Below are positions 1 through 64,000 of a DNA stretch of 64,000 nucleotides, piece after piece. Every line of letters begins with the position of its first letter. Within the stretch, counting starts at the first letter, position 1. The stretch comes from Parcubacteria group bacterium Gr01-1014_3 (GTDB taxonomy: Bacteria > Patescibacteriota > Minisyncoccia > UBA6257 > WO2-44-18), in NCBI GenBank assembly GCA_007376445.1, contig VMGF01000002.1, positions 103,928-167,927 on the forward strand. Reading direction: 5' to 3'. A model generated the notes under the pieces. It was not told where the DNA came from, made no database searches, and saw only the letters and a list, made by a program, of their open reading frames with translations. Made by a program: the position numbers and the translations under genes.

Positions 1-25
1 GAAAGAGAAGAAAGAGAGAAAAGGA

Positions 26-262
26 ATGGCTAAGCGTAGTGCGGAAGTTAAGATGATTTTCGTATTAAACTGGTCCTGTTACTTCGGGCCTAGGGATTCG
101 GATTCTGGCGGCGAAGAAATGTATGCCGACTCGGAAGAAGAAGGCATTGAGTTAGTAAAGTTCCGGATCAATGAAATTAAAGAGGAAATTCGTAAAAGCA
201 AGGGCAAAGACCCAAAAGAATTTCATTGTTCTTTCTACAAAAGAATAAAAATCCCCGAGTAA
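26..262 (+). CDS. Hypothetical protein (78 aa)
   Basis: ORF with AAGGA SD-like sequence upstream, ending in a terminator hairpin; no recognisable family. Confidence 0.5.
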   Translation: MAKRSAEVKMIFVLNWSCYFGPRDSDSGGEEMYADSEEEGIELVKFRINEIKEEIRKSKGKDPKEFHCSFYKRIKIPE

Positions 263-275
263 CGGGGATTTTTTT
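247..275. terminator. Bidirectional intrinsic terminator
   Basis: AAAAATCCCCG-agtaa-CGGGGATTTTT between convergent genes. Confidence 0.75.
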
Positions 276-1302
276 ATTCTTTAATGATCGGAGACTCTAA
301 AACTTGCGGCTCAATATCCATAGATTTACCCGTAATCTTCAAAATATCCTTATCTATTTTGCCGAATTCTTTAGAAGCCTGATTGTACATATTCACCGAA
401 GTTCCGAGATTCTTGCCCAGTTTTTGCATAAACTCATCATAACTTCCCAAATGCGACGTGAGCCGCTCCACGTTTTTACGGATTTCTTTAACCGATTCCT
501 CTATCTGAAGGGCTTTCAATCCCTGAAGCACCGTCTGTAAATATGCCAGAAAAGATGTCGGCGAAACAATAATGACGTGCTTTTCTTTGAATGCATATTC
601 AATCAGGTCGCGGGTATTCACTTTTACCGCGCCAACTTGAGCGATCAAAAGATCGTAATAGATCGCTTCATGCGGGATAAACATAAAAGCGAAGTCCATC
701 GTGTTTTCATCTGGCTTCACATACTTAGCGGTTTCATCAATCCTATTTTTGAGATCGTTTTTAAATGCTTTTTCTAGGCGCTCTTTTTCCAATGGATCTC
801 TTTCTTCCACGAGCCGGTTGTAATTTTCGATAGAAAACTTGGAGTCGATCGGGATAACTTTGTCTTTTACAAAAACTACCGCGTCCACAATCGTGCCGTC
901 CTTAAATGGATACTGCATCTGGTAATTTCCGGGCGGCAAAACATTCTTCAGTACCGTTTCCAGAAAATATTCTCCTAAGATCCCTCTTTGTTTCGGATTT
1001 TTTAAAATATCTTGCAGGTTTTTCAACTGATCGGCAAAACCAACTACCTGCTTATTGGTCTCGTCGAGCCTAACCAACCGCTCTGTCACATCTCGGATGA
1101 TCCTGGCGCTCTGGCCGAACTGCTCCTGCATCAGGTGAGCCGACTCCCCCATTTTTTTATCCAGCGTGCGAGCGATCTCGTTGATCTGACCCTGAAGCAT
1201 CAGCATGGCCTGATCATCCTTTTTCTCTTCCTTTTTCCGGGAAAGTAAAAAGATCACCACCGCGAAACCGATTATTAATATAGCCGCCAAAATCCACTCC
1301 AT
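274..1302 (-). CDS. rmuC: DNA recombination protein RmuC
   Basis: N-terminal TM and coiled coil; KQRGILGE, IDSKF, FMFIPHE and VSPTS motifs. Confidence 0.92.
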   Translation of the reverse strand: MEWILAAILIIGFAVVIFLLSRKKEEKKDDQAMLMLQGQINEIARTLDKKMGESAHLMQEQFGQSARIIRDVTERLVRLDETNKQVVGFADQLKNLQDILKNPKQRGILGEYFLETVLKNVLPPGNYQMQYPFKDGTIVDAVVFVKDKVIPIDSKFSIENYNRLVEERDPLEKERLEKAFKNDLKNRIDETAKYVKPDENTMDFAFMFIPHEAIYYDLLIAQVGAVKVNTRDLIEYAFKEKHVIIVSPTSFLAYLQTVLQGLKALQIEESVKEIRKNVERLTSHLGSYDEFMQKLGKNLGTSVNMYNQASKEFGKIDKDILKITGKSMDIEPQVLESPIIKE

Positions 1303-1548
1303 ATATTTAGTTTACCTTTAACTGAACAAACAAAAAAGACGCCCTCACAGCGCCTTTCTTGTTTCTGATCTCATTTCCCTTGGCCACTTCCCAAACTTTA
1401 TGCTTCAAGAGGTATTTCTCATGCTGCAGACACAGAAACGCCTATTTCAGAACTCTGTCCGGAACTAACCTTAAGATAAATTGACTCAGCTATAAACTGG
1501 CTCAATAAGCATACCATTTTTGGCAAAATAAGTTATCCCCAGCCTGAA

Positions 1549-1881
1549 TTAATGCTCTTCTTTGGCCAGAACTGCCAACGCGAGGGCTGAAAGCGCCAGC
1601 GAAATATCCCGGAACACCACATCCAGAGCGGAAAGATTAATGACTACGATGCCAAGAAGCATGCCGGCGCTCAAAGATGCCGCGTAAAAAGTTTTGTAAC
1701 CGCTGACCAGCCAAATGCTCATGAAAACCTGACCGAGACCGAAAAACGTCAGCCAGCCCGTGGTTCGCACGAACTCCGGCAACCAGCCAACCCACGCTTC
1801 CGGATAGATAAAACTGGAAATGGCAGCGTAAGAAAAAGCGAACGCGAGACTTAACCTTAAAATTAATGAGGCGTTTTTCAT
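1549..1881 (-). CDS. DoxX-like membrane protein
   Basis: LRLSLA start, TM helices, RDI motif near the C-terminus. Confidence 0.65.
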   Translation of the reverse strand: MKNASLILRLSLAFAFSYAAISSFIYPEAWVGWLPEFVRTTGWLTFFGLGQVFMSIWLVSGYKTFYAASLSAGMLLGIVVINLSALDVVFRDISLALSALALAVLAKEEH

Positions 1882-1884
1882 GGT

Positions 1885-2502
1885 TTAGACTTTAAAAACA
1901 ATAAATTTATATCCAAAGAAGTTAATCATGATAGTTACCGGAGCCGCGATCAGCTTTGCGATATTCTCCCAGACCGGCGGACTAATGGTCTCCGGCGCGC
2001 CGATAATGGTGGTCAAGAAATAGACCATAGATGAATTAATAATGACCGTGACCAGATTAATTCCGAGAAAATAAATAAATTCCTTCCAGTGAAAAGCGTG
2101 GGTGTTTTTGAACGCCCAAAACTTGTTTAAGAGAAAACTATTTATAAGCGCGGCTAACAAGGCGATGATGTTGAAGACTACTAATAAACCTCCGGAATAA
2201 ACCCGGAAAATAGCGCTGAAAAAATTCAATATCCCAATATCCAGCAAAGCGTTGGTAGATCCGGCCGCGGCGTATTTCACGAACTGCCAGAGATTCGCCC
2301 ATCGAGAACCCAGCCATCCCCCAACTGTGAGCGCAAGATTGGCAAAAACCAAAAAACCAAGAATAATACCGGCCGAATTAATGAAAGTGAACGCCCAAAA
2401 ATCCGGCTTGGTATTCTCCAAAATCGGCAAAATTAGCAAACCGAAAAGAACCCCGACATAAGAAACTATTAAGTAATCCTTGGAGACGGCAAGATTTCTC
2501 AT
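1885..2502 (-). CDS. GtrA-family membrane protein
   Basis: QFVKY, NSFLLNKFWAF and NFFGYKFIVF motifs. Confidence 0.8.
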   Translation of the reverse strand: MRNLAVSKDYLIVSYVGVLFGLLILPILENTKPDFWAFTFINSAGIILGFLVFANLALTVGGWLGSRWANLWQFVKYAAAGSTNALLDIGILNFFSAIFRVYSGGLLVVFNIIALLAALINSFLLNKFWAFKNTHAFHWKEFIYFLGINLVTVIINSSMVYFLTTIIGAPETISPPVWENIAKLIAAPVTIMINFFGYKFIVFKV

Positions 2503-2517
2503 TATCGAATCTGGAGA

Positions 2518-3288
2518 CTAGCGAATTTCGTAGGTTACATTAACACTCACTGTTACTTCCTGACTGCCTGGTTCGATAGCTGGCGCGGGAGCAGCTATAG
2601 GCCCACCCATATCGCCACCTTTACCGAAAGTTTCATACATCGGATATGGCCGCGGATAACCGCCAGAAGACTCATAAAAGTTAATCACCCGGGAAATACG
2701 GACGCCGTTTTGATCCGCCATAGCCTCAGCCTTAGCCCTGGCCTTCGCGAATGCTTCTTCCCTAGCCTGGCTTAAAAACTTATCCGGATCCTCGATATCG
2801 AATGACAAGCTACTAATATCATTGATGCCATAGGTCGGTAGAGAACCAATTAACTTTCCTACTTTAGCGAAATCACGGACTTTCACGAAAACCGTCTGAG
2901 TGATCGTATAACCGTTGATGAAGCTACGGCCAGTCTTTGGATCATAATTATATTTCGGAGATAGGTTGTATCCGGCCGTCTTAATGTCTTTTGACTCAAC
3001 TCCTTGAGATTTAACGTACGCGATCGCGGCGTTCATTTTCTTGGTATTTTCCTCGGCTAACACCTCTGGATCCTTGCCCTCGGCCACGACCGAAAAAGAA
3101 AACTGCGCGATATCCGGCGCGACCACTGTTTTGCCCTCTGCCGTTACGCTGATAGTGCGGGACGGAATGGTCGCGTTGGATGAGATCCAAAGTGACTTGG
3201 CCCACATCAAACCTAAAATGCTCACGACCGCTAATGATACATTCACCAATATCCAGAAAATTCTTCTTGAATCGAATTTTGATGCCAT
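2518..3288 (-). CDS. SIMPL/DUF541 domain protein
   Basis: ISVTAEGKTVVAPDIA, AREEAFAKARAKA and V.V.YEI motifs. Confidence 0.85.
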   Translation of the reverse strand: MASKFDSRRIFWILVNVSLAVVSILGLMWAKSLWISSNATIPSRTISVTAEGKTVVAPDIAQFSFSVVAEGKDPEVLAEENTKKMNAAIAYVKSQGVESKDIKTAGYNLSPKYNYDPKTGRSFINGYTITQTVFVKVRDFAKVGKLIGSLPTYGINDISSLSFDIEDPDKFLSQAREEAFAKARAKAEAMADQNGVRISRVINFYESSGGYPRPYPMYETFGKGGDMGGPIAAPAPAIEPGSQEVTVSVNVTYEIR

Positions 3289-3289
3289 G

Positions 3290-3979
3290 TTAATATTTTT
3301 TACTTATTTCGACGATTTTTATAATTTCTTTTGCTTCTAGACTAGCGCCCCCTACCAACGCGCCATCAATTCCCTCTTTACTTAAGAACTCCTCGACGTT
3401 CTGGCTGGTCACGGAACCACCGTAGATAATTCGAGGGTTTAGGGTATAGGGTTTAGCGTTTAGGGTTTCCTTAATGAATTGTACCATTTTCAGCATACTC
3501 TCTGGACTATCCGGTGTGCCGGTGCCGATGGCCCAGATTGGCTCGTAAGCTATAACTAAATTTTCAATTTTAAATTTTAAATTTTCAAGTAAGGATAGGC
3601 CGATTTTTAGTTCACGGCCAACGACTTCTTCGGTTTCATTGGCATCCCGCTCAGCCCTGGATTCACCAACGCACAAGATCGGGATTAACCCGTCTTCTAC
3701 CGCCTGAGCCATTTTTTCCGCTACCGTCTCGTCAGTCTCGCCTAATTTTCGGCGATCCGAATGGCCGATGATCACATATTCCAGATTTTCCGGTACGGCC
3801 TCTCCTGTCATATCCTGCGCGCCGAGTTTGGCGGTTTTTATATTTTCAGCGACCACTTTTAAAAACGAAAATGGCGGACAGATCACCAATCCTTCGACAT
3901 CACTATCTTTTGCAAGCTGAGCTGCCTCATTTTCTGTTTCCGGGTGCGACTTCCAATTAGCAATAATGAGTTTGGACAT
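3290..3979 (-). CDS. tpiA: Triosephosphate isomerase
   Basis: ANWK, IGHSDRR, AYEPIWAIGTG, YGGSV and LVGGASL motifs. Confidence 0.95.
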   Translation of the reverse strand: MSKLIIANWKSHPETENEAAQLAKDSDVEGLVICPPFSFLKVVAENIKTAKLGAQDMTGEAVPENLEYVIIGHSDRRKLGETDETVAEKMAQAVEDGLIPILCVGESRAERDANETEEVVGRELKIGLSLLENLKFKIENLVIAYEPIWAIGTGTPDSPESMLKMVQFIKETLNAKPYTLNPRIIYGGSVTSQNVEEFLSKEGIDGALVGGASLEAKEIIKIVEISKKY

Positions 3980-4085
3980 TAACAATAATTATAGCAAAAA
4001 TCCCCACTTTGGGGGATTTTTTGACTTTTGTAATACTTGCTGTTATATTATGCCTAGTTCTTAAACACTTTTTTTGGAGGCCGAG

Positions 4086-4775
4086 ATGATTGAGAACGCG
4101 ACATTTGTGACATGGGTAGCCGGAGTTATGGCCGTTGGAGCGATTGGTTTTTGGATCTTGGTGGCTCTGGAGTTTATCTGCCTGATTACCTGTATGGCGA
4201 AGGACAAGGGTACCTGGGCTACGGTCTCGCTGATCGCCACCTGCGCCATTCTGAATTGGGTTTCGGGCATGCCTTTGCTTCACTGGGTCGCCGGACACTT
4301 TTGGCTCGCGCTGGCATATGCCGGGGGCTATTTCGTAGCCGGAACGGTCTGGTCAGTGGTCAAGTGGTATTCATATGTCACCGATCAACGCGAACGCTAC
4401 GACGAGATGAAGGATGCGTTTTTCAAAAACTATAACCTTAATGCCATTACCGCCGATAACCGCACTGCGTGGAAGCGCTGGCTGGATGATGGGCATGAAT
4501 CTGGCAAGGGATGTGGCAGGACCCGATGCAAGTGTGTTGGTCAGCCCCTTGCCCGCAATCATAAAGATGACGTGATCCGCTGGATGTCCTATTGGCCATT
4601 CAGTCTCCTCTGGACCGTGCTCTTCAACTGGGTGGTGAAGGTATGCCACAAGATTTATCAGCACATCCAGGCTTCACTCCAAAGAATCTCCGACTACAAG
4701 TTCAAGGATACGGCTTCCGACTTCACTGACGAACAGCCCGACGCGAAGGTAGCTGACAAGGATGCTAAGCCTTAA
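4086..4775 (+). CDS. Hypothetical membrane protein
   Basis: GGAGG SD, TTGACT/TATTAT promoter at 4021-4049, several TM segments, downstream terminator. Confidence 0.7.
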   Translation: MIENATFVTWVAGVMAVGAIGFWILVALEFICLITCMAKDKGTWATVSLIATCAILNWVSGMPLLHWVAGHFWLALAYAGGYFVAGTVWSVVKWYSYVTDQRERYDEMKDAFFKNYNLNAITADNRTAWKRWLDDGHESGKGCGRTRCKCVGQPLARNHKDDVIRWMSYWPFSLLWTVLFNWVVKVCHKIYQHIQASLQRISDYKFKDTASDFTDEQPDAKVADKDAKP

Positions 4776-4785
4776 ATTAAACGAC

Positions 4786-4812
4786 AAGAGTCCGCGAATG
4801 CGGACTCTTTTT
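4786..4812. terminator. Intrinsic terminator
   Basis: AAGAGTCCGC-gaat-GCGGACTCTT followed by a T-run. Confidence 0.7.
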
Positions 4813-4817
4813 ATTTG

Positions 4818-4889
4818 TTCCGGGGGGTGGAATTGAACCACCTACCTTCAGGTTATGGGCCTGACGAGCTACCGATGCTCTACCCCGGG
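4818..4889 (-). tRNA. tRNA-fMet (CAT), initiator type
   Basis: Cloverleaf CCCGGGG TA GAGC..GCTC G TCAGG-CCCATAA-CCTGA AGGTA GGTGG-TTCAATT-CCACC CCCCGGA A; C1:A72 mismatch; CCA not encoded. Confidence 0.9.
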
Positions 4890-4962
4890 GTTAGCTGTAT
4901 AATATCACGAATATTAGAAAAAATCAAAGTTAAAAAACACCCTTTCGGGTGTTTTGCATTGG

Positions 4963-5307
4963 CTACTTATTCACGATCTCGATGCCGACCTGCGCTCCGT
5001 TATAAAGAATCGGTTCGATTTTTTCGTTTGGCGCTAGCTTGAGGTGATGTGCCAGGCGCTTCCAGGTGTGCATCGGATCCCATGGATTATTACGGCTTGG
5101 CTCTTCGGTGGTCGGCTCAACGCTGAGAACTTCGTGCAGGTATTCATAGGCATCCAGAGTTTCTTCGCCGCGCATCGCCGCCGCGACACGCCGAGCCTGA
5201 TCAATATCAAGCGCCATGATCACTCGGCTCTTCTGATCCTGCAAAGATTCGGCAAATCCATCGTGATAAATCACGCTAAATTCAATCTTGAAAGCCAAAT
5301 GCTTCAT
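4963..5307 (-). CDS. Hypothetical protein
   Basis: AGGAG SD upstream; 114 aa; no family recognised. Confidence 0.6.
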   Translation of the reverse strand: MKHLAFKIEFSVIYHDGFAESLQDQKSRVIMALDIDQARRVAAAMRGEETLDAYEYLHEVLSVEPTTEEPSRNNPWDPMHTWKRLAHHLKLAPNEKIEPILYNGAQVGIEIVNK

Positions 5308-5373
5308 CCCGTCATCTCCTTAAGAACTTCGAAAACTTTACTACACAAATTAGCAAAAGTCAAATAGGATTGA

Positions 5374-5464
5374 CCCCGTTAGAAGTAGCCCGCCCATAGG
5401 CCCCTCCGGGGCGCGCATAGCCTGCCTGCCGGTAGGCATGCCGCGGGCGAGACTTCTAACGGGG
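5374..5464. mobile_element. MITE-like palindromic element with TIR CCCCGTTAGAAGT and TTGA target duplication
   Basis: 13-bp terminal inverted repeats 5374-5386 and 5452-5464, flanked by TTGA at 5370-5373 and 5465-5468. Confidence 0.6.
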
Positions 5465-5504
5465 TTGATAAATAGCTCTAAAACCGCTATAATTCCTTTA
5501 GAAA

Positions 5505-5576
5505 GGCGGCGTAGCTCAGTGGTAGAGCGAGCGTTTCATAAGCGCTAGGTCACAGGTTCGATCCCTGTCGCCGCTA
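5505..5576 (+). tRNA. tRNA-Met (CAT), elongator type
   Basis: GGCGGCG acceptor, AGCGT-TTCATAA-GCGCT anticodon arm, ACAGG-TTCGATC-CCTGT T arm; TTGATA..TATAAT promoter upstream; Ile2 identity not excluded. Confidence 0.88.
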
Positions 5577-5793
5577 CTAATGAAATTGTGGAACCAAACA
5601 CAAAAGTCGATTGCGTTTTTCAACTCCAACCTCCTGGGCAGGGATCGAACCGTGTTTCGCCCCGTATCAGGAAGGCTATCGGAAACCGAAGGTGTCCGAG
5701 ATGGGGGTCGGGGCGAAACGCATGGTTCGGTGAGCTTTTGGGCTATCCAGCCAAAAGCGAAACTTTAATCCCTGTCGCCGCTACAAATGAAAT
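5561..5793 (+). repeat. 26-bp direct repeat of the tRNA-Met 3' end (5561-5586 and 5768-5793)
   Basis: ATCCCTGTCGCCGCTAC[T/A]AATGAAAT, one mismatch, 207 bp apart. Confidence 0.85.
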
Positions 5794-7049
5794 CGCACAT
5801 GAAAATAGCAATTCTTGGCTTTGGACGTGAGGGAAAGGCGGTTTTCAAGTTTCTCTCCGCCCGAGGCGGATCCTCCTTCGGAGGAAAAAAAAATAAATAT
5901 AAAAAGGCAACTATAGAAGTTCTCGATCAGAAACATGGCCAGGATTATCTGAAAGATCTTGATACTTTCGATCTGGTCTTCCGCTCCCCTGGCGTGCCGT
6001 ATAATCGTCCGGAAATTCAACGAGCGATAAAAAATGGAGTTAAGTTCTCCAGCGTCACCAAATTATTTTTTGAACTCTGCCCGGCGAAAGTTATCGGAAT
6101 TACCGGAACAAAAGGAAAAGGCACGACTGCTACCCTGCTCTATAAGATCCTTAAAGCTTCTGGCGCGGACGTTCATCTCGCCGGAAATATCGGAAAACCA
6201 GCCATCGATATCCTCCCAAAACTGCGCAACTCATCGACTGTTATCTTGGAGCTTTCCAGCTTCCAGCTTCAGGACCTCGGCCAGTCCCCGCCAATTTCTA
6301 TTGTCACAGAAACCTTTGAAGACCACATGGACGCGCATAAGAGCGTCAAAGAATATCTGGACGCCAAAACTAATATCGCCCGACATCAAAAAAAGGACGA
6401 TGTGATTTTCTACTTCGCCGATAGCGACTGGGCTAAAAAGATCGCCCTCAAAAGTCCGGCGAAAAAGATCGCGGTCTATGGCGGATCATTCGGCTTAAAA
6501 AAGAACTTCGTGATGGCGGCAACCGTCGCGGCTTATCTTGGTGTAGACAGAAAATTCATCGTGCGGACTCTCAAAAACTTCCCAGGCATTAAACATCGGA
6601 TGGAATTAGTTGCGGAAAATTGTGGAGTCCGGTTTTATAACGATTCCGCCAGCACTAATCCTAGGACAACCGCGGCCGCGATCTTAGAATTTACTAATAC
6701 CCTAAACGCTAAACCCTATCCCCTAGTTCTAATCGCCGGAGGCAAAGACAAGAATCTGGACTACGCGCCGCTCGCTACCACCTTAGCCAATACATCTCAC
6801 GTAAAAACCGTGATCCTTCTAGGAGAAAACAAAAATAAGGTTTTCGAAAAATTGAAAATTGAAAATTTAAAATTGAAAATTGAACTTGCCGATGATCTTG
6901 AGATCGCGGTAAAAAACGCCTATCAATCAGCTAAAATATACGGTGGTGCTGTGCTTTTTTCGCCTGGAGCGGCAAGTTTCGATATGTTCAAAGACTATCA
7001 AGACCGCGGCGAGCAGTTTAAAGAGATTGTCAAAAAGCTTAAAAAGTAA
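5787..7049 (+). CDS. murD: UDP-N-acetylmuramoyl-L-alanine:D-glutamate ligase
   Basis: SPGVP, GITGTKGK, ELSSFQL, HRME, YNDS and SPGAASFD motifs. Confidence 0.93.
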   Translation: MKSHMKIAILGFGREGKAVFKFLSARGGSSFGGKKNKYKKATIEVLDQKHGQDYLKDLDTFDLVFRSPGVPYNRPEIQRAIKNGVKFSSVTKLFFELCPAKVIGITGTKGKGTTATLLYKILKASGADVHLAGNIGKPAIDILPKLRNSSTVILELSSFQLQDLGQSPPISIVTETFEDHMDAHKSVKEYLDAKTNIARHQKKDDVIFYFADSDWAKKIALKSPAKKIAVYGGSFGLKKNFVMAATVAAYLGVDRKFIVRTLKNFPGIKHRMELVAENCGVRFYNDSASTNPRTTAAAILEFTNTLNAKPYPLVLIAGGKDKNLDYAPLATTLANTSHVKTVILLGENKNKVFEKLKIENLKLKIELADDLEIAVKNAYQSAKIYGGAVLFSPGAASFDMFKDYQDRGEQFKEIVKKLKK

Positions 7050-7065
7050 TAGAATAGAAGCACTT

Positions 7066-7143
7066 GCGGTGGTGGTGTAGCCTGGTTAACATGCCTCCCT
7101 GTCACGGAGGAGATCGCCGGTTCAAATCCGGTCCACCGCGCCA
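7066..7143 (+). tRNA. tRNA-Asp (GTC)
   Basis: GCGGTGG acceptor, CCTCC-CTGTCAC-GGAGG anticodon arm, TTCAAAT T-loop, G discriminator plus CCA. Confidence 0.95.
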
Positions 7144-7166
7144 AATCAGCCTTATTTTACAGGGTA

Positions 7167-7194
7167 TTGACAAATCCTGTGGGTTTGCTATAAT
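7167..7194 (+). promoter_or_regulatory. Sigma70 promoter
   Basis: TTGACA-16 nt-TATAAT with extended -10 TG. Confidence 0.75.
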
Positions 7195-7199
7195 TACAC

Positions 7200-7351
7200 C
7201 AGTAATAAATATTGAGTTGGGCCTTAAAATCTAGCCAGCCAGTCTTCCTTATAGGAGCGCTAGACAACTCCCGGTTACCGAGTGCGGTTCATGACCCCGG
7301 TGCCGGCCTGACGACGAAATCCCATAGCCTGTGAAGCTATGGGATTTTTTT
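7200..7351 (+). ncRNA. Candidate small non-coding RNA
   Basis: Consensus promoter and strong terminator (7317-7351) enclose an ORF-less region with nested stems. Confidence 0.4.
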
Positions 7352-7354
7352 AAT

Positions 7355-7900
7355 CTAATCAATCAATCCAAACTCTTGGAGGGCTTTTTTGTATATTTTC
7401 AAAACTTCAATGGCTTCGGCGTGAGCGAGGCTAAACTCCGGATCCTTGCTAACTTTGCTCCGGACCGCGTGAGCTTGCATTACCTGATCGTAGTTTGAGA
7501 TCAGCTCCGTGCTTAATGCGTTAAAACGCTCATCCACGGACGGCTGATTATAACCGCTGGACCGCAATACATCGTCGAGTAGTTTATCCGCTTCCAAAAT
7601 CGCCATTTTCCATTCGGTCTGATCCGGCTCTTTAGACCGATGAACGATCTTATGCCAAGCCTTCATATGCCGCCTCTTACCCACATCGCCATAGCCGGTT
7701 TTATCCATATAAAACTCCACCTTCTTTTTCGCGAAGCCAGTATTGATGATCATATAAACTATTCCCCAGAAAAGCAGGCCGGAAATCACGATAGAAATCA
7801 CCCAAAACCACGGCAAAAGCGGGCCGAAGAAATCGATCATCCATTCCCGGAATTTCAAAGTTGCCTCTACAGCCTGATTAATCGTTTGTTGTCCTTTCAT
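7355..7900 (-). CDS. Hypothetical membrane-anchored helical protein
   Basis: One TM, AILEADKLLD and AH.VR motifs; function unknown. Confidence 0.75.
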   Translation of the reverse strand: MKGQQTINQAVEATLKFREWMIDFFGPLLPWFWVISIVISGLLFWGIVYMIINTGFAKKKVEFYMDKTGYGDVGKRRHMKAWHKIVHRSKEPDQTEWKMAILEADKLLDDVLRSSGYNQPSVDERFNALSTELISNYDQVMQAHAVRSKVSKDPEFSLAHAEAIEVLKIYKKALQEFGLID

Positions 7901-7903
7901 AGT

Positions 7904-7993
7904 TACGAATATCGAATTAATACGAACAAGCGAATAAACGAATTACGAATTAACCATTCGATTATTCGTATATTCGTTCAGATTCGTTATTCG
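7904..7993. repeat. Inverted array of short degenerate repeats (ACGAAT / ATTCGT)
   Basis: About 6 CGAAT-like units followed by about 5 ATTCG units. Confidence 0.7.
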
Positions 7994-8001
7994 CCACACC
8001 T

Positions 8002-9450
8002 TTATATCTTATTTATTCTCTCATAATATTGCCCAATTCCCAAAATGTCGGCTTCGCGCCAATGCTTGCCGATCAGCTGAAAACCAATCGGTAATTTTCC
8101 TTCAACTTTCGCGGGAATTGATATTGCCGGCACCCCAGCCATATTCACAGGGATAGTAAAAATGTCTGAAAGATACATAGAAAGCGGGTCGCTGGTCTTC
8201 TCGCCAATCTTAAAAGCTGGAGTCGGAGAAACCGGGGTTAAAATCACGTCTACTTCCTTAAAGGCATTATCAAAATCTTGTCGCATCAGGCGGCGGACTT
8301 TTTGCGCCTTGGCGTAGTAGGCATCGTAATATCCGGAAGACAAAACGAAAGTTCCGAGAATCAAACGACGCTGAACCTCCGCGCCAAACCCATTACTCTT
8401 ATTTAATTTGTAGAGATCGATCAAATTCTTAGCATTTTTTCCGTGTTCACGAGTGCCATACCGGATGCCGTCGTAACGAGCCAGGTTGGAGCTGACCTCG
8501 GCCGGCATAATGATGTAGTAGCAAGAGATCGCGTGTTTCGTGTGCGGCAAGGTAATTTCTTTAAATTTGATTCCGAGAGTTTTCAAGCTGGCGATCACCT
8601 CATCCATCGCCTTCCGGACTTCCGGAGAAAGGCCGTCGATAAAATATTCGCTCGGAAGACCGATGGTCATATTTTTAATATCCTCGAGTTTTGGATTCAA
8701 AAGTTCGTCGCCGTAATTTACACGAACATTCGTGGAATCGTGCCGGTCTTTGGCCGCTAGGGCTTTAAAAAGAATCGCCGCGTCTTCCACGGTCTTAGTA
8801 ATCGGACCGATCTGATCTAAGCTCGAAGCCATAGCAATCGCGCCATGACGGGATACCGCGCCATAGGTCGGCTTCAACCCAACGACTCCGCAAAGACTGG
8901 CAGGCTGACGAATAGAACCGCCCGTGTCCGTACCGAGCGCGGCCAGGGCCATATTGTCGGCAACAGCAGCAGCCGAACCGCCCGAAGAACCTCCGGGAAC
9001 TCTTTCGAGATCATGCGGATTTTTCGTGATTTTAAACGCGGAATTTTCGGTGGAAGAACCCATCGCGAACTCATCCATATTAGTTTTGCCAAGAAAAACC
9101 GCTCCAGCTTTTTTCAGCTCCACAATTACGGCGGCGTCATAAGAGGCCGTGTAGTTTTCCAGCATCTTCGAGGCGGCGGTCGCCGGTAAACCTTTTATGA
9201 GAATATTGTCCTTAATCGCCATCGGCACTCCAGCCAACGCGCCCACCTCCTCTCCCCTCGCGATCGCCAAATCCGCCTGCTCGGCCTGCTGGTAGGCCTG
9301 ATCCTTGGCGGTACTCAAAAACGCTCCGATCTCCGGATCGCGAACTTCGATGTATTTTAAATAAGCCTGCGCGATCTCAAGCGCGGTAAATTCTTTTTTA
9401 ACTAACCCCTCATGAAAACTTTTAATTGTCAGGTTGTGTAGGCTGTGCAT
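8002..9450 (-). CDS. gatA: Asp/Glu-tRNA amidotransferase subunit A
   Basis: KDNI, GKTNMDEFAMGSSTENS, PGGSSGGS and DTGGSIRQPA amidase signature; start placed at MHSLHN. Confidence 0.96.
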   Translation of the reverse strand: MHSLHNLTIKSFHEGLVKKEFTALEIAQAYLKYIEVRDPEIGAFLSTAKDQAYQQAEQADLAIARGEEVGALAGVPMAIKDNILIKGLPATAASKMLENYTASYDAAVIVELKKAGAVFLGKTNMDEFAMGSSTENSAFKITKNPHDLERVPGGSSGGSAAAVADNMALAALGTDTGGSIRQPASLCGVVGLKPTYGAVSRHGAIAMASSLDQIGPITKTVEDAAILFKALAAKDRHDSTNVRVNYGDELLNPKLEDIKNMTIGLPSEYFIDGLSPEVRKAMDEVIASLKTLGIKFKEITLPHTKHAISCYYIIMPAEVSSNLARYDGIRYGTREHGKNAKNLIDLYKLNKSNGFGAEVQRRLILGTFVLSSGYYDAYYAKAQKVRRLMRQDFDNAFKEVDVILTPVSPTPAFKIGEKTSDPLSMYLSDIFTIPVNMAGVPAISIPAKVEGKLPIGFQLIGKHWREADILGIGQYYERINKI

Positions 9451-9459
9451 TTTATACTC

Positions 9460-9541
9460 CACTAATATACGAATATAGCGCGGATATACCAATTCGCGAA
9501 TTGGTATATTGGTATATTAGTGCTTGATTAGTCATATTGGT
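9460..9541. repeat. Inverted array of short degenerate repeats with central palindrome
   Basis: ATATACCAATTCGCGAATTGGTATAT palindrome at 9484-9509 with flanking ACTAATAT/ATATTAGT-like units. Confidence 0.65.
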
Positions 9542-9546
9542 GAAGT

Positions 9547-9837
9547 TTACTCGAATACTGGCGGAACTTTAAGGTGCCGGTTTTGTTTATCCGGAAAAGC
9601 ATCGACGACTTCCTCCGCGCCAAGTCTTTCTCGAACCGCGTCTTCCCTGAAAATATTCTTCAGATCCGTGCCGCCGGTCATCGGCAAAACACCTTCGGTA
9701 TTTAAAGCCTGTAACTCCTGGAAATGGTTCAAAATATTCTGGAGATCGTGAAGTAATTTTTCTTCCTTTTTCTCATCGAGATGGATTCTGGCCAGATCCG
9801 CCAGGTGCTCAAGTGATTTTTTATTGATAGCGTCCAT
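9547..9837 (-). CDS. gatC: Asp/Glu-tRNA amidotransferase subunit C
   Basis: HLADLARI, FRED and KVP motifs; directly upstream of gatA. Confidence 0.92.
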   Translation of the reverse strand: MDAINKKSLEHLADLARIHLDEKKEEKLLHDLQNILNHFQELQALNTEGVLPMTGGTDLKNIFREDAVRERLGAEEVVDAFPDKQNRHLKVPPVFE

Positions 9838-9910
9838 GCCTAGTATTTTACAGGAAAAGCTGGGTTTTTCAAATAAAAAATCCCCGCTTTACGCGGGGAA
9901 ATTTGTTAAC

Positions 9911-11209
9911 TTACTTCTTTTTCTTCTTTTTGTCCGTGAACTGTTCTTCTTCGGTCGATCCCTTCATAGCCTTCAGGGTTGCCTTGCCGCCAGAAACTAA
10001 ATCCAAGATTGCGTCAAAATACTTTGTGCCGACGACTTCCTGATGGCGCAGGCCTTCATAACCAAACTCTTCGCCTTTCATTTCTTCCTGCTGAATCTCA
10101 GCGTAAGCTGCCATGCCACGCTGAAGATATTGCCGAGAAGCTATGAAGCTCATGAGATTCACGAGATGCCATCCGAACAGAGTCACGAACTGGAACTTAT
10201 ATCCAAGCTTCCCAAGGTCATCCTGAAAAGATTCGATTCGCTTCATAATTTCATCCATCCCTATCGGATCGGCGACATTAAGCTTGTACTTCTTAGCAAA
10301 GAAGTCTACCCATTTGAAAGATGGCGAACAGTTGTAAGCCAAGGGCTTTCCGGGAAATTTCGCGTGAACTTTTTCAGCCACATACCGCGCGTCATCGAGA
10401 TCCGGAGTCGCCGTCTCGCACCAGAGCATTTCCGCGTAAGGCGCGTAAGCCAGCAGTCGTTCAACCGCGAGTTCGAAACCGCCTTTGATCTCATAGAAAC
10501 CTTCGGGGGTCCGCTTGCCGGTCAAGAATGGACGGTCGCGATCATCAATATCGCTGGTAATGTGGCCCGCTTTTTCGGCATCGGTCCGGGCGATAATCAC
10601 CGTAGGAACTTTCAGAATATCCGCCGCTAGACGAGCCTGCTTAAGTTTTTCAATATGCTCCCTGACGGGGACCATGATCTTTCCGCCCAAGTGACCGCAC
10701 TTCTTTCGCGTGGAATCCTGGTCTTCCAGGTGAATCGCCGCCGCCCCTGCGTTAATCAGCATTTTTGTAAGTTCGAAAGTGCTGTTCAGTCCAGCTTCGG
10801 CATCAGCCACAATCGGCACGAACCAGTTTTTCGTATCGTCGCCAGCAAGATGCTTTCGTTCATCTTCACGCTGTAGCGCGTTATTGATTCTGGCCACATG
10901 CGCCGGAACACTGTTCAGCGGATACAAACTCATATCCGGATAGGTTTGACCGGCCAGATTCATGTCTGCCGCAACCTGCCATCCACTGACGTAAATCGCC
11001 TTCATACCGGCGCGCACCATCTGTACGGCCATCGAGCCAGTCAAGGCGCCGAAGCTTTTCACATAATCATTGCCGCTGATCAGTTTACGGAAGTTTTCCG
11101 CGCCACGTCGAGCAGTTTCAATCCCTTCATAACGAACCGTGCCGCTGACACTATCAAGCTGCTTGTTGGTATATGGACGGATCGGAACAAAATTCTTCTT
11201 CTTAGCCAT
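9911..11209 (-). CDS. aceA: Isocitrate lyase
   Basis: SGWQVAAD, PIVADAEAG, KKCGHLGGK signature, ARTDA, YNCSPSF, HQEVVGT. Confidence 0.95.
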   Translation of the reverse strand: MAKKKNFVPIRPYTNKQLDSVSGTVRYEGIETARRGAENFRKLISGNDYVKSFGALTGSMAVQMVRAGMKAIYVSGWQVAADMNLAGQTYPDMSLYPLNSVPAHVARINNALQREDERKHLAGDDTKNWFVPIVADAEAGLNSTFELTKMLINAGAAAIHLEDQDSTRKKCGHLGGKIMVPVREHIEKLKQARLAADILKVPTVIIARTDAEKAGHITSDIDDRDRPFLTGKRTPEGFYEIKGGFELAVERLLAYAPYAEMLWCETATPDLDDARYVAEKVHAKFPGKPLAYNCSPSFKWVDFFAKKYKLNVADPIGMDEIMKRIESFQDDLGKLGYKFQFVTLFGWHLVNLMSFIASRQYLQRGMAAYAEIQQEEMKGEEFGYEGLRHQEVVGTKYFDAILDLVSGGKATLKAMKGSTEEEQFTDKKKKKK

Positions 11210-12776
11210 TCTTGGCCTCCTTTTCCAGCTTGAGTAGCTTCTCATAGGCTGGGATGGTTAAAAAATCAATGAACTTCGGACTAGTGGCAACTTTGGCAAA
11301 AATCTTAACGGCTTCTGGAAAACGGCCGCTCGTATTCTTACCAAACTCCCTCTTTATAAGCTGGAGAACCAGCTTTTTTGTCACTCGCTTGCCGTTCGTC
11401 ATTTTGACGCGATGCCTGGCCCAGTGCCAAACCTGGCCGCCGGAAACATGCGCTGTGGCCAAATCTTCCATTCGATTTTTCTGCGCCACGCAGCCGATCT
11501 TCCTCAGCCAAGCCTCCAGATAAGAAATGCCAGCCTGAATATTCTCCAGCAGACCATCCTTGGTAACCTCGCCAGCGACTGGCTCAAGAAGTTCTTCCTG
11601 GCCAACCCGAATGTTGATCTCGTGATTCAATTGATTCGGTCCGGGCATCAGCCTGTCAGCAACTTTTTGCGCGACCGGAACATAAGCCGGATGAGCGACC
11701 CAGGTGCCGTCGTAACCAATTGAGAACTCGCGAACTTTATCTGCCTCGGTCTTGGACTCAGCAAACTGATTCCATTCCGGATTATCTTTCGCCGGAATAA
11801 ATGCCGACATCCCGCCGATGGCGTGAGCGCCGCGTCGATGGCAAGTCTGGACCAGTAAGCTCGCGTAAGCCGCGAGAAAACCCTTATCCATGGTCACTAA
11901 TCCGCGATCAGGCAAAACCCGATCTTTGTGTTCACGAAGTTTCTTTATGTAGCTGAAGATATAATCCCAGCGACCGGCGTTCAAACCAGCCGAGTGATCG
12001 CTCAGCGCGTAAAGGATCTCATGCATCTCAAAAGCCGCAGGCAAGGTTTCGATCAGAACCGTGGCCTTGATAGTGCCGTGAGGAATCATGAGCGTCGATT
12101 CGGTGAAGGAAAAAACATTGTCCCAAAGCCCGGCCTCTTCACGACTCTCCATTTTCGGGAGATAGAAATACGGCGCGGAACCTCTGGCGAAGAGCTCGTG
12201 AGCGTTATGATAAACGAACAGGCCGAAATCAAACAAAGATGCCGACACCGGCCGTCCGTGAACTTGCATGTGCTTTTCCAAAAGATGCCAGCCGCGAGGC
12301 CGCACCATAAGAACCGCCCGCTTTTCATTGAGTTTATATTCTTTGCCTTCGGGATTCGTGTAAGTCAATTCACCACGAATAGCGCGATAAAGATTCAATT
12401 GGCCCTGAATTATATTTTCGTAAGTTGGGCACAGTGAATCTTCGAAATCGCTCATGTAAACTTTGGCGCCGGAATTGTAGCCATGGATAACCATCTTGGC
12501 GTCGTTGGCAGGACCAGCAATTTCCACTCGCCGATCACAAAGATCGAACGGAGCGGGATTTACTTTCCATTCGCCAGATCGTAGAACTTCGGTTTCCGGA
12601 AGAAAATCCGGCAACTCACCCTTATCAAATCGGCGCTGTCTGACGGCGCGTTTCTGAAGCAAGAGGACTCGTTCACGGTTAAATTTCTTCTGAAGCTCGG
12701 CCACAAAAAGAAGCGCGTGCGGACTAAGAATATGCTGATATTCCGCGGAAACGCTCTCGGTTAAATCGATTCTCAA
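11202..12776 (-). CDS. aceB: Malate synthase A
   Basis: DFEDS, VRPRGWH, YLPKMES, LIETLPA, GRWDYIFS, GGMSA and DGTWVAHP motifs; AGGAGG SD. Confidence 0.95.
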   Translation of the reverse strand: MRIDLTESVSAEYQHILSPHALLFVAELQKKFNRERVLLLQKRAVRQRRFDKGELPDFLPETEVLRSGEWKVNPAPFDLCDRRVEIAGPANDAKMVIHGYNSGAKVYMSDFEDSLCPTYENIIQGQLNLYRAIRGELTYTNPEGKEYKLNEKRAVLMVRPRGWHLLEKHMQVHGRPVSASLFDFGLFVYHNAHELFARGSAPYFYLPKMESREEAGLWDNVFSFTESTLMIPHGTIKATVLIETLPAAFEMHEILYALSDHSAGLNAGRWDYIFSYIKKLREHKDRVLPDRGLVTMDKGFLAAYASLLVQTCHRRGAHAIGGMSAFIPAKDNPEWNQFAESKTEADKVREFSIGYDGTWVAHPAYVPVAQKVADRLMPGPNQLNHEINIRVGQEELLEPVAGEVTKDGLLENIQAGISYLEAWLRKIGCVAQKNRMEDLATAHVSGGQVWHWARHRVKMTNGKRVTKKLVLQLIKREFGKNTSGRFPEAVKIFAKVATSPKFIDFLTIPAYEKLLKLEKEAKNG

Positions 12777-12809
12777 TTGCCACCTCCTATTTAAAGGACT
12801 GCGCCTATC

Positions 12810-13286
12810 TTAAAATTTTTTAGCCTCTCCGTCAATGCGTCTGAGCAATAGATAAGACACCACATAAACACCCGCCGTGCTAAAAATCGAAGCTAAGCAA
12901 TATATACAAAGCGCGACGATCACGAAAGCCTGAAGATATAAAAGCGCCATCGAGATCAAAAATCCCAGGAATGACAATTGAAAAATCCGAAGCAGGGTTG
13001 GCCGGCGGCCTTTATCCAAATACCAAACCGACATCACTACTAACGCCAGATAATACAAAGCCCCGATCAACGCCAGTGGCACGCCAAGAACGATCGAGTA
13101 TTCGCTGGTCAAAACTATTTCACAGCCCTCGAGAAGCGTGCACGGCGGGATCTCCCCCATATAATGTAAGGCCGTCAAATAAGCCGTATCGGCAAAGCCT
13201 ATAAGCGCGAAGACCAAAAGTCCGGCTACTAATATTTTACTTTGCCAAATCGATCTCAGATTGGATGGTTGATTTGAATTCATCAT
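12810..13286 (-). CDS. Vitamin K epoxide reductase (VKOR) family protein
   Basis: Loop cysteines C...GC..VL.S.Y and TM CIYC motif. Confidence 0.88.
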   Translation of the reverse strand: MMNSNQPSNLRSIWQSKILVAGLLVFALIGFADTAYLTALHYMGEIPPCTLLEGCEIVLTSEYSIVLGVPLALIGALYYLALVVMSVWYLDKGRRPTLLRIFQLSFLGFLISMALLYLQAFVIVALCIYCLASIFSTAGVYVVSYLLLRRIDGEAKKF

Positions 13287-13887
13287 AGTTATTCGGAACG
13301 TTTAATTTTCGGCCATTAAGATAGAAAGTCGGAGTGGCATTTACGCCTAAGGCTAAACCGCTCTGAAAATCAGCTTCGACTTTGGTTTTTAAAACCGGAT
13401 CTTTTAGGTCCAACGCGTATCGGATCAGATCCAATTCAAGTTGCCGGGCGTAGCCCTCAAAAATCTCAACGCCCACCGCGGAATTAGTCCAGGTGATCTG
13501 ATTATCAAAGATCATCCTATACATTTCCCAAAATTTTCCCTGCTTGCCGGCCGCTTCCGCCGCCATTGCCGCCGGGCGGGCATAAACGTGCTGATTCAAT
13601 GGGAAATGGCGGTATACGAAAGCGAAATTTGCGCCTAAATCTTCGATCAGTTTTTCAACCGCCGGAAAATACGCGGCGCAGGCTGGGCATTGAAAATCAC
13701 TATACTCTACTAGTACAACCTTGGCGTCCTTACTCCCCCGAATCCAATCAGAGGCAGTGATAGTTTTTGCGTCACCCAGAACGTGGTCGCCCATATCGCC
13801 AGGACCGCTGGCCGCGCGGGAGACTACAAGCACTAGGATTGCTAAAATAATCGCTGTAGAAACCCAGATAACTGAACTCTTTTTCAT
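13237..13887 (-). CDS. DsbA-family thiol-disulfide oxidoreductase
   Basis: EYSDFQCPAC, YRHFPL and GVNATPTF motifs. Confidence 0.9.
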   Translation of the reverse strand: MKKSSVIWVSTAIILAILVLVVSRAASGPGDMGDHVLGDAKTITASDWIRGSKDAKVVLVEYSDFQCPACAAYFPAVEKLIEDLGANFAFVYRHFPLNQHVYARPAAMAAEAAGKQGKFWEMYRMIFDNQITWTNSAVGVEIFEGYARQLELDLIRYALDLKDPVLKTKVEADFQSGLALGVNATPTFYLNGRKLNVPNNYDEFKSTIQSEIDLAK

Positions 13888-13917
13888 AATAGCTATGCTG
13901 ACACCGATATTATACCA

Positions 13918-14649
13918 CTAAAGGCTTAATCCGGTAAACTGATGCACTAAAAAACCAATCAAGTAAGCCATACTCGCGGCAAAGCCGCCGGTTAAAAGCA
14001 TTTGAAGGCCGTTTTTGAAAAATCCCCCACCGGTAATACTCACACGCGAACCGCCGACGACAAAAAGCGCCAAGCCGGTCAAAGCCATCGAGGCATAAAA
14101 ACCAGTATCGCCGCTGTAGCCAAAAAGATACGGCAGGATCGGGATCAAGCCGATGATGGCAAAGGAAAAGAAGGTGGTGATGGCGTGTCGGATCGGAGTG
14201 GATTTGATATCTTCCTCCGGAATGATCCCCAACTCTCCGATAAGCATCTCGTTAACCCAAACTTTTTTGTCAGCGGCGAGAATCTGCACGGCCCGCTCAA
14301 GATCAGCTCCTTGAAATCCTTTTTTAATATAAATATCCCTCAACTCCTGCAACTCCTCCTCCGGCTTTGTTATGATCTCCTCACCTTCAATGCGTTTTTG
14401 CTCAAGCTCAAAGTCTTGGCGGGACTTGATACCCAGATAATTACTGGTCGCCATGGAAAATCCGTCAGCCACCAGATTAGCAAATCCTAATATTAAAATA
14501 ACCGAGGCCGAAATACCGGCTCCAGCGGAAGCGGCGATAATCGCGAAGGTGGTAATGATGCCGTCATTCGCGCCGTAAACAAAATCCGCGATATACCGAC
14601 CGGCCGTCGCCAAATGCCTGACTTCTTTTTTATGATCCTGATGATCCAT
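13918..14649 (-). CDS. VIT1/CCC1 Fe/Mn transporter family
   Basis: VYGANDGIIT and ADGFSMA motifs. Confidence 0.9.
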   Translation of the reverse strand: MDHQDHKKEVRHLATAGRYIADFVYGANDGIITTFAIIAASAGAGISASVILILGFANLVADGFSMATSNYLGIKSRQDFELEQKRIEGEEIITKPEEELQELRDIYIKKGFQGADLERAVQILAADKKVWVNEMLIGELGIIPEEDIKSTPIRHAITTFFSFAIIGLIPILPYLFGYSGDTGFYASMALTGLALFVVGGSRVSITGGGFFKNGLQMLLTGGFAASMAYLIGFLVHQFTGLSL

Positions 14650-14670
14650 TATTTTTTAGAATACCACGTT

Positions 14671-15888
14671 TTATTCGTACCGCAGAGCTTCGATCGGATT
14701 CAAATTCGCGGCGCGGCGCGCCGGATAATATCCGAAAATAATTCCGATCGCGGCGCAAACCCCGAAGGCAATAATGATCGCCATCAACGAAACGCTGGTC
14801 GCGATTCCGGCAAAGGTAGAAACAGCGACCGAGATCAGCCATCCCAAAATAATTCCGATCAGGCCGCCCATGAAAGTCAGCATCAGCGCTTCCGCCAAAA
14901 ATTGGCGGCTAATGTCGAGTTTTTTCGCGCCGATAGCTTTCCGCAAGCCTATCTCGCGAGTCCGCTCAGTAACGGTGGTCAGCATCATATTCATAATGCC
15001 AATACCGCCGACAAGCAAAGAAATACCGGCCACGAACGCCAAGAACATCGTGAAGGTGGTGGTCACTTGATTCAAAGTTCCCAGGATATCCGCCTGTGAG
15101 ATGATCGAAAAATCCGGTTCCGCCGGATCCACCCGGTGCTTCATCGCTAAAACGAATGTCACCTCGTCTTTGACCTGCGCCATCAGATCTTTATCCGCCA
15201 CGCTGACAGAAACCGTGGAAAGATAGTTATCGCCAACCAGAATTTTTTGCATAGTCGAGAGAGGCACAAAAACCGCGTCGTCCTGACCGCCGAATCCGGC
15301 GCCTCCTTTAGCTTCTAAAAGACCGATGACCTTAAAGTTGATTCCGCCAATACGAACCGTCTTGCCAACCGGATCAACTTCACCAAAAAGATCGGCGGCG
15401 GCCGTGGCGCCCAGCACCGCTACCCGCGCCAGACTGCGTGATTGATTTTCATTTATAAATACTCCGCTGGAAAGTTTTAAATTCTTAACGATCGTATATT
15501 CCGGACCAACGCCAAAGACGGTGGAATTGGTGTTATTGCCGACTTGTGAAACTATCTGAAACCGCCTACTTAACTCCGGCGCCACGGAAGCCACGCCTTC
15601 CACCGCGCGAAGTATATTCACATCTTCATTCTTCAAACTTTGCGCGGAGCCTCGGCCAGATGACACAATTCCCCGGCCAGGTTGAACCACGCCCGGGAAA
15701 ATTGTAAGTAAGTTAGAGCCTAACCCTTCGATACTGGACTGGATCACACCCTGCGCTCCTTGTCCGATCGAGACCATCGAGATCACAGAGGCAATGCCGA
15801 TCACAATACCAAGCGTGGTTAAGCTAGACCGCACCTTATTGGACGTTAAAGCTCGGTATGTCTCATGTAATATGTCGGAAATTGGCAT
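14671..15888 (-). CDS. MacB-like ABC transporter permease
   Basis: RSSLTTLGIVIG, GGIGIMNMM.TVTERTREIG.RKAIGA, P.EALRYE. Confidence 0.9.
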   Translation of the reverse strand: MPISDILHETYRALTSNKVRSSLTTLGIVIGIASVISMVSIGQGAQGVIQSSIEGLGSNLLTIFPGVVQPGRGIVSSGRGSAQSLKNEDVNILRAVEGVASVAPELSRRFQIVSQVGNNTNSTVFGVGPEYTIVKNLKLSSGVFINENQSRSLARVAVLGATAAADLFGEVDPVGKTVRIGGINFKVIGLLEAKGGAGFGGQDDAVFVPLSTMQKILVGDNYLSTVSVSVADKDLMAQVKDEVTFVLAMKHRVDPAEPDFSIISQADILGTLNQVTTTFTMFLAFVAGISLLVGGIGIMNMMLTTVTERTREIGLRKAIGAKKLDISRQFLAEALMLTFMGGLIGIILGWLISVAVSTFAGIATSVSLMAIIIAFGVCAAIGIIFGYYPARRAANLNPIEALRYE

Positions 15889-15892
15889 AATG

Positions 15893-16576
15893 TTATTTTT
15901 TAATTTCGTCAGATATAATCTGTCCATCGCGGATCTGAATAATTCGCCTGGCGTGTTCGGCAACCTCTCGCTCGTGCGTGATCAGCACGATCGTGCGGCC
16001 GTGCTTTTCGTTTAATTCCTGGAAAGTTTGGAGAACCGCCTCGCCAGTCTTGCTGTCCAGATTGCCGGTCGGTTCGTCGGCCAAGATCAGCGCCGGGTTG
16101 TTCACTAAAGCCCGCGCGATCGCGACCCTCTGCATCATGCCGCCGGAAAGTTGATTGGAATAGTGATTCCAAAAGCCTTCTGGAAAAGCCGCGCCCCGCA
16201 AAGCTGATTTGGCCATTTCTTCCCGTTTTTCAGTAGGAACACCGGCATAGGCCAGCGGCAACATCACGTTCCGCAAAACCGAAGTTCTCGGAAGTAAATT
16301 AAAGGACTGAAAAACGAAACCGATCTTTTTGGTGCGGATTACCGCGAGTTCATCATCGGTAAGCCTTGAGACATCCTGACCATCAATCCAATACTGGCCT
16401 TCGGTTGGCGTGTCTAAGGCGCCTAAAATATGCATCAAAGTAGACTTTCCTGAACCGGACGGCCCCATAATTGCCACGAATTCTCCGTCGTTTATTTTAA
16501 ATGAAGCATTTTTAAGAACCCGCGTTTCTAAATTGCCGCTTTTATAGGCCTTGCTTATGTTCTTGCATTCGAGCAT
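15893..16576 (-). CDS. ABC transporter ATP-binding protein (MacB/LolD-like)
   Basis: [24 protein letters not shown]. Confidence 0.93.
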
Positions 16577-16585
16577 GAGAATGAT

Positions 16586-18343
16586 TTATCTGACCTGAAC
16601 CCTGAAACCACCGTTGGATGATCCGCCAGTCGTACGAACGCCCGTGGCCGGAGCGCCGAATAAAGAATTTTGCTGAGCTCGCGGAGCTGAATTGGCTTGG
16701 ATTTCCCGCACCACGATCTTATCTCCTTCCTCCGCGCCGTTTAGGATTTCCACGAACTCATCATTAGAATCCCCTATCTCGATGATCTGCTGGCGGGCCG
16801 GATTTTCTAAAAGAACCGCGCCGATATTCGCGCCAGCGGAAAGATTAGTCGTCAATTCCCCATCAATGACCTCTACATAACTAACCAGACCCCTCTGCTT
16901 GACCGCGGCGCTCGGCGCCAGTAATACGCCCAATTTTTCCAGCGTGGCGATTTCCACTGTCACGCTCATACCAGGCTTGATCTGAGTATTTCCTGCTTCA
17001 AAGGAAACCTTGGCATTATAGGTAACCACTCCCTGAGAAACGGTGCCGATACCATCTATTTCGGCCACCAATCCACTAAGTTTTAATTCTGGAAGCGCGT
17101 CAAAGGTCAGCGTGGCTTTTTGTCCGGCCTGAACTTTAGCGGCATCAACTTCGTTCAAAGAAATTTCGGCGATCTGCTGACGGGTCACCAAGGTAGCGAT
17201 GACCGTGCCGCTGGAAACCGTGTCAGATTTTTTTACGGAGATCTTAGCGAGAATTCCCGCGAATGGCGCTCGGATATAACAATCGGCTAATTTTTTCTTC
17301 GCGTCCCCTAGCCCGTTAGTAGCTCGCTCCACCTCCCACCGCTGAGATTTAATATCAAAACCCGCGTTCACCAGATTTTCTTTATTGTCTTGGATTCCAT
17401 TGCGAGCGCTGGAAAGAGCGGAAAAGTGCTTACTTATCTTGCCGTAGTAATCGTTCAATGTTTCCAGATGGCTAACCGATGTTTGATTCGGAGAAATTTT
17501 GTCCGCCACTAAAGAATCATGATAGGCCTGAATCAGATCTAGGGCGCTCTTCACGGCCTCTGAGATGGATTTTACGGCCTTATATATATCACCAGTCGCT
17601 TGATCAAGAGATGCCTGATCGGAAGATAAAGAAATTAACTTATACGACTTAAAAGCTGAATCATAATCTGCCTTAGCTTCTTTATATTCTTTCTGAACTT
17701 TTTCTTTAAGTAAATTACCATTAGAACCATAAGCGGTTACCATGTCCGCGTAATAAGCCATATTCCATTGTTCCGAATTGCCAAAGTCAGTGCCATACAA
17801 CAAACGTTCTAGTCCGGAAACTATGCCCGGCAAATCCAGAAAAGAAGCCGTCGCGACGCCTAGCGCGTTATCATATGCTTCCACCAAGCCTTCATTGGCC
17901 TGATCTTCGGCGCCCCGATAAACGACAGAAGCGTTTTCTATACCCTCTAACTTTTGGAGAGATATGTTCGCCTTCTCTAAATTCAACTGAGCATCACGCA
18001 CGGCTTTCTCGGCGTCCGTATAATCCACGATCGCGATCAGTTGGCCCGCGTAAACTTCCTGGCCAGTCGTCACGCCGACATAAACCACATCACCGCTGGT
18101 TTTAGGCTTAACTTCCAGTTGATTTGAGGCCAAAACCTGCCCGCTACCGGAAATTGAAACGACAAGATCCCCACGATAAACCTGCGCCACTAAATAGCGG
18201 GGATCGGCGGAACCGCCAAAGAGAGCGCCGCCAATAAAATAAATCACTAAAATTGCCATGAACGCGATACCCGATGACATTAATTTCCGCTCCATGATTT
18301 TTTTAAACAAACCTATCTTGAACGCGATTATTTTATTCATCAT
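16586..18343 (-). CDS. Membrane fusion (MacA/HlyD-like) adaptor with long coiled coil
   Basis: N-terminal TM, IRAPFAG, NEVD, KPGMS; in an operon with the ABC genes. Confidence 0.85.
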   Translation of the reverse strand: MMNKIIAFKIGLFKKIMERKLMSSGIAFMAILVIYFIGGALFGGSADPRYLVAQVYRGDLVVSISGSGQVLASNQLEVKPKTSGDVVYVGVTTGQEVYAGQLIAIVDYTDAEKAVRDAQLNLEKANISLQKLEGIENASVVYRGAEDQANEGLVEAYDNALGVATASFLDLPGIVSGLERLLYGTDFGNSEQWNMAYYADMVTAYGSNGNLLKEKVQKEYKEAKADYDSAFKSYKLISLSSDQASLDQATGDIYKAVKSISEAVKSALDLIQAYHDSLVADKISPNQTSVSHLETLNDYYGKISKHFSALSSARNGIQDNKENLVNAGFDIKSQRWEVERATNGLGDAKKKLADCYIRAPFAGILAKISVKKSDTVSSGTVIATLVTRQQIAEISLNEVDAAKVQAGQKATLTFDALPELKLSGLVAEIDGIGTVSQGVVTYNAKVSFEAGNTQIKPGMSVTVEIATLEKLGVLLAPSAAVKQRGLVSYVEVIDGELTTNLSAGANIGAVLLENPARQQIIEIGDSNDEFVEILNGAEEGDKIVVREIQANSAPRAQQNSLFGAPATGVRTTGGSSNGGFRVQVR

Positions 18344-18435
18344 ATTTTAGACAAATTATACAACTTTGTCGCTAAATTAACAATGAGTAAGAAAAGCTGG
18401 TTAAAAATATCCGGCTTCGTGCTATAATCATTTTC

Positions 18436-18942
18436 ATGTCCTCTTCTGTTGTCATCCGGCCATTGGAATGGCTGGAACTGCCGCAGTATATGAACCTCCG
18501 GAAATCGATTGAAGACGAAGCTGAGCACCTCGTGGTCAGCCGCGGCGAAAGAAAAGAAACCATTGTTCATGTGGCGGCGAAAATGATCCTCACCGGCGAA
18601 CGCACCCGCACCTTAGTCGCGGTGGAAAACGGCCAGCTGGTTGGTTATATCAATACAATTTTCGCTAAATTTAAAAAATTACACGGAAATGCCTATCTCA
18701 CGATGGCTGTTAAAAACTCTCATCGCGGTCTCGGCATCGGCACTCAGCTTCTGGAGGCCGCGGAAAACCTGGCTAAAACTCGCGATACTCGCCGCATGGA
18801 ACTAGAGGTTTTAGGTAATAATACCGGAGCTATCAAGCTTTATAAAAAAATGGGCTACACCAAGGAGGGCACCAAAAAGAACGCTGTCAAAACCGAATCC
18901 GGCTTCGACGACGTGATCTTCATGGCGAAAACGTTGGTCTAA
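18436..18942 (+). CDS. GNAT N-acetyltransferase
   Basis: HRGLGIG and N..A..LYKKMG motifs. Confidence 0.88.
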   Translation: MSSSVVIRPLEWLELPQYMNLRKSIEDEAEHLVVSRGERKETIVHVAAKMILTGERTRTLVAVENGQLVGYINTIFAKFKKLHGNAYLTMAVKNSHRGLGIGTQLLEAAENLAKTRDTRRMELEVLGNNTGAIKLYKKMGYTKEGTKKNAVKTESGFDDVIFMAKTLV

Positions 18943-18966
18943 AAAACCGCCTTCTGGCGGTTTTTT
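18941..18966. terminator. Intrinsic terminator
   Basis: AAAAAACCGCC-ttct-GGCGGTTTTTT. Confidence 0.75.
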
Positions 18967-19147
18967 AATTAATCATTTATTAACAAAGCGGAGGACAACT
19001 AATTTTTCGGAATATCCCGGAGGCACGCCGGCTGGACTATCCTATAATCGGTCTCCGACTTATGTCGGAGCGGCGTGCCGAGGGCGAAGAAAAAACGGCC
19101 GCAGGAGCCGTTTTATTCTGTTTCCGAAAAGTGGTTGTCCGGAGCCC

Positions 19148-19393
19148 TTATTTCTTCTTCTGTTCGCTGAAAACGTAGATATACAATATATCTAAAATTC
19201 CTAGCGTGTTGATCAGTAGCAAGGCCACGAACCAGCCCTGTTTATCTGCCCTTGCGGCTTTCCAGAGCGCCAGACCCTTCCAGGTTAAAGACCAGAGCAA
19301 CAGAGCCAGCATCATCATGCCGCCATAGCCGCCCATCCAACCGCCGAATGGCATCCAGGAACCCCAGTTCATCATATATGGTCCAAAGTGCAT
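19148..19393 (-). CDS. DUF5652-like small membrane protein
   Basis: WKGLALWKAA..WF.....NTLGIL..LYI pattern. Confidence 0.75.
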   Translation of the reverse strand: MHFGPYMMNWGSWMPFGGWMGGYGGMMMLALLLWSLTWKGLALWKAARADKQGWFVALLLINTLGILDILYIYVFSEQKKK

Positions 19394-19397
19394 AGTT

Positions 19398-19652
19398 TTA
19401 TTTATTTATTTTATTCCAAACCGAAGCAAATATCCAGCCGACTATATTACCCATCACGAAGGCAACAATCACGAGCACGATCGCTCCACCGATACTCATC
19501 GGACCGATAGTCACCGGAACCTCTATGGCGTGAAGCGAGAGAGCCCAGTTATAAAGTGGCTGAGCCAAACCCAACATCACCAAAATCGACCAACCTACAT
19601 GCATAACCGCCGCGAACGCGCCGACCGCTAAACCTGTTTTTTGTTTATTCAT
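19398..19652 (-). CDS. Small hypothetical membrane protein
   Basis: TM helices with H..W and LH motifs. Confidence 0.7.
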   Translation of the reverse strand: MNKQKTGLAVGAFAAVMHVGWSILVMLGLAQPLYNWALSLHAIEVPVTIGPMSIGGAIVLVIVAFVMGNIVGWIFASVWNKINK

Positions 19653-19743
19653 ATTTTAAGTATAGCAAATTTGGCGTATTTAGTTGACCTTCCGGTAAAA
19701 AAAATAGTAAACTTGCGACAGCTATTTTAAAGGAGGTGGCTGG

Positions 19744-20499
19744 ATGAGAAACGTTGCGCCGCTGTTATTGGTTTGCTCCATTGCCCTGTTGAGCTGCGAA
19801 GGAAAAAGTACTCCCATTACGAATGAACAGAGTTCGGCGCCGACTTCGGCAAAGGACAATACTACCGCGCTGACTTCGGTAAAAGGTAACGGTAGCCTGA
19901 AAGTTAAATTTACCTATTTAGGGAAGGTGCCGAAAAAGAAGATCAGCGATCCGTACTGCGGCGACGATATCATAGCCGACAATCTTTTAGTCGGAGAAAA
20001 TAAGGAATTAAAGGATGTGGTTATGTATTTGGATATCGATACCGAAAAGAAGTTCGAGAATCAGCCGGAGCTTACCATTGATCAAAAAGGATGTCTTTTT
20101 ATTCCTAAGGTTTTACTGGCTAAGCCTGGGGACAAGATCAAAATAAAGAATTCCGATGATACCCTTCATAATGTTCACATTCTCGCGGATTTAAATACTG
20201 GGATTAACAGTGGCCTACCGCGTCAAGGCAGCGAAATTACCTATGAACCAACCACCGCTGAGTTTATAAAGATCATGTGCGACGTTCATCCTTGGATGGG
20301 CGGATGGATCGTGGTTCGTAAGCATCCATACTACGCCTTAAGCGGTTCTGATGGCGTGGCAGAACTTAAAGATATTCCTGCCGGCAAGTATAAGCTGCAC
20401 CTGCGTCATTTTTCGCTCGGCCATATGGAACAGGAAGTTGAAATCAAGGATGGCGAGACGACCGATCTGGCCGTAGAGTTCGTAAAGGAAAAGAAGTAA
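19744..20499 (+). CDS. Lipoprotein with cupredoxin-like and carboxypeptidase-regulatory-like domains
   Basis: Lipobox-like LLSC, DQKGC.F.P, HNVH and CDVHPWM motifs; AGGAGG SD. Confidence 0.75.
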   Translation: MRNVAPLLLVCSIALLSCEGKSTPITNEQSSAPTSAKDNTTALTSVKGNGSLKVKFTYLGKVPKKKISDPYCGDDIIADNLLVGENKELKDVVMYLDIDTEKKFENQPELTIDQKGCLFIPKVLLAKPGDKIKIKNSDDTLHNVHILADLNTGINSGLPRQGSEITYEPTTAEFIKIMCDVHPWMGGWIVVRKHPYYALSGSDGVAELKDIPAGKYKLHLRHFSLGHMEQEVEIKDGETTDLAVEFVKEKK

Positions 20500-20527
20500 A
20501 AAAATGCCCGCGCTGTATGCGCGGGTT

Positions 20528-20674
20528 TTATTTTTTATTGATATAGCGCCAAAGAGCGATAATCGATAGCACGAGTACTGCCCAAAAAAGCAGAGTGCTG
20601 ATCCAAAAGACCAAGCCCCAGCTGGAACCCCAGCCCATCATTCCACCGCTAAAATTTTGCATCATATTATACAT
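20528..20674 (-). CDS. Small Met/Gly-rich single-TM protein (48 aa), absent from the ORF track
   Basis: Manual translation MYNMMQNFSGGMMGWGSSWGLVFWISTLLFWAVLVLSIIALWRYINKK; starts 9 bp after the DoxX stop. Confidence 0.65.
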   Translation of the reverse strand: MYNMMQNFSGGMMGWGSSWGLVFWISTLLFWAVLVLSIIALWRYINKK

Positions 20675-20683
20675 ATTATTATT

Positions 20684-21157
20684 TTAACCAATTAAACTTC
20701 GTAATTTAGGGAATTTTTTACAAATCGGCAGACTTCCACACCAATTTTCTAATCCCCAAATCCGGCCGACCTTTGCGGCAGCGAAATACGCCAGAACCAA
20801 AGCGTAAATAATGTGGTCATCTATTAAAAAGCCATGCCCAACATAGGGAAATTCTAAGACTGGAAAATAATAAAGCATCATTAAAACCGCGCCCAAAACA
20901 GAGCTGAGGCGGACAAAAACTCCGAGGATCAACGAAACCCCTAAGAGCGTGAGTCCCCATTCATTAATAAAATTGATGGCCGGGAGGATTTCCGGGCTCG
21001 CGAACCATTGAAAAAGACCCGTGAAAGTTTTCGCGCTGTTTAAATATCCCGCGGCAGACCAGGCCGGATCTAAAACCTTGGTTATTCCGGCGTAAAACAT
21101 AAACCAGCCTAAAGTTATCCGCAGAGCCGCTATAGCTAACTTGGTTACTTTGTCCAT
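20684..21157 (-). CDS. DoxX/TQO-like membrane protein
   Basis: LRITLGW.F..G..K, WSAAGYL, G..L.LG..VR. Confidence 0.8.
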   Translation of the reverse strand: MDKVTKLAIAALRITLGWFMFYAGITKVLDPAWSAAGYLNSAKTFTGLFQWFASPEILPAINFINEWGLTLLGVSLILGVFVRLSSVLGAVLMMLYYFPVLEFPYVGHGFLIDDHIIYALVLAYFAAAKVGRIWGLENWCGSLPICKKFPKLRSLIG

Positions 21158-21172
21158 GTCTTTATTATACCA

Positions 21173-21964
21173 CTATCGGCTATTATCCCCGTTTTCAGCG
21201 AATAATTTATAGTACGCGGTCACGGCGACAGCACCGATGATTATCCAGAAGAAAAGCTCTTCAAATGGGAAGCTTATGCCTAAAATTTTAACTATTCCGA
21301 TAAATTGATTTTCGGCGGGGAAAGACCATTGACCCAACGACAAAGCCGTTAATTCATAGACTAGTGAAAGTATGAAGAAGTACACTCCCGCCCGTAAAAT
21401 ACCGCCAAATACTTCCGGAATTTTAAATAAACCGACGATCAGCGGGATCATTCCGATCACACCGAGTTTCAAATAAAAATAGTCGATATTCAACAGGGCG
21501 GGGCTAAAGAAATGCGCGACCACGAACAAACCAAGCATAACCGCCATGAAAATGGCGAACGGCTTAATTTTGGAAGATATGGGCGCGACATTTTTGTGCT
21601 GATCAATAAAAACTTCATAAAAAATACCAACAAAATAAACCCATAAAAAGACCCAGACTATCTGATCAACGATCACATAATCAAATATCCGGAACGATCC
21701 GAAGATCGAATAAGTGAGCCACCCACCGGTTTGCTGCATAATATGATCGACGATAATTCCGACAGGGACGCTCAAAATTGCCGCGAATAGAGCGACTTTT
21801 TTAATGTATCTCGGATACTTAAAAGAAAGATACGCCACGGGCGCTCCTAAAAATAAAAGCATCGAAACGACCAACCCGGCATTAAGGGCAAAAGAACCCA
21901 GCGCCGCTATAATCGGCCAAATTAAAACCAGGCACAGGTCAAATTTTTTCCGACCTAAACCCAT
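21173..21964 (-). CDS. Polytopic membrane protein, weakly lycopene-cyclase-domain-like
   Basis: About 8 TM; W.F....G.....PFEE..F motif. Confidence 0.5.
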   Translation of the reverse strand: MGLGRKKFDLCLVLIWPIIAALGSFALNAGLVVSMLLFLGAPVAYLSFKYPRYIKKVALFAAILSVPVGIIVDHIMQQTGGWLTYSIFGSFRIFDYVIVDQIVWVFLWVYFVGIFYEVFIDQHKNVAPISSKIKPFAIFMAVMLGLFVVAHFFSPALLNIDYFYLKLGVIGMIPLIVGLFKIPEVFGGILRAGVYFFILSLVYELTALSLGQWSFPAENQFIGIVKILGISFPFEELFFWIIIGAVAVTAYYKLFAENGDNSR

Positions 21965-21967
21965 AGT

Positions 21968-22171
21968 TTATTGGTTCTTATTATCGATACCGAACAAGGT
22001 GTGTAGCCAGCACCAGCCCAAAAAGCTTTCCACGAGGGCGATCCAGCCAACAAAACAAATAACTGTGTTTATTAACCCGATCTCAAACTGTGGGACCCAC
22101 GGAGTGCCGAGCCACCAAAACGCGAGCGTGAATCGCAAAACTCTGTCTAATTTTCCTAAATTTTGAGTCAT
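21968..22171 (-). CDS. DUF2892/YgaP-like membrane protein
   Basis: N.G.LDR..R and G.C....FGI motifs. Confidence 0.8.
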   Translation of the reverse strand: MTQNLGKLDRVLRFTLAFWWLGTPWVPQFEIGLINTVICFVGWIALVESFLGWCWLHTLFGIDNKNQ

Positions 22172-22201
22172 AATTTAAAATTTATTTTTTACCAACGACC
22201 T

Positions 22202-22567
22202 TTATTCCAAAAAATTTCGGATTTTGTCCGCCAGATCATCCAATGTCAAGCGGGTTTTTTCCAGATAGCCGCGGCAACCTAGCCGGATCGCGTCATTTAC
22301 CATGGCCATGTTCTCATAGGCGGTGAGCATAACTACCGGAATCTCCGCGATCTCTTTGTCTTGTTTTAATGCCTTAAGAAATTCAATGCCATTCATCTTC
22401 GGCATCACGATATCCGCGATCACCAAGTCCGGTTTATGCTCTTTTGTTTTTTTTAATCCGTCCTGACCATTTTCCGCGATAATCACGTTAAACCCAGCGT
22501 CTTTAAGAGCTTCCAAGATGGTCTTTTGGAAAATTATATCATCTTCAATTACTAAAAGATTCTTCAT
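22202..22567 (-). CDS. Single-domain response regulator
   Basis: IEDD, DIVMPKMNG, LT and YLEK receiver motifs. Confidence 0.92.
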   Translation of the reverse strand: MKNLLVIEDDIIFQKTILEALKDAGFNVIIAENGQDGLKKTKEHKPDLVIADIVMPKMNGIEFLKALKQDKEIAEIPVVMLTAYENMAMVNDAIRLGCRGYLEKTRLTLDDLADKIRNFLE

Positions 22568-22591
22568 TCGCTAATATTATCAAATTTTTAT

Positions 22592-23866
22592 TTATTTAGG
22601 AAGCTCGACGTAAAATGTACTGCCTTTATTCTCTTCCGATTCAAACCAAATCTTTCCGCCCAAGAGTTTCACCGCTTCGGCAGTAACATATAAGCCGATA
22701 CCAGCCCCGTCAGTCTTGAAAGTCAGGGCATTGCCAGCGCGGAAAAATTTTTCAAAAACTCTCTTCTGATCGGCCCTGGCTATTCCGATGCCGGCATCCT
22801 GAACCACGATCAGAAAGCGCTTTTCCCGATCCTCCAGGCGAATGTCAACTTTGCCGCCCGCTGGCGTGTAATCTATGGCGTTGCCGGTTAAATTCTGCAA
22901 AATTATGCGCAAAGCATTAATGTCGGTGACTGCCGTTAAAGTTTTTAAGTTGCTTTTGAAAGTTATTTGCACTTTTTTCTTTAAGCAAAGCAGGCGGTAT
23001 TCTTTAATATAATTGTTCATAAATTCGACCAGTTCGACTGGCTTCGGAGTTATTTTCATCGCTCCGCTTTCGATGCGCGATACATCTAAAAGAAGTTCGA
23101 TCATGCTGGTCAGGCGTTGCGCGGAAAAACTTATATCGTTGAGATAAGTTTTTTGTTTCTCCGAAAATTCGTCCTTCTGTTTGATCATCCGCTCGATAAC
23201 CCATCGGATGCCGATGAGCGGAGTCCGGAGCTGATGAGACGCGATGGAAATAAACTCGCTTTTGGCGCGATCGATGGCCTGCTCTTTAGTGACATCACGA
23301 AACACCCCGATGGCGCCGACGGTTTTCCCATATAAAACGACCGGGGTGACGGTAAGGGCGACGGGTATTCTCGGTTTATTCAACGGAACGTAATAAATCA
23401 TGGTGGAAATTTTTCTGCCTGACAGGGCGATGGAAATCGGACGCTTTTCCGTCGACACGGGATTACCTTTTTCATCTTCATTGAGCCATTGTTCATAAAA
23501 CTTTTTGCCGATACAGCCGGGCTTTAGCCCCAGCATCTCTTGCGCCGTCTCATTCATAAACACAATATTTTTTTCCTTATCAATGGCGTATAGCCCATCT
23601 CCCACGCTTTCCAGAAGCGCTTTATATTTCGATTCCGCCACCACGATTTGGTTTAAAATATTAACCATCAAGGCGGCGATGGCAACGCTAAGGGCTAGCA
23701 AAAGCAGGTGGCCAACGGAAGTATTAAGAACCTTTAATTCAGGAAAGATTGGCGGCGCGAAAGCCACCGTGGCGTGCAAGACAATCGGTAAAATCAGCAA
23801 TGAAAACACGGCCCAAAACCGTCTGGTCCGGCTCACTTTAATAAAATTTAAAAATCTTTCTGCCAT
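22592..23866 (-). CDS. PAS-domain sensor histidine kinase
   Basis: 2 TM, PAS, SHQLRTPL H-box, N, DAGIG and GAGIGL boxes. Confidence 0.92.
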   Translation of the reverse strand: MAERFLNFIKVSRTRRFWAVFSLLILPIVLHATVAFAPPIFPELKVLNTSVGHLLLLALSVAIAALMVNILNQIVVAESKYKALLESVGDGLYAIDKEKNIVFMNETAQEMLGLKPGCIGKKFYEQWLNEDEKGNPVSTEKRPISIALSGRKISTMIYYVPLNKPRIPVALTVTPVVLYGKTVGAIGVFRDVTKEQAIDRAKSEFISIASHQLRTPLIGIRWVIERMIKQKDEFSEKQKTYLNDISFSAQRLTSMIELLLDVSRIESGAMKITPKPVELVEFMNNYIKEYRLLCLKKKVQITFKSNLKTLTAVTDINALRIILQNLTGNAIDYTPAGGKVDIRLEDREKRFLIVVQDAGIGIARADQKRVFEKFFRAGNALTFKTDGAGIGLYVTAEAVKLLGGKIWFESEENKGSTFYVELPK

Positions 23867-23870
23867 TTAT

Positions 23871-25094
23871 TTAGTGAACGTGGCCATCCGTATCAAGAAT
23901 TCCGGAGAATATAGCCGGGTTTTCCTTACCGCTAACCTCCAAAACTCCCCAAGCGCCGCGCTCAATTCGAGCTAAGGCGTGATCAACTAATGGATACTTA
24001 CCAGGAACATTCAAAGTGAATTCGGTAATAGTCGCTCCGCCGGCCGGAACCAAAGTCGTCTGAACATTTTTAAACAGCGCGCCGCCGATCGAGGCCTCCG
24101 GATAAACTGTGTCAAAAATTTCGCCGATAACATGGAATGACGATATGAGATTTACACCGCCGTTACCGACGAACAGCCGGACACGCTCTCCGGCCTTGGC
24201 CTTCATATTGCCTACCAGCGAAGAGGTTTTGCCATTAAACACAATATATTCTGGCTGGGCATTCAACATTTTGAGAGCGTCAAAGATCTGAAGACCCGTT
24301 TTGCCAATGTCGCCTACGGTATAAAACTCACCCTGCATCACATAAAATTCCTTGTCGACTTCCGGCAATCCGAATTTTGGCTCAACCAAAATTAAACCAT
24401 ACATTCCATGAGCATCATGCGTGGCAACATTGGGATGCGCGCAGTGGTACATATATAACCCCGGGTTTATAGCCTGGAATGTAAAGGTTTTTGTCTCTCC
24501 TGGATCGACATTGGTTAATACCGCGCCGCCACCGGGCCCGTTCACCGCGTGCAGATCTATATTGTGCGGATGCACGCTGGAAATATCGTTAGTAAGCGTG
24601 AGCTCAACGGTATCACCCTCGCGGACCCGTAAAAAAGGACCCGGCACAGTACCGTTAAAAGTCCAATAATTCAAAAAAACGCCGGGCGCGACTTCAGAAA
24701 TAACTTCTTTAGTCACAAGATTGATTTTTACTTTTTCGGAATAATTTCTTTCGATCGGCGGAGGAATATCATTTGGATCGCGGCCAATGTTGACTACCCT
24801 CTCCATTTTTGAAGATTTTTTTAAAAATTCCAGCGCGCTTTTAAATGGCAGAGCCGGTCCATCCGAGGGTCCATAGGTTGTCAAAAATACCGGATATTCA
24901 AAAGCCTTTGGCACGATACTTGGTCCAAAAAGAACTAACGCGGTACCAACTAAAAGCGTGGCTCCTAAAATGGCTAATTCCAACCGATAGTACTTTTTGA
25001 TCAGCAAAAACACGCTAACACTCGCCAAAACCGTGAGTACCAGCCAGCCGCCGAGATAAACCATTATGAACTTGATTAGGGCGAAAATTATCAT
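23871..25094 (-). CDS. nirK: Copper-containing nitrite reductase with N-terminal TM anchor
   Basis: HNIDLH, YHCA.....H...GMYG, SSFHVIGEIFD and VDH motifs. Confidence 0.9.
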   Translation of the reverse strand: MIIFALIKFIMVYLGGWLVLTVLASVSVFLLIKKYYRLELAILGATLLVGTALVLFGPSIVPKAFEYPVFLTTYGPSDGPALPFKSALEFLKKSSKMERVVNIGRDPNDIPPPIERNYSEKVKINLVTKEVISEVAPGVFLNYWTFNGTVPGPFLRVREGDTVELTLTNDISSVHPHNIDLHAVNGPGGGAVLTNVDPGETKTFTFQAINPGLYMYHCAHPNVATHDAHGMYGLILVEPKFGLPEVDKEFYVMQGEFYTVGDIGKTGLQIFDALKMLNAQPEYIVFNGKTSSLVGNMKAKAGERVRLFVGNGGVNLISSFHVIGEIFDTVYPEASIGGALFKNVQTTLVPAGGATITEFTLNVPGKYPLVDHALARIERGAWGVLEVSGKENPAIFSGILDTDGHVH

Positions 25095-25116
25095 ATATAT
25101 AGTATATAACGAATCT

Positions 25117-27267
25117 TTATAATGTTTTTCTTTTTAATAACACGGCATTTAGGGCCACGATTATGGTGCTAACCGACATCAGCAAACCGGCGATCGCGGG
25201 CTGGAGCAGAATCCCCTGGCTCGCCAGAACTCCGGCGGCCAACGGCAAAGCGATCACATTGTATCCTGTCGCCCAGAAAAGATTCTGGATCATCTTTCTG
25301 TAGGTGGCCCGTGAGAGTTCAATGATCTTTACGATATCCCGCGGATCATTCTTAACTAAAATAATCCCGGCGGATTCAATGGCAACGTTCGTGCCCGCGC
25401 CAATCGCGATGCCAAGATCGGCTTGAGTGAGCGCTGGGGCGTCGTTGATGCCATCACCAACCATAGCCACCCGCCGCGGGCGGGAATTTTCAATTTTAAA
25501 TTTTAAATTTTCAAACTTTCCTTCTTGAAGTTGCTTCACGATTTTTGCTTTTTCTTCTGGCAAAACCCGCGCGAAATATTCATCTATCCCCAATTCTCCC
25601 GCCACCCATTTCGCCACGTTTTCCGAGTCGCCAGTGATCATCGCGGTTTTTATTCCCATTTTTTGAAGAGCCGCCACGGCTTCTCTGGACTCTTCGCGAA
25701 TAATATCTCCGAGCGAAAAAGCTCCGAGTATCACTTTCGCCGCGATCACAAACGCTATCCCCTTGCCGTTCTTCCCTTCAACTTCAGAGAATTCTTTAAA
25801 AATCTCCGGCATTTCTATGCCAAGCGACTCCACCATCGCCATTCCACCCACGGAAATTTCCGCATCATTAATCTTTCCTCGCGTGCCTTTCCCGGAAAGG
25901 CGGATAAAATCTTTAACCGGAAGAATTTGAACCGAGCGTTTTTTGGCTTCCGCCATGATCGCTTTTGAAACAACATGCTCAGATAAAGAATCTACGGAAG
26001 CAGCCAACTGTAAAACCCGGTTTTCTTGCTCCCACGGCGTGGTGATTATTTTTTCCACTCCATAATTTCCGGTGGTCAAAGTCCCAGTTTTATCAAACAA
26101 AACAATATCCACGCTTCGCGCCGCTTCAAGCGCGAGACGCTGTTTTACCAAAAAACCGTTGCGCGCGGCGAGAGTAGTGGAAATTGAGGCAACGAGCGGC
26201 ACCGCTAAACCTAGCGCGTGCGGGCAAGCGATCACTAACACCGCTACAAGCCGAGCCACCGCGAAGCTAGTTCCGGCGCCGGCCAGGAGCCAGGCAATCA
26301 ACGTGATCAGGCCTCCAGCGACGGCGATAATAGTTAAATAAAAAGCCGCTCTGTCAGACAGTATCTGAAGGCGGGATTTGGAAGCTTGCGCTTCCCGCAC
26401 CAGCCGCATTACTCCGGCCAAAAAGGTGCCTTCCCCTATTTTTGTGACTTTTATTTTTAAAGAACCATCGGTATTTACAGTGCCAGCGATCACCTCGCTA
26501 TTCACTATTTTTTTAACCGGAGCGGATTCGCCGGTGATCATAGACTCATTCACGTTTGCCTCACCCTCGATCACTGCTCCATCGGCCGGGATCCTGCCGC
26601 CAGGACGTACCAAAACCACGTCTCCGACTTTCAAATCAGAGATCGCGACTACCCTGCCATCGGCCAACTCCGCCGTGTCTGGTAAAAGTTTAGAAAGTTC
26701 CTTGAGGGCGCCTTGCGCTCCGCTGACCGCGCGCATCTCCAGCCAGTGCCCTAAAAGCATGATGGTAATTAGCGTCGTGAGTTCCCAAAACAAAGCTTCC
26801 TCGCCGGCAAATACCGCGTATAGACTCCAAAGATACGCGGCAGAGATCGCGATGCCGATCAGCGTCATCATGCCGGGCAATTTCGCTCTTAACTCCCGCC
26901 AGGCGCCAGCTAGGAAAACCCAGCCACCATAGAAAAATACGATTGAACCGAGGACCAACGGCAGATATGCCGATCCGTAGAAATCGGGCGGAGACCAATT
27001 AAAAATCTTCCCGACGACATCGGCATAGAGCACCACGGGAATCGTCAGCGCCAAACTTATCCAAAACTTTCTAAAGAATGCCGCGGTGCTATGCCCAGCG
27101 TGCTTGTCCTGAGCCGCGCCGAAGGATTTATCCTGTTCGGAACTTTTGACTTTGGACTTTGGACTTTTGACTTCCAGCAGGCCCATTCCGCATTCTGGAC
27201 ACATACCGGGCGCATCCTGAATTACTTCTGGGTGCATGGGACAGGTATATTTTAATGGATTGATCAT
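25117..27267 (-). CDS. copB: Copper-translocating P1B-type ATPase (CPH type)
   Basis: YTCPMHP metal-binding domain, TGES, CPHALG, DKTGT, GDGIND, YN and MS.S. Confidence 0.88.
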
Positions 27268-27420
27268 AGATTTAAAACTGAAGGATGCGAAGCGCTCTCA
27301 ATATTACAATAAAAAGCGCGGAGTCCCGCACCAAGCTTGCTTTGGTGCGGGGCATGGGGCAAGTATAGATCGTAGATTTCATATTTTTATTGTTCATTCT
27401 TACTATATATTATTTATCAT

Positions 27421-28218
27421 CTAAATTCCGCAACTGCCAGATTTTTGCGATTGAACCGCCGCCGTTTCTATTCCGCATCCTCCACCGAGGCTTTGCTCAG
27501 GAAACCAATAGTTGTTTACCTTTAGAGCAATCCTCCGCATTTCTTCTTCGCTAGTCCCCCGCGATGCTAACAGTTCAAGTAATCCCAGCATCGCCATGCC
27601 GTGATTACAATCCGGGAAGTAGGCTGGATTCTTACAACAAGGCCGATAGATATTTTTTGATACCCGCTCCACCAGTATCTGCTGTTCCGGAGTTAACATA
27701 ATCATCGGATGCGCGCTGTAATGATCCATGGCTTCACCTCTGGCGATAGTCCAGCCGGCTGTGGAGGCAAATTTTCCGGCTCCGCCGTAACGCCAACTGG
27801 ACATTGGCCCAGTCTCCAATATGGGGTTCTTATTCCCCAGTCCAAGGGCCCAGAAAAGATTCAACATGACTCCGGAATTCTCCGCGTTAATCCGGATAGT
27901 TCCATTGTTATCGCCATAAAGCATTGCCCGAATATCCTGAGTTAGACCACCGCTGCTAAAATATAATTGCTCAAAACGGTCAGCATCAATTACTCCGGCG
28001 GCAACTAGCTGCTTACCAAGATCGCCCCAGCGGACCGGCAAGACCGTTTCGTCCGCGGTAGTATTTGATGCCGCGGCTGGAGGCGACAAATAAGCCTCGC
28101 TTCTTATTCTCCAGCCGACATTATAGACAAGAGCCGCCGCGAGAATAATAGCTGAGGCTAAAATACTGGCCGGTAGTAAGCTGTTTTTCTTTTCCAGATT
28201 TTGATTTTCCGTGTTCAT
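27421..28218 (-). CDS. Exported Cys-rich hypothetical protein
   Basis: N-terminal TM; RPCC......DCNHG and C-terminal GCG/SCG. Confidence 0.75.
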   Translation of the reverse strand: MNTENQNLEKKNSLLPASILASAIILAAALVYNVGWRIRSEAYLSPPAAASNTTADETVLPVRWGDLGKQLVAAGVIDADRFEQLYFSSGGLTQDIRAMLYGDNNGTIRINAENSGVMLNLFWALGLGNKNPILETGPMSSWRYGGAGKFASTAGWTIARGEAMDHYSAHPMIMLTPEQQILVERVSKNIYRPCCKNPAYFPDCNHGMAMLGLLELLASRGTSEEEMRRIALKVNNYWFPEQSLGGGCGIETAAVQSQKSGSCGI

Positions 28219-28224
28219 ATTTAT

Positions 28225-28665
28225 TTAGCAGCATTGTTTCATCTTTTTTTCTAAGTCCTCGGCCGCCGCGTTATTCTTATTATTTTTCTTCATCAACACG
28301 AAAAAAATCAGAACAATTACGCCCAGAAAAATTATTGCTGGTAAAAAAACCTCCCAGCCTAGAACCAGCAATCCGTAAACCGCGATAAATCCGGCGGGAA
28401 TAAACAGCGCTTTCCACAACAATGATAATTTTTCTGATGGCAATCTTTTTTCCAGCTGATAAGCCGCGCCGACCACTGAGCCACCCATCAGCAAAGCTGG
28501 GAGCGCTGGATCGATTTTGTATCCCAGGAACAGCGCTATCAACATCCACAGCCACGTTCCGCTGACTCCGGCGCAAATCGGACAAATCCGGAATCGGAAA
28601 GTTTTGTTAAGGAGCCAGGCTAGTCCCATAATCATAAAAATCGAAATTGTAACAATGATAATCAT
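28225..28665 (-). CDS. Membrane protein with CxxC and C-terminal CC
   Basis: ICPICAGV, 4-5 TM, KQCC end. Confidence 0.75.
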   Translation of the reverse strand: MIIIVTISIFMIMGLAWLLNKTFRFRICPICAGVSGTWLWMLIALFLGYKIDPALPALLMGGSVVGAAYQLEKRLPSEKLSLLWKALFIPAGFIAVYGLLVLGWEVFLPAIIFLGVIVLIFFVLMKKNNKNNAAAEDLEKKMKQCC

Positions 28666-28669
28666 GGTT

Positions 28670-29452
28670 TTATAGGAAGAAGATGATGATTCCCAGCAGG
28701 ATCATGGCGATCCCGCCTCCGAATCTCATCAATTTATTTTCGCGCCTTTGCCATGACCGGACTTTTTCCAGTAGCGTCTGATTACCCGCGATTAACAAGA
28801 TCAATACTAACGGAGTAACAAAGATCAGGTTATATAAGATCAAATAACCAACCCCCTTAAGATAGGTAGCTTGGTCATGAAGCAGTCCCAGAACCATCAG
28901 GTATGGTCCGCCGGTGCAGGGAAATTCACACAAGCCAACCAGGGCGCCCAGTAAAAAGACGGCCACCCAGGATCCTTTCTCCATCAACTCGGCCATCTTG
29001 TGGTGAGCGACCTGCGGAATACGGAGTTTCATCGGAAAAGCGGGAAAGAATTCGTTGATTAGATTGATGGAACCAAGGCCGATCAGCAAAGCCGCTCCCA
29101 CCTTAGCCATAAAGTGCGGAGTATCGAAGATGTGCAGGGTCTGCAGAATTCCCAGGCCGATCAGCATGTAAACCACAAAGATGCCGAGAACGTAAAGTCC
29201 GCCAAGTTTTAGAATGCTGGAGCGGACTTTCCCAATGCTCAATAAGAAAGCAATTGTCAGGATTAAAATGGAAAAAGCGCAGGGATTAATACTGTCCACC
29301 AACGCCGCAATTCCCACTAAAGGCAAAAGCCATTTGCCGCCGTTGCTCAAATTCCAAACCAGAGAAGTGCTCCAGCTCCCCTCCTTTAAGAAGAAACCGA
29401 ATACGAAAACCAATGCCGCGACCGCGAGAAGAATAATTAATTTTTTATTCAT
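28670..29452 (-). CDS. CcdA/DsbD-like thiol-transfer membrane protein
   Basis: DSINPCAF and CEFPCTGGPY motifs. Confidence 0.8.
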   Translation of the reverse strand: MNKKLIILLAVAALVFVFGFFLKEGSWSTSLVWNLSNGGKWLLPLVGIAALVDSINPCAFSILILTIAFLLSIGKVRSSILKLGGLYVLGIFVVYMLIGLGILQTLHIFDTPHFMAKVGAALLIGLGSINLINEFFPAFPMKLRIPQVAHHKMAELMEKGSWVAVFLLGALVGLCEFPCTGGPYLMVLGLLHDQATYLKGVGYLILYNLIFVTPLVLILLIAGNQTLLEKVRSWQRRENKLMRFGGGIAMILLGIIIFFL

Positions 29453-29456
29453 ATGA

Positions 29457-29996
29457 TTATGGTTCCACGGTCGCGGAAATTTTAATTTCGAGCGGATTTC
29501 CTACGGAATTTTCCAGGAAAACGATCCGTTCAATTCGACCAACGCCGGATGGGCCATGCGCCGCCGGATCAAAAGCAACGTCAATGACGACCTCTTCGTT
29601 AGCGGCGAGAGTTTGATTAATCTTCGGGACAGCTCCATGACCCGGCATGCCAAATGGGCCCATCGATTCGCCATTTCTCGTGAATGTTGCCAGCGTGCAC
29701 ATGCAGGATGTAGTTATTCTTTCAATCACGACTGGATCACTACTTAAATTTTTCAACTGAAACTGATGACGGACTTTCCCTTTGGCCATGGAAATGGATC
29801 CGAAATCAAAGGATTTTTCCTCCAGGACCAGCGCGCCTACCGTATCAGGCGCTAGATTCGCGTTAATGTTTGCCTGTTGATCAGTTGGCGATGGTTGGGC
29901 AAGCCAAATCACTATGCCGAACAAGGAGATTGCCAGTAACACACCGATAATATTTTTTGGATTTTTAACCATAATTAAGAAATTAATGAATAACAA
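29457..29996 (-). CDS. DUF1573-like exported Ig-fold protein
   Basis: FDFG, TSCMCT and FDP..HG motifs. Confidence 0.75.
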   Translation of the reverse strand: MLFINFLIMVKNPKNIIGVLLAISLFGIVIWLAQPSPTDQQANINANLAPDTVGALVLEEKSFDFGSISMAKGKVRHQFQLKNLSSDPVVIERITTSCMCTLATFTRNGESMGPFGMPGHGAVPKINQTLAANEEVVIDVAFDPAAHGPSGVGRIERIVFLENSVGNPLEIKISATVEP

Positions 29997-30060
29997 AAAA
30001 CCTCAATGACGAGGCAATGGCGCGGATCATAAATGCCGCGGACTAGGCGGAATTTATGGT

Positions 30061-30471
30061 CTACGCCCTACAAAAGGCCGGACTGTTTTCGTGAAACGAA
30101 AGCCAGCTGGTAATTTTTTCAAATAAAGAGGTGGATCGCTGATCGGCGTCCGTAAAACGCGCGTTATTCAGTCGGAAGGATGGAACATAAAAAACTTTTC
30201 TCAAAAATACGAATGAAAAATATGCCAAAAATATAATGGTCGCTATACTTACAACTCCACTGATGGTAGGGGCGAGAAAACTATTTAAAATGCCAGAATG
30301 CAAATTAAGCATCGAAAGAATATCCTGGGTTGATGCGCAATCGATACCTTGAATCACCGAGATAATACACGGACTGCCGCTATGGTCAGAACTATGGTTC
30401 ATGCCAAAAAGACCGAACATCGTAGTTCCGATAAATATTACGCTTAATACAATAGTTAGAGTTAATTTCAT
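30061..30471 (-). CDS. Hypothetical membrane protein
   Basis: His/Cys-containing loop, W...HENSP C-terminus. Confidence 0.65.
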   Translation of the reverse strand: MKLTLTIVLSVIFIGTTMFGLFGMNHSSDHSGSPCIISVIQGIDCASTQDILSMLNLHSGILNSFLAPTISGVVSIATIIFLAYFSFVFLRKVFYVPSFRLNNARFTDADQRSTSLFEKITSWLSFHENSPAFCRA

Positions 30472-30526
30472 TTTTACGTAATCATTATACCAAATTTCCG
30501 GAAAAAAGCCAATAAAAAAACCGCCC

Positions 30527-30907
30527 CTATGGGGCGGGTGGCTGAGTCAGCCAAGGTGGGAGCATGGCAACTATCACTTCTGTGTAGAAAATCTCTTTCT
30601 TCTCATTGTAGGAGTAGCACAGACCGGAAATACTCACAGTTGGTTCACCGATCACTCCGCGAAAAAGCATATCGCCAAACTCCAGCTGATTCTCGATTAA
30701 CTTGCCCTTTTTGATTTCGCCATCAGACAAAACCGGTGGCTTCGGAATTCTGGTTTTTATTTCGTCCGATTGCCCTTCAAAGGCATAAAGCATAGAGAGC
30801 AAGGCAAGCGTTGGGTTAATCTCTGGCGGCATCAGCCACCTCCCTAAATCAAATTCCTGATTTGATCGGGCAATCAATCCACAATGGATTGATTTAGCCT
30901 TTCTCAA
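30527..30907 (-). CDS. Hypothetical protein
   Basis: ORF only. Confidence 0.4.
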   Translation of the reverse strand: MRKAKSIHCGLIARSNQEFDLGRWLMPPEINPTLALLSMLYAFEGQSDEIKTRIPKPPVLSDGEIKKGKLIENQLEFGDMLFRGVIGEPTVSISGLCYSYNEKKEIFYTEVIVAMLPPWLTQPPAP

Positions 30908-30960
30908 ACTAAACAGATAATACCAAAAATCACCGAAACAGTCAAGCCGCCCGGGAATGC

Positions 30961-31716
30961 CTACTCAGCCCAGATTACAAAAGTAAAGACCTTCTGGCCA
31001 TTACCGAAATCACGCTCATGGAGAGATGCTTTTTTATCGGATGAGGTGCGGATAACCTGACCCCAAGAGGCGCGATCGGAGTGATCGATATCCTGATTAG
31101 CAGACGCGGCGGTTTGGCTCGCGGTATTAGTAGTGTCTAAGTGAGCATAGATCGTCTCCAGCATATCGTAGTCATGCTGGTTCGGGTGCTGATTAGACAG
31201 CGGGTCATTCGAGTAATCCATGCAGGTGTCTAAGTTCGGATTAGTGAAATTCTCGTCTTGATGATCAAGGCCGATGGTGTGGCCGACTTCCTGACACATG
31301 ACTAAATTTTTCCAAGCCGGAGTATTATATTTCGCGGTGTTGAAATAGGTGTCATTCACTTTTACCGTGCCCTGAACAATATGGGTCCCGCTCGCCCACA
31401 CGCTGGCGATACCAAGCCATCCATTATTACCATACTTGCTATTGCAAACTTCAACGCGCCCGGAAACCGCTCGGCAGTTCTTCGGATTAGATCTGCCCGC
31501 CACAACGTTCGTATCCAAAACACTAGACGCGCTCCAGTCCGCCGCTGTCGTAGCAAGATACGGATCCCACAGGCTGGACACATTATCTCCTAGTTTGAGA
31601 TTTAACGGATTGGCAGTTCTAGCCCAATGATACCCGCCCCAGGAATGGCTCGCGTACGCGAACGCGCCAACAGAACCAACCAACAAAACCGCTAAAGATA
31701 AAAGTATTTTTTTCAT
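30961..31716 (-). CDS. Secreted metzincin-like protein
   Basis: Signal peptide; QEVGHTIGLDH and CMDY Met-turn. Confidence 0.7.
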   Translation of the reverse strand: MKKILLSLAVLLVGSVGAFAYASHSWGGYHWARTANPLNLKLGDNVSSLWDPYLATTAADWSASSVLDTNVVAGRSNPKNCRAVSGRVEVCNSKYGNNGWLGIASVWASGTHIVQGTVKVNDTYFNTAKYNTPAWKNLVMCQEVGHTIGLDHQDENFTNPNLDTCMDYSNDPLSNQHPNQHDYDMLETIYAHLDTTNTASQTAASANQDIDHSDRASWGQVIRTSSDKKASLHERDFGNGQKVFTFVIWAE

Positions 31717-31801
31717 ATGAATAAGTGTATATGATTCTCACAAAAAATGGAATATCCCCAGCTTTACAATCTAGGCTTATTTGATTACATTTATTACTAT
31801 A

Positions 31802-32815
31802 ATGAACCCAAAGAAAGCTCTTATTACCGGCGTTACCGGTCAAGACGGCAGTTATTTAGCCGAACTATTACTCTCTAAAGGCTATGAAGTGCACGGCATC
31901 ATCCGGCGCGCTTCTTCTTTTAATACCGGCCGCATCGCTCATATTTTTCAGGATGTTCATGAATCCGAAAAAAGATTCCACCTCCACTATGGAGATCTGT
32001 CCGACGCCGCCACGATCCGTAAACTGATCTATGAAGTTCAGCCGGACGAGATCTATAATATCGGCGCGCAATCGCATGTTCGGGTTTCTTTTGATATTCC
32101 AGAATACACCGCAGACATCACCGGCTTAGGCGTTTTAAGAGTTTTGGACGCCATTAAGGATTTTCAGGAACACACCGGTAAAAAAGTAAAATTCTACCAG
32201 GCTTCTTCGTCAGAGATGTTCGGCGCGACACCGCCGCCCCAACATGAAAACACCCAGTTCCACCCGCGCAGCCCATATGGTTCCGCCAAAGTCTTCGCGT
32301 ATCACACTACCAGAAATTACAGGGAAGCTTACGGAATTTTCGCGGTCAACGGAATTCTTTTCAATCATGAAAGCCCAAGGCGCGGCGAAACTTTCGTAAC
32401 CCGGAAAATTACCCGTGGTATCGCGCGAATCAAGGCCGGACTGGATAAAAAGATCTATCTTGGAAATTTGGATGCCAAACGCGATTGGGGCTACGCTCCG
32501 GAATATGTTGAGGCTATGTGGATGATGCTTCAACAACCACATCCGGATGATTATGTAATCGGCACCGGCGAATCACGTTCCGTAAAAGAATTTTTGATAG
32601 AAGCTTTTAAGCATTCAGGTCTTGGCGACTGGAAAAATTATGTTGAGATCGATCCGCGTTATCACCGCCCGACGGAAGTGGAAAGTCTTATCGCTGATAC
32701 CCGAAAGGCCAAAGAAAAATTAGGCTGGACTGCTAAGACCAAGTTTTCCGATCTCGTAAAAATAATGGTAGACGCGGACATAAAAGAAATATGCGGAGAG
32801 AAATCCGGAAAATAG
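31802..32815 (+). CDS. gmd: GDP-mannose 4,6-dehydratase
   Basis: [39 protein letters not shown]. Confidence 0.97.
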
Positions 32816-33993
32816 GCGTTGGGACGGTTAAGATCTCCGCTCTCGGCAAGAAATACGTGAACCAGGCGATGGATAACGATCGTCTTTCTTACGGTCCATT
32901 TTTGCGGAGATTTGAAAACGAATTCGCGGCGCTCCACGACCGAAAATTCGCCATCAGCTGTAATAGCGGGACCAGCGCTCTTCAGATCGCGCTTGGCGCG
33001 ATGAAAGAAATCCACGGCTGGAAAGATGGCGACGAGGTCATCGTGCCCTCCATCACCTTTATCGCCACCTCCAATATCGTCCTGCAAAACGGCATGAAAC
33101 CGGTTTTCGTTGATGTCGATTCCCTGACCTGCAACATGGATCCGAATAAGATAGAAGCTAAGATAACCGATCGGACCCGCGCTATCATTCCGGTGCATCT
33201 TTTCGGACTCTCCGCGGAAATGGAACCGATCATGAAGATCGCTAAAAAGCATAACCTAAAAGTCATCGAGGATTCTTGCGAAACGATGTTCGTTAAATAT
33301 AAAGGCGCGCCGGTAGGTTCACGTGGTGATATCTCCTGCTTCTCGACCTACACAGCTCACTTGGTGGTAACCGGAGTCGGCGGTCTGGCGTTGACCAACA
33401 ATCCGGAATACGCCGTGGTCATGAAAAGCATGATGAATCATGGCCGGGACTCAATTTATCTGAATATTGATGCTGATGACGCGCTGAGAAGCGACAAAGA
33501 AATTTTAAAAATGGCCGATCGCCGGTTTTCCTTTATTCGCATGGGGTATAGTTTTCGTCTGACGGAACTCGAGGGCGCGCTCGGAGTCGCCGAACTCGTC
33601 CAGCGTACTCAGAATCTGAAAAATCGTTTAGCTAACGCTAAGTATCTTATTGCCGGTCTTTCTAAATACAAAGATCTAATCCAGCTGCCGTCTTGGCCAA
33701 AATACGCCGAACACGCCTTTATGATGTTCCCTCTAGTGGTCAAACATCCTAAGCTCAAGCGGGATGAAATAATCACTTACTTGGAAAAAAATGGGATAGA
33801 GACCCGGTATCTGATGCCGCTAATAAACCAACCATATTATAAAAAGATCTTCGGCGATATCGAATCTAAATATCCCGTCGCGGCCTGGATCAATAAAAAT
33901 GGATTTTATGTTGGATGCCACCAGACTCTCAATAAAAAGGATCTTGATTATATGATTGAAGTATTCTCTAAATTCCTGAACAAATGGATCTAA
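32791..33993 (+). CDS. DegT/DnrJ-family PLP enzyme, ColD-like (His at the Schiff-base position)
   Basis: NSGTSAL, IEDSCE; FSTYTAHL where aminotransferases have FS....K. Confidence 0.8.
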
Positions 33994-34922
33994 CTAAAAA
34001 AAATATCTTACTGACCGGCGGTGGCGGTTTTTTGGGCAAACACGTCTTCAAGAAATTGCTCGAACGGGGCGTATCCGCCGATAGGATTTATATTCCGCGA
34101 TCCAAAGAGCATGATCTTCGCGATCCGGCCGTCTGCGAAAAGCTAGTCCAAGGAAAAGATGTGGTAATTCATTTGGCGGCGGCGGTTGGCGGTATCGGTT
34201 TCAATCGGAAATACCCCGGAAAAGCATTTTACGACAATGCTTCCATGGCCATGCACTTATTAGAAGCTTTTCGTAAATCCGGCGGAGAGAAATTTGTTGG
34301 TATCGGCACGGTTTGCGCTTACCCCAAAATTTTACCGGCGCCGTTCTCCGAAAATGATCTTTGGGCGGGTTATCCTGAAGAAACCAACGCGCCATACGGT
34401 CTCGCGAAAAAAATGATGCTGGTCCAGTCGCAGGCTTACCGCCAGGAATACGGCACTAACGCTATCCATCTTTTAATGGTCAATCTTTATGGCCCGAAAG
34501 ATAATTTTCATCCGGAAAATTCTCATGTCATTCCCGCCTTGATAGACAAGATCGCCGAGGCCAAAAAAAATAATCAGCCGTCGGTGGAGGTCTGGGGCAC
34601 CGGCAAGGCCACCCGTGAATTTCTCTTTGCCGAAGACGCGGCGGAAGCCATCGTGGCCGCGGCGGAAAAATATAATAGCATTGAACCGGTTAATATCGGC
34701 TCCGGGCAGGAAGTGAGCATCAAAGATCTGGTGGATGTAATCTGTCGATTGGTTGGATTTAACGGTGAAATCCGCTGGAATGCCGATAAACCCGATGGTC
34801 AGCCTCGCCGAGTCCTGGATATCAGCCGGGCAGAAAAAGAATTTGGATTCAAGGCTCAGACAACACTTGAAGCTGGCCTAAAAAAGACGATTGATTGGTA
34901 CTATAAAATCTACAAAAAATAA
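33984..34922 (+). CDS. fcl: GDP-L-fucose synthase / ColC-like epimerase-reductase
   Basis: HLAAAVGGI, YGLAK, NLYGP.D, SHVIPAL, WGTG...REF, KPDG. Confidence 0.92.
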   Translation: MDLTKKNILLTGGGGFLGKHVFKKLLERGVSADRIYIPRSKEHDLRDPAVCEKLVQGKDVVIHLAAAVGGIGFNRKYPGKAFYDNASMAMHLLEAFRKSGGEKFVGIGTVCAYPKILPAPFSENDLWAGYPEETNAPYGLAKKMMLVQSQAYRQEYGTNAIHLLMVNLYGPKDNFHPENSHVIPALIDKIAEAKKNNQPSVEVWGTGKATREFLFAEDAAEAIVAAAEKYNSIEPVNIGSGQEVSIKDLVDVICRLVGFNGEIRWNADKPDGQPRRVLDISRAEKEFGFKAQTTLEAGLKKTIDWYYKIYKK

Positions 34923-37429
34923 TGAAAATCGCTCTCTGTTTTTTAACTTATAACGAAGCTGAATGCCTCCGTAAAATGTTGCCTGGCCTGGATTATTCCA
35001 TGTTCGATGATGTTTTCGCGGTGGATGGCGGTTCAACAGATGGTTCACTGGAAGTTTATAAACAGCATGGTATCCGAGTAGCTCTTCAGAAATCCCGGGG
35101 CCGTGGAGAAGCTTTCAAATTCGCCGAAAAATCCACCGACGCAGACGCTATAGTTTATTTCAGTCCGGACGGAAACGAAGATCCTAAGGACTTTCCAAAA
35201 TTCAGGGAACAGCTCGAAAAAGGCGCGGATATTGTGATCGCCTCCCGGATGATGAAAGGCGCTTTCAATGAAGAGGATATCTCCTGGTGGCGGCCCCGAA
35301 AATGGGTAAATAATCTGTTTACCTTGGCGATCAATATTCTCTGGAACCGTTCCGGCGCTTATATCACCGATTCCATCAACGGATTCCGTGCTATCCGCCG
35401 TGGCCTGATCGAAAAACTTGGCCAGGACGCGATCGGCTACACGATTGAATACCAAAATACGATGCGCGCGCTTCAGAAAAATCTGAAGATCACCGAATTT
35501 CCTACCCGGGAAGGCCAGCGCCTCGCCGGTGAAACCAAGGCGCACTCACTAGAAGTCGGCATAAAATTCCTAAAGTGCTTGTTTCAAGAAATTTGGCTTT
35601 CTCCGCCATGGCGTCTCATTCTTCCGGTACTAGCAGCGATTTTCGTGGGATTAGTTTATATCCTACCGCCGATCTTTATCAGAAATCATATCGAAAATCA
35701 GGGCGGATCATTTTTACTAGTTCAGCCGGAAACCTATCGGGATGAATTTTTCAGCAATCTGCCAAAAAACCGGGAAGTTTACGATGGGCACTTTCCACCA
35801 GCCGGACCGTACGCCGATGATCTCCCGCGGACCCTTCTCAATCCGCTTCCACCCACGATCTTTTCCGGATTTTTATATCTCTCAGACGGCGATGTCAATA
35901 ACGCGTATCTCGCCATGCAATTCTTGTTTTCAGCCGGTGTCTTTCTACTGCTTTATGCCCTGGGTTTAAAATTGATGGGTTCCGGACTCTGGGGAATGTT
36001 TTTAGGATTCCTTGGAGTCTTTACGCACTTTGCTCAGATGATCTTTTATTATCCCTACCGCGATTTTCTGAATATCTTCGTTAAGGATTTTATACCACTG
36101 GTCCGATCCCCAATCGACAAGCTTCACATTGCGCGGATCGATGATCCGCTCATCACCCTTCCGGTCTTCGCGGCGGCCCTTCTCGCTTTTTATTTATTTT
36201 GGAAAAAACCCAAATTCTCCACCGCCGCCATATCGGCCGTCTTAGCTGGACTGCTTGCCTATACCTACCTTCACCACTGGCTGGTGATGATGTCTATCAT
36301 CGGCATTCTCTTTTTACTGGCGCTAGCCTTCTATCGTCAAGATAAACCGCGGATTAAAAATTTTATATTCCTCCTGGCTATCACGTTTGTTATTTTAATT
36401 CCTTACTTCGTAAATAATTTTTCTTTTCTCGCGACTTATGGCGAAGACTTCGCTCTGCGGGTCGGCCTGGAAAAGGGGCGCGACTTGGCCTGGAAGTTCC
36501 TTACGACCACGCACATTGGCCTGGATCATATAATCTATACGCTCCTTTTAGCCGCCGTTTACTTTGTTTATTTCCGATGGCTGAAAAATAAAGATAAAGG
36601 CATATTTTTTATGGCCTGTGTCTTATCGATGTTCGCGGTGTGGCAAATACCGACTATCCTCGGGTCTATCCCGCAGTTTTCTCACTTAATGAAATCCTTG
36701 AGCCTAATAGCGCTAATTCTGATCGTCAATATAATTTATGACGCGCATAACGGACTCGGCGCGCGTGGCAAAAAAATAGTTCGCCTATTTATAATACTTC
36801 TCATAGTGGGAATGGCCGGTAAAAAAACAATAAATACCGCTATATTTATTAATCCTCCAGCTGGTGTGGTGGAGGTTTATTCATTCCCGAAGGATATTTT
36901 GGATTCGTGGAAATGGATCGACGAAAACCTTGGCAAAGAGCCGAAAATCGTCTCTTCCTCCCTGGTTACCTCTCTTTATCTCGCGTCCAACACCGTTGCC
37001 CGGCCATATCTGCCAACAGGATTCATCTCTACCCTACCGACCGTAGAGCTAGAGAAGCGCTTTTTGCTGGTCAATAAGCTATTTTCCGTATCTCCCGAGA
37101 TATTACAAAGGAGGCTGGACGACTTCAAAGATGGCTTCCAGGACCGCTGTTTTGGCCAAAAATGCGTTCATGCATCCGAATTCAATTTCACTAAAACCCG
37201 CTGGTATCTAACCGAACATGGCTGGCATATGACCAGAATGGCTAAAGAACCGGCTAAGGTGATTGAAGAGTACAAAAAAATGCCTGCTTCCTGGGCAGAA
37301 ACCAATTCGGATTATATTTACTATGGGCCGTGGGAAAAACAGTTCGCCGTAAAAAATTTCTCAACCGATAAAAATCTAGATTTAGTCTATAAAAATAGTC
37401 TAGTAGAGATCTATCGGATCCGAAAGTAA
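34922..37429 (+). CDS. GT2 (DPM1-like) glycosyltransferase fused to a polytopic membrane domain
   Basis: YNE, VDGGSTDG, ASR, TD...GFR in about the first 225 aa, then roughly a dozen TM helices. Confidence 0.8.
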   Translation: MKIALCFLTYNEAECLRKMLPGLDYSMFDDVFAVDGGSTDGSLEVYKQHGIRVALQKSRGRGEAFKFAEKSTDADAIVYFSPDGNEDPKDFPKFREQLEKGADIVIASRMMKGAFNEEDISWWRPRKWVNNLFTLAINILWNRSGAYITDSINGFRAIRRGLIEKLGQDAIGYTIEYQNTMRALQKNLKITEFPTREGQRLAGETKAHSLEVGIKFLKCLFQEIWLSPPWRLILPVLAAIFVGLVYILPPIFIRNHIENQGGSFLLVQPETYRDEFFSNLPKNREVYDGHFPPAGPYADDLPRTLLNPLPPTIFSGFLYLSDGDVNNAYLAMQFLFSAGVFLLLYALGLKLMGSGLWGMFLGFLGVFTHFAQMIFYYPYRDFLNIFVKDFIPLVRSPIDKLHIARIDDPLITLPVFAAALLAFYLFWKKPKFSTAAISAVLAGLLAYTYLHHWLVMMSIIGILFLLALAFYRQDKPRIKNFIFLLAITFVILIPYFVNNFSFLATYGEDFALRVGLEKGRDLAWKFLTTTHIGLDHIIYTLLLAAVYFVYFRWLKNKDKGIFFMACVLSMFAVWQIPTILGSIPQFSHLMKSLSLIALILIVNIIYDAHNGLGARGKKIVRLFIILLIVGMAGKKTINTAIFINPPAGVVEVYSFPKDILDSWKWIDENLGKEPKIVSSSLVTSLYLASNTVARPYLPTGFISTLPTVELEKRFLLVNKLFSVSPEILQRRLDDFKDGFQDRCFGQKCVHASEFNFTKTRWYLTEHGWHMTRMAKEPAKVIEEYKKMPASWAETNSDYIYYGPWEKQFAVKNFSTDKNLDLVYKNSLVEIYRIRK

Positions 37430-37485
37430 GTTTTTTTCTGTTGACTTATCCACCGACCAATTGCGCGCTTTGCTATACTTAGCCT

Positions 37486-38475
37486 ATGACAAAAAAATAC
37501 TTACTCTGGGCAGTATTGGGCGCCTTGGTGGTCGGAGGCTACTATTTACTTTCTCAGCCGGTAACTCCGGGCACCGATGAGGTGACTGGCGTACCAACTA
37601 CAGACAAACCTAGCACCGGTTCCACGGCGTCTAAACCGGCGGGTTCAGTTCCGGCTAAAGACCTGGGCAGACTGGTCTTTTCCATCACTGACGAAGCCGT
37701 TAAATTAGACAACGCGCAATCGGTACTCGTAAATATCACCCGAGTTGAAGCTTTTAACGCTCAAAAGGGCTGGGTTACAATCTCCAGCACTCCGCAAACC
37801 TTTGATCTCGTTCAGTTAAAGAAAGATGGTCGCTTCGTGCTCTTGGGCGACAAGCAAGTCTCTTTCGGCGACTATACCCAGGTCCGACTAGTGATCGGCA
37901 CCGTGGTCGTCCTGAAAGATGGCGTGGCGCATGACGCAAGGATCCTTAATAAAGATTTACGTCTCGTCACCAACTTTGCCGTTGCCCGTGGCGCGACTTC
38001 CGCGGTTACGGTAGATATCCTTGGCGACAAATCACTCCATCGGACTTCCAGCGGTAAATATATCTTCGCTTCGGTTTTAAATCTTAAGACCTATGAACGC
38101 GTGGAGCAGGTTCAGATCGCGAATAAAAAAGTTGAATTAATCGGCGGAACTATTAAATATAATTCAACCATCGGTGTTGATGAAAATGGCGATCTCAAAA
38201 TCGGCTACGAGATCAACTCGGCTGCCACCCTAGAAATCCTGGGCGACGCGATCATTGTTACTTCAGCCGGTTATGACACCAACTTCTTCAAGTTCAGCGC
38301 GGCGGAATCAATTAAGATCGCCATCGACGCGGGCCACATCGCGGTAGCGCTATCAGCCAAATCGATTAATAACGACGAATATAGTCCGGTCTGGCAGATC
38401 ATTGGCGTAAAGAATGGCAAGAGAGTGCTGGTGAAAGTTCACGGCACATCCGGAAAGATAATTTACGTCCAATAA
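37486..38475 (+). CDS. DUF4382-like exported protein
   Basis: N-terminal TM, SITD, FDL, G.YTQVRL. Confidence 0.65.
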   Translation: MTKKYLLWAVLGALVVGGYYLLSQPVTPGTDEVTGVPTTDKPSTGSTASKPAGSVPAKDLGRLVFSITDEAVKLDNAQSVLVNITRVEAFNAQKGWVTISSTPQTFDLVQLKKDGRFVLLGDKQVSFGDYTQVRLVIGTVVVLKDGVAHDARILNKDLRLVTNFAVARGATSAVTVDILGDKSLHRTSSGKYIFASVLNLKTYERVEQVQIANKKVELIGGTIKYNSTIGVDENGDLKIGYEINSAATLEILGDAIIVTSAGYDTNFFKFSAAESIKIAIDAGHIAVALSAKSINNDEYSPVWQIIGVKNGKRVLVKVHGTSGKIIYVQ

Positions 38476-38483
38476 GCCGAAAC

Positions 38484-38532
38484 AAAAAAACCGTCCGCCA
38501 ACATTTTCAAAGTTGTGGCGGACGGTTTTTTT
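38484..38532. terminator. Bidirectional terminator
   Basis: AAAAAAACCGTCCGCC...GGCGGACGGTTTTTTT between convergent genes. Confidence 0.75.
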
Positions 38533-39056
38533 TAAAGCTGGGGTTCCTTAATCGAGTAGATTGCTCCAAAAGCCTTTTCTAATATTTCCGTCCCGTTTCC
38601 ATCATGCCCTAAAACAGACGCGTGAGAAAAATTTAATCTGGCCGTGCCCGGCCTTTGTGCTCTAAAAGATATTTGTAAAATATTCCCCACTCTCATATAT
38701 TCCGGGTTAGTGAGGGCCCCGGAAAATTTTAATATTCCTTCGGTATTTGAGAAAGTTGGAGGATTTATCCAAAGATCGATAATTGAATCCTCGTAAGAAA
38801 TGGAATCGATCTCCAACAACTCTTTCGGAAACTTAACTACCGCCTCCGCCGCGTTAAAATCCACCGCGGAGCTAATTGCCACAAACACCGAAAAATTATC
38901 GCCGGAGGTAATGGTGGCGGTTTGCGGAGATAAAGCAAGATACGCGCCTAGGTCATCGCTAGCTAAAAACGAAGTACTGGCTAGGACGGCGGCCAGGGCA
39001 ATAAAGGCGGCGGCGATTAGAAGATAAAGATTGTGTTGTTTTAGTTTATCTAGCAC
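38532..39056 (-). CDS. Cohesin-like domain exported protein
   Basis: N-terminal TM; LSP, NA.E...FP..L, W...P, F.A...G.A.L.F, DG.GT. Confidence 0.7.
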   Translation of the reverse strand: MLDKLKQHNLYLLIAAAFIALAAVLASTSFLASDDLGAYLALSPQTATITSGDNFSVFVAISSAVDFNAAEAVVKFPKELLEIDSISYEDSIIDLWINPPTFSNTEGILKFSGALTNPEYMRVGNILQISFRAQRPGTARLNFSHASVLGHDGNGTEILEKAFGAIYSIKEPQL

Positions 39057-39077
39057 CGCTTAAAACTAAAACAATCA

Positions 39078-39096
39078 CTCTAAGAAAGCTCTAAGA
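39078..39096 (-). promoter_or_regulatory. Tandem direct repeat CTCTAAGA, 11-bp period (putative OmpR-type box)
   Basis: CTCTAAGA at 39078-39085 and 39089-39096, just upstream of the cohesin gene. Confidence 0.45.
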
Positions 39097-39123
39097 TATG
39101 GTTAAAATCTTTCTCGATTAAAA

Positions 39124-40668
39124 TTAAAACTTTACTATAAACGCAGTCCCAAATCCGGGAGAACTTTCCACGGTGATCGTGCCGTTATGCCTTTCAGCGA
39201 TGGTTTTGCAGATCGCTAATCCCAAGCCGGTGCCATGAATATCATCCCCGTTTTTCGCGCGATAAAATCTGTCAAAAATGTGCGGCAGGTCTTCGGAACT
39301 GATGCCGATGCCCGTATCGCTGACGGAAAGCTCAATAGGCCCGCGATTTTTATTGAGGGCAATCACGATCTTCTTTTCACCGCCATTATGCATGTATTTT
39401 ACCGAATTGCTTAGAAGATTCGTGACCAGCTCTTCCAGTCGGTTCTTGTCTCCTGTCACAAAAATATCCGGCTGGATATTGACGACCACATTTATGTGCT
39501 TCGCCTCCGCTAGTGTGCTGAAATATTCGGAAGTATCGGATAAAAGACGGCTCAAATTAACTTTTTCCCAGATAAAATTCGCCTGCGCTGTTTCCAATTT
39601 GGACAAATTCAGGAAATCATAAATGAACTTTGAAATATCATCTACCGATTTATCCAAAGCGCTCAAACTAGGCAATTTAACGTGATGCCTTAGCGACTCC
39701 AGTTCGCTTTTCAGGATCGTTAATGGGGTTTGTAGGCCGTGTGAAATATCCACCATGATCTGCTTTTCTTTTTCCCGTAATTCTTTGAGGTGGCTCGTTT
39801 TTTCTTCAACTCTTTTCTTTGAGTAAATTTCAATCAGAAAAACGGATATAATGCCGACCACGACCGACAAACCGGCGGAGATCATGACCGATAAGTGTTC
39901 TGGGATGATCAGGCCGATGTGAAGGGCTGATAATAAATAGAGCGACACTATTACTCCTAAAAGCGTCGCGTAGATCAGGCTTTTTTGTATAACTACGCGA
40001 ATGTCCATTAACTGATGACGGACCAGGGCATAGGCGGTGAAAGTCACAAAAACGATCGAGCCGAGAATGCCCATAAAATTAAGGTCAAAAACTCCAAGGA
40101 ATGGCAGGACAGCGCTAAAGACGAATCCGGTTATGCCAAAGGTAGCGGCGCCGAAAAATAAATACTTCATCTTCAATCTGGCCAGATCGGATAGTTTTCT
40201 GTAGTTCCGGAAAAATAAAATAATACTGAAGATCACGTAGAAACCGAAGAAAAACGCGTAAAGCGGGAACCAGGGAGTATTGATCGGAGCCACCGCGCCG
40301 TTAGCAGACACTTCGATGCCGCTGACAAAAATCCCGAACGGTATCGCGACACAGATCGGTATAAATGGAATCAGGGTCAACCAGAAAGACTTTTTTATTT
40401 GGGAAGAGTTCGGAAATGTTTTAGCCAATAAAACCAACCCGAAAAGTAAGGTCGTCCCGGCCATCAGAATAACCCGGTCAAAAATAATACTCTTAGTTAT
40501 AAAGACCAATACCAGGCTGCCGATCCAAACCGCTATGCCGCAGGCAAAGCAGAAAAATGACCAATTTACGATACTACGAGGGTTTTTGAAAAGCACGAAA
40601 ACTCCGATCAAAAAATTGACAATAGCCGTTCCCAGGAAAACCACCTCCTGGAGGGGTGAAAAAGTCAT
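39124..40668 (-). CDS. Sensor histidine kinase with N-terminal multi-TM (HisKA-7TM-like) domain
   Basis: 8-9 TM, SHGLQTPL H-box, NLLSN.VKY, DTGIG, GTGLGL. Confidence 0.9.
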   Translation of the reverse strand: MTFSPLQEVVFLGTAIVNFLIGVFVLFKNPRSIVNWSFFCFACGIAVWIGSLVLVFITKSIIFDRVILMAGTTLLFGLVLLAKTFPNSSQIKKSFWLTLIPFIPICVAIPFGIFVSGIEVSANGAVAPINTPWFPLYAFFFGFYVIFSIILFFRNYRKLSDLARLKMKYLFFGAATFGITGFVFSAVLPFLGVFDLNFMGILGSIVFVTFTAYALVRHQLMDIRVVIQKSLIYATLLGVIVSLYLLSALHIGLIIPEHLSVMISAGLSVVVGIISVFLIEIYSKKRVEEKTSHLKELREKEKQIMVDISHGLQTPLTILKSELESLRHHVKLPSLSALDKSVDDISKFIYDFLNLSKLETAQANFIWEKVNLSRLLSDTSEYFSTLAEAKHINVVVNIQPDIFVTGDKNRLEELVTNLLSNSVKYMHNGGEKKIVIALNKNRGPIELSVSDTGIGISSEDLPHIFDRFYRAKNGDDIHGTGLGLAICKTIAERHNGTITVESSPGFGTAFIVKF

Positions 40669-40703
40669 GCAGGCAGTCTAAATAAAGAGCCCTAGTATTG
40701 CAA

Positions 40704-41294
40704 CTAGGGCCCAAAAACTATAAAACCGGCCTTAACGGAGCGCCTCACGTTCGGCTCCATGGCCTCAACCATCTGACTCAAGTCCATCATATAGAGTTTA
40801 GGGGCTGGTAAGTCCAAATAGTAGCCTAAACCGTCCTTACTAATCCGATCCATCATCAGCCTGGCGTCCAATATTACCCGAGCATCGATACCCAGCTGAT
40901 CTAGCTTGGCCTTGATGTGATCTTTAGCCTCGGAAATCGTGTGAGTCTTGCCTTGAGTCAGGCCGTGCTTGGCCGCGACATAGATTAAGGCATCCGCGAT
41001 ACCCCGCATAGTGACCATCCAGCGTCCATATTGAATGTTTTTTTCTCTGTGGAATGGCCACGGAGTTTTGGCTTTATCGAATTCATAAATGATCTCGAGA
41101 GGCAAAGGTTTATTAACCTCGCCTATATCAAGACCGGTAGTACCGACAATTTCTGAGCCATTTGTGGCCACAAAAAGCACATCCGGAGGCGGAGGTGGTT
41201 GGCACTTATAATGATTGAAGGCTACTTTATTAATAAACTCCAGCGCTTTTTGATAATCACTGCCCTGGCCTACCAATCGAATGTTTATGGCCAC
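40704..41294 (-). CDS. GNAT-fold acyltransferase-like protein (thermostable-hemolysin/FeeM-like)
   Basis: A.EFI...F..Y, IVGT.G, LPLE..Y, QYGRW, LG, GYY...P pattern; GTG start overlaps the thiF stop (TAGTG). Confidence 0.55.
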   Translation of the reverse strand: MAINIRLVGQGSDYQKALEFINKVAFNHYKCQPPPPPDVLFVATNGSEIVGTTGLDIGEVNKPLPLEIIYEFDKAKTPWPFHREKNIQYGRWMVTMRGIADALIYVAAKHGLTQGKTHTISEAKDHIKAKLDQLGIDARVILDARLMMDRISKDGLGYYLDLPAPKLYMMDLSQMVEAMEPNVRRSVKAGFIVFGP

Positions 41295-42253
41295 TAACCC
41301 CTCACGATCTCTGCCTTCATTTTGGCAGCATCAAAGTAAAGATAGCCAGGCATCTTCGGCGTCTCAATCGCGGTCCGCTTGATTGCGGATGACGCGAGCA
41401 GATGCAATAAGACCCGGTCCGCGAGAAAACCAGTGGCCATTGGCGGATTGGTGGCAATAATCGAAGCCTTTCCCTCGTTAAATAGACGCTCTTTCAGTCG
41501 AATCACATTTTGGTAATCCGACTCTTCCGCGCAATATTCCGGTATGGCCGGCACCAACCCATTCAGCACGCTGTTCATCACTTCATGAATCTCGTCTTTA
41601 CTGGCTTTACGCGATTGAATTTTTTCCTGCAGCAATTTCGCTTTTTGATATGAAAGTCCCAGACAATCCTCCATCGTCTGGCTATCATGGGTAAACAGGA
41701 AAAGCCGCGTTCCAAAGCCGACCGTGTTGCAGTTAAAAACCGGCCTCTTAAACTTTCGCGCCTGCTGATGCAAAAGGATTCGGGCGCCAACCGCCCAAAA
41801 TTCTATTTCATCGCACACCACATCACATCCGGAAATAAACTGATCGACGGTTTCCTCCGAGATCCCCTGCGGATAAACTTCCAGAGTGAAATCATCGCTG
41901 ATCTCCCGGAGCATCCGGGCGGTTTCAAAAGCTTTGGATTTGCCAACCGTGAAGCGAGTTGCCGCGAATTGCCGATTGATATTGGAAATATCAAAAACTT
42001 CGCAATCGGCGATTCGGATTTCTCCGACTCCCAGGCGCAAAAATTTTTCCGCCAGCTGGCCGCCCATACCTCCGCATCCGGCAATGCCGATCACGGTTTT
42101 TCTAAGGACTTCCTGTTCGGTTTTGGTGATCCAGCCGATATTCCGGTCTACTCTTTCCCAGTAATATTTTTCATCGGCATTCCGGGGACCGATCCTATAG
42201 ATAGTGTCGAGTTTGAGCTTCTTAGGTAAGACTACGCGCTTCTGTACCATCAC
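41294..42253 (-). CDS. ThiF/MoeB-family adenylyltransferase
   Basis: RNIGWIT..EQ, GCGGMG, D...FD.SN.NRQ, K; no Zn-binding CxxC pairs; AAGGAGG SD. Confidence 0.9.
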   Translation of the reverse strand: MMVQKRVVLPKKLKLDTIYRIGPRNADEKYYWERVDRNIGWITKTEQEVLRKTVIGIAGCGGMGGQLAEKFLRLGVGEIRIADCEVFDISNINRQFAATRFTVGKSKAFETARMLREISDDFTLEVYPQGISEETVDQFISGCDVVCDEIEFWAVGARILLHQQARKFKRPVFNCNTVGFGTRLFLFTHDSQTMEDCLGLSYQKAKLLQEKIQSRKASKDEIHEVMNSVLNGLVPAIPEYCAEESDYQNVIRLKERLFNEGKASIIATNPPMATGFLADRVLLHLLASSAIKRTAIETPKMPGYLYFDAAKMKAEIVRG

Positions 42254-42299
42254 AAAAAACCTCCTTGTTAAGGTACCTCTCTAATTTTCGTTTTAAATT

Positions 42300-42328
42300 G
42301 CTATAAAAAAGCTCTAAAAAAACTCAAA
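42300..42328 (-). promoter_or_regulatory. Three degenerate GCTCTAA repeats, 11-bp period (putative OmpR-type box)
   Basis: GCTATAA 42300, GCTCTAA 42311, ACTCAAA 42322, upstream of thiF. Confidence 0.4.
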
Positions 42329-42333
42329 TCTTT

Positions 42334-43008
42334 CTAAAGTTGTTCGGAAAGTTTATAGCCACGGCCCGGAATGGTGTGGATAAGTCGTTTTTTAACGTTG
42401 GTATCGATTTTTCTCCGCAAACTCAAAATATGTGATTCAATAGTATTTGAAAATGGGTCCGCGCTCATATTCCAGACATGCTCCATGATCATACCTCTGG
42501 ATAAAACCGCGCCGGCGTTTTTTAAAAGATATTCTAATAGCGCGAATTCTTTCCGGGTCAAATAAACCTCTTTCGCGCCACGCTTTACCACCTGTTTTTT
42601 GTTGTCCAAAACCAGATCCGCAATCTGTAAAATATCCCCTTCTACTTTTGGCGGACGGCGCAATAATGCCCGAACTCTCGCCATGAGCTCTTCTAATGAA
42701 AATGGCTTACTGAGATAGTCATCGGCGCCGGAATTTAATAACTCAACTTTCGTAGAAACTTCACTTTTCACCGATAAGACGATGATCGGCACGCTCTTTC
42801 CCTCTTTCCGGACTTCTTGGCAGACCTGCAGACCGGTCTTTTTGGGCAAGATATTATCCAGAATAATTAAATCGTAATCGTTAGTCCGCGCCAAAAATGA
42901 CCCTCGCTCACCATCGGTAGCCACATCCACCGCGAAGGATTCCGCCTCTAAACCCGCCCGCAGAAACTGGGCGATCTGCTTTTCGTCTTCCACAATTAGG
43001 ATACGCAT
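42334..43008 (-). CDS. OmpR/PhoB-family DNA-binding response regulator
   Basis: ILIVEDE, GADDYLSKPF, LTRKEF, LRRKI, T.PGRGY. Confidence 0.94.
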   Translation of the reverse strand: MRILIVEDEKQIAQFLRAGLEAESFAVDVATDGERGSFLARTNDYDLIILDNILPKKTGLQVCQEVRKEGKSVPIIVLSVKSEVSTKVELLNSGADDYLSKPFSLEELMARVRALLRRPPKVEGDILQIADLVLDNKKQVVKRGAKEVYLTRKEFALLEYLLKNAGAVLSRGMIMEHVWNMSADPFSNTIESHILSLRRKIDTNVKKRLIHTIPGRGYKLSEQL

Positions 43009-43176
43009 AATTTGTTCATAAAGTATCAGGTGATTCAAGACCAGTCAAAGGCTAACATTTTATAGATAAATTATTTCTAAAGTTTAAAAATGGAGAATTT
43101 AAGAAAAATTTGCCAAATTTTAGCTAATTCGTCATAATCTAACAGGTTTTTTGATAGTGATTTAAGGAGTTGGCTG

Positions 43177-44046
43177 ATGGAAGTAATCGTAATTCCCCCG
43201 ACCTATTTTGACGTCGTGGAGTCTTACAATACCCGCATGCGGCCGGATCTGCCGTATGGCAAACCTGATCCACGCAAAACCTTTCAGCAGTGGGCGAAAA
43301 TGGTCGAGATTCTTACGTATGATCTTGGAGTTAAAGTAGAATTCATGAATCCGACTATCGATCTTCACGACATGGCCTTCGCCTGTGATCCGGGACTTTG
43401 GATAGACAATACGTTTATTGCCGCTAACTTCCAGCCGGAAGCTCGTCGGCTGGAGGTCGCGCCATTTTTTGAAGCCTTTTCCAGAACCACAACCTATCCC
43501 AGAGCCTTACCCGAAGAAGCATGTTTCGAAGGTGGCGACTGCGTTGTTGTAGGAAATACTCTCCTGTTGGGTTATGGCGAAAATCGCACCAACCGGCGCG
43601 GAGTCGAAGAGGTGAAAAAGATCCTGGAACCGCAGGCAATCAGGGTTGTCCCGATCCGCCGGGTCACGGAAGAGTTCTATCATCTGAACTCGGTGCTGAC
43701 AGTGTATCCCTCGGCCGGTCTCATCGCTTACTATGCCGAAGCCTTTGAGCCGGATATTCAAGAGATCCTTGAAAAAAATCTGCCGCGGATGAAGTCGGTA
43801 GCCCTTCCGAAGGACGCGGTCTACCGGAAACAGCCGGCGATCGGCGATGAGTATCTCTATAGCTACTGCCTGAATTCGATCGAAAATAACGGCAAAGTGC
43901 TAATGTCGTATTGTTCCAGTACGCATCGCAAGCTTCTCGAAAGTCACGGACTGCAACCGATCGTTCTCGACTGCTCGGAATTCGAGAAGTCCGGCGGCGC
44001 ATTTCGCTGTTTGACGATGATCCACAACATTACAAAAACCCCATAA
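43177..44046 (+). CDS. Amidinotransferase/dimethylargininase (pentein) family hydrolase
   Basis: F..D, R..E, FEGGD, YHL and GGAFRCLT with catalytic Cys. Confidence 0.85.
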   Translation: MEVIVIPPTYFDVVESYNTRMRPDLPYGKPDPRKTFQQWAKMVEILTYDLGVKVEFMNPTIDLHDMAFACDPGLWIDNTFIAANFQPEARRLEVAPFFEAFSRTTTYPRALPEEACFEGGDCVVVGNTLLLGYGENRTNRRGVEEVKKILEPQAIRVVPIRRVTEEFYHLNSVLTVYPSAGLIAYYAEAFEPDIQEILEKNLPRMKSVALPKDAVYRKQPAIGDEYLYSYCLNSIENNGKVLMSYCSSTHRKLLESHGLQPIVLDCSEFEKSGGAFRCLTMIHNITKTP

Positions 44047-44054
44047 ATGGGGTT

Positions 44055-44588
44055 TTATTTTACTTCGAGGATTGTGTAGGTTTTTGAAACGGCGCCAGTT
44101 TGAAAAGTGACACTATCCCCTTTTTCGTGACCAAGAAGCGCGGCGCCAAGCGGTGATTGATAAGAAATACGTCCATTGGTTGGTTCGGTTTCGGACGGCC
44201 CGACGATTTGGAAAGCTCGTGGTGAGCCCGCCTGCCCCGCCCTGGCGGTGGCCGAACCATTCTCTTCAATTACAACGATCGAACCAAGCTGAACCTTACC
44301 GGAAGTATTCGGCCCGGATTTAATTACAGATGCTCGGCGGATCTGGTCCTCTAAACTCAAAATCTGCCGGTGTGTTCCTCGTAATTTAGATTTCGCGGCT
44401 TGGTATTCGGCATTCTCCGACCGGTCACCATAATCGGCGGCGGTTTTCGCGTCGGTAGCCAACTTCGGTAAAGATTCTTTAAGGCGCGCTAGCTTATCTT
44501 TTAAATCCTTAAGACCGCCTTCAGTTAAATGAACCGGGCCTTGATCGCGGACTTTCAGTTTTTCTAAGCGACTCCTCGGAATCTGCAT
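44055..44588 (-). CDS. greA: Transcription elongation factor GreA/GreB
   Basis: LT..G, GDRSENAEY, IS..SPLG.ALLG. Confidence 0.85.
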   Translation of the reverse strand: MQIPRSRLEKLKVRDQGPVHLTEGGLKDLKDKLARLKESLPKLATDAKTAADYGDRSENAEYQAAKSKLRGTHRQILSLEDQIRRASVIKSGPNTSGKVQLGSIVVIEENGSATARAGQAGSPRAFQIVGPSETEPTNGRISYQSPLGAALLGHEKGDSVTFQTGAVSKTYTILEVK

Positions 44589-44996
44589 CTAAACCTCGGT
44601 CGGAATCAGTTTCTGATATATCTCACCTACTAATTTTCTAAATAGATCGCGCTTTTTCCAAAAGGTATTGCTCTCGGAAACATCGTTGTTTTGGATCTTT
44701 TTTATCTCATTCAACACCGCGTATCGGGTGTGTCCGAGATCGGCATCCGACTTAGTGTTAGCATCTTCCAGTGCCTGGTAGATCTGCTTGAGATGATTGT
44801 ACTTATTCGGAATGTTGAGAGCGATATTGGCCTTAGTATTGGATGAAAGAGTGGCGGTCAAAGTGTTTACTTCGATATGTTCAATAAAATCGTGAATCGC
44901 TTCAAAAAACGCGAAACTATCAGGCGTTTTAAGAACCTTTTGAAATTTCTTCTCAAGACCAACCTTAACTTTTGGTAGTATCTTCATTGCTTGCAT
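44589..44996 (-). CDS. Hypothetical protein
   Basis: ORF abutting greA. Confidence 0.65.
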   Translation of the reverse strand: MQAMKILPKVKVGLEKKFQKVLKTPDSFAFFEAIHDFIEHIEVNTLTATLSSNTKANIALNIPNKYNHLKQIYQALEDANTKSDADLGHTRYAVLNEIKKIQNNDVSESNTFWKKRDLFRKLVGEIYQKLIPTEV

Positions 44997-45066
44997 TCTA
45001 GCATGTCTATGGCGAAATAGCGAGCAATAAAAAATGCCCCGATAGTTGTCGGGGCAAGTCTGTTAT

Positions 45067-46497
45067 TTAATTAATTCGTTTCATTTTCCGTTTCACGGCG
45101 CGGATGCTTTCTTTTAAGGTGTCGGTGATAATGCCGAGCTCGTTTTTACGTTTATTTTCGCTATCAGAGCCGATGATCAGCGGTGGCGTGATCCGGATCG
45201 CGGAAATTCCCGCGTCCAAGAAAAGCACGCCACGCTTCCGGGATTCCAGTACCACTTCATTTCGGAAATTTGTGGCCGGTTTTATGGTATTCGGATTCCA
45301 GAATTCAATCCCGTGCATCAGACCCATGCCGCGGACATTGTGAACTACGTCCTTATTTTCCTCTTCGATCATGCGCAAGGCTGGACCTAGTTCCCCATCG
45401 CCAACCTCCTGGGCTCGCTGAGGAAGATTCTTGGATAATGTCTGCGAAAGCACTTCCAGCGCTATAGCGGAACCGAGAGGAGAGCCGGCAAAAGTACTCG
45501 ACTGCTGTCCCTTATTGGTCCAGCCCATCTTGTGATCGTAAATTACGGCGCTGAACGGAAAACCATGCGCCAGAGATTTCGACAACACTACGACATCCGG
45601 CTCGATGTTGAAATGCTCAAAGGCAAAAAGCTTTCCGGTACGCCCAAGGCCGGTTTGAATTTCATCAACCACGACATAAACGCCGTGATTTTTGAAAAAC
45701 CTCACCAAGTCCTGAATCGCCTCTTTAGAAGGAACATTAATGCCGCCTTCGCCCTGGATTAGCTCCAGCACCACCGCGTTGACCGAATCAATATCGATCA
45801 TACCCTTACGACATGCCGTCTTCAGCTTCTCTAGGTATTCATTTCTCGTGAGGTCGGTGTACTGAACATCACCATCGTCGTCATAAACAAAATACCGATG
45901 CTTAGCTGGAAAGTGAATGTGGTAATTAGGAAAAGCGTTGGTCGGATAATTCTCCCGCTGAATGGGTTTCGAACAGGTCAACGACAAAGCGCCGAGTGTT
46001 CGTCCATGGAAAGCGCCATAGCACGCCACGAAATCTTTACGATGCTTTTGAGTACCAGTCCGTACTCGAGCGTTATAGCAGAGCTTAATGGCCGCTTCAA
46101 TCCCCTCGGAGCCGGAGTTAGCAAAAACAACTTCACGCTCCACTTTCAACGGTGTCAGTTCAGCCAGCACATAGGCAAGCTCCAGCGCGTAATCATTTTG
46201 CATATCATGGTGAGGATAGCCGAAGACATCCTTCTGCTTTCGCAGGACCTCTCGGATAACTTGCCTGATCCTTTCATTGCCATAGCCTAGATTTTTAGTA
46301 CTCACTCCTCCCGAGGCATCGATTAATGACCGACGCTGACCATTATCCAAAACCATAATGCGCGAACCTTTGCCGTCTAAATAGGTCAATTTCTTATCAA
46401 TGACGGTAGTGCAAGCGTAACTATCTTCTCTCTTTTCGCGCGGTATTTTTTCAACTCGGCTAAAAAGCTTAGCGGCGCGTTCCTTGTCTGTATTCAA
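45067..46497 (-). CDS. Class III (omega) aminotransferase
   Basis: NSGSE, FHGRT, ELIQGEGG, DEIQTGLGRTG, SKSL. Confidence 0.92.
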   Translation of the reverse strand: MNTDKERAAKLFSRVEKIPREKREDSYACTTVIDKKLTYLDGKGSRIMVLDNGQRRSLIDASGGVSTKNLGYGNERIRQVIREVLRKQKDVFGYPHHDMQNDYALELAYVLAELTPLKVEREVVFANSGSEGIEAAIKLCYNARVRTGTQKHRKDFVACYGAFHGRTLGALSLTCSKPIQRENYPTNAFPNYHIHFPAKHRYFVYDDDGDVQYTDLTRNEYLEKLKTACRKGMIDIDSVNAVVLELIQGEGGINVPSKEAIQDLVRFFKNHGVYVVVDEIQTGLGRTGKLFAFEHFNIEPDVVVLSKSLAHGFPFSAVIYDHKMGWTNKGQQSSTFAGSPLGSAIALEVLSQTLSKNLPQRAQEVGDGELGPALRMIEEENKDVVHNVRGMGLMHGIEFWNPNTIKPATNFRNEVVLESRKRGVLFLDAGISAIRITPPLIIGSDSENKRKNELGIITDTLKESIRAVKRKMKRIN

Positions 46498-46607
46498 GAG
46501 GGTGCTCCTTTCATGAGCTACATTTTTTTAAAGGACAACAACCGGGTATATCATAATAAGATTTTGGCAGGATGTCTAGCGAAAAATTTAAATAAAAAAA
46601 CCCACTC

Positions 46608-47900
46608 CTAGGAGTGGGTTTCAATCGCTTTCATCAGAATTTCAGTCGCTTTCTTGATCTCGTCATAGGTGATGATCAGCGGTGGCATCAGGCGGGTGCT
46701 TTGCTCGCCGGTACTCATTAGAAGCAGGCCGCGATTCATCGCTTCCTCGACCACCTTATCCCGCGTCTTCGCGTCGGTGAAGGTCATCCGGCTCATGAGT
46801 CCCAGTCCGCTAATGTCGCTGACCAGTTCCTGAGCCTTCAGACTGTTACTTCTCGCTTCCCAGAGACCACCGCGCAGTACCAAGCCCATCTCATGCGATG
46901 CCTGAGCCAAGTTCTCGCTTTCCACAATCTCCAGGGACTTCAGCCCCGCGGCGCACGCCTGCGGATAACCGCCGAAAGTGTTGCAGTGCTCGGCCCTCTT
47001 CCGGTAACCGAATCCACTCCGGAAAATAGTCGCGCCAATCGGTATCACACCACCGCTCAACGCTTTCGCCACCGTCATAATATCCGGCTCTACTTCGTAG
47101 AAATCAGAGGCCCACATATGGCCGGTCCGTCCCAGTCCGGTCTGAACCTCATCGATAATGACTGTGACTTGGTTTTCATGCAGGTACTGGATCAGCACCT
47201 GCATCATCCGCTTCTTCGCCACATTGATCCCGCCTTCGCCCTGGACCAGTTCCAGCAAGGCAAAGTTGATCTCTTTAATGAATGGCCCGATGGAGCTTTG
47301 GACATACCGGAGATACTGCCTGGAGGTTTGGATGCAATCCAGGAATTCTTTTTTCGCCATCGTCTCGGGATTTTCTGACGGGAAGATAAGGTAGAACGCC
47401 CGGTTAATCCCGCCATTCAATCCTTCCACATGAAGCGGCTTAGAGCTGGTCGCGGTCCGGCAAAAGCCCAATCGGCCATGAAAATCACCGGCAAAGGTAA
47501 CCATGCCGCGCCGTTCTGGCCGCGCCTTCAGGCAGGCCAGGATCGCCGCTTCGACTGCTTCGCCGCCGGAATTGGAAAAGAAAACTTGCTTATCATATTT
47601 TCCGGGCGTAATGGCTGAAAGCTTCTCCGCGAGCATGACCTGATACTTGTTCAGATACATATTCCCGCTCCAGCCGGCTTCGTCGTTATCGAGAACCTCT
47701 TTCACAGCATTCAAAACTGCCGGGTGATTGTATCCGATATTGGATACTCCCGGACCCGAGGCAAAGTCCAAATAAGGCTTATCATTCAGCCAGATCGTGG
47801 AACCCTTAGCCTTCGTAAAGATCAGCGCCGGCTTCCAAGCAGAAATTGCCACATTCCGAACGGCCTTAATCCCTAACTTCGCGTAATCCGATGCTTCCAT
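46608..47900 (-). CDS. Class III (omega) aminotransferase
   Basis: NSGGE, FHGR, ELVQGEGG, DEVQTGLGRTG, AKALSGG. Confidence 0.92.
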   Translation of the reverse strand: MEASDYAKLGIKAVRNVAISAWKPALIFTKAKGSTIWLNDKPYLDFASGPGVSNIGYNHPAVLNAVKEVLDNDEAGWSGNMYLNKYQVMLAEKLSAITPGKYDKQVFFSNSGGEAVEAAILACLKARPERRGMVTFAGDFHGRLGFCRTATSSKPLHVEGLNGGINRAFYLIFPSENPETMAKKEFLDCIQTSRQYLRYVQSSIGPFIKEINFALLELVQGEGGINVAKKRMMQVLIQYLHENQVTVIIDEVQTGLGRTGHMWASDFYEVEPDIMTVAKALSGGVIPIGATIFRSGFGYRKRAEHCNTFGGYPQACAAGLKSLEIVESENLAQASHEMGLVLRGGLWEARSNSLKAQELVSDISGLGLMSRMTFTDAKTRDKVVEEAMNRGLLLMSTGEQSTRLMPPLIITYDEIKKATEILMKAIETHS

Positions 47901-47986
47901 ATCACCTCCTTGTCACGCCAAGGGCGTGGCTTTCAAAGTTCCGCCCAAGAGTGTATCATTCCTGGCAGATATTTGAAAGGGACAAT

Positions 47987-49081
47987 ATGTCTAAACGTTT
48001 TGTAGTACTTGGCGGCGCCGGAACAATCGGACGAGTAGTGGTGCGCGATCTCTCCGAATCCCGGCCCGGCGATCATGTTATCATTGCAGATTACAACCAA
48101 GAGGCGGCGCAATTCGTGGCGGATACCATTAAGAATCCGGATATAGAAGTCCGTAAAGCGGATGCCCGTCAGCCGGAACTTTTAGCCGGTCTGCTCCGTG
48201 GCTCTGATGTAGTGATCAACTGCCTTCAGCACGACTACAATCTCATGGTGATGGCCGCGGCCCTGGAAGCGGGAACGAATTACGTGGACCTAGGCGGTTT
48301 GTTTACCTGGACCCGCAAGCAATTACGGCTTGATGAAAAATTTAGAAGCGCGGGATTGACGGCCGTGATCGGTGTGGGTTGTTCGCCCGGCATTACCAAT
48401 GTCCTTGCCGCTTACGCGGTAAAGCAGCTGACGAAAGTGAATTCCATAAAAATCCGGATTGGATCAAAAAATTTTAACCAGCCGGATAAAAAACTAAGCT
48501 TTCCATATTCGGCGCAAACGATCATTGAAGAGCTCACCCTGAAACCCTGGGTGTTCCAAGACGGACGGTTTCGCCAAGTATTGCCACGGACCGGCTGGGA
48601 ACAAACCCAATTCGACAAACCAGTGGGACCGGCCTGGACTGTCCGTACGCGACACAGCGAAATTGCCACCCTGCCGGTTAGTTTCAAAAAGAATGGCTTA
48701 CGATTCTGCGATTTCAAGGTCGGTCTTGACCGGCCATTCGTAAAAGAAGTAATGAAACGCTTGCGGAATGGCTGGACAATGCCGGAATTTCAAAAACTGG
48801 TTGCCACGCCTCCAGAACCCAACGACTATGAAATTGTAAGAGTGATGGCCGATGATATGACTATTGATTGCCATTCCCGCTCGCGTCCAGATTGGCGCGC
48901 CAGCGCCGGTGACATCAACACGGCTTGCCCCATCTCCATTGCCGCGCAGATGATCGCGGAGGGCGAGATTGAGCAGCCAGGCGTTTCACCGCCGGAGATT
49001 GCCATTCACCACGAATGCTTCGCCGCTGGTATATTTATCCTCAAACTCCAACTGTGCGGCATGAAAATCGTAATAAATTAA
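47987..49081 (+). CDS. Saccharopine dehydrogenase / lysine 6-dehydrogenase-like oxidoreductase
   Basis: GGAGTIG, NYVDLGG, G.SPGITN, HSE..TLP, GV.PPE. Confidence 0.85.
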   Translation: MSKRFVVLGGAGTIGRVVVRDLSESRPGDHVIIADYNQEAAQFVADTIKNPDIEVRKADARQPELLAGLLRGSDVVINCLQHDYNLMVMAAALEAGTNYVDLGGLFTWTRKQLRLDEKFRSAGLTAVIGVGCSPGITNVLAAYAVKQLTKVNSIKIRIGSKNFNQPDKKLSFPYSAQTIIEELTLKPWVFQDGRFRQVLPRTGWEQTQFDKPVGPAWTVRTRHSEIATLPVSFKKNGLRFCDFKVGLDRPFVKEVMKRLRNGWTMPEFQKLVATPPEPNDYEIVRVMADDMTIDCHSRSRPDWRASAGDINTACPISIAAQMIAEGEIEQPGVSPPEIAIHHECFAAGIFILKLQLCGMKIVIN

Positions 49082-49154
49082 AAACTCAAAGCCCGATTGC
49101 TTCAATCGGGCTTTTTTGTTAATATAACGGCGGTTCATTTATAAGGAGACGCGT

Positions 49155-50525
49155 ATGATGTTGCGATCGATTAATCCATCGAATTATAAGGTTGTGGGTT
49201 CGGTTAAGGTCTCGACTCCCAAAGAAATTAGCGACAAAGTTCGCCAGGCTCGTCTTTACCAAAAATATTGGTCGGAAATGGGAGCGGCGATGCGAGTTCA
49301 TATGGTGCGTAAAGCGATGGCCGAATTTGAAAAGCGGAAGGACGAAGTGATCAAGCTGGAATCGATGGAGATGGGCAAACCCATTACCGCGGCAGCCAGC
49401 GACTTCAATGACGCGATGGCTTTCGCCAACTGGTACTTGGACAACGCGGAAAAGTGCCTCGCCGCAGAAACGACTTTCGAGGACGAAAAGGAAATTCACC
49501 GGGTTTACCGTGAACCGCTCGGAGTGGCCGCGGTGATTATTCCTTGGAATTACCCGTTCCTGATGTTCGTCTGGACGGTCATTCCCAATCTGCTGGCCGG
49601 TAACTGCGTGGTTCTCAAGCACTCGGAAGAGTGCCCGCTAATAGGAAAGCTCATTGAAGAAGTGATGCATAAGTACGTTCACGTGAGCGCCTTTTCGGAA
49701 GTTTACGGCGGCGGCGAGGTCGGGATGCTGCTAGTTCGGAACGATATTGGTCTCATTTCTTTTACCGGCAGTACTGCAACCGGGAAAAAGCTTTACGAAA
49801 CCGCCGGCCGGAAGTTCATCCGCGCGGTTATGGAAATGGGCGGCTCGGCTCCCGGAATTGTTTTTGAAGATGCCAATATCGATGAGGCAGTCAAAAGCAT
49901 CTGCACTTATCGTTTGACCAATGCCGGTCAGTACTGCGATGGCCTGAAGCGGCTGATGGTTCATCAGGACCGATTTGAAGAGGTGGTCAGTAAGCTCTCC
50001 AATGCCTTCGCGACCCTGTGGGTTGGTCCGGCCGATCTTGAAAGCACCGAGCTGGGTCCTCTCGTCGCGAAACGACAGCTTGATCTCTTGGCAGCGCAAG
50101 TCGCTGATGCTAAGAGGTTGGAAGCTCGCGTAATCACTGGCGGTAAGTCATTGGAATCTGAGCTTGGGGGCGCGTTTTTCCAGCCCACGCTTTTGACCGG
50201 TGTTACTCCGGCAATGAGAGTCTGGAGAGAAGAGGTCTTTGGTCCAGTTCTGCCGGTGGTAAGGTTTAGAACCGAGGACGAGGCGATCTCAATCGCTAAC
50301 GACACAGTCTACGGACTCGGCGGATATGTTTACACCGCGGACATGAACCGGGCGGAGCGAGTGGCCCGCGCGCTCAAGACCGGCATGGTCAGCATCAACG
50401 GCACGAACTACACGACTCCGTTCAACCCCTTTGGCGGCTGGAAGAACTCCGGCATGGGCCGCGAGCATGGCAAGTACGGCTTCCACGAACTGACCCAAAC
50501 CAAGGTAGTCGCGAGAAATAAGTAA
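49155..50525 (+). CDS. NAD(P)-dependent aldehyde dehydrogenase
   Basis: PWNYP, FTGS, EMGG, GQYC, EEVFGP, PFGG.K.SG.GRE. Confidence 0.95.
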   Translation: MMLRSINPSNYKVVGSVKVSTPKEISDKVRQARLYQKYWSEMGAAMRVHMVRKAMAEFEKRKDEVIKLESMEMGKPITAAASDFNDAMAFANWYLDNAEKCLAAETTFEDEKEIHRVYREPLGVAAVIIPWNYPFLMFVWTVIPNLLAGNCVVLKHSEECPLIGKLIEEVMHKYVHVSAFSEVYGGGEVGMLLVRNDIGLISFTGSTATGKKLYETAGRKFIRAVMEMGGSAPGIVFEDANIDEAVKSICTYRLTNAGQYCDGLKRLMVHQDRFEEVVSKLSNAFATLWVGPADLESTELGPLVAKRQLDLLAAQVADAKRLEARVITGGKSLESELGGAFFQPTLLTGVTPAMRVWREEVFGPVLPVVRFRTEDEAISIANDTVYGLGGYVYTADMNRAERVARALKTGMVSINGTNYTTPFNPFGGWKNSGMGREHGKYGFHELTQTKVVARNK

Positions 50526-50607
50526 AAGAAGACACCGGCTGTTTATAAACAGCCGGTTTTTTATTTCGTAAAATCCTTATTCGCTTATTCGCGCGAATTA
50601 GACCGTA

Positions 50608-50643
50608 TAACACTCCAACATTCTTAAGAATGTTGGAGTGTTA
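50608..50643. repeat. Perfect 36-bp palindrome, copy 1
   Basis: TAACACTCCAACATTCTTAAGAATGTTGGAGTGTTA. Confidence 0.9.
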
Positions 50644-50654
50644 ATTGTACGCGT

Positions 50655-52187
50655 TTATTTTAAATCATCCAGAAGCCCCAATTTTACTAGGCGCGACCGA
50701 ATAGCTCCTTTTGTTCTATTAAATAGTGCGGCAAGATCGGCGACAAGTGAACCACCTACAAAAGATCTTCTTAATCTTTCATCTTGCGTTTCATCCCACG
50801 GCAAATAAGCGCTGGGGTGCTTCTCTCTTATTTTTTCATATGACACAAAATTTTTCTGTGCGGATATAGCCACAGGTTCGCCTTCTGCTGCCACGCTAAA
50901 CCTCTGCGCAGCCTTCTCCGACTGCGCTCGGAACTTTGTATCTTTTTCTAATACTTCTGGATGCACCCGAAACGCGAGCTCATTCCAACCAATAATATGA
51001 AGGCCTGAAAGTCTTCTCACGCGTGAAAGCGCGACATAGCCCTGTCCAAATTCAAAAACATCGCTCAAATCCACCACTGCCTCGTCCAAACTTATACCCT
51101 GACTCTTATGTACGGTAATCGCCCACGCAAGACGAAGCGGTAATTGTGTAATGCGCGCTCGAATTGCGCTATTCTCTTCTACTGTCCAATCCGTTGCCCT
51201 GACTTCAATCCGTCGTCCGTTTCTTGCCCTTACAACCGGACATCCGCTCTGCGCGTCAAATTTTTCAACCACGCCCAACGTGCCATTCACAAACCCTTCT
51301 TTCGGATTATTTTTTGTGAACATTACCGCCGCTCCAACTTTGAGATAGAGTGTCTCAGGCGAAAGACAACCCCTCTTAAGCATGGCAACAATTTTTTCTT
51401 GGCCCTGCGCGGACATAGTAAATGCACGAGGATCACCCGAAAGCTTGGCGAGTATTTCATTATTGACGCGATCCACATCAATATTGTGGGAAAAAAGTTT
51501 CGGCGCGCTATCGGGGATGGCGTGATTTGTAATTTTTCTAGCTTTAATGTGCCTTAAGTGTTCGTCGCCAAAAACGTTGCCGCGAATCGCCGAAAGCACG
51601 GCAAGAAAATCGGCATCGTCCTGTCTATGCTGCTCCTCAAGATAACAGACGACCGGCTTCGCTCGCTCCCAGGCGGGCGAGTCATAGGCAAAACCAGCCG
51701 CCGACTCTCGTATGAGAACATTGTCCGCGTTACTTTCCTCTTCAGCTTTAGAAACTGGCGGTAATTGGAAAAAGTCTCCGACTAAAACAATTTGAACTCC
51801 CCCAAAAGGTTCCTGGTTCCGTTTAATTTTGCGGCAAATAACGTCAATCATGGAAAGTGTTCCGGCGGAAAGCATAGAGACTTCGTCTACTATCAGTACT
51901 TGAGCCCGCTGGATGCGTTTTGTGATATTTCTATTTGATGAGATTTTATCAAGATCGTATTGGCTTAATTTAGTTTTAATGCCTATGCCGCTCCAAGAAT
52001 GAATTGTCATTCCTCCGATATGAGTCGCGGCAATACCGGTTGAGGCGGTAATCGCCGGCTCAATGCCCCGCGCGCGCAAATACGCCACATACTCGTTTAC
52101 TGTATGCGTTTTACCAGACCCAGGTTCGCCGGTCAAAAAAACATTAGCTGCCGTCTTCAAAATTGATAATGCTTGGGATTGGGTCAT
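50655..52187 (-). CDS. PIF1-family helicase
   Basis: GEPGSGKT, ASTGIAA, DEVSM, GDFFQLPPV, AITVHKSQG, YVALSR. Confidence 0.92.
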   Translation of the reverse strand: MTQSQALSILKTAANVFLTGEPGSGKTHTVNEYVAYLRARGIEPAITASTGIAATHIGGMTIHSWSGIGIKTKLSQYDLDKISSNRNITKRIQRAQVLIVDEVSMLSAGTLSMIDVICRKIKRNQEPFGGVQIVLVGDFFQLPPVSKAEEESNADNVLIRESAAGFAYDSPAWERAKPVVCYLEEQHRQDDADFLAVLSAIRGNVFGDEHLRHIKARKITNHAIPDSAPKLFSHNIDVDRVNNEILAKLSGDPRAFTMSAQGQEKIVAMLKRGCLSPETLYLKVGAAVMFTKNNPKEGFVNGTLGVVEKFDAQSGCPVVRARNGRRIEVRATDWTVEENSAIRARITQLPLRLAWAITVHKSQGISLDEAVVDLSDVFEFGQGYVALSRVRRLSGLHIIGWNELAFRVHPEVLEKDTKFRAQSEKAAQRFSVAAEGEPVAISAQKNFVSYEKIREKHPSAYLPWDETQDERLRRSFVGGSLVADLAALFNRTKGAIRSRLVKLGLLDDLK

Positions 52188-52188
52188 T

Positions 52189-52548
52189 TTAATCGAAAAC
52201 AGTTACCTCGCCTTTTTCGTATTTCCCAGTCTCCCATCCGCCATATATAAAATGATCGCCATCCTGGTGAAAGTACAACGCGGTAGAACCGTCAATAATA
52301 AGCTGAAAGCCGCGTAAACCCGATTTTGAAGGGATGATATCTATTCGTTCCGTTGCTTGGAAAAATTCACTTGCTTGATTGGCGACGTCCGAATTAACAC
52401 CAAGCTCGCGCGATAGCCGCTTTACGCCGCGAAGAGGCGATACCCTAAGCAATACCCGCGTCCACCAACTCACACCGCCTTCCTTAAGATTTTTTAAATC
52501 AAATTGTATTTTTTTATTCTCGAAATCGAAATCTTCCATATCAGACAT
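52189..52548 (-). CDS. Hypothetical protein
   Basis: ORF 1 bp upstream of PIF1. Confidence 0.6.
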   Translation of the reverse strand: MSDMEDFDFENKKIQFDLKNLKEGGVSWWTRVLLRVSPLRGVKRLSRELGVNSDVANQASEFFQATERIDIIPSKSGLRGFQLIIDGSTALYFHQDGDHFIYGGWETGKYEKGEVTVFD

Positions 52549-52587
52549 TGGTACATTATGCTAATTCGTAAAGCTGTAAGTCAAGGC

Positions 52588-52637
52588 TTCCAATAAACAC
52601 TCTAACATTCTTAAGAATGTTAGAGTGTTTATTGGAA
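52588..52637. repeat. Perfect 50-bp palindrome, copy 2
   Basis: TTCCAATAAACACTCTAACATTCTTAAGAATGTTAGAGTGTTTATTGGAA; overlaps the wHTH stop. Confidence 0.9.
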
Positions 52638-52898
52638 TGTTTTTATGAATTTTATAAATCGTTCTCCGTAGGGTGAAAGTGAATGAATCACATTCCTGCC
52701 TCGGTATTTTTTGTTTACAAGGCCAGCTTGGACCAATCGCCTAGTATGCTCGGAAATGGTTTTGAAATTTTTATTCAAACTTTTAGCAATTCCATCCAGG
52801 TTAATATCAGGGTTTTTAAAAACTAAAAACAATATATCAATCCGGCAATAATTGGCCACGCCCTTGAAATGTCGTTCGAGTTGTTTCGCGCTTCTCAT
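52629..52898 (-). CDS. ArsR-like winged-helix protein
   Basis: FK..AN..R..IL, T.SEH...L..AGLV.....G, LS. Confidence 0.75.
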   Translation of the reverse strand: MRSAKQLERHFKGVANYCRIDILFLVFKNPDINLDGIAKSLNKNFKTISEHTRRLVQAGLVNKKYRGRNVIHSLSPYGERFIKFIKTFQ

Positions 52899-52932
52899 GC
52901 TCCAAATCTTAAAACATTTAGTGTCTTAAAAC

Positions 52933-52966
52933 AACACTCCAACATTCTTAAGAATGTTGGAGTGTT
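52933..52966. repeat. Perfect 34-bp palindrome, copy 3
   Basis: AACACTCCAACATTCTTAAGAATGTTGGAGTGTT. Confidence 0.9.
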
Positions 52967-52987
52967 TAAATGAATTTTCATTAAGCT

Positions 52988-53716
52988 TTAAAAAATGGAG
53001 GGGTAGCCGAGGTAGTACTTGAGGGTGTGGATCCAGTCTTCGTCTTGGCTGCCTTCGGCTTGTTTACTGCCCAGCATCCATTCCAGGTAGCCGCGGTCGG
53101 TTTGGGCCACGTCCGCGATCTTTTTGTCTTTGTGTTTTCCGAAGTTAAATACTCTGAATAATGATGGCCGGCCGGAAATATCAATCATCTTGGCGATGGC
53201 TTCGGGTTCGGAGAGGCCGGTATCCATCATTTTTTTGAGCAGACGGTTAAAAAGCGCGTGGAGGACTTTCACGTCCCCTTCCGCGTCGTGGGCGTTGGCG
53301 TCTTCCACATCCAGTTCCAAAAAATACCGTAAAAAAGATAAATTGTATTCCGGGATCTGATTCTCCGGGTCTAGTTCCCGGGCCACCCGGAAAGTGCAGA
53401 TCCGCTTCGGGATATTCATTCCCTCGGCTTCCAGGATCGCGCAGTCGAATTTCGCATTATGCGCCACCAGGATTCCCCCATCGGTCAGCTTGGCCTGCAA
53501 GTCTTTCATCGTCGCGCTGTCTTTGAATGGCTCCTTATCCGCCAGCATCTTGTTGGTGATATTGGTAATACTCATGGCCTTTATCGACACCGGAATTGGC
53601 GGCTTAAAATAACCTACTTTAACCCCATCGGAAGTTTTGTAGCAAATCTGACAGAGCCTGTCCTTGGCCACATCATTGCCAGTCGTTTCGGTATCTAAAA
53701 AAATAAGTTGGGGCAT
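52988..53716 (-). CDS. DEDDh 3'-5' exonuclease (ExoX-like) with C-terminal FGKHK domain
   Basis: DTETTG, AHNAKFD, AHDAEGD, FGKHK..YL.W. Confidence 0.88.
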   Translation of the reverse strand: MPQLIFLDTETTGNDVAKDRLCQICYKTSDGVKVGYFKPPIPVSIKAMSITNITNKMLADKEPFKDSATMKDLQAKLTDGGILVAHNAKFDCAILEAEGMNIPKRICTFRVARELDPENQIPEYNLSFLRYFLELDVEDANAHDAEGDVKVLHALFNRLLKKMMDTGLSEPEAIAKMIDISGRPSLFRVFNFGKHKDKKIADVAQTDRGYLEWMLGSKQAEGSQDEDWIHTLKYYLGYPSIF

Positions 53717-54519
53717 GCGTTAATTAACTCATTCTACTATTTTCTCTATTTTTGCGAAACGCCAAGAGCGGAAATAATCTTATTCCCCATCTCTTCCGAC
53801 CAGTTCGTTATCGGCGAAAGTTCAAAAATGTGGTTTGTAAGTTTGCTAGCCTCGGTTATAAAAATTCCAGTTTCGCCGGTAATTTTCCCGATTTTTCCAC
53901 CCGCCAAAACCAACATTGCCATCACCCGAACATCTACCCCTTTAGTCTTAAAGAATTTAACCAAAAAATCTTTTTGTCGCGCAGTTTGCCAAACGGGCCT
54001 AGGAAGTTCAAAAAAGTTATACCATCCTCTCTTTTTATGCATGTGCCCTGCTTCAAAATCGAAAACACCAGAATAATTTTTAACCTCAAGAATAATTACG
54101 CCCTTGGGACCGAGTAAAAGCCCATCAATATCACCGATGCGCGTATTGGGGATTATATAATTCGGCACATAGATATAGCTGTCGTCCAAAGTTTCCTTTA
54201 ACATGTTAAGGATTTTTTCTTCGCCTTCCTTACCGGATTGAAATCCAGAAATTTTATCGAACAATGGATCTCCGTATTTTCGGCTAATTAAAATTATGAT
54301 TAAGCCGATAGTAGTAACTACCCACAAATATTTTGATTGACGTAAGGTTGGAATCACCAAGGTCAATGCAATCGTTACCATCACGAAGAGTATCACAAGC
54401 AAAACCGCTGTACCCCAAGGTGCATACTTGCGAAGATTTTTCGAGCTATAAGATTCTTGAAATTGGATAATTTTCATTTTTTAGTTGTTTCGGTATCTAA
54501 AAAAATAAGTTGGGGCATG
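53681..54519 (-). repeat. 37-bp direct repeat of the exonuclease 5' end (53681-53717 and 54483-54519)
   Basis: AGT[C/T]GTTTCGGTATCTAAAAAAATAAGTTGGGGCATG, one mismatch, brackets the NERD gene. Confidence 0.9.
53746..54477 (-). CDS. NERD-domain nuclease with two N-terminal TM helices
   Basis: G..GE, DID.LLLGPKG...LEVKN, P..Q. Confidence 0.85.
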   Translation of the reverse strand: MKIIQFQESYSSKNLRKYAPWGTAVLLVILFVMVTIALTLVIPTLRQSKYLWVVTTIGLIIILISRKYGDPLFDKISGFQSGKEGEEKILNMLKETLDDSYIYVPNYIIPNTRIGDIDGLLLGPKGVIILEVKNYSGVFDFEAGHMHKKRGWYNFFELPRPVWQTARQKDFLVKFFKTKGVDVRVMAMLVLAGGKIGKITGETGIFITEASKLTNHIFELSPITNWSEEMGNKIISALGVSQK

Positions 54520-54521
54520 GT

Positions 54522-55070
54522 TTATTTTGGGTTTGGTTGTTGCTTCTCTGTAAGTTTAATATATTCAACAAGCTTTGCGCCATCAATAAGCTCTATACCA
54601 ACCCTGTTGGCAAAAATTCTAGCCGTATGAATAAATCCATAAGTGAAATAACTGGTGGTGACGAAAATTCCTTTGGCGTCGGGATGATCAGCCTTGAGTG
54701 CCCCGAAGAACTCCCTCACCTGCTGTACGCGCACAGGGTGTTTAAGTCCGTATTTTTTGACCTGAATATAATAAATTTGACTATCCTTCTCTGCCTTCAC
54801 ATCAAATCCACCATCGGCCTGATGAACTCCGCCAATAACCTGAACATTCTCATATCCCATTTTTTTAAAAAGCATACCAATATAATCTTCAAATTCTTCT
54901 GGGTGCAATTTATGTATAAGGTCACCGAGGGTCTTTTGGCTGGCCAGCCACTTCTTATATCGCCTGTAGCGAAAATAGCCAACGATCAATCCAACTGCAA
55001 TGAACGGCACCAAGACATAAACAAAGGGTTTAATTGCGGCCAGCAAGACGGCCTGAGGAAGTTCGATCAT
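54522..55070 (-). CDS. Mrr-like restriction endonuclease with N-terminal TM
   Basis: EFE, DGGFD, QVK, V.EF.G, TTS.FT, LIDG. Confidence 0.87.
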   Translation of the reverse strand: MIELPQAVLLAAIKPFVYVLVPFIAVGLIVGYFRYRRYKKWLASQKTLGDLIHKLHPEEFEDYIGMLFKKMGYENVQVIGGVHQADGGFDVKAEKDSQIYYIQVKKYGLKHPVRVQQVREFFGALKADHPDAKGIFVTTSYFTYGFIHTARIFANRVGIELIDGAKLVEYIKLTEKQQPNPK

Positions 55071-55091
55071 ATGTATATCTTACTATAAAAT

Positions 55092-55119
55092 TTGCGCCCT
55101 CGGCAGGGATCGAACCCGC
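55092..55119 (-). pseudogene. tRNA 3'-end fragment (att-like)
   Basis: GCGGG-TTCGATC-CCTGC T arm plus CGAGGGC G acceptor strand; no D or anticodon arm upstream. Confidence 0.6.
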
Positions 55120-55350
55120 AAAATCGGGATAGCCAAACTTAAGCTACTGCCAAGAATTTTAAAACCGCCATTGGGCCCAATGGCGGTTTTAGGACGGAAT
55201 CAGTCGATGTATCACGAACAATCTTTTCTAAGACCCCTCTAAAGCAATCGCGTCAGATTTGTCAGAAAATTAAGATCGTCTGAGTAAGGAAATATTCTAA
55301 TTCTTGAGGTGAGTTGCTCGATTGGTACCTAGCTTTCATCCGACCCATAA

Positions 55351-55659
55351 TCACTTACCAAGTTTGTTGTATTTCGGTTTATATCTCGAAATTTCCGAAG
55401 CCTCAAAATCTTCAGCTTCTTGAGCGTTATCGCAAAGATGATAGCCGAAATGCGTTACGCCTGGCCAGTAATCACCTCGAAGATGGTCAAGCAGCCTACC
55501 TCGGATGCCGTCTTCGCTAACTGCCCTTCCGATGTAAAGAGGTATTAGGCCGCCATCCGTTGTTATCAAGCCGCAATAATAAACACCGATATGGTATGAA
55601 TTCAAATTACGTACGGTATCATCATTGTAGCTATAATGCCCACTATAATCGTTCACCAT
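55351..55659 (-). CDS. GIY-YIG nuclease-like protein
   Basis: GVY..YIG, R...H, E...I...P.YN. Confidence 0.78.
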   Translation of the reverse strand: MVNDYSGHYSYNDDTVRNLNSYHIGVYYCGLITTDGGLIPLYIGRAVSEDGIRGRLLDHLRGDYWPGVTHFGYHLCDNAQEAEDFEASEISRYKPKYNKLGK

Positions 55660-55865
55660 TATTGTTATTTCATCTCTTCTTATTATTCTCCGGCTCGACG
55701 AACCTTCGCGGCGCATTAAGAGAAAATGCTCGGTGAACCAGCTGTGGTCACTCTATAATTTTCTAAAATAACGTGGGCTATGTCAAATAGTATTGTGAAT
55801 ATGATGTGTATGATCTGGGGATAATTTTTCCTTGACGGTTTGCCTACGCTTGGTAAATTTACTAT

Positions 55866-56498
55866 ATGCATAACCTACAAATCAAATTATTAAAAATCCT
55901 TGGGAAGATAGATTTTTCCAAAGAAAGCCTGCGGAGTATCGCCAAAATGGTGGGCGAAAAATATCCACAAAAGATAAAGCACCATATTACCCAGTTAGAG
56001 AAAAAGTATCTAATCTCCGTAGACTGGCAGAATAAGCGGATCACAAAGACCGATCCGAAAAAAATGAATAACTCTCCCCTACTCTCGATCCCGATCGTAG
56101 GTATGGCCAACTGCGGCCCAGCCCTGGTCTTTTCCGAGCAGAATATCGAAGGCTTCGTAAAAATTTCCAAAGTGATCCTCGGTCTCAAAGCGATTGGCGA
56201 CTTCTTCGCTATCCGCGCTTCCGGTAATTCGATGAATCGCGCGAAGGTGGCCGGCAAAAGCATTGAAGACGGCGATCTAGTCATAGTTGATCCTCGGCTC
56301 AAAGAACCCCGCAATGGCGACTATGTTCTTTCTATTATCGACAATGTCGGCAACATCAAAAAATTCTTCCGTGACGCCAAAAATAAGCTAGTCATGCTGC
56401 TCTCCGAATCCACCGAAGACTATCCTCCAATCTATATATCCCCTCGTGAAGACTACTTCGTAAGCGGAAAGGTCATCTATGTAATAAAAAAGAGCTAG
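55866..56498 (+). CDS. LexA/S24-family repressor
   Basis: N-terminal wHTH, ANCG cleavage site, GNSM Ser and IKK Lys. Confidence 0.85.
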   Translation: MHNLQIKLLKILGKIDFSKESLRSIAKMVGEKYPQKIKHHITQLEKKYLISVDWQNKRITKTDPKKMNNSPLLSIPIVGMANCGPALVFSEQNIEGFVKISKVILGLKAIGDFFAIRASGNSMNRAKVAGKSIEDGDLVIVDPRLKEPRNGDYVLSIIDNVGNIKKFFRDAKNKLVMLLSESTEDYPPIYISPREDYFVSGKVIYVIKKS

Positions 56499-56581
56499 TT
56501 TTCGTTCAACCGATAACTATTTTGAAAAAAATGATCCAGCTTAATTTATTTAGCAGTAGGTCATTATTGTATAATGAGTAC

Positions 56582-57415
56582 ATGGAGCTGGATCAATATT
56601 TCACTAAGTCTGATGTAGCTAACCGGTGTCTTGAGCTTCTTTATGACAAGCTCCCAGGAATTCGAAATAAGTCCTTTATAGAGCCGTCAGCTGGCAATGG
56701 GTCTTTTTATTCAATTTTGCCAAAATCACGAAGAATTGGCTTAGATATTGCTCCCCAGTCGCCTGATATTAAAAGGGCAGATTTTTTGAGCTGGGAACCT
56801 AAAAGAAGCTCTCAGGATAAATATGTGATAGTCGGGAACCCTCCATTTGGACACCGCTCCAAGCTAGCTATAGATTTTTTTAATCATTCAGCAGATATCG
56901 CAAACACGATTGCTTTTATCGTACCTCGTCAATTCGAAAAATATTCTGTTCACTCAAAATTAAACAAAGACTTTAGACTTATCCACAGCCAAGAATTGGC
57001 CGAAAATTCATTCTACACTCCAAGTGGCAAGGATTTTGCCGTACGATGCGTTTTCCAAGTTTGGACTCGCAATGAAACAGAGCATGAAAACATGCGCATA
57101 CTTGAAGCGCCTCCAATCGTCCACCCCGACTTTGAGATGTACCAGTACAACAACACCCCAGATGCGCTAAAGTTTTTTGATAAAGACTGGGACTTTGCCG
57201 TTCCTAGGCAGGGCTATGAAGATTATACAAGGCGCGAAAAGCATAAAAATCGCTGCGAACTTAATAAGCAGTGGATAATGTTTAAGGTAAAAACGGAACA
57301 GGCTCGAGATAGACTGTTCAATTTTGACTTCTTTTCGCTTGCCAAGAAGAACACGATGGTTTATGGTTTCGGCAAAGCCGACGTCGTAATGGAATACAGC
57401 AAGCGTTATGATTAA
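56582..57415 (+). CDS. Amino (N6A/N4C) DNA methyltransferase
   Basis: DQYFT, EPSAGNG and GNPPFG motifs. Confidence 0.87.
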   Translation: MELDQYFTKSDVANRCLELLYDKLPGIRNKSFIEPSAGNGSFYSILPKSRRIGLDIAPQSPDIKRADFLSWEPKRSSQDKYVIVGNPPFGHRSKLAIDFFNHSADIANTIAFIVPRQFEKYSVHSKLNKDFRLIHSQELAENSFYTPSGKDFAVRCVFQVWTRNETEHENMRILEAPPIVHPDFEMYQYNNTPDALKFFDKDWDFAVPRQGYEDYTRREKHKNRCELNKQWIMFKVKTEQARDRLFNFDFFSLAKKNTMVYGFGKADVVMEYSKRYD

Positions 57416-58082
57416 CTCTTTATTTGAATCTATTCGAGATGACAAACAACTCTATCTAAATGCCCGCGAAGGAAGTGAATTTGAAGATAGGGTTGTTTAC
57501 TATTTAAAAAGCACCCTTGGCCTAACCCGCATCCTAAGACGGGACGTTGTGGCAAAAGACTGGGCGGCAATCAGTAGCCAGCTGGCTAATAAATTTGGCA
57601 CAGAATACCTTAACTTGCCCAATAAAAAGCTTAGAAAAACATTCATCTACCAACCACGCGGAAAACAAGAGTTTCCAGACATTATTGTTTTTAGTGATAA
57701 AAAAGTCATACCTATTGAGATAAAGTTCTCAGCTAATAGCCAGACGAAACCCATGTGGAATAGTAATGTTCCTAGGGCTAATGCTTTTTATATTTTTGGA
57801 TCATATGGGTTACAGGACATAACTTTCTTTTGTGGTGATAGCATCATTAGTCCAAAACACAGGGAAAGGCTGTATGGATTTTTTGATGATATCAAGAAGC
57901 TAGAGGATGAGATCAGAACTAAAATGCCTGAGCTGGATACAACGGACCGAGGATTTACTCCTTATATTAGAGCGGCATTCGATCAAAAAAAGCACAAGGA
58001 TACGGTAGTAACAAACTTCTTCACTCATCCGAAGCGGATTGAGGCAGAGAATTTAGCAATCGAAAAGCTGAAAGCCCTATAG
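57408..58082 (+). CDS. Putative type II restriction endonuclease
   Basis: FE..., FPD...IEIK PD-(D/E)xK motif, P.WNS; overlaps the MTase. Confidence 0.72.
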   Translation: MINSLFESIRDDKQLYLNAREGSEFEDRVVYYLKSTLGLTRILRRDVVAKDWAAISSQLANKFGTEYLNLPNKKLRKTFIYQPRGKQEFPDIIVFSDKKVIPIEIKFSANSQTKPMWNSNVPRANAFYIFGSYGLQDITFFCGDSIISPKHRERLYGFFDDIKKLEDEIRTKMPELDTTDRGFTPYIRAAFDQKKHKDTVVTNFFTHPKRIEAENLAIEKLKAL

Positions 58083-58087
58083 GGAGC

Positions 58088-58885
58088 TTATTCAACTCCT
58101 AATGCAGATTTGGCGCGAGCATAATTAGCTTTTCGATCATCTAATCCAGTAAGACCCCCATTAATTGCCTTCGTAAGTCTAACGAAATCTCCACTATCGG
58201 CGATAATATTACAGTTTCGGTTGTTCCAATACCAACCAGCCGAACGAAATGCATCTAATGGCTGCTCAAGCAATTCCGGAAATGCGATCAGATCGATACC
58301 CAGCCCAATACCGCACGCTTTATAATTACTACGGCCAGTTGTCTGGATAACGCCCCGACCTCTATATCGCCATCCGTCACCACTTGCTTCGTCCCCATTT
58401 CCCAAGCGATTACTATAAACGTGGTTTGCGATTTTCTCTGCCTGCTTAGCATAAACGCTGGCACTTTCTGACGTAAAACGACTTGGCCAGGTATTTACTA
58501 GGGCTTGAGCCGAATAATTCAGATTTTCTAAAAATGCGGAATACCCAGCCGATTCGTGAGAAGTTTGAGCAATGAAGGCAGCAATACGAATAGGAGTATT
58601 TATTTCGAACTCGGTTAATACTTTCAATAAATGTGGCAGATACTCGTTACATTTAGACTCCGCTAGGGTAGGAAGAATTTTTCCTAATTGTTCTGCGGTA
58701 ATAAGAACATCGACGCTTTCAAGAATACTCGGCGGTTCAGAACCTGGAATTTGAGGCGTAGATTTAATTGCCGTTTCGCTTATCGAATCATCCGGAGTTG
58801 ATATTGGGGTATTAATGGAAACCGAAGATTTCGGTTTAAGGTACTCCTTCAGAAAATTAATTATGTTTTGTATTATGTATTTCAT
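58088..58885 (-). CDS. GH19 chitinase/lysozyme-like protein
   Basis: FIAQ..HES, ENLNYS, YRGRG.IQ.TGR.NY, INGG. Confidence 0.9.
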   Translation of the reverse strand: MKYIIQNIINFLKEYLKPKSSVSINTPISTPDDSISETAIKSTPQIPGSEPPSILESVDVLITAEQLGKILPTLAESKCNEYLPHLLKVLTEFEINTPIRIAAFIAQTSHESAGYSAFLENLNYSAQALVNTWPSRFTSESASVYAKQAEKIANHVYSNRLGNGDEASGDGWRYRGRGVIQTTGRSNYKACGIGLGIDLIAFPELLEQPLDAFRSAGWYWNNRNCNIIADSGDFVRLTKAINGGLTGLDDRKANYARAKSALGVE

Positions 58886-59139
58886 TTGATTTTTTTATTA
58901 TTTTTAGATTTTTGGTACAAAAAACCCGGATAACTTTTCGCCGGGTTTGAAAAACATGTTTCAGTTTTTCTTTAATCAGAGATGATTCTAGCTTTTCGGT
59001 AATCCCCGATGATGACGAATTGTTATTTATTTTTTGTCAGCTACTGACGCTATATATAACGAGCCAGGGGAGACTTTATTTCATTATCTTCTCCAATTCC
59101 TCTAAAATGCGGACCATGGCGAAGGTGGGGAGTTTGGGA

Positions 59140-59400
59140 CTAGTGTTTATAAACACTTTGTCGATGGCCGATACTCAAAACGAGAATTATTAATCGGTTT
59201 TTTTCGATCCGGTAAATTATCCTGTATGGCCAAATATGAATGCTAAACTTACCGGCGAGTTCGCCAGTAAGTGGCTGCCCCAGAAATGGATCTTGTTCCA
59301 AGTCCTTAAGCGCTTTTAATACGCCGTCCTTTTTAGCCCTAGGAAGCTTTTGCAGTCTTTTTCTGGCTGATTTTGCGATTATTACGTGATACCTGGACAT
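59140..59400 (-). CDS. RelE/ParE-family toxin
   Basis: A.K.L.KL, L.G.L, YRIIY, IGHR..VY. Confidence 0.88.
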   Translation of the reverse strand: MSRYHVIIAKSARKRLQKLPRAKKDGVLKALKDLEQDPFLGQPLTGELAGKFSIHIWPYRIIYRIEKNRLIILVLSIGHRQSVYKH

Positions 59401-59671
59401 ATCCTTCTTCTTTTAATATTTCATCAAGAGTTGAGTATTGGCCCTTCGCGTATTCGGACTCCCCCTTCTTAATGTCTTTCATTATCAACGGATTATTTAA
59501 TATATCAACAGTCTCGATTAAAGACTGATATTCATCCACAGACAAAACCACCGCTTTGGGACGGCCCTTGTCAGTTAACGTATAGTGCCTGTTGGGCCTT
59601 TGTACGTCTTCCGCAATATCAAAAATTTTCCTGCGCGCCTCTGAAATAGGCAATGTAGTGCTTTTACTCAT
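59339..59671 (-). CDS. Phd/YefM-family antitoxin
   Basis: ISEAR, LT..GRPKAVVLS..EY..L.ET; overlaps the toxin start. Confidence 0.88.
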   Translation of the reverse strand: MSKSTTLPISEARRKIFDIAEDVQRPNRHYTLTDKGRPKAVVLSVDEYQSLIETVDILNNPLIMKDIKKGESEYAKGQYSTLDEILKEEGYVQVSRNNRKISQKKTAKAS

Positions 59672-59672
59672 A

Positions 59673-59708
59673 TGTACATAATAACGTACACCTAGCCGAT
59701 AGGTCAAG
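59673..59708 (-). promoter_or_regulatory. TA promoter with TGTACA/CGTACA operator hexamers
   Basis: Minus-strand TTGACC...TATTAT; hexamers at 59673 and 59685 are 12 bp apart, as in yefM-yoeB operators; leaderless ATG. Confidence 0.55.
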
Positions 59709-59933
59709 TTAGTTATCCACCGCAAGTTTCTCCAATTCCTCCAAAATGCGGACCGTGGCGAAGGTGGGGAGTTTCGGTGAGACTTTTGAGTCAAATTAGC
59801 CCTGGGGATAACTATTGACTTTATGTGCCTGTCTTTGATACAATCTAGACAAGATCACCACGAAAAAGGCCCCATAAGGACGAGACCTTATAGGGGCCTT
59901 TTTCTTTTTTAGGGCCGTAAGCATGTATTCAAG

Positions 59934-60164
59934 TTATCTTGAAACAATCTTTCTAATTCCAAATTGGTTAAATTTCTCAATGATTCCTTTTACTAATTCT
60001 CTTTTTAGTCTTGAGTGTCTAGGAATTGTGGTAACGAATCGGCCGTGAACATCCTCTACTTTGTAATGCTTCCTACCAGACTTAACGACAAAACCGCATT
60101 TTTTTGCGGTTTTGATTAGTTCGTCTGAAGAACAATCGGAAGCATTAAGACTTAATTCCTTCAT
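59934..60164 (-). CDS. hicA: HicA-family toxin
   Basis: GF....G.H, TIPRH..L. Confidence 0.78.
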   Translation of the reverse strand: MKELSLNASDCSSDELIKTAKKCGFVVKSGRKHYKVEDVHGRFVTTIPRHSRLKRELVKGIIEKFNQFGIRKIVSR

Positions 60165-60492
60165 AAGACGAAATCTTCATTTCTAATTCTCGGCTTCTCC
60201 TCGGGGCTGGGAAAGCGTCTAATTCGTATGCAACACTGACCGGCGGTAAATATGTTGGCATGTACTGAAAAAATTTTTGAGGAACTTCAAGATATGTTTT
60301 TACACAATCATTAACCATCTCTACTAGTTCGGACAGCGTATCCCCCTGAGTAACGCACCCTGGAAAAGAAAGTATTTCAGCAAAAAACCCTCCGTCTTCA
60401 GAGCGGCCAACTTTTACGTTTATTCTCGTAGAAAATTCACTCCTTAATTCCTTAATTCTTTTTATGTCTTTTTTGGTAATCTTTCTCTCCAT
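60145..60492 (-). CDS. hicB: HicB-family antitoxin
   Basis: EDGGF.A....PGC.TQGDT..E. Confidence 0.85.
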   Translation of the reverse strand: MERKITKKDIKRIKELRSEFSTRINVKVGRSEDGGFFAEILSFPGCVTQGDTLSELVEMVNDCVKTYLEVPQKFFQYMPTYLPPVSVAYELDAFPAPRRSRELEMKISSYEGIKS

Positions 60493-60518
60493 GTTTATAT
60501 ATTATAGGACGTAGGCCT

Positions 60519-62591
60519 TTAAATCAACTTCTCCAATTCCTCTAAAATGCGGACCATGGCGAAGGTGTCGAGTTTGCAGTATTCGAGCATGTCTTTGCGG
60601 AGTTGGGCTTTATCGATTGTAAGATCGCCACGGGGCGTTGCCCCTCGCGATGACGGGTCTCCGGGCGCAATGACGGAGGAATCGGGGTCGTCCTGCGGGG
60701 CAGGACGGCCGATCAACTTGAGCCAACTGGAGGAGGCGGTGCCGCCTTCTTGGATGGCCAGCTTTTTGTAGGAAAGTTCCGGGGCGAGGACGGGCTGAAC
60801 TTTTTTGATCGAGGTACTGCCCTTAAAATCTTTGTGGACGTAGTGCTGTTTGGTGAAGATGTCCATGAGGTCGTAGGTTCTGGAATTTATTGACTCAATA
60901 AATTCCTTGGCTTCGGGGACGCGCGCGGCGATCTCGGTGTTTCTCGAGCACTCGAAGCGCTTGCTCCAGACGATCAGACTCCCCTTCGGCCCGATCTGCG
61001 ACTGCAGGGATTCCACAAATGGTCGGCTGGGGTCGGTAGCCTGGTCGTGTAAAAATTCAAAGTGCTTCAACTTCGCGCCGAGCTCATCTAAAACATAAAG
61101 CGAGTATTGAAACGGGATCTGCTGATATGGCGAAAACCCGTCGAACATCGGAATGGCGGCCGGGAAAGTTTCATAGTCCACGAAATAAAGAGGATATTTT
61201 AACTGCTCCAACTCTTCTTGTATTTTTATTTTATCTACCAAAATCTGATTCAGCACGAAAGCCCGGATCTGATTTTTCTGCGTGTCGTTGAGTTCCATCT
61301 CCTCCGGAACTTCGTGAATATGAAATTTATTGCCGTCGATCAGCGATTCCAGTTTTTTCTTACTTAAGCCGATGCGGTTAATATCGTGGACGCTGTATTT
61401 CGGCACCTGGGGATTGGAGTGATGAAAAGTCGCGCAGTGGTTAGACCGACCCTTGTATATGCAGGTACAAGACCCGGGCGGTTCTTTATCGCTTGAAAGA
61501 TACTTCAAGGCCTGCTCCATCTCTAAAGCCACTGGTAGGGCGAGTTCATTGATCTCGCGGGTGATATTGTCGCTTTTGAATAGATTAACGAGGTCGAGCG
61601 CGCCCTGGCGGACATATTCCGAGTTGAGGTGCATTAGATTTATCTCATTAATCTTGAGGCCGCACTTTCTTAATAAATTGACCTGGAAAGCGAGATCATA
61701 ATAATGGCGCTTCTTGTCGGTGTCGTTGGAGGCTTTGATTTCGGTGATATTCCAGGCGTCCGCCGATTTGTCGTAGGTCAGCACATCCACCGCGGCGAGA
61801 AAGTTGTCTTTTAGAAATACCGGCTGGAAAATGACTTCTTGTTTTTTAGCGATCAGCTCGGCGGTAAGTTTTTGCGCGGCCTCATCCCGGCCTTCAATCA
61901 GCACACCGCTGGGCCAAATTTTGCGCGCCTCTAACTCCACCTCATTACCGGTTTCGATGATGTGCTTTTCAAAATCGGAAAGCTCCGATTTGTAATAAAT
62001 ATCGGGCTGATGAATTTTGTGCCAGACATTCTTCGGGCACTCCCGGAAAAGGATGTAGTCAGTTTTGGATATAAACATATGGATATTTTTATATTTTCTC
62101 TGTAATCTATCTATCAATTCTCTACAAAATAAGACCGTATTATCAATATTATCATTATAAGCATCTTCGACGGGTGTTTTCTCAAGAGGATACTTGCCAG
62201 ATTCTATAGCCCTTCGAATTTTTTTTAAATAATTTTCAATATCATCATCAATATCTGCAAAACAACGTTTGTAAAAATTTATTAAATTGTGCCTTGTAAA
62301 TGCCTGGACGAATCCAGCGCCTGTTGAATCGAGTGCAATCATTCCCTCTTGTAAGGCAATTGCCTTGAGATAGCATTCTATAGCAAACCCGTAGTTCATA
62401 ATGATACGACTGCTATACCTTATGTTATTTTTATATTTTTCATATAATAAATCGGCGATTTCCTCATTGATCTTGGCGTGGGAGATCCAAAGGAAGGGGT
62501 CTTGAGCTGATTCTTTCCATGCCTCGGCATCGTAAATATCACGAGAAAAATCCTCCGGAGGTTTATCCCAAATTAAATCATCTTCATGCAT
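60519..62591 (-). CDS. DUF2779-type nuclease (PD-(D/E)xK plus RNase H-like) with in-frame N-terminal HEPN-like domain
   Basis: From Met 62078: SK.D...CPK, DVL..EIKAS, DYET, PFQYS, SIKKV, YC.LDT.AM; first 171 aa carry FAIECYLKA...HNL. Confidence 0.75.
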   Translation of the reverse strand: MHEDDLIWDKPPEDFSRDIYDAEAWKESAQDPFLWISHAKINEEIADLLYEKYKNNIRYSSRIIMNYGFAIECYLKAIALQEGMIALDSTGAGFVQAFTRHNLINFYKRCFADIDDDIENYLKKIRRAIESGKYPLEKTPVEDAYNDNIDNTVLFCRELIDRLQRKYKNIHMFISKTDYILFRECPKNVWHKIHQPDIYYKSELSDFEKHIIETGNEVELEARKIWPSGVLIEGRDEAAQKLTAELIAKKQEVIFQPVFLKDNFLAAVDVLTYDKSADAWNITEIKASNDTDKKRHYYDLAFQVNLLRKCGLKINEINLMHLNSEYVRQGALDLVNLFKSDNITREINELALPVALEMEQALKYLSSDKEPPGSCTCIYKGRSNHCATFHHSNPQVPKYSVHDINRIGLSKKKLESLIDGNKFHIHEVPEEMELNDTQKNQIRAFVLNQILVDKIKIQEELEQLKYPLYFVDYETFPAAIPMFDGFSPYQQIPFQYSLYVLDELGAKLKHFEFLHDQATDPSRPFVESLQSQIGPKGSLIVWSKRFECSRNTEIAARVPEAKEFIESINSRTYDLMDIFTKQHYVHKDFKGSTSIKKVQPVLAPELSYKKLAIQEGGTASSSWLKLIGRPAPQDDPDSSVIAPGDPSSRGATPRGDLTIDKAQLRKDMLEYCKLDTFAMVRILEELEKLI

Positions 62592-62757
62592 GTTGGTAGG
62601 CCAATAATACCATAAATTAAGTTATCCAGAGGGTATCGACCGACAGCGCTTTAATTGTTATATTGAACTTATAAATGGCCTCGGCCCTCTCCCGCGAAAG
62701 CGGGAGTTACTACATTAAAAGATTTGCATTTTAAAAAATTTGTGATAAGATAACGCC

Positions 62758-62830
62758 GGGGTCGTAACTCAACTGGCAGAGTAGCGGTTTTTTAAGCCGA
62801 AGGTTGTGGGTTCAAGTCCCACCGGCCCCA
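62758..62830 (+). tRNA. tRNA-Lys (TTT)
   Basis: GGGGTCG acceptor, GCGGT-TTTTTAA-GCCGA anticodon arm, GTGGG-TTCAAGT-CCCAC T arm. Confidence 0.88.
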
Positions 62831-62849
62831 TGCCCTTTTACAGGAGGTC

Positions 62850-63118
62850 AGCCACCTCCTTATATATAAGCTCTCGGCGCGATGCTGGCTATTTTGAGTC
62901 AGCGATAGGAGCGACGACGAAGATGCGCAGGTGCGCTTCGAAGAGGAGCGACAAGCTCGATGACTCAAAATAGCCGCATCCCAAAGGGTTGTGACTAAAA
63001 TGAATTATCGCTACGTCGCTCGTCCTTGAAAGAGACCTCTCTATCTGCATCCTCGCTCCTGGCGCTAATTCATTTGTAGTTCACAACGCGCCAGAGATTC
63101 ATATACAAGGAGGTGGCT
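62850..63118 (+). other. Large branched inverted-repeat element / structured leader
   Basis: Terminal stem 62850-62867/63101-63118 and two long internal hairpins. Confidence 0.7.
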
Positions 63119-63119
63119 A

Positions 63120-63380
63120 GTGGCAGATGAGAAGAAAGAGTATTGCGCGAAATTTGAAGACCACAAGCTCAAGAATCTGCTGTGGCGCACTGATGACGCG
63201 ACCTTAGATGTGGTAAAGATCGTTCAGTGGTGTGAAATCTGCGGCCATGTCTCGATCCTCACTACTGTCGATGGACGAGAATTTTCCCGAGATAATCAAT
63301 ATAAACCAAAGATATTCCAGGACTGGTGTAAGGCCAACGGCCTGTTGCCGGAACAAAAGGAAGCTGCTACACCGCCTTAG
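63120..63380 (+). CDS. Small hypothetical protein with CxxC
   Basis: AAGGAGGT SD, GTG start, WCEICG; terminator hairpins follow. Confidence 0.65.
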   Translation: MADEKKEYCAKFEDHKLKNLLWRTDDATLDVVKIVQWCEICGHVSILTTVDGREFSRDNQYKPKIFQDWCKANGLLPEQKEAATPP

Positions 63381-63467
63381 AGGCGGTGTTTTATTTTGTA
63401 ATAGAAAAACCGCTCCTTCGGCAAGCTCAGGACGAGCCTGTGAGGAAGCGGTTTTTCTTGTCAGCGC

Positions 63468-63665
63468 TTAAGCGCGAGACACGTTGGTGGCGCTTGGGCC
63501 CTTTTCTCCTTCGGCGATCTCGAAGGTGACGGTGTCACCCTGCTTGAGTTCGTCAAACGTTACACCCTTTAATTCTTTAGAGTGAAAGAAGAGGTCCTTA
63601 GCTTCACCTTCACGGGAGATGAATCCAAATCCACGATCCGTGAGAGTTTTAATAGTTCCTTTCAT
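63468..63665 (-). CDS. Cold-shock domain protein
   Basis: RGFGFI, DLFFH, KGP.A.NV. Confidence 0.95.
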   Translation of the reverse strand: MKGTIKTLTDRGFGFISREGEAKDLFFHSKELKGVTFDELKQGDTVTFEIAEGEKGPSATNVSRA

Positions 63666-63735
63666 TTGTTTGCTATTTATTATTTGTAATGCGCCTAGAA
63701 AGTCGACTGCATCTCTTGAGCTACACTATGGGTAG

Positions 63736-63764
63736 AGTATAGCATATGGTTAAAAACTTGTCAA
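63736..63764 (-). promoter_or_regulatory. Sigma70 promoter of the csp gene
   Basis: Minus-strand TTGACA-17-TATACT. Confidence 0.75.
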
Positions 63765-63787
63765 TAGGGGCTATTTATGGCGCAGTT

Positions 63788-64000
63788 TTAGTTAAAAATC
63801 GTGATCAAATAATCGTCCAGTTCCCGCTGGGTGAGATCATAAAAGCTCTTGCTTTGATCATGTAAATATTTCGCCAGCGCCACCCCCACGAACCGCCAAT
63901 GCCAGGGCTCAAATTTGTAATATAAATTATTTTTTGGGTATGAAAGCGCGAAGCCAAATTTATAAGCATTATCGGTCAGCCATTTATAAGCCGTTGCCTG
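63788..64000 (-). CDS. VanY/M15B-type D-Ala-D-Ala carboxypeptidase, C-terminal part (runs off the window)
   Basis: Manual translation ..AYKWLTDNAYKFGFALSYP..FEPWHWRFVG.. Confidence 0.8.
   Translation of the reverse strand, partial: QATAYKWLTDNAYKFGFALSYPKNNLYYKFEPWHWRFVGVALAKYLHDQSKSFYDLTQRELDDYLITIFN

Follow-up and report, generated by a model that had tools for sequence, protein, structure and literature searches.

The closest described system is the N-acyl-cyclolysine (ACL) signaling of Bacteroidota, reportedly the subject of work by Linares-Otoya et al. in Nature in 2025. According to the available text of the papers on this system, a cyclic N-acyl amino acid serves there as a density signal, and its receptor is a repressor of the LuxR family (PMC13080023, PMC13419125; PDB 9EGB/9EGC). 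As far as the same text goes, ACL loci resemble the locus analyzed here in having two adjacent enzymes, one of the ThiF fold (AclA), beside a regulator; they differ in the LuxR-family receptor, the place of which is taken here by a membrane kinase and an OmpR-family regulator. They also belong to another phylum, and the ThiF protein of the window (the whole stretch of 64,000 nucleotides that was analyzed) is ~20% identical to AclA. An earlier note on this DNA had named as precedent the oxazolone systems OxzA/OxzB and TyzA/TyzB. In the oxazolone pathways OxzAB, TyzACB, and TrzAS, in the portions available, an N-acyltransferase and a ThiF cyclase act on a small molecule (10.1101/2020.06.11.147165, PMC12856293, PMC12596934). 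The likeness extends to the NCBIfam models PRK14851 and Rv1355c, both among the top three matches of the window ThiF, but the window genome has no nitroreductase-family desaturase and its acyltransferase is T_hemolysin-like. The ACL system is the closer of the two. AclA is the top VIA match of the ThiF model, tied with thiamine ThiF.

Other features recall the AHL quorum sensing of Vibrionaceae, LuxM/LuxN (AinS/AinR), where a hybrid kinase with a receiver domain works through a phosphorelay. In both cases the gene of a GNAT-fold synthase lies beside that of a multi-pass membrane kinase, and some sensors homologous to the one in the window weakly match LuxN in register; however, the window kinase lacks the receiver, an OmpR regulator stands in for the phosphorelay, a ThiF is added, and its own sensor misses the LuxN model. 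A further parallel is found in the accessory genes of PEP-CTERM/exosortase loci, with ThiF and PrsK in the accessible part of a Rubrivivax table (PMC3684757): genes of the same three kinds as in the cassette occur there, as TIGR03694 acyltransferase, PRK08223 ThiF, and PrsK kinase. The difference is that one finds here a compact four-gene unit with an OmpR regulator and an acyltransferase with no match to TIGR03694. No ligand of PrsK was found in the literature. For CPR bacteria, Bernard et al. 2020 (PMC7567580, available text) proposed that 18 LuxI and 51 CqsA homologs beside sensor kinases form complete systems. In the searchable text of that work, ThiF is absent from the main text and nine supplements and 7TM from the supplements, and the ThiF-acyltransferase cassette and its regulatory anatomy are to that extent not covered there. 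No cassette of this kind was found described for Patescibacteria in the literature, and ACL-like loci outside Bacteroidota may be surveyed with the original ACL work.

Gene set and linkage

The co-oriented series of genes proposed earlier was recovered as five ORFs, all on the minus strand. The OmpR-family response regulator (42334..43008), with a receiver domain and a winged helix (Response_reg and Trans_reg_C in Pfam, and NCBIfam), has an ATG start at 43008 by homology to its relatives, whereas the ORF list stretches it to a TTG at 43038. It is followed by the ThiF-family adenylating enzyme (41294..42253) and the acyltransferase (40704..41294), and the coupling of this pair is borne out by the single base common to the TAG stop of the former and the GTG start of the latter. 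The membrane histidine kinase (39124..40668) and a cohesin-domain protein with an N-terminal hydrophobic anchor (38532..39056; Pfam Cohesin, E 1.1e-5) complete the series.

Linkage was surveyed in 61 dereplicated loci with a close ThiF, using the readable subset for each gene. As in the oxazolone pathways, an acyltransferase, so called by the LuxI/FeeM fold of the window protein and with predicted activity, adjoins ThiF in 45 of 49 loci (absent in 4), and the kinase lies downstream in 37 of 44 (absent in 7). A regulator is present within 3.5 kb in 25 loci out of 37, the other 12 having none nearby, and in three loci (L042, L086, and L098) ThiF and kinase are both present but no acyltransferase separates them. 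The 401 sampled genomes of the phylum hold 78 ThiF matches, of which at least 48 are followed by a 7TM sensor within 5 kb and on the same strand; the density of sensors gives a rough chance rate of ~0.2%. Linkage of the four genes far exceeds what chance would give, and the gene order, kinase included, is conserved. This is not the case for the cohesin gene, which the earlier note had counted as a circuit member: a cohesin match occurs near ThiF in just two distinct homologous loci (L023 and L096), and the gene is possibly a local target at most.

Divergent from the regulator, on the plus strand, lies an amidinotransferase-superfamily gene (43177..44046; dimethylargininase/arginine dihydrolase-like in Pfam and NCBIfam), whose orthologs (56%) adjoin the cassette in L044 and G001. 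Arginine-processing genes of this kind are found in only 6/37 loci with enough upstream DNA, and the gene is likely accessory. The aminotransferase, saccharopine-dehydrogenase-like, and aldehyde-dehydrogenase genes at 45067-50525 were rejected as members, having no match in any homologous locus.

Boxes and terminator around the enzyme pair

The genome has two receiver domains, both stand-alone, and the regulator is one of them. Before the ThiF gene (42302..42339, minus strand) there is a tandem box of the YTTTAKC-N4 type with an 11-bp period, which scores 10.9 (p 0.003, 2000 shuffles) with a matrix trained on 20 other loci. Autocorrelation of the box regions peaks at lags 11 (z 5.4) and 22 (z 4.2), and the motif score is 224 vs 137–157 in 12 shuffles; in held-out loci, a significant box (p<0.05) is present in 9/28 and missing in 19/28. 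This box is a conserved predicted regulator site in front of the synthase genes. A weaker tandem box, also a possible site, lies at 39079..39107 (minus strand; score 7.4, p 0.054) and has in common with the ThiF box the 10-mer TTAGAGCTTT, a pattern picked after being seen, which is present at two places of the genome (42317 and 39094). A third one precedes the regulator gene (43065..43082, minus strand; score 12.3, p 0.005). Upstream of homologous regulators, p<0.05 is reached in only 5 of 27 regions, and autoregulation is a possible trait of this genome, not a general one. The matrix was discarded as a regulon finder because a genome-wide scan is too unspecific (303 sites above 9).

Between acyltransferase and kinase lies a terminator-like hairpin (40687..40712, minus strand) of 10 pairs with a T tail. 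Such a hairpin follows the acyltransferase in 25/31 homologous loci, vs 0.9 expected. Since a sigma-70 promoter and terminator scan of the whole region stays at chance level (8 vs 8.1; 8 vs 6.3), the hairpin has weight only through this conservation. The enzyme pair is likely a boxed, terminated transcription unit of its own.

Sensor head and co-variation

The kinase matches HisKA_7TM (E 6e-4, under the Pfam cut-off), HisKA (H-box HGLQTP), and HATPase_c, after which it ends with no receiver domain. It also lacks the GAF domain present in most relatives. The intramembrane 7TM sensor claimed earlier holds by the HisKA_7TM match but not by its count, as about nine hydrophobic segments, two beyond 7TM, span residues 5-284. 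An acidic residue after the phospho-His is needed for autokinase activity. This residue is acidic in only 6/26 kinases and is G in the window kinase, so that the receptor is possibly weak, or works for the most part as a phosphatase. Kinase-free N-terminal parts of the homologous kinases weakly match PrsK in 8/18 cases and the LuxN model NF041945 in 7/18 (in the best match, residues 61-453 aligned to 89-449 of the model, E 1.8e-9). The window's own sensor has no match to the LuxN model and a weak one to PrsK (13-246 vs 4-243, E 0.004, 15.7 bits vs a cut-off of 300), and the sensor profile has none among solved structures. In the available text of the literature naming HisKA_7TM, no ligand was found for this domain. 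Kinases of the 7TM type are present in 188 of the 401 sampled genomes of the phylum.

In 25 loci, the sensor co-varies with the type of acyltransferase (partial r 0.71, p 0.0002), in contrast with the kinase domain (−0.19) and ThiF (0.11), and its correlation with ThiF is r 0.21 (p 0.07). All eight loci of the FeeM type fall in one sensor clade (support 0.973), whereas the kinase tree mixes them. The signal is limited to kinase residues ~1-210 and does not extend to the acyltransferase-facing end of ThiF. These loci are related, not independent, and acyltransferase and sensor head are adjacent; block recombination alone could be behind part of the co-variation. By analogy with staphylococcal agr, which has a variable block, acyltransferase and sensor head seem to behave as an exchangeable specificity block.

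Because the sensor tracks the acyltransferase across relatives, a signal both produced and perceived by the cell itself is likely, and with a probability of about 0.6 the four genes are a conserved cassette for such self-signaling. This part of the earlier note has gained the promoter box, the terminator, the co-variation, the LuxN/PrsK likeness, and a FadD-like ligase (see following), and has been corrected for its precedent and for the cohesin gene. As the sensor tracks the acyltransferase and hardly ThiF, sensing of the uncyclized product fits equally well: the kinase would sense a linear N-acyl amino acid, which ThiF would convert, inactivate, or transfer, as turnover or toward a second product. 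This fits 7TM kinases that follow acyltransferases without ThiF (L152, L157, and L159) and N-acyl tyrosine producers that have ThiF and in which, in the text available, no oxazolone was detected (PMC12479983). Nevertheless, ThiF is the best conserved enzyme, heads the boxed unit, and is naturally fused to the acyltransferase in L050, L054/55, L056, P0024, P0101, and P0140; the three loci in which no acyltransferase separates ThiF from the kinase also make this scheme rather unlikely.

The two-component system might instead answer an outside cue, such as host contact or membrane state, and induce a metabolite, host-directed or defensive, for which it is not the sensor. Box and terminator indeed speak of regulation, not of sensing, adjacent genes recombine together, and plasmid relatives carry an MFS exporter and a one-component regulator. 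Oxazolones, as far as the available text tells, are stress-induced and have no known receptor (10.1101/2020.06.11.147165). However, the co-varying block has its border within the kinase gene, where the sensor head ends, and leaves out the end of ThiF, although this is just as close to the acyltransferase; the homologous sensors are LuxN-like; and of 20 7TM kinases that were picked by hand and have no ThiF match, 15 lie downstream of genes for other small-molecule enzymes. An outside cue is on these grounds improbable.

The enzyme pair and its predicted product

The ThiF protein (Pfam ThiF, E 2e-31) carries RNIGWITKTEQ, and its ATP-site motifs are invariant. It falls under the cut-off of every NCBIfam family, but PRK08223 (139 bits), PRK14851 (102), and the Rv1355c family (77) outrank thiamine ThiF, MoeB, and TcdA; a grouping with either of the latter two, which would have spoken against the earlier proposal, is not seen in this ranking. 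The best VIA match of its model is AclA (Z 25.2, rmsd 2.2, 236 aligned), in a tie with thiamine ThiF (24.8) and close to MoeB (24.0). In a profile search of PDB sequences, TcdA comes first (65 bits vs 61 for AclA), whereas the alignment with AclA covers 29-196, including the N-terminal R-x-x-RN motif, and the one with TcdA only 50-179. The ThiF tree is a quick one, mostly unresolved and built without named reference ThiF families. In the nearest plasmid relatives from cultured bacteria, formyl-, carbamoyl-, or acetyltransferase genes adjoin in 5/5 regions; a phage search returned nothing beyond MoeB-like fragments.

The acyltransferase was modeled with pLDDT 95, and Foldseek and VIA place it with the LuxI synthases and FeeM (RpaI Z 16.0, rmsd 2.8, 172 aligned; TofI 15.8; LasI 15.2; FeeM 14.5), above generic GNATs (≤13.3), which confirms the GNAT fold supposed for the partner. 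Its sequence match to Pfam T_hemolysin is under the cut-off (E 2.5e-4). Word-index searches gave only 3 and 6 homologs, and an exhaustive profile search was needed to obtain 650 matches. At the position that we take to be the FeeM catalytic base, where Glu would be expected, 149 relatives have Gln in 71% and Glu in 22%, and the window protein has Gln.

The partner might also be a SAM-using AHL synthase served by ThiF as a dedicated acid-activating enzyme, in a LuxM/LuxN-like circuit. The CoA-dependent AHL synthases RpaI, BjaI, and MesI are among its top folds, the homologous sensors are LuxN-like, some swapped partner genes match Autoind_synth (L016 and L044), and the CPR LuxI homologs cited above lie beside kinases. 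Partners in L108 and L110 exceed the TIGR03694 cut-off. The window protein, however, has no Autoind_synth (PF00765) match at E 0.1, its LuxI likeness being at the fold level only, and it lacks the N-terminal LuxI signature that the L016 partner shows; FeeM is ≤1.5 Z from the top fold. Small-molecule ThiF enzymes characterized so far are, in the available text, cyclases (PMC12596934), and an AHL circuit is very unlikely.

Finally, sulfur-carrier-activating ThiF/MoeB proteins have Zn-binding CxxC pairs. A role of ThiF in E1-like activation, the target being a sulfur carrier, ubiquitin-like protein, peptide, or tRNA, with a protein-modifying GNAT, draws on the fold tie and on TcdA heading the PDB search but is highly improbable, given the absence, as noted earlier, of CxxC and of a ThiS/MoaD-family match (PF02597) in the 93.7%-complete genome, the 43 bits with the TcdA model PRK15116 (cut-off 304), coupled ORFs that leave no room for a precursor gene, the patchy spread (close form in 1/60 relatives), and the tailoring neighbors (ketosynthase, methyltransferase, glycosyltransferase, and PPTase).

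For the self-made signal, the substrates and product that we infer are as follows. The predicted reaction of the acyltransferase unites an acyl-CoA with an amino acid, and that of ThiF is to adenylate and then ring-close the acylated product. No ketosynthase was found in the genome, in line with the probable lack of fatty-acid synthesis suggested earlier, and so the acyl-CoA would come from a stand-alone FadD-like ligase (contig C2, 398 bits) acting on scavenged fatty acids. The sole ACP of the genome was rejected as acyl donor because, together with an adenylation domain, it belongs to a glycerophosphate-transferase cluster. A nitroreductase (PF00881) is, as expected, without match in this genome (positive control 14/14). 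Since there is no desaturase and the cassette is repeatedly found next to arginine-processing genes, the ring is tentatively a lactam formed from a diamino acid, either ornithine or, as in N-acyl-cyclolysine, lysine, and this is favored over a saturated oxazolone, for which the odds are lower still. According to the text available, a ThiF domain by itself can yield a cyclized saturated product (PMC12856293). As for ligand binding and the direction of feedback, we infer that the membrane kinase likely binds the cyclized molecule and that the regulator likely acts on the enzyme pair by way of the tandem box ahead of it, in which case the boxed, terminated unit would give an amplifying loop.

A wider but doubtful reading is that of a phylum-wide chemical language, in which LuxN/PrsK-type 7TM kinases would be plug-in receptors for interchangeable synthase cassettes. 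From fatty acids scavenged from the host, the ThiF-acyltransferase cassette would then produce a cyclic acyl-amino-acid autoinducer of a new kind, by which the cell would read both its own numbers and host feeding, with specificity set by joint swaps of acyltransferase and sensor head. Patescibacteria are mostly uncultured, host-dependent cells that have to time their attachment, growth, and release. The cassette offers a compact, expressible four-gene test case, with a predicted synthase, receptor, regulator, and binding box. If the proposal is true, it would add a signal of new chemistry, show what class of ligand the HisKA_7TM sensor domain binds, assign a function to a T_hemolysin-like GNAT family, and possibly give a handle for cultivating Patescibacteria.

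Gene content and conservation of the cassette

The genome comprises 808 kb in four contigs, is 93.7% complete, and includes the window as part of contig C3. ORF and domain searches agree with the earlier note on the five genes, all on the minus strand: an OmpR regulator (42334–43008), a ThiF enzyme (41294–42253), an acyltransferase (40704–41294), a 7TM kinase (39124–40668), and a cohesin gene (38532–39056). The proposed coupling of the enzyme pair is borne out by a one-base overlap between the stop of ThiF and the start of the acyltransferase, and the lack of zinc cysteines by the absence of CxxC from the ThiF sequence. The absences of a sulfur-carrier gene and of a nitroreductase also extend to the whole 93.7% complete genome, in which the ThiS/MoaD, nitroreductase, and ketosynthase families have no match (controls positive in 11, 14, and 14 of 14 genomes, respectively). 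Genome-wide, there are two placeable sensor-kinase genes and two receiver domains, and of the latter only the cassette regulator also has a DNA-binding domain.

Searches anchored on ThiF yielded 15 loci from genomes and 80 from metagenomes, of which 77 form a close group once two remote matches, one duplicate, and the shorter ThiFs are left out (61 after 90% dereplication). The gene order on which the proposed circuit was based is conserved among loci with enough flank, the neighbors being labeled with profiles built on a subset of the same loci: a 7TM kinase lies within 3.5 kb downstream in 37 of 44 dereplicated close loci, an acyltransferase is adjacent in 45 of 49 (37 T_hemolysin-like, 8 FeeM/LuxI-like), and a regulator lies within 3.5 kb upstream in 25 of 37, directly so in 18. 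Of the 11 downstream kinases first examined, 8 are identified as HisKA_7TM by Pfam, which is independent of those profiles. Natural ThiF–acyltransferase fusion proteins are found among the homologs, and loci L152 and L013 have additional copies of the 7TM sensor domain, stand-alone or in tandem, adjoining the cassette. Almost all of the nearest named loci belong to Patescibacteria, and the relatives have genomes of 0.4–1.3 Mb. The close ThiF form is patchy, being present in 1 of 60 relatives and lacking any full-length match in 400 phylum genomes, a pattern that suggests transfer.

The enzyme pair and its candidate substrates

The partner of ThiF had been called GNAT-like. Its model (pLDDT 95) has as best matches in structure search the LuxI-type synthases and FeeM (RpaI, Z 16.0; TofI, 15.8; LasI, 15.2; FeeM, 14.5; MesI, 14.0), and generic GNATs give Z of 13.3 at most. 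A profile search clustered at 50% places 650 proteins in its family, whose conserved residues are G51, E67, R91, W92, E122, G135, and Y159; residue 88, across 149 relatives, is Gln (71%) or Glu (22%). The ThiF model (pLDDT 90) is closest to AclA, the ThiF-fold enzyme of the N-acyl-cyclolysine (ACL) signal system of Bacteroidota (Z 25.2), with thiamine ThiF level at 24.8. Its profile scores 65 bits against TcdA (positions 50–179) and 61 bits against AclA (positions 29–196), and its top ranks in NCBIfam are PRK08223, PRK14851, and the Rv1355c family, every one below the cut-off. Full-length plasmid relatives (32–37%) adjoin formyltransferase, carbamoyltransferase, or GNAT genes (5 regions of 86 records), and homologous cassettes also include ketosynthase, glycosyltransferase, methyltransferase, and amidinotransferase-family genes. 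Taken together, folds, family ranks, plasmid neighbors, and tailoring genes point to a pair that would activate an N-acylated amino acid and then close it into a ring.

The plasmid regions come from cultured bacteria (L168–L172; AP029230.1, NZ_CP045730.1, CP003748.1, NZ_CP073099.1, and CP152067.1), where the partners are a carbamoyltransferase, a formyltransferase with an MFS exporter (and an ArsR-type regulator), or a GNAT with a methyltransferase. We read these as putative small, unannotated biosynthetic cassettes that would be more easily tested. The tailoring inserts (L073:5613–6980, L044:4340–5617, and L060:1002–2591; proteins P0041 and P0117) include a FabF-like ketosynthase, a glycosyltransferase, an amidinotransferase–methyltransferase fusion, and acyltransferase–methyltransferase fusions. 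In an alphaproteobacterial record (L021:7977–16925), a close ThiF homolog (55%) lies directly 5′ of a PKS-NRPS gene.

A stand-alone gene resembling long-chain acyl-CoA ligases lies on contig C2 at ~331.8–333.4 kb (398 bits, below the cut-off). The window also has adjoining malate synthase and isocitrate lyase genes (9911–12776, minus strand), a glyoxylate shunt unexpected for so reduced a genome, which may be paired with this FadD-like ligase. Elsewhere on C2 (109–121 kb, L146), ACP, adenylation-domain, PPTase, GNAT, and formyltransferase genes sit inside a glycerophosphate-transferase cluster, which we read as a probable Dlt-like surface-polymer modification. On the amino acid side, the gene divergent from the regulator (43177–44046, plus strand) is similar to dimethylargininase and arginine dihydrolase in NCBIfam. 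Its orthologs (56%) adjoin the cassette in L044 and in genome G001; among 60 relatives, only G001 has a close copy of this gene as well as of ThiF. A second amidinotransferase subfamily occurs within the operon in L060, L062, L067, L073, and L101. This recurrence of arginine-processing genes beside the cassette in some loci hints at ornithine or citrulline as substrate in a minority of them. Further along the window (45067–50525), two class III aminotransferases, a saccharopine-dehydrogenase/carboxynorspermidine-synthase-like gene, and an aldehyde dehydrogenase possibly form a polyamine or ornithine pathway; the neighbor search of homologous loci found none of these genes beside the cassettes.

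Sensor specificity and regulatory sites

About nine hydrophobic segments were counted in the window kinase. It is 514 residues long, whereas 24 of 26 full kinases reach 635–726, and the GAF region that most relatives carry is missing from it. The H-box follows the pattern H-x-LQ[TS]P, and an acidic x occurs in 6 of 26, a point against the proposed circuit in that the kinase may be weak; the ATP-binding boxes of the kinase and the receiver Asp of the regulator are intact. In L022 and L053, the kinase has retained Glu after the phospho-His. Among 18 kinase-free N-terminal parts, 7 match the LuxN model in register and 8 match that of PrsK, some covering the GAF alone. For the sensor of the window itself, the PrsK match is weak and there is none to LuxN; an Atlas search with this sensor returns HisKA_7TM clusters without names and nothing else.

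Sensors from 25 complete loci share identities of 0.34 and 0.32 inside the two acyltransferase types but 0.25 between them, whereas no such drop is found in the kinase domain (0.39, 0.44, and 0.42) or ThiF (0.51, 0.52, and 0.51). The partial correlation with acyltransferase type is −0.19 for the kinase domain, 0.11 for ThiF, and 0.71 for the sensor, where the p value of 0.0002 overstates the significance because kin are not independent and adjacency favors joint transfer. The asymmetry of the co-varying block is a stronger argument than this p value. Among 23 GAF-bearing loci, only kinase residues ~1–210 show the effect, and it is not seen in the regulator, at the ThiF end, or in the cytoplasmic part of the kinase. 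A 35-row sensor tree places all 8 FeeM-type loci, with one locus lacking an acyltransferase, in one clade (0.973), whereas these loci are intermixed in the kinase-domain tree.

The sensor is present in 188 of 401 phylum genomes and ThiF in 72, and a sensor follows within 5 kb for at least 48 of the 78 ThiF matches across the phylum. Among the 150 sensors listed of 264 matches, found with a profile containing five sensors from the same sample, 49 are preceded by ThiF. The same sensor type lies downstream of a distant short-ThiF group with N-acyl synthase or methyltransferase (14 of 19) and of Rv1355c-like ThiF with nitroreductase (7 of 8). In L134–L141, Rv1355c-like ThiF and an Acg-like nitroreductase precede the 7TM kinase within 4.6 kb (8 of 8 loci), often with a PaaK-like ligase and a Leu/Phe/Val dehydrogenase. 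Of 20 sensors hand-picked from the 101 listed with no ThiF upstream, 15 lie behind small-molecule enzyme genes (LuxI/FeeM-like, AMP-binding, amino-acid decarboxylase, aminotransferase, methyltransferase, or UbiA). In these loci (L148–L167, 20 phylum genomes), the genes upstream of 7TM kinases that have no close ThiF encode arginine or ornithine decarboxylases, LuxI-like proteins, or UbiA and, in L164, an AMP-binding protein together with a CqsA-like class I/II aminotransferase. Such neighborhoods suggest that a synthase–receptor gene layout may be general for 7TM kinases.

Tandem repeats at 11-bp spacing are typical of OmpR-family sites. In 20 regulator–ThiF spacers (window left out, four near-duplicate or mis-called spacers removed), base identity reaches maxima at lags of 11 (z 5.4) and 22 (z 4.2), and a two-half-site motif scores 224 at spacing 11, against 163–165 at other spacings and 137–157 in 12 shuffles. 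The resulting matrix recognizes the window's own box before ThiF (42302–42339; p 0.003) and 9 of 28 held-out loci (p < 0.05). The box also precedes the regulator gene in the window (43065–43082; p 0.005), which is not general (5 of 27 loci), and, weakly, the cohesin gene (39079–39107; p 0.054). Downstream of the acyltransferase, the window has a T-tailed hairpin, as do 25 of 31 loci against 0.9 expected, although a few of the hairpins counted overlap the beginning of the kinase gene and could be spurious. Flanked by the box 5′ and the hairpin 3′, the two enzyme genes are probably switched as a unit of their own. Six loci with no adjacent regulator (L022, L053, L068, L070, L100, and L114) have a variant 11-bp repeat of TTAAT-N6-TTAAT type upstream of ThiF. 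A TTAGA-N6-TTAGA pattern is also found at 55242, inside an AT-richer block of the window (52988–58885) with exonuclease, NERD, Mrr, LexA-like peptidase, and GH19 genes. Where the DUF4382 and cohesin genes converge, the sequence between them holds a long inverted repeat (38484–38533) flanked by an A tail and a T tail; it is likely a two-way terminator, and is not reported by the terminator scan.

Relation to known signaling systems

In LuxN, ligand binding switches the kinase off. The cassette would resemble LuxM/LuxN in sensing and the ACL system in chemistry but lacks one defining feature of each, and it is therefore filed under neither.

The comparison covers parts of the OxzAB preprint, PMC12596934, PMC12479983, and PMC12856293 for oxazolones and ThiF, and parts of PMC3684757, PMC13419125, PMC13080023, PMC5847659, PMC10805038, 10.64898/2026.07.27.740950, and PMC7567580 with supplements for the rest. 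Within the portion of PMC12856293 covered, a cyclized saturated intermediate of the oxazolone pathway is demonstrated, acid or methanol is described as hydrolyzing the ring, and the role of oxazolones is called unresolved while their likeness to signals is pointed out. No description of the four-gene cassette was found in the literature searched, the full ACL paper aside. That the kinase senses some product of the cassette's enzymes is quite probable. The full reading, in which the pair makes a cyclic acyl amino acid signal, the kinase senses it, and the regulator controls the pair, is given a probability of about 0.6. In conclusion, the cassette is a real, conserved, and well-wired candidate autoinduction circuit.
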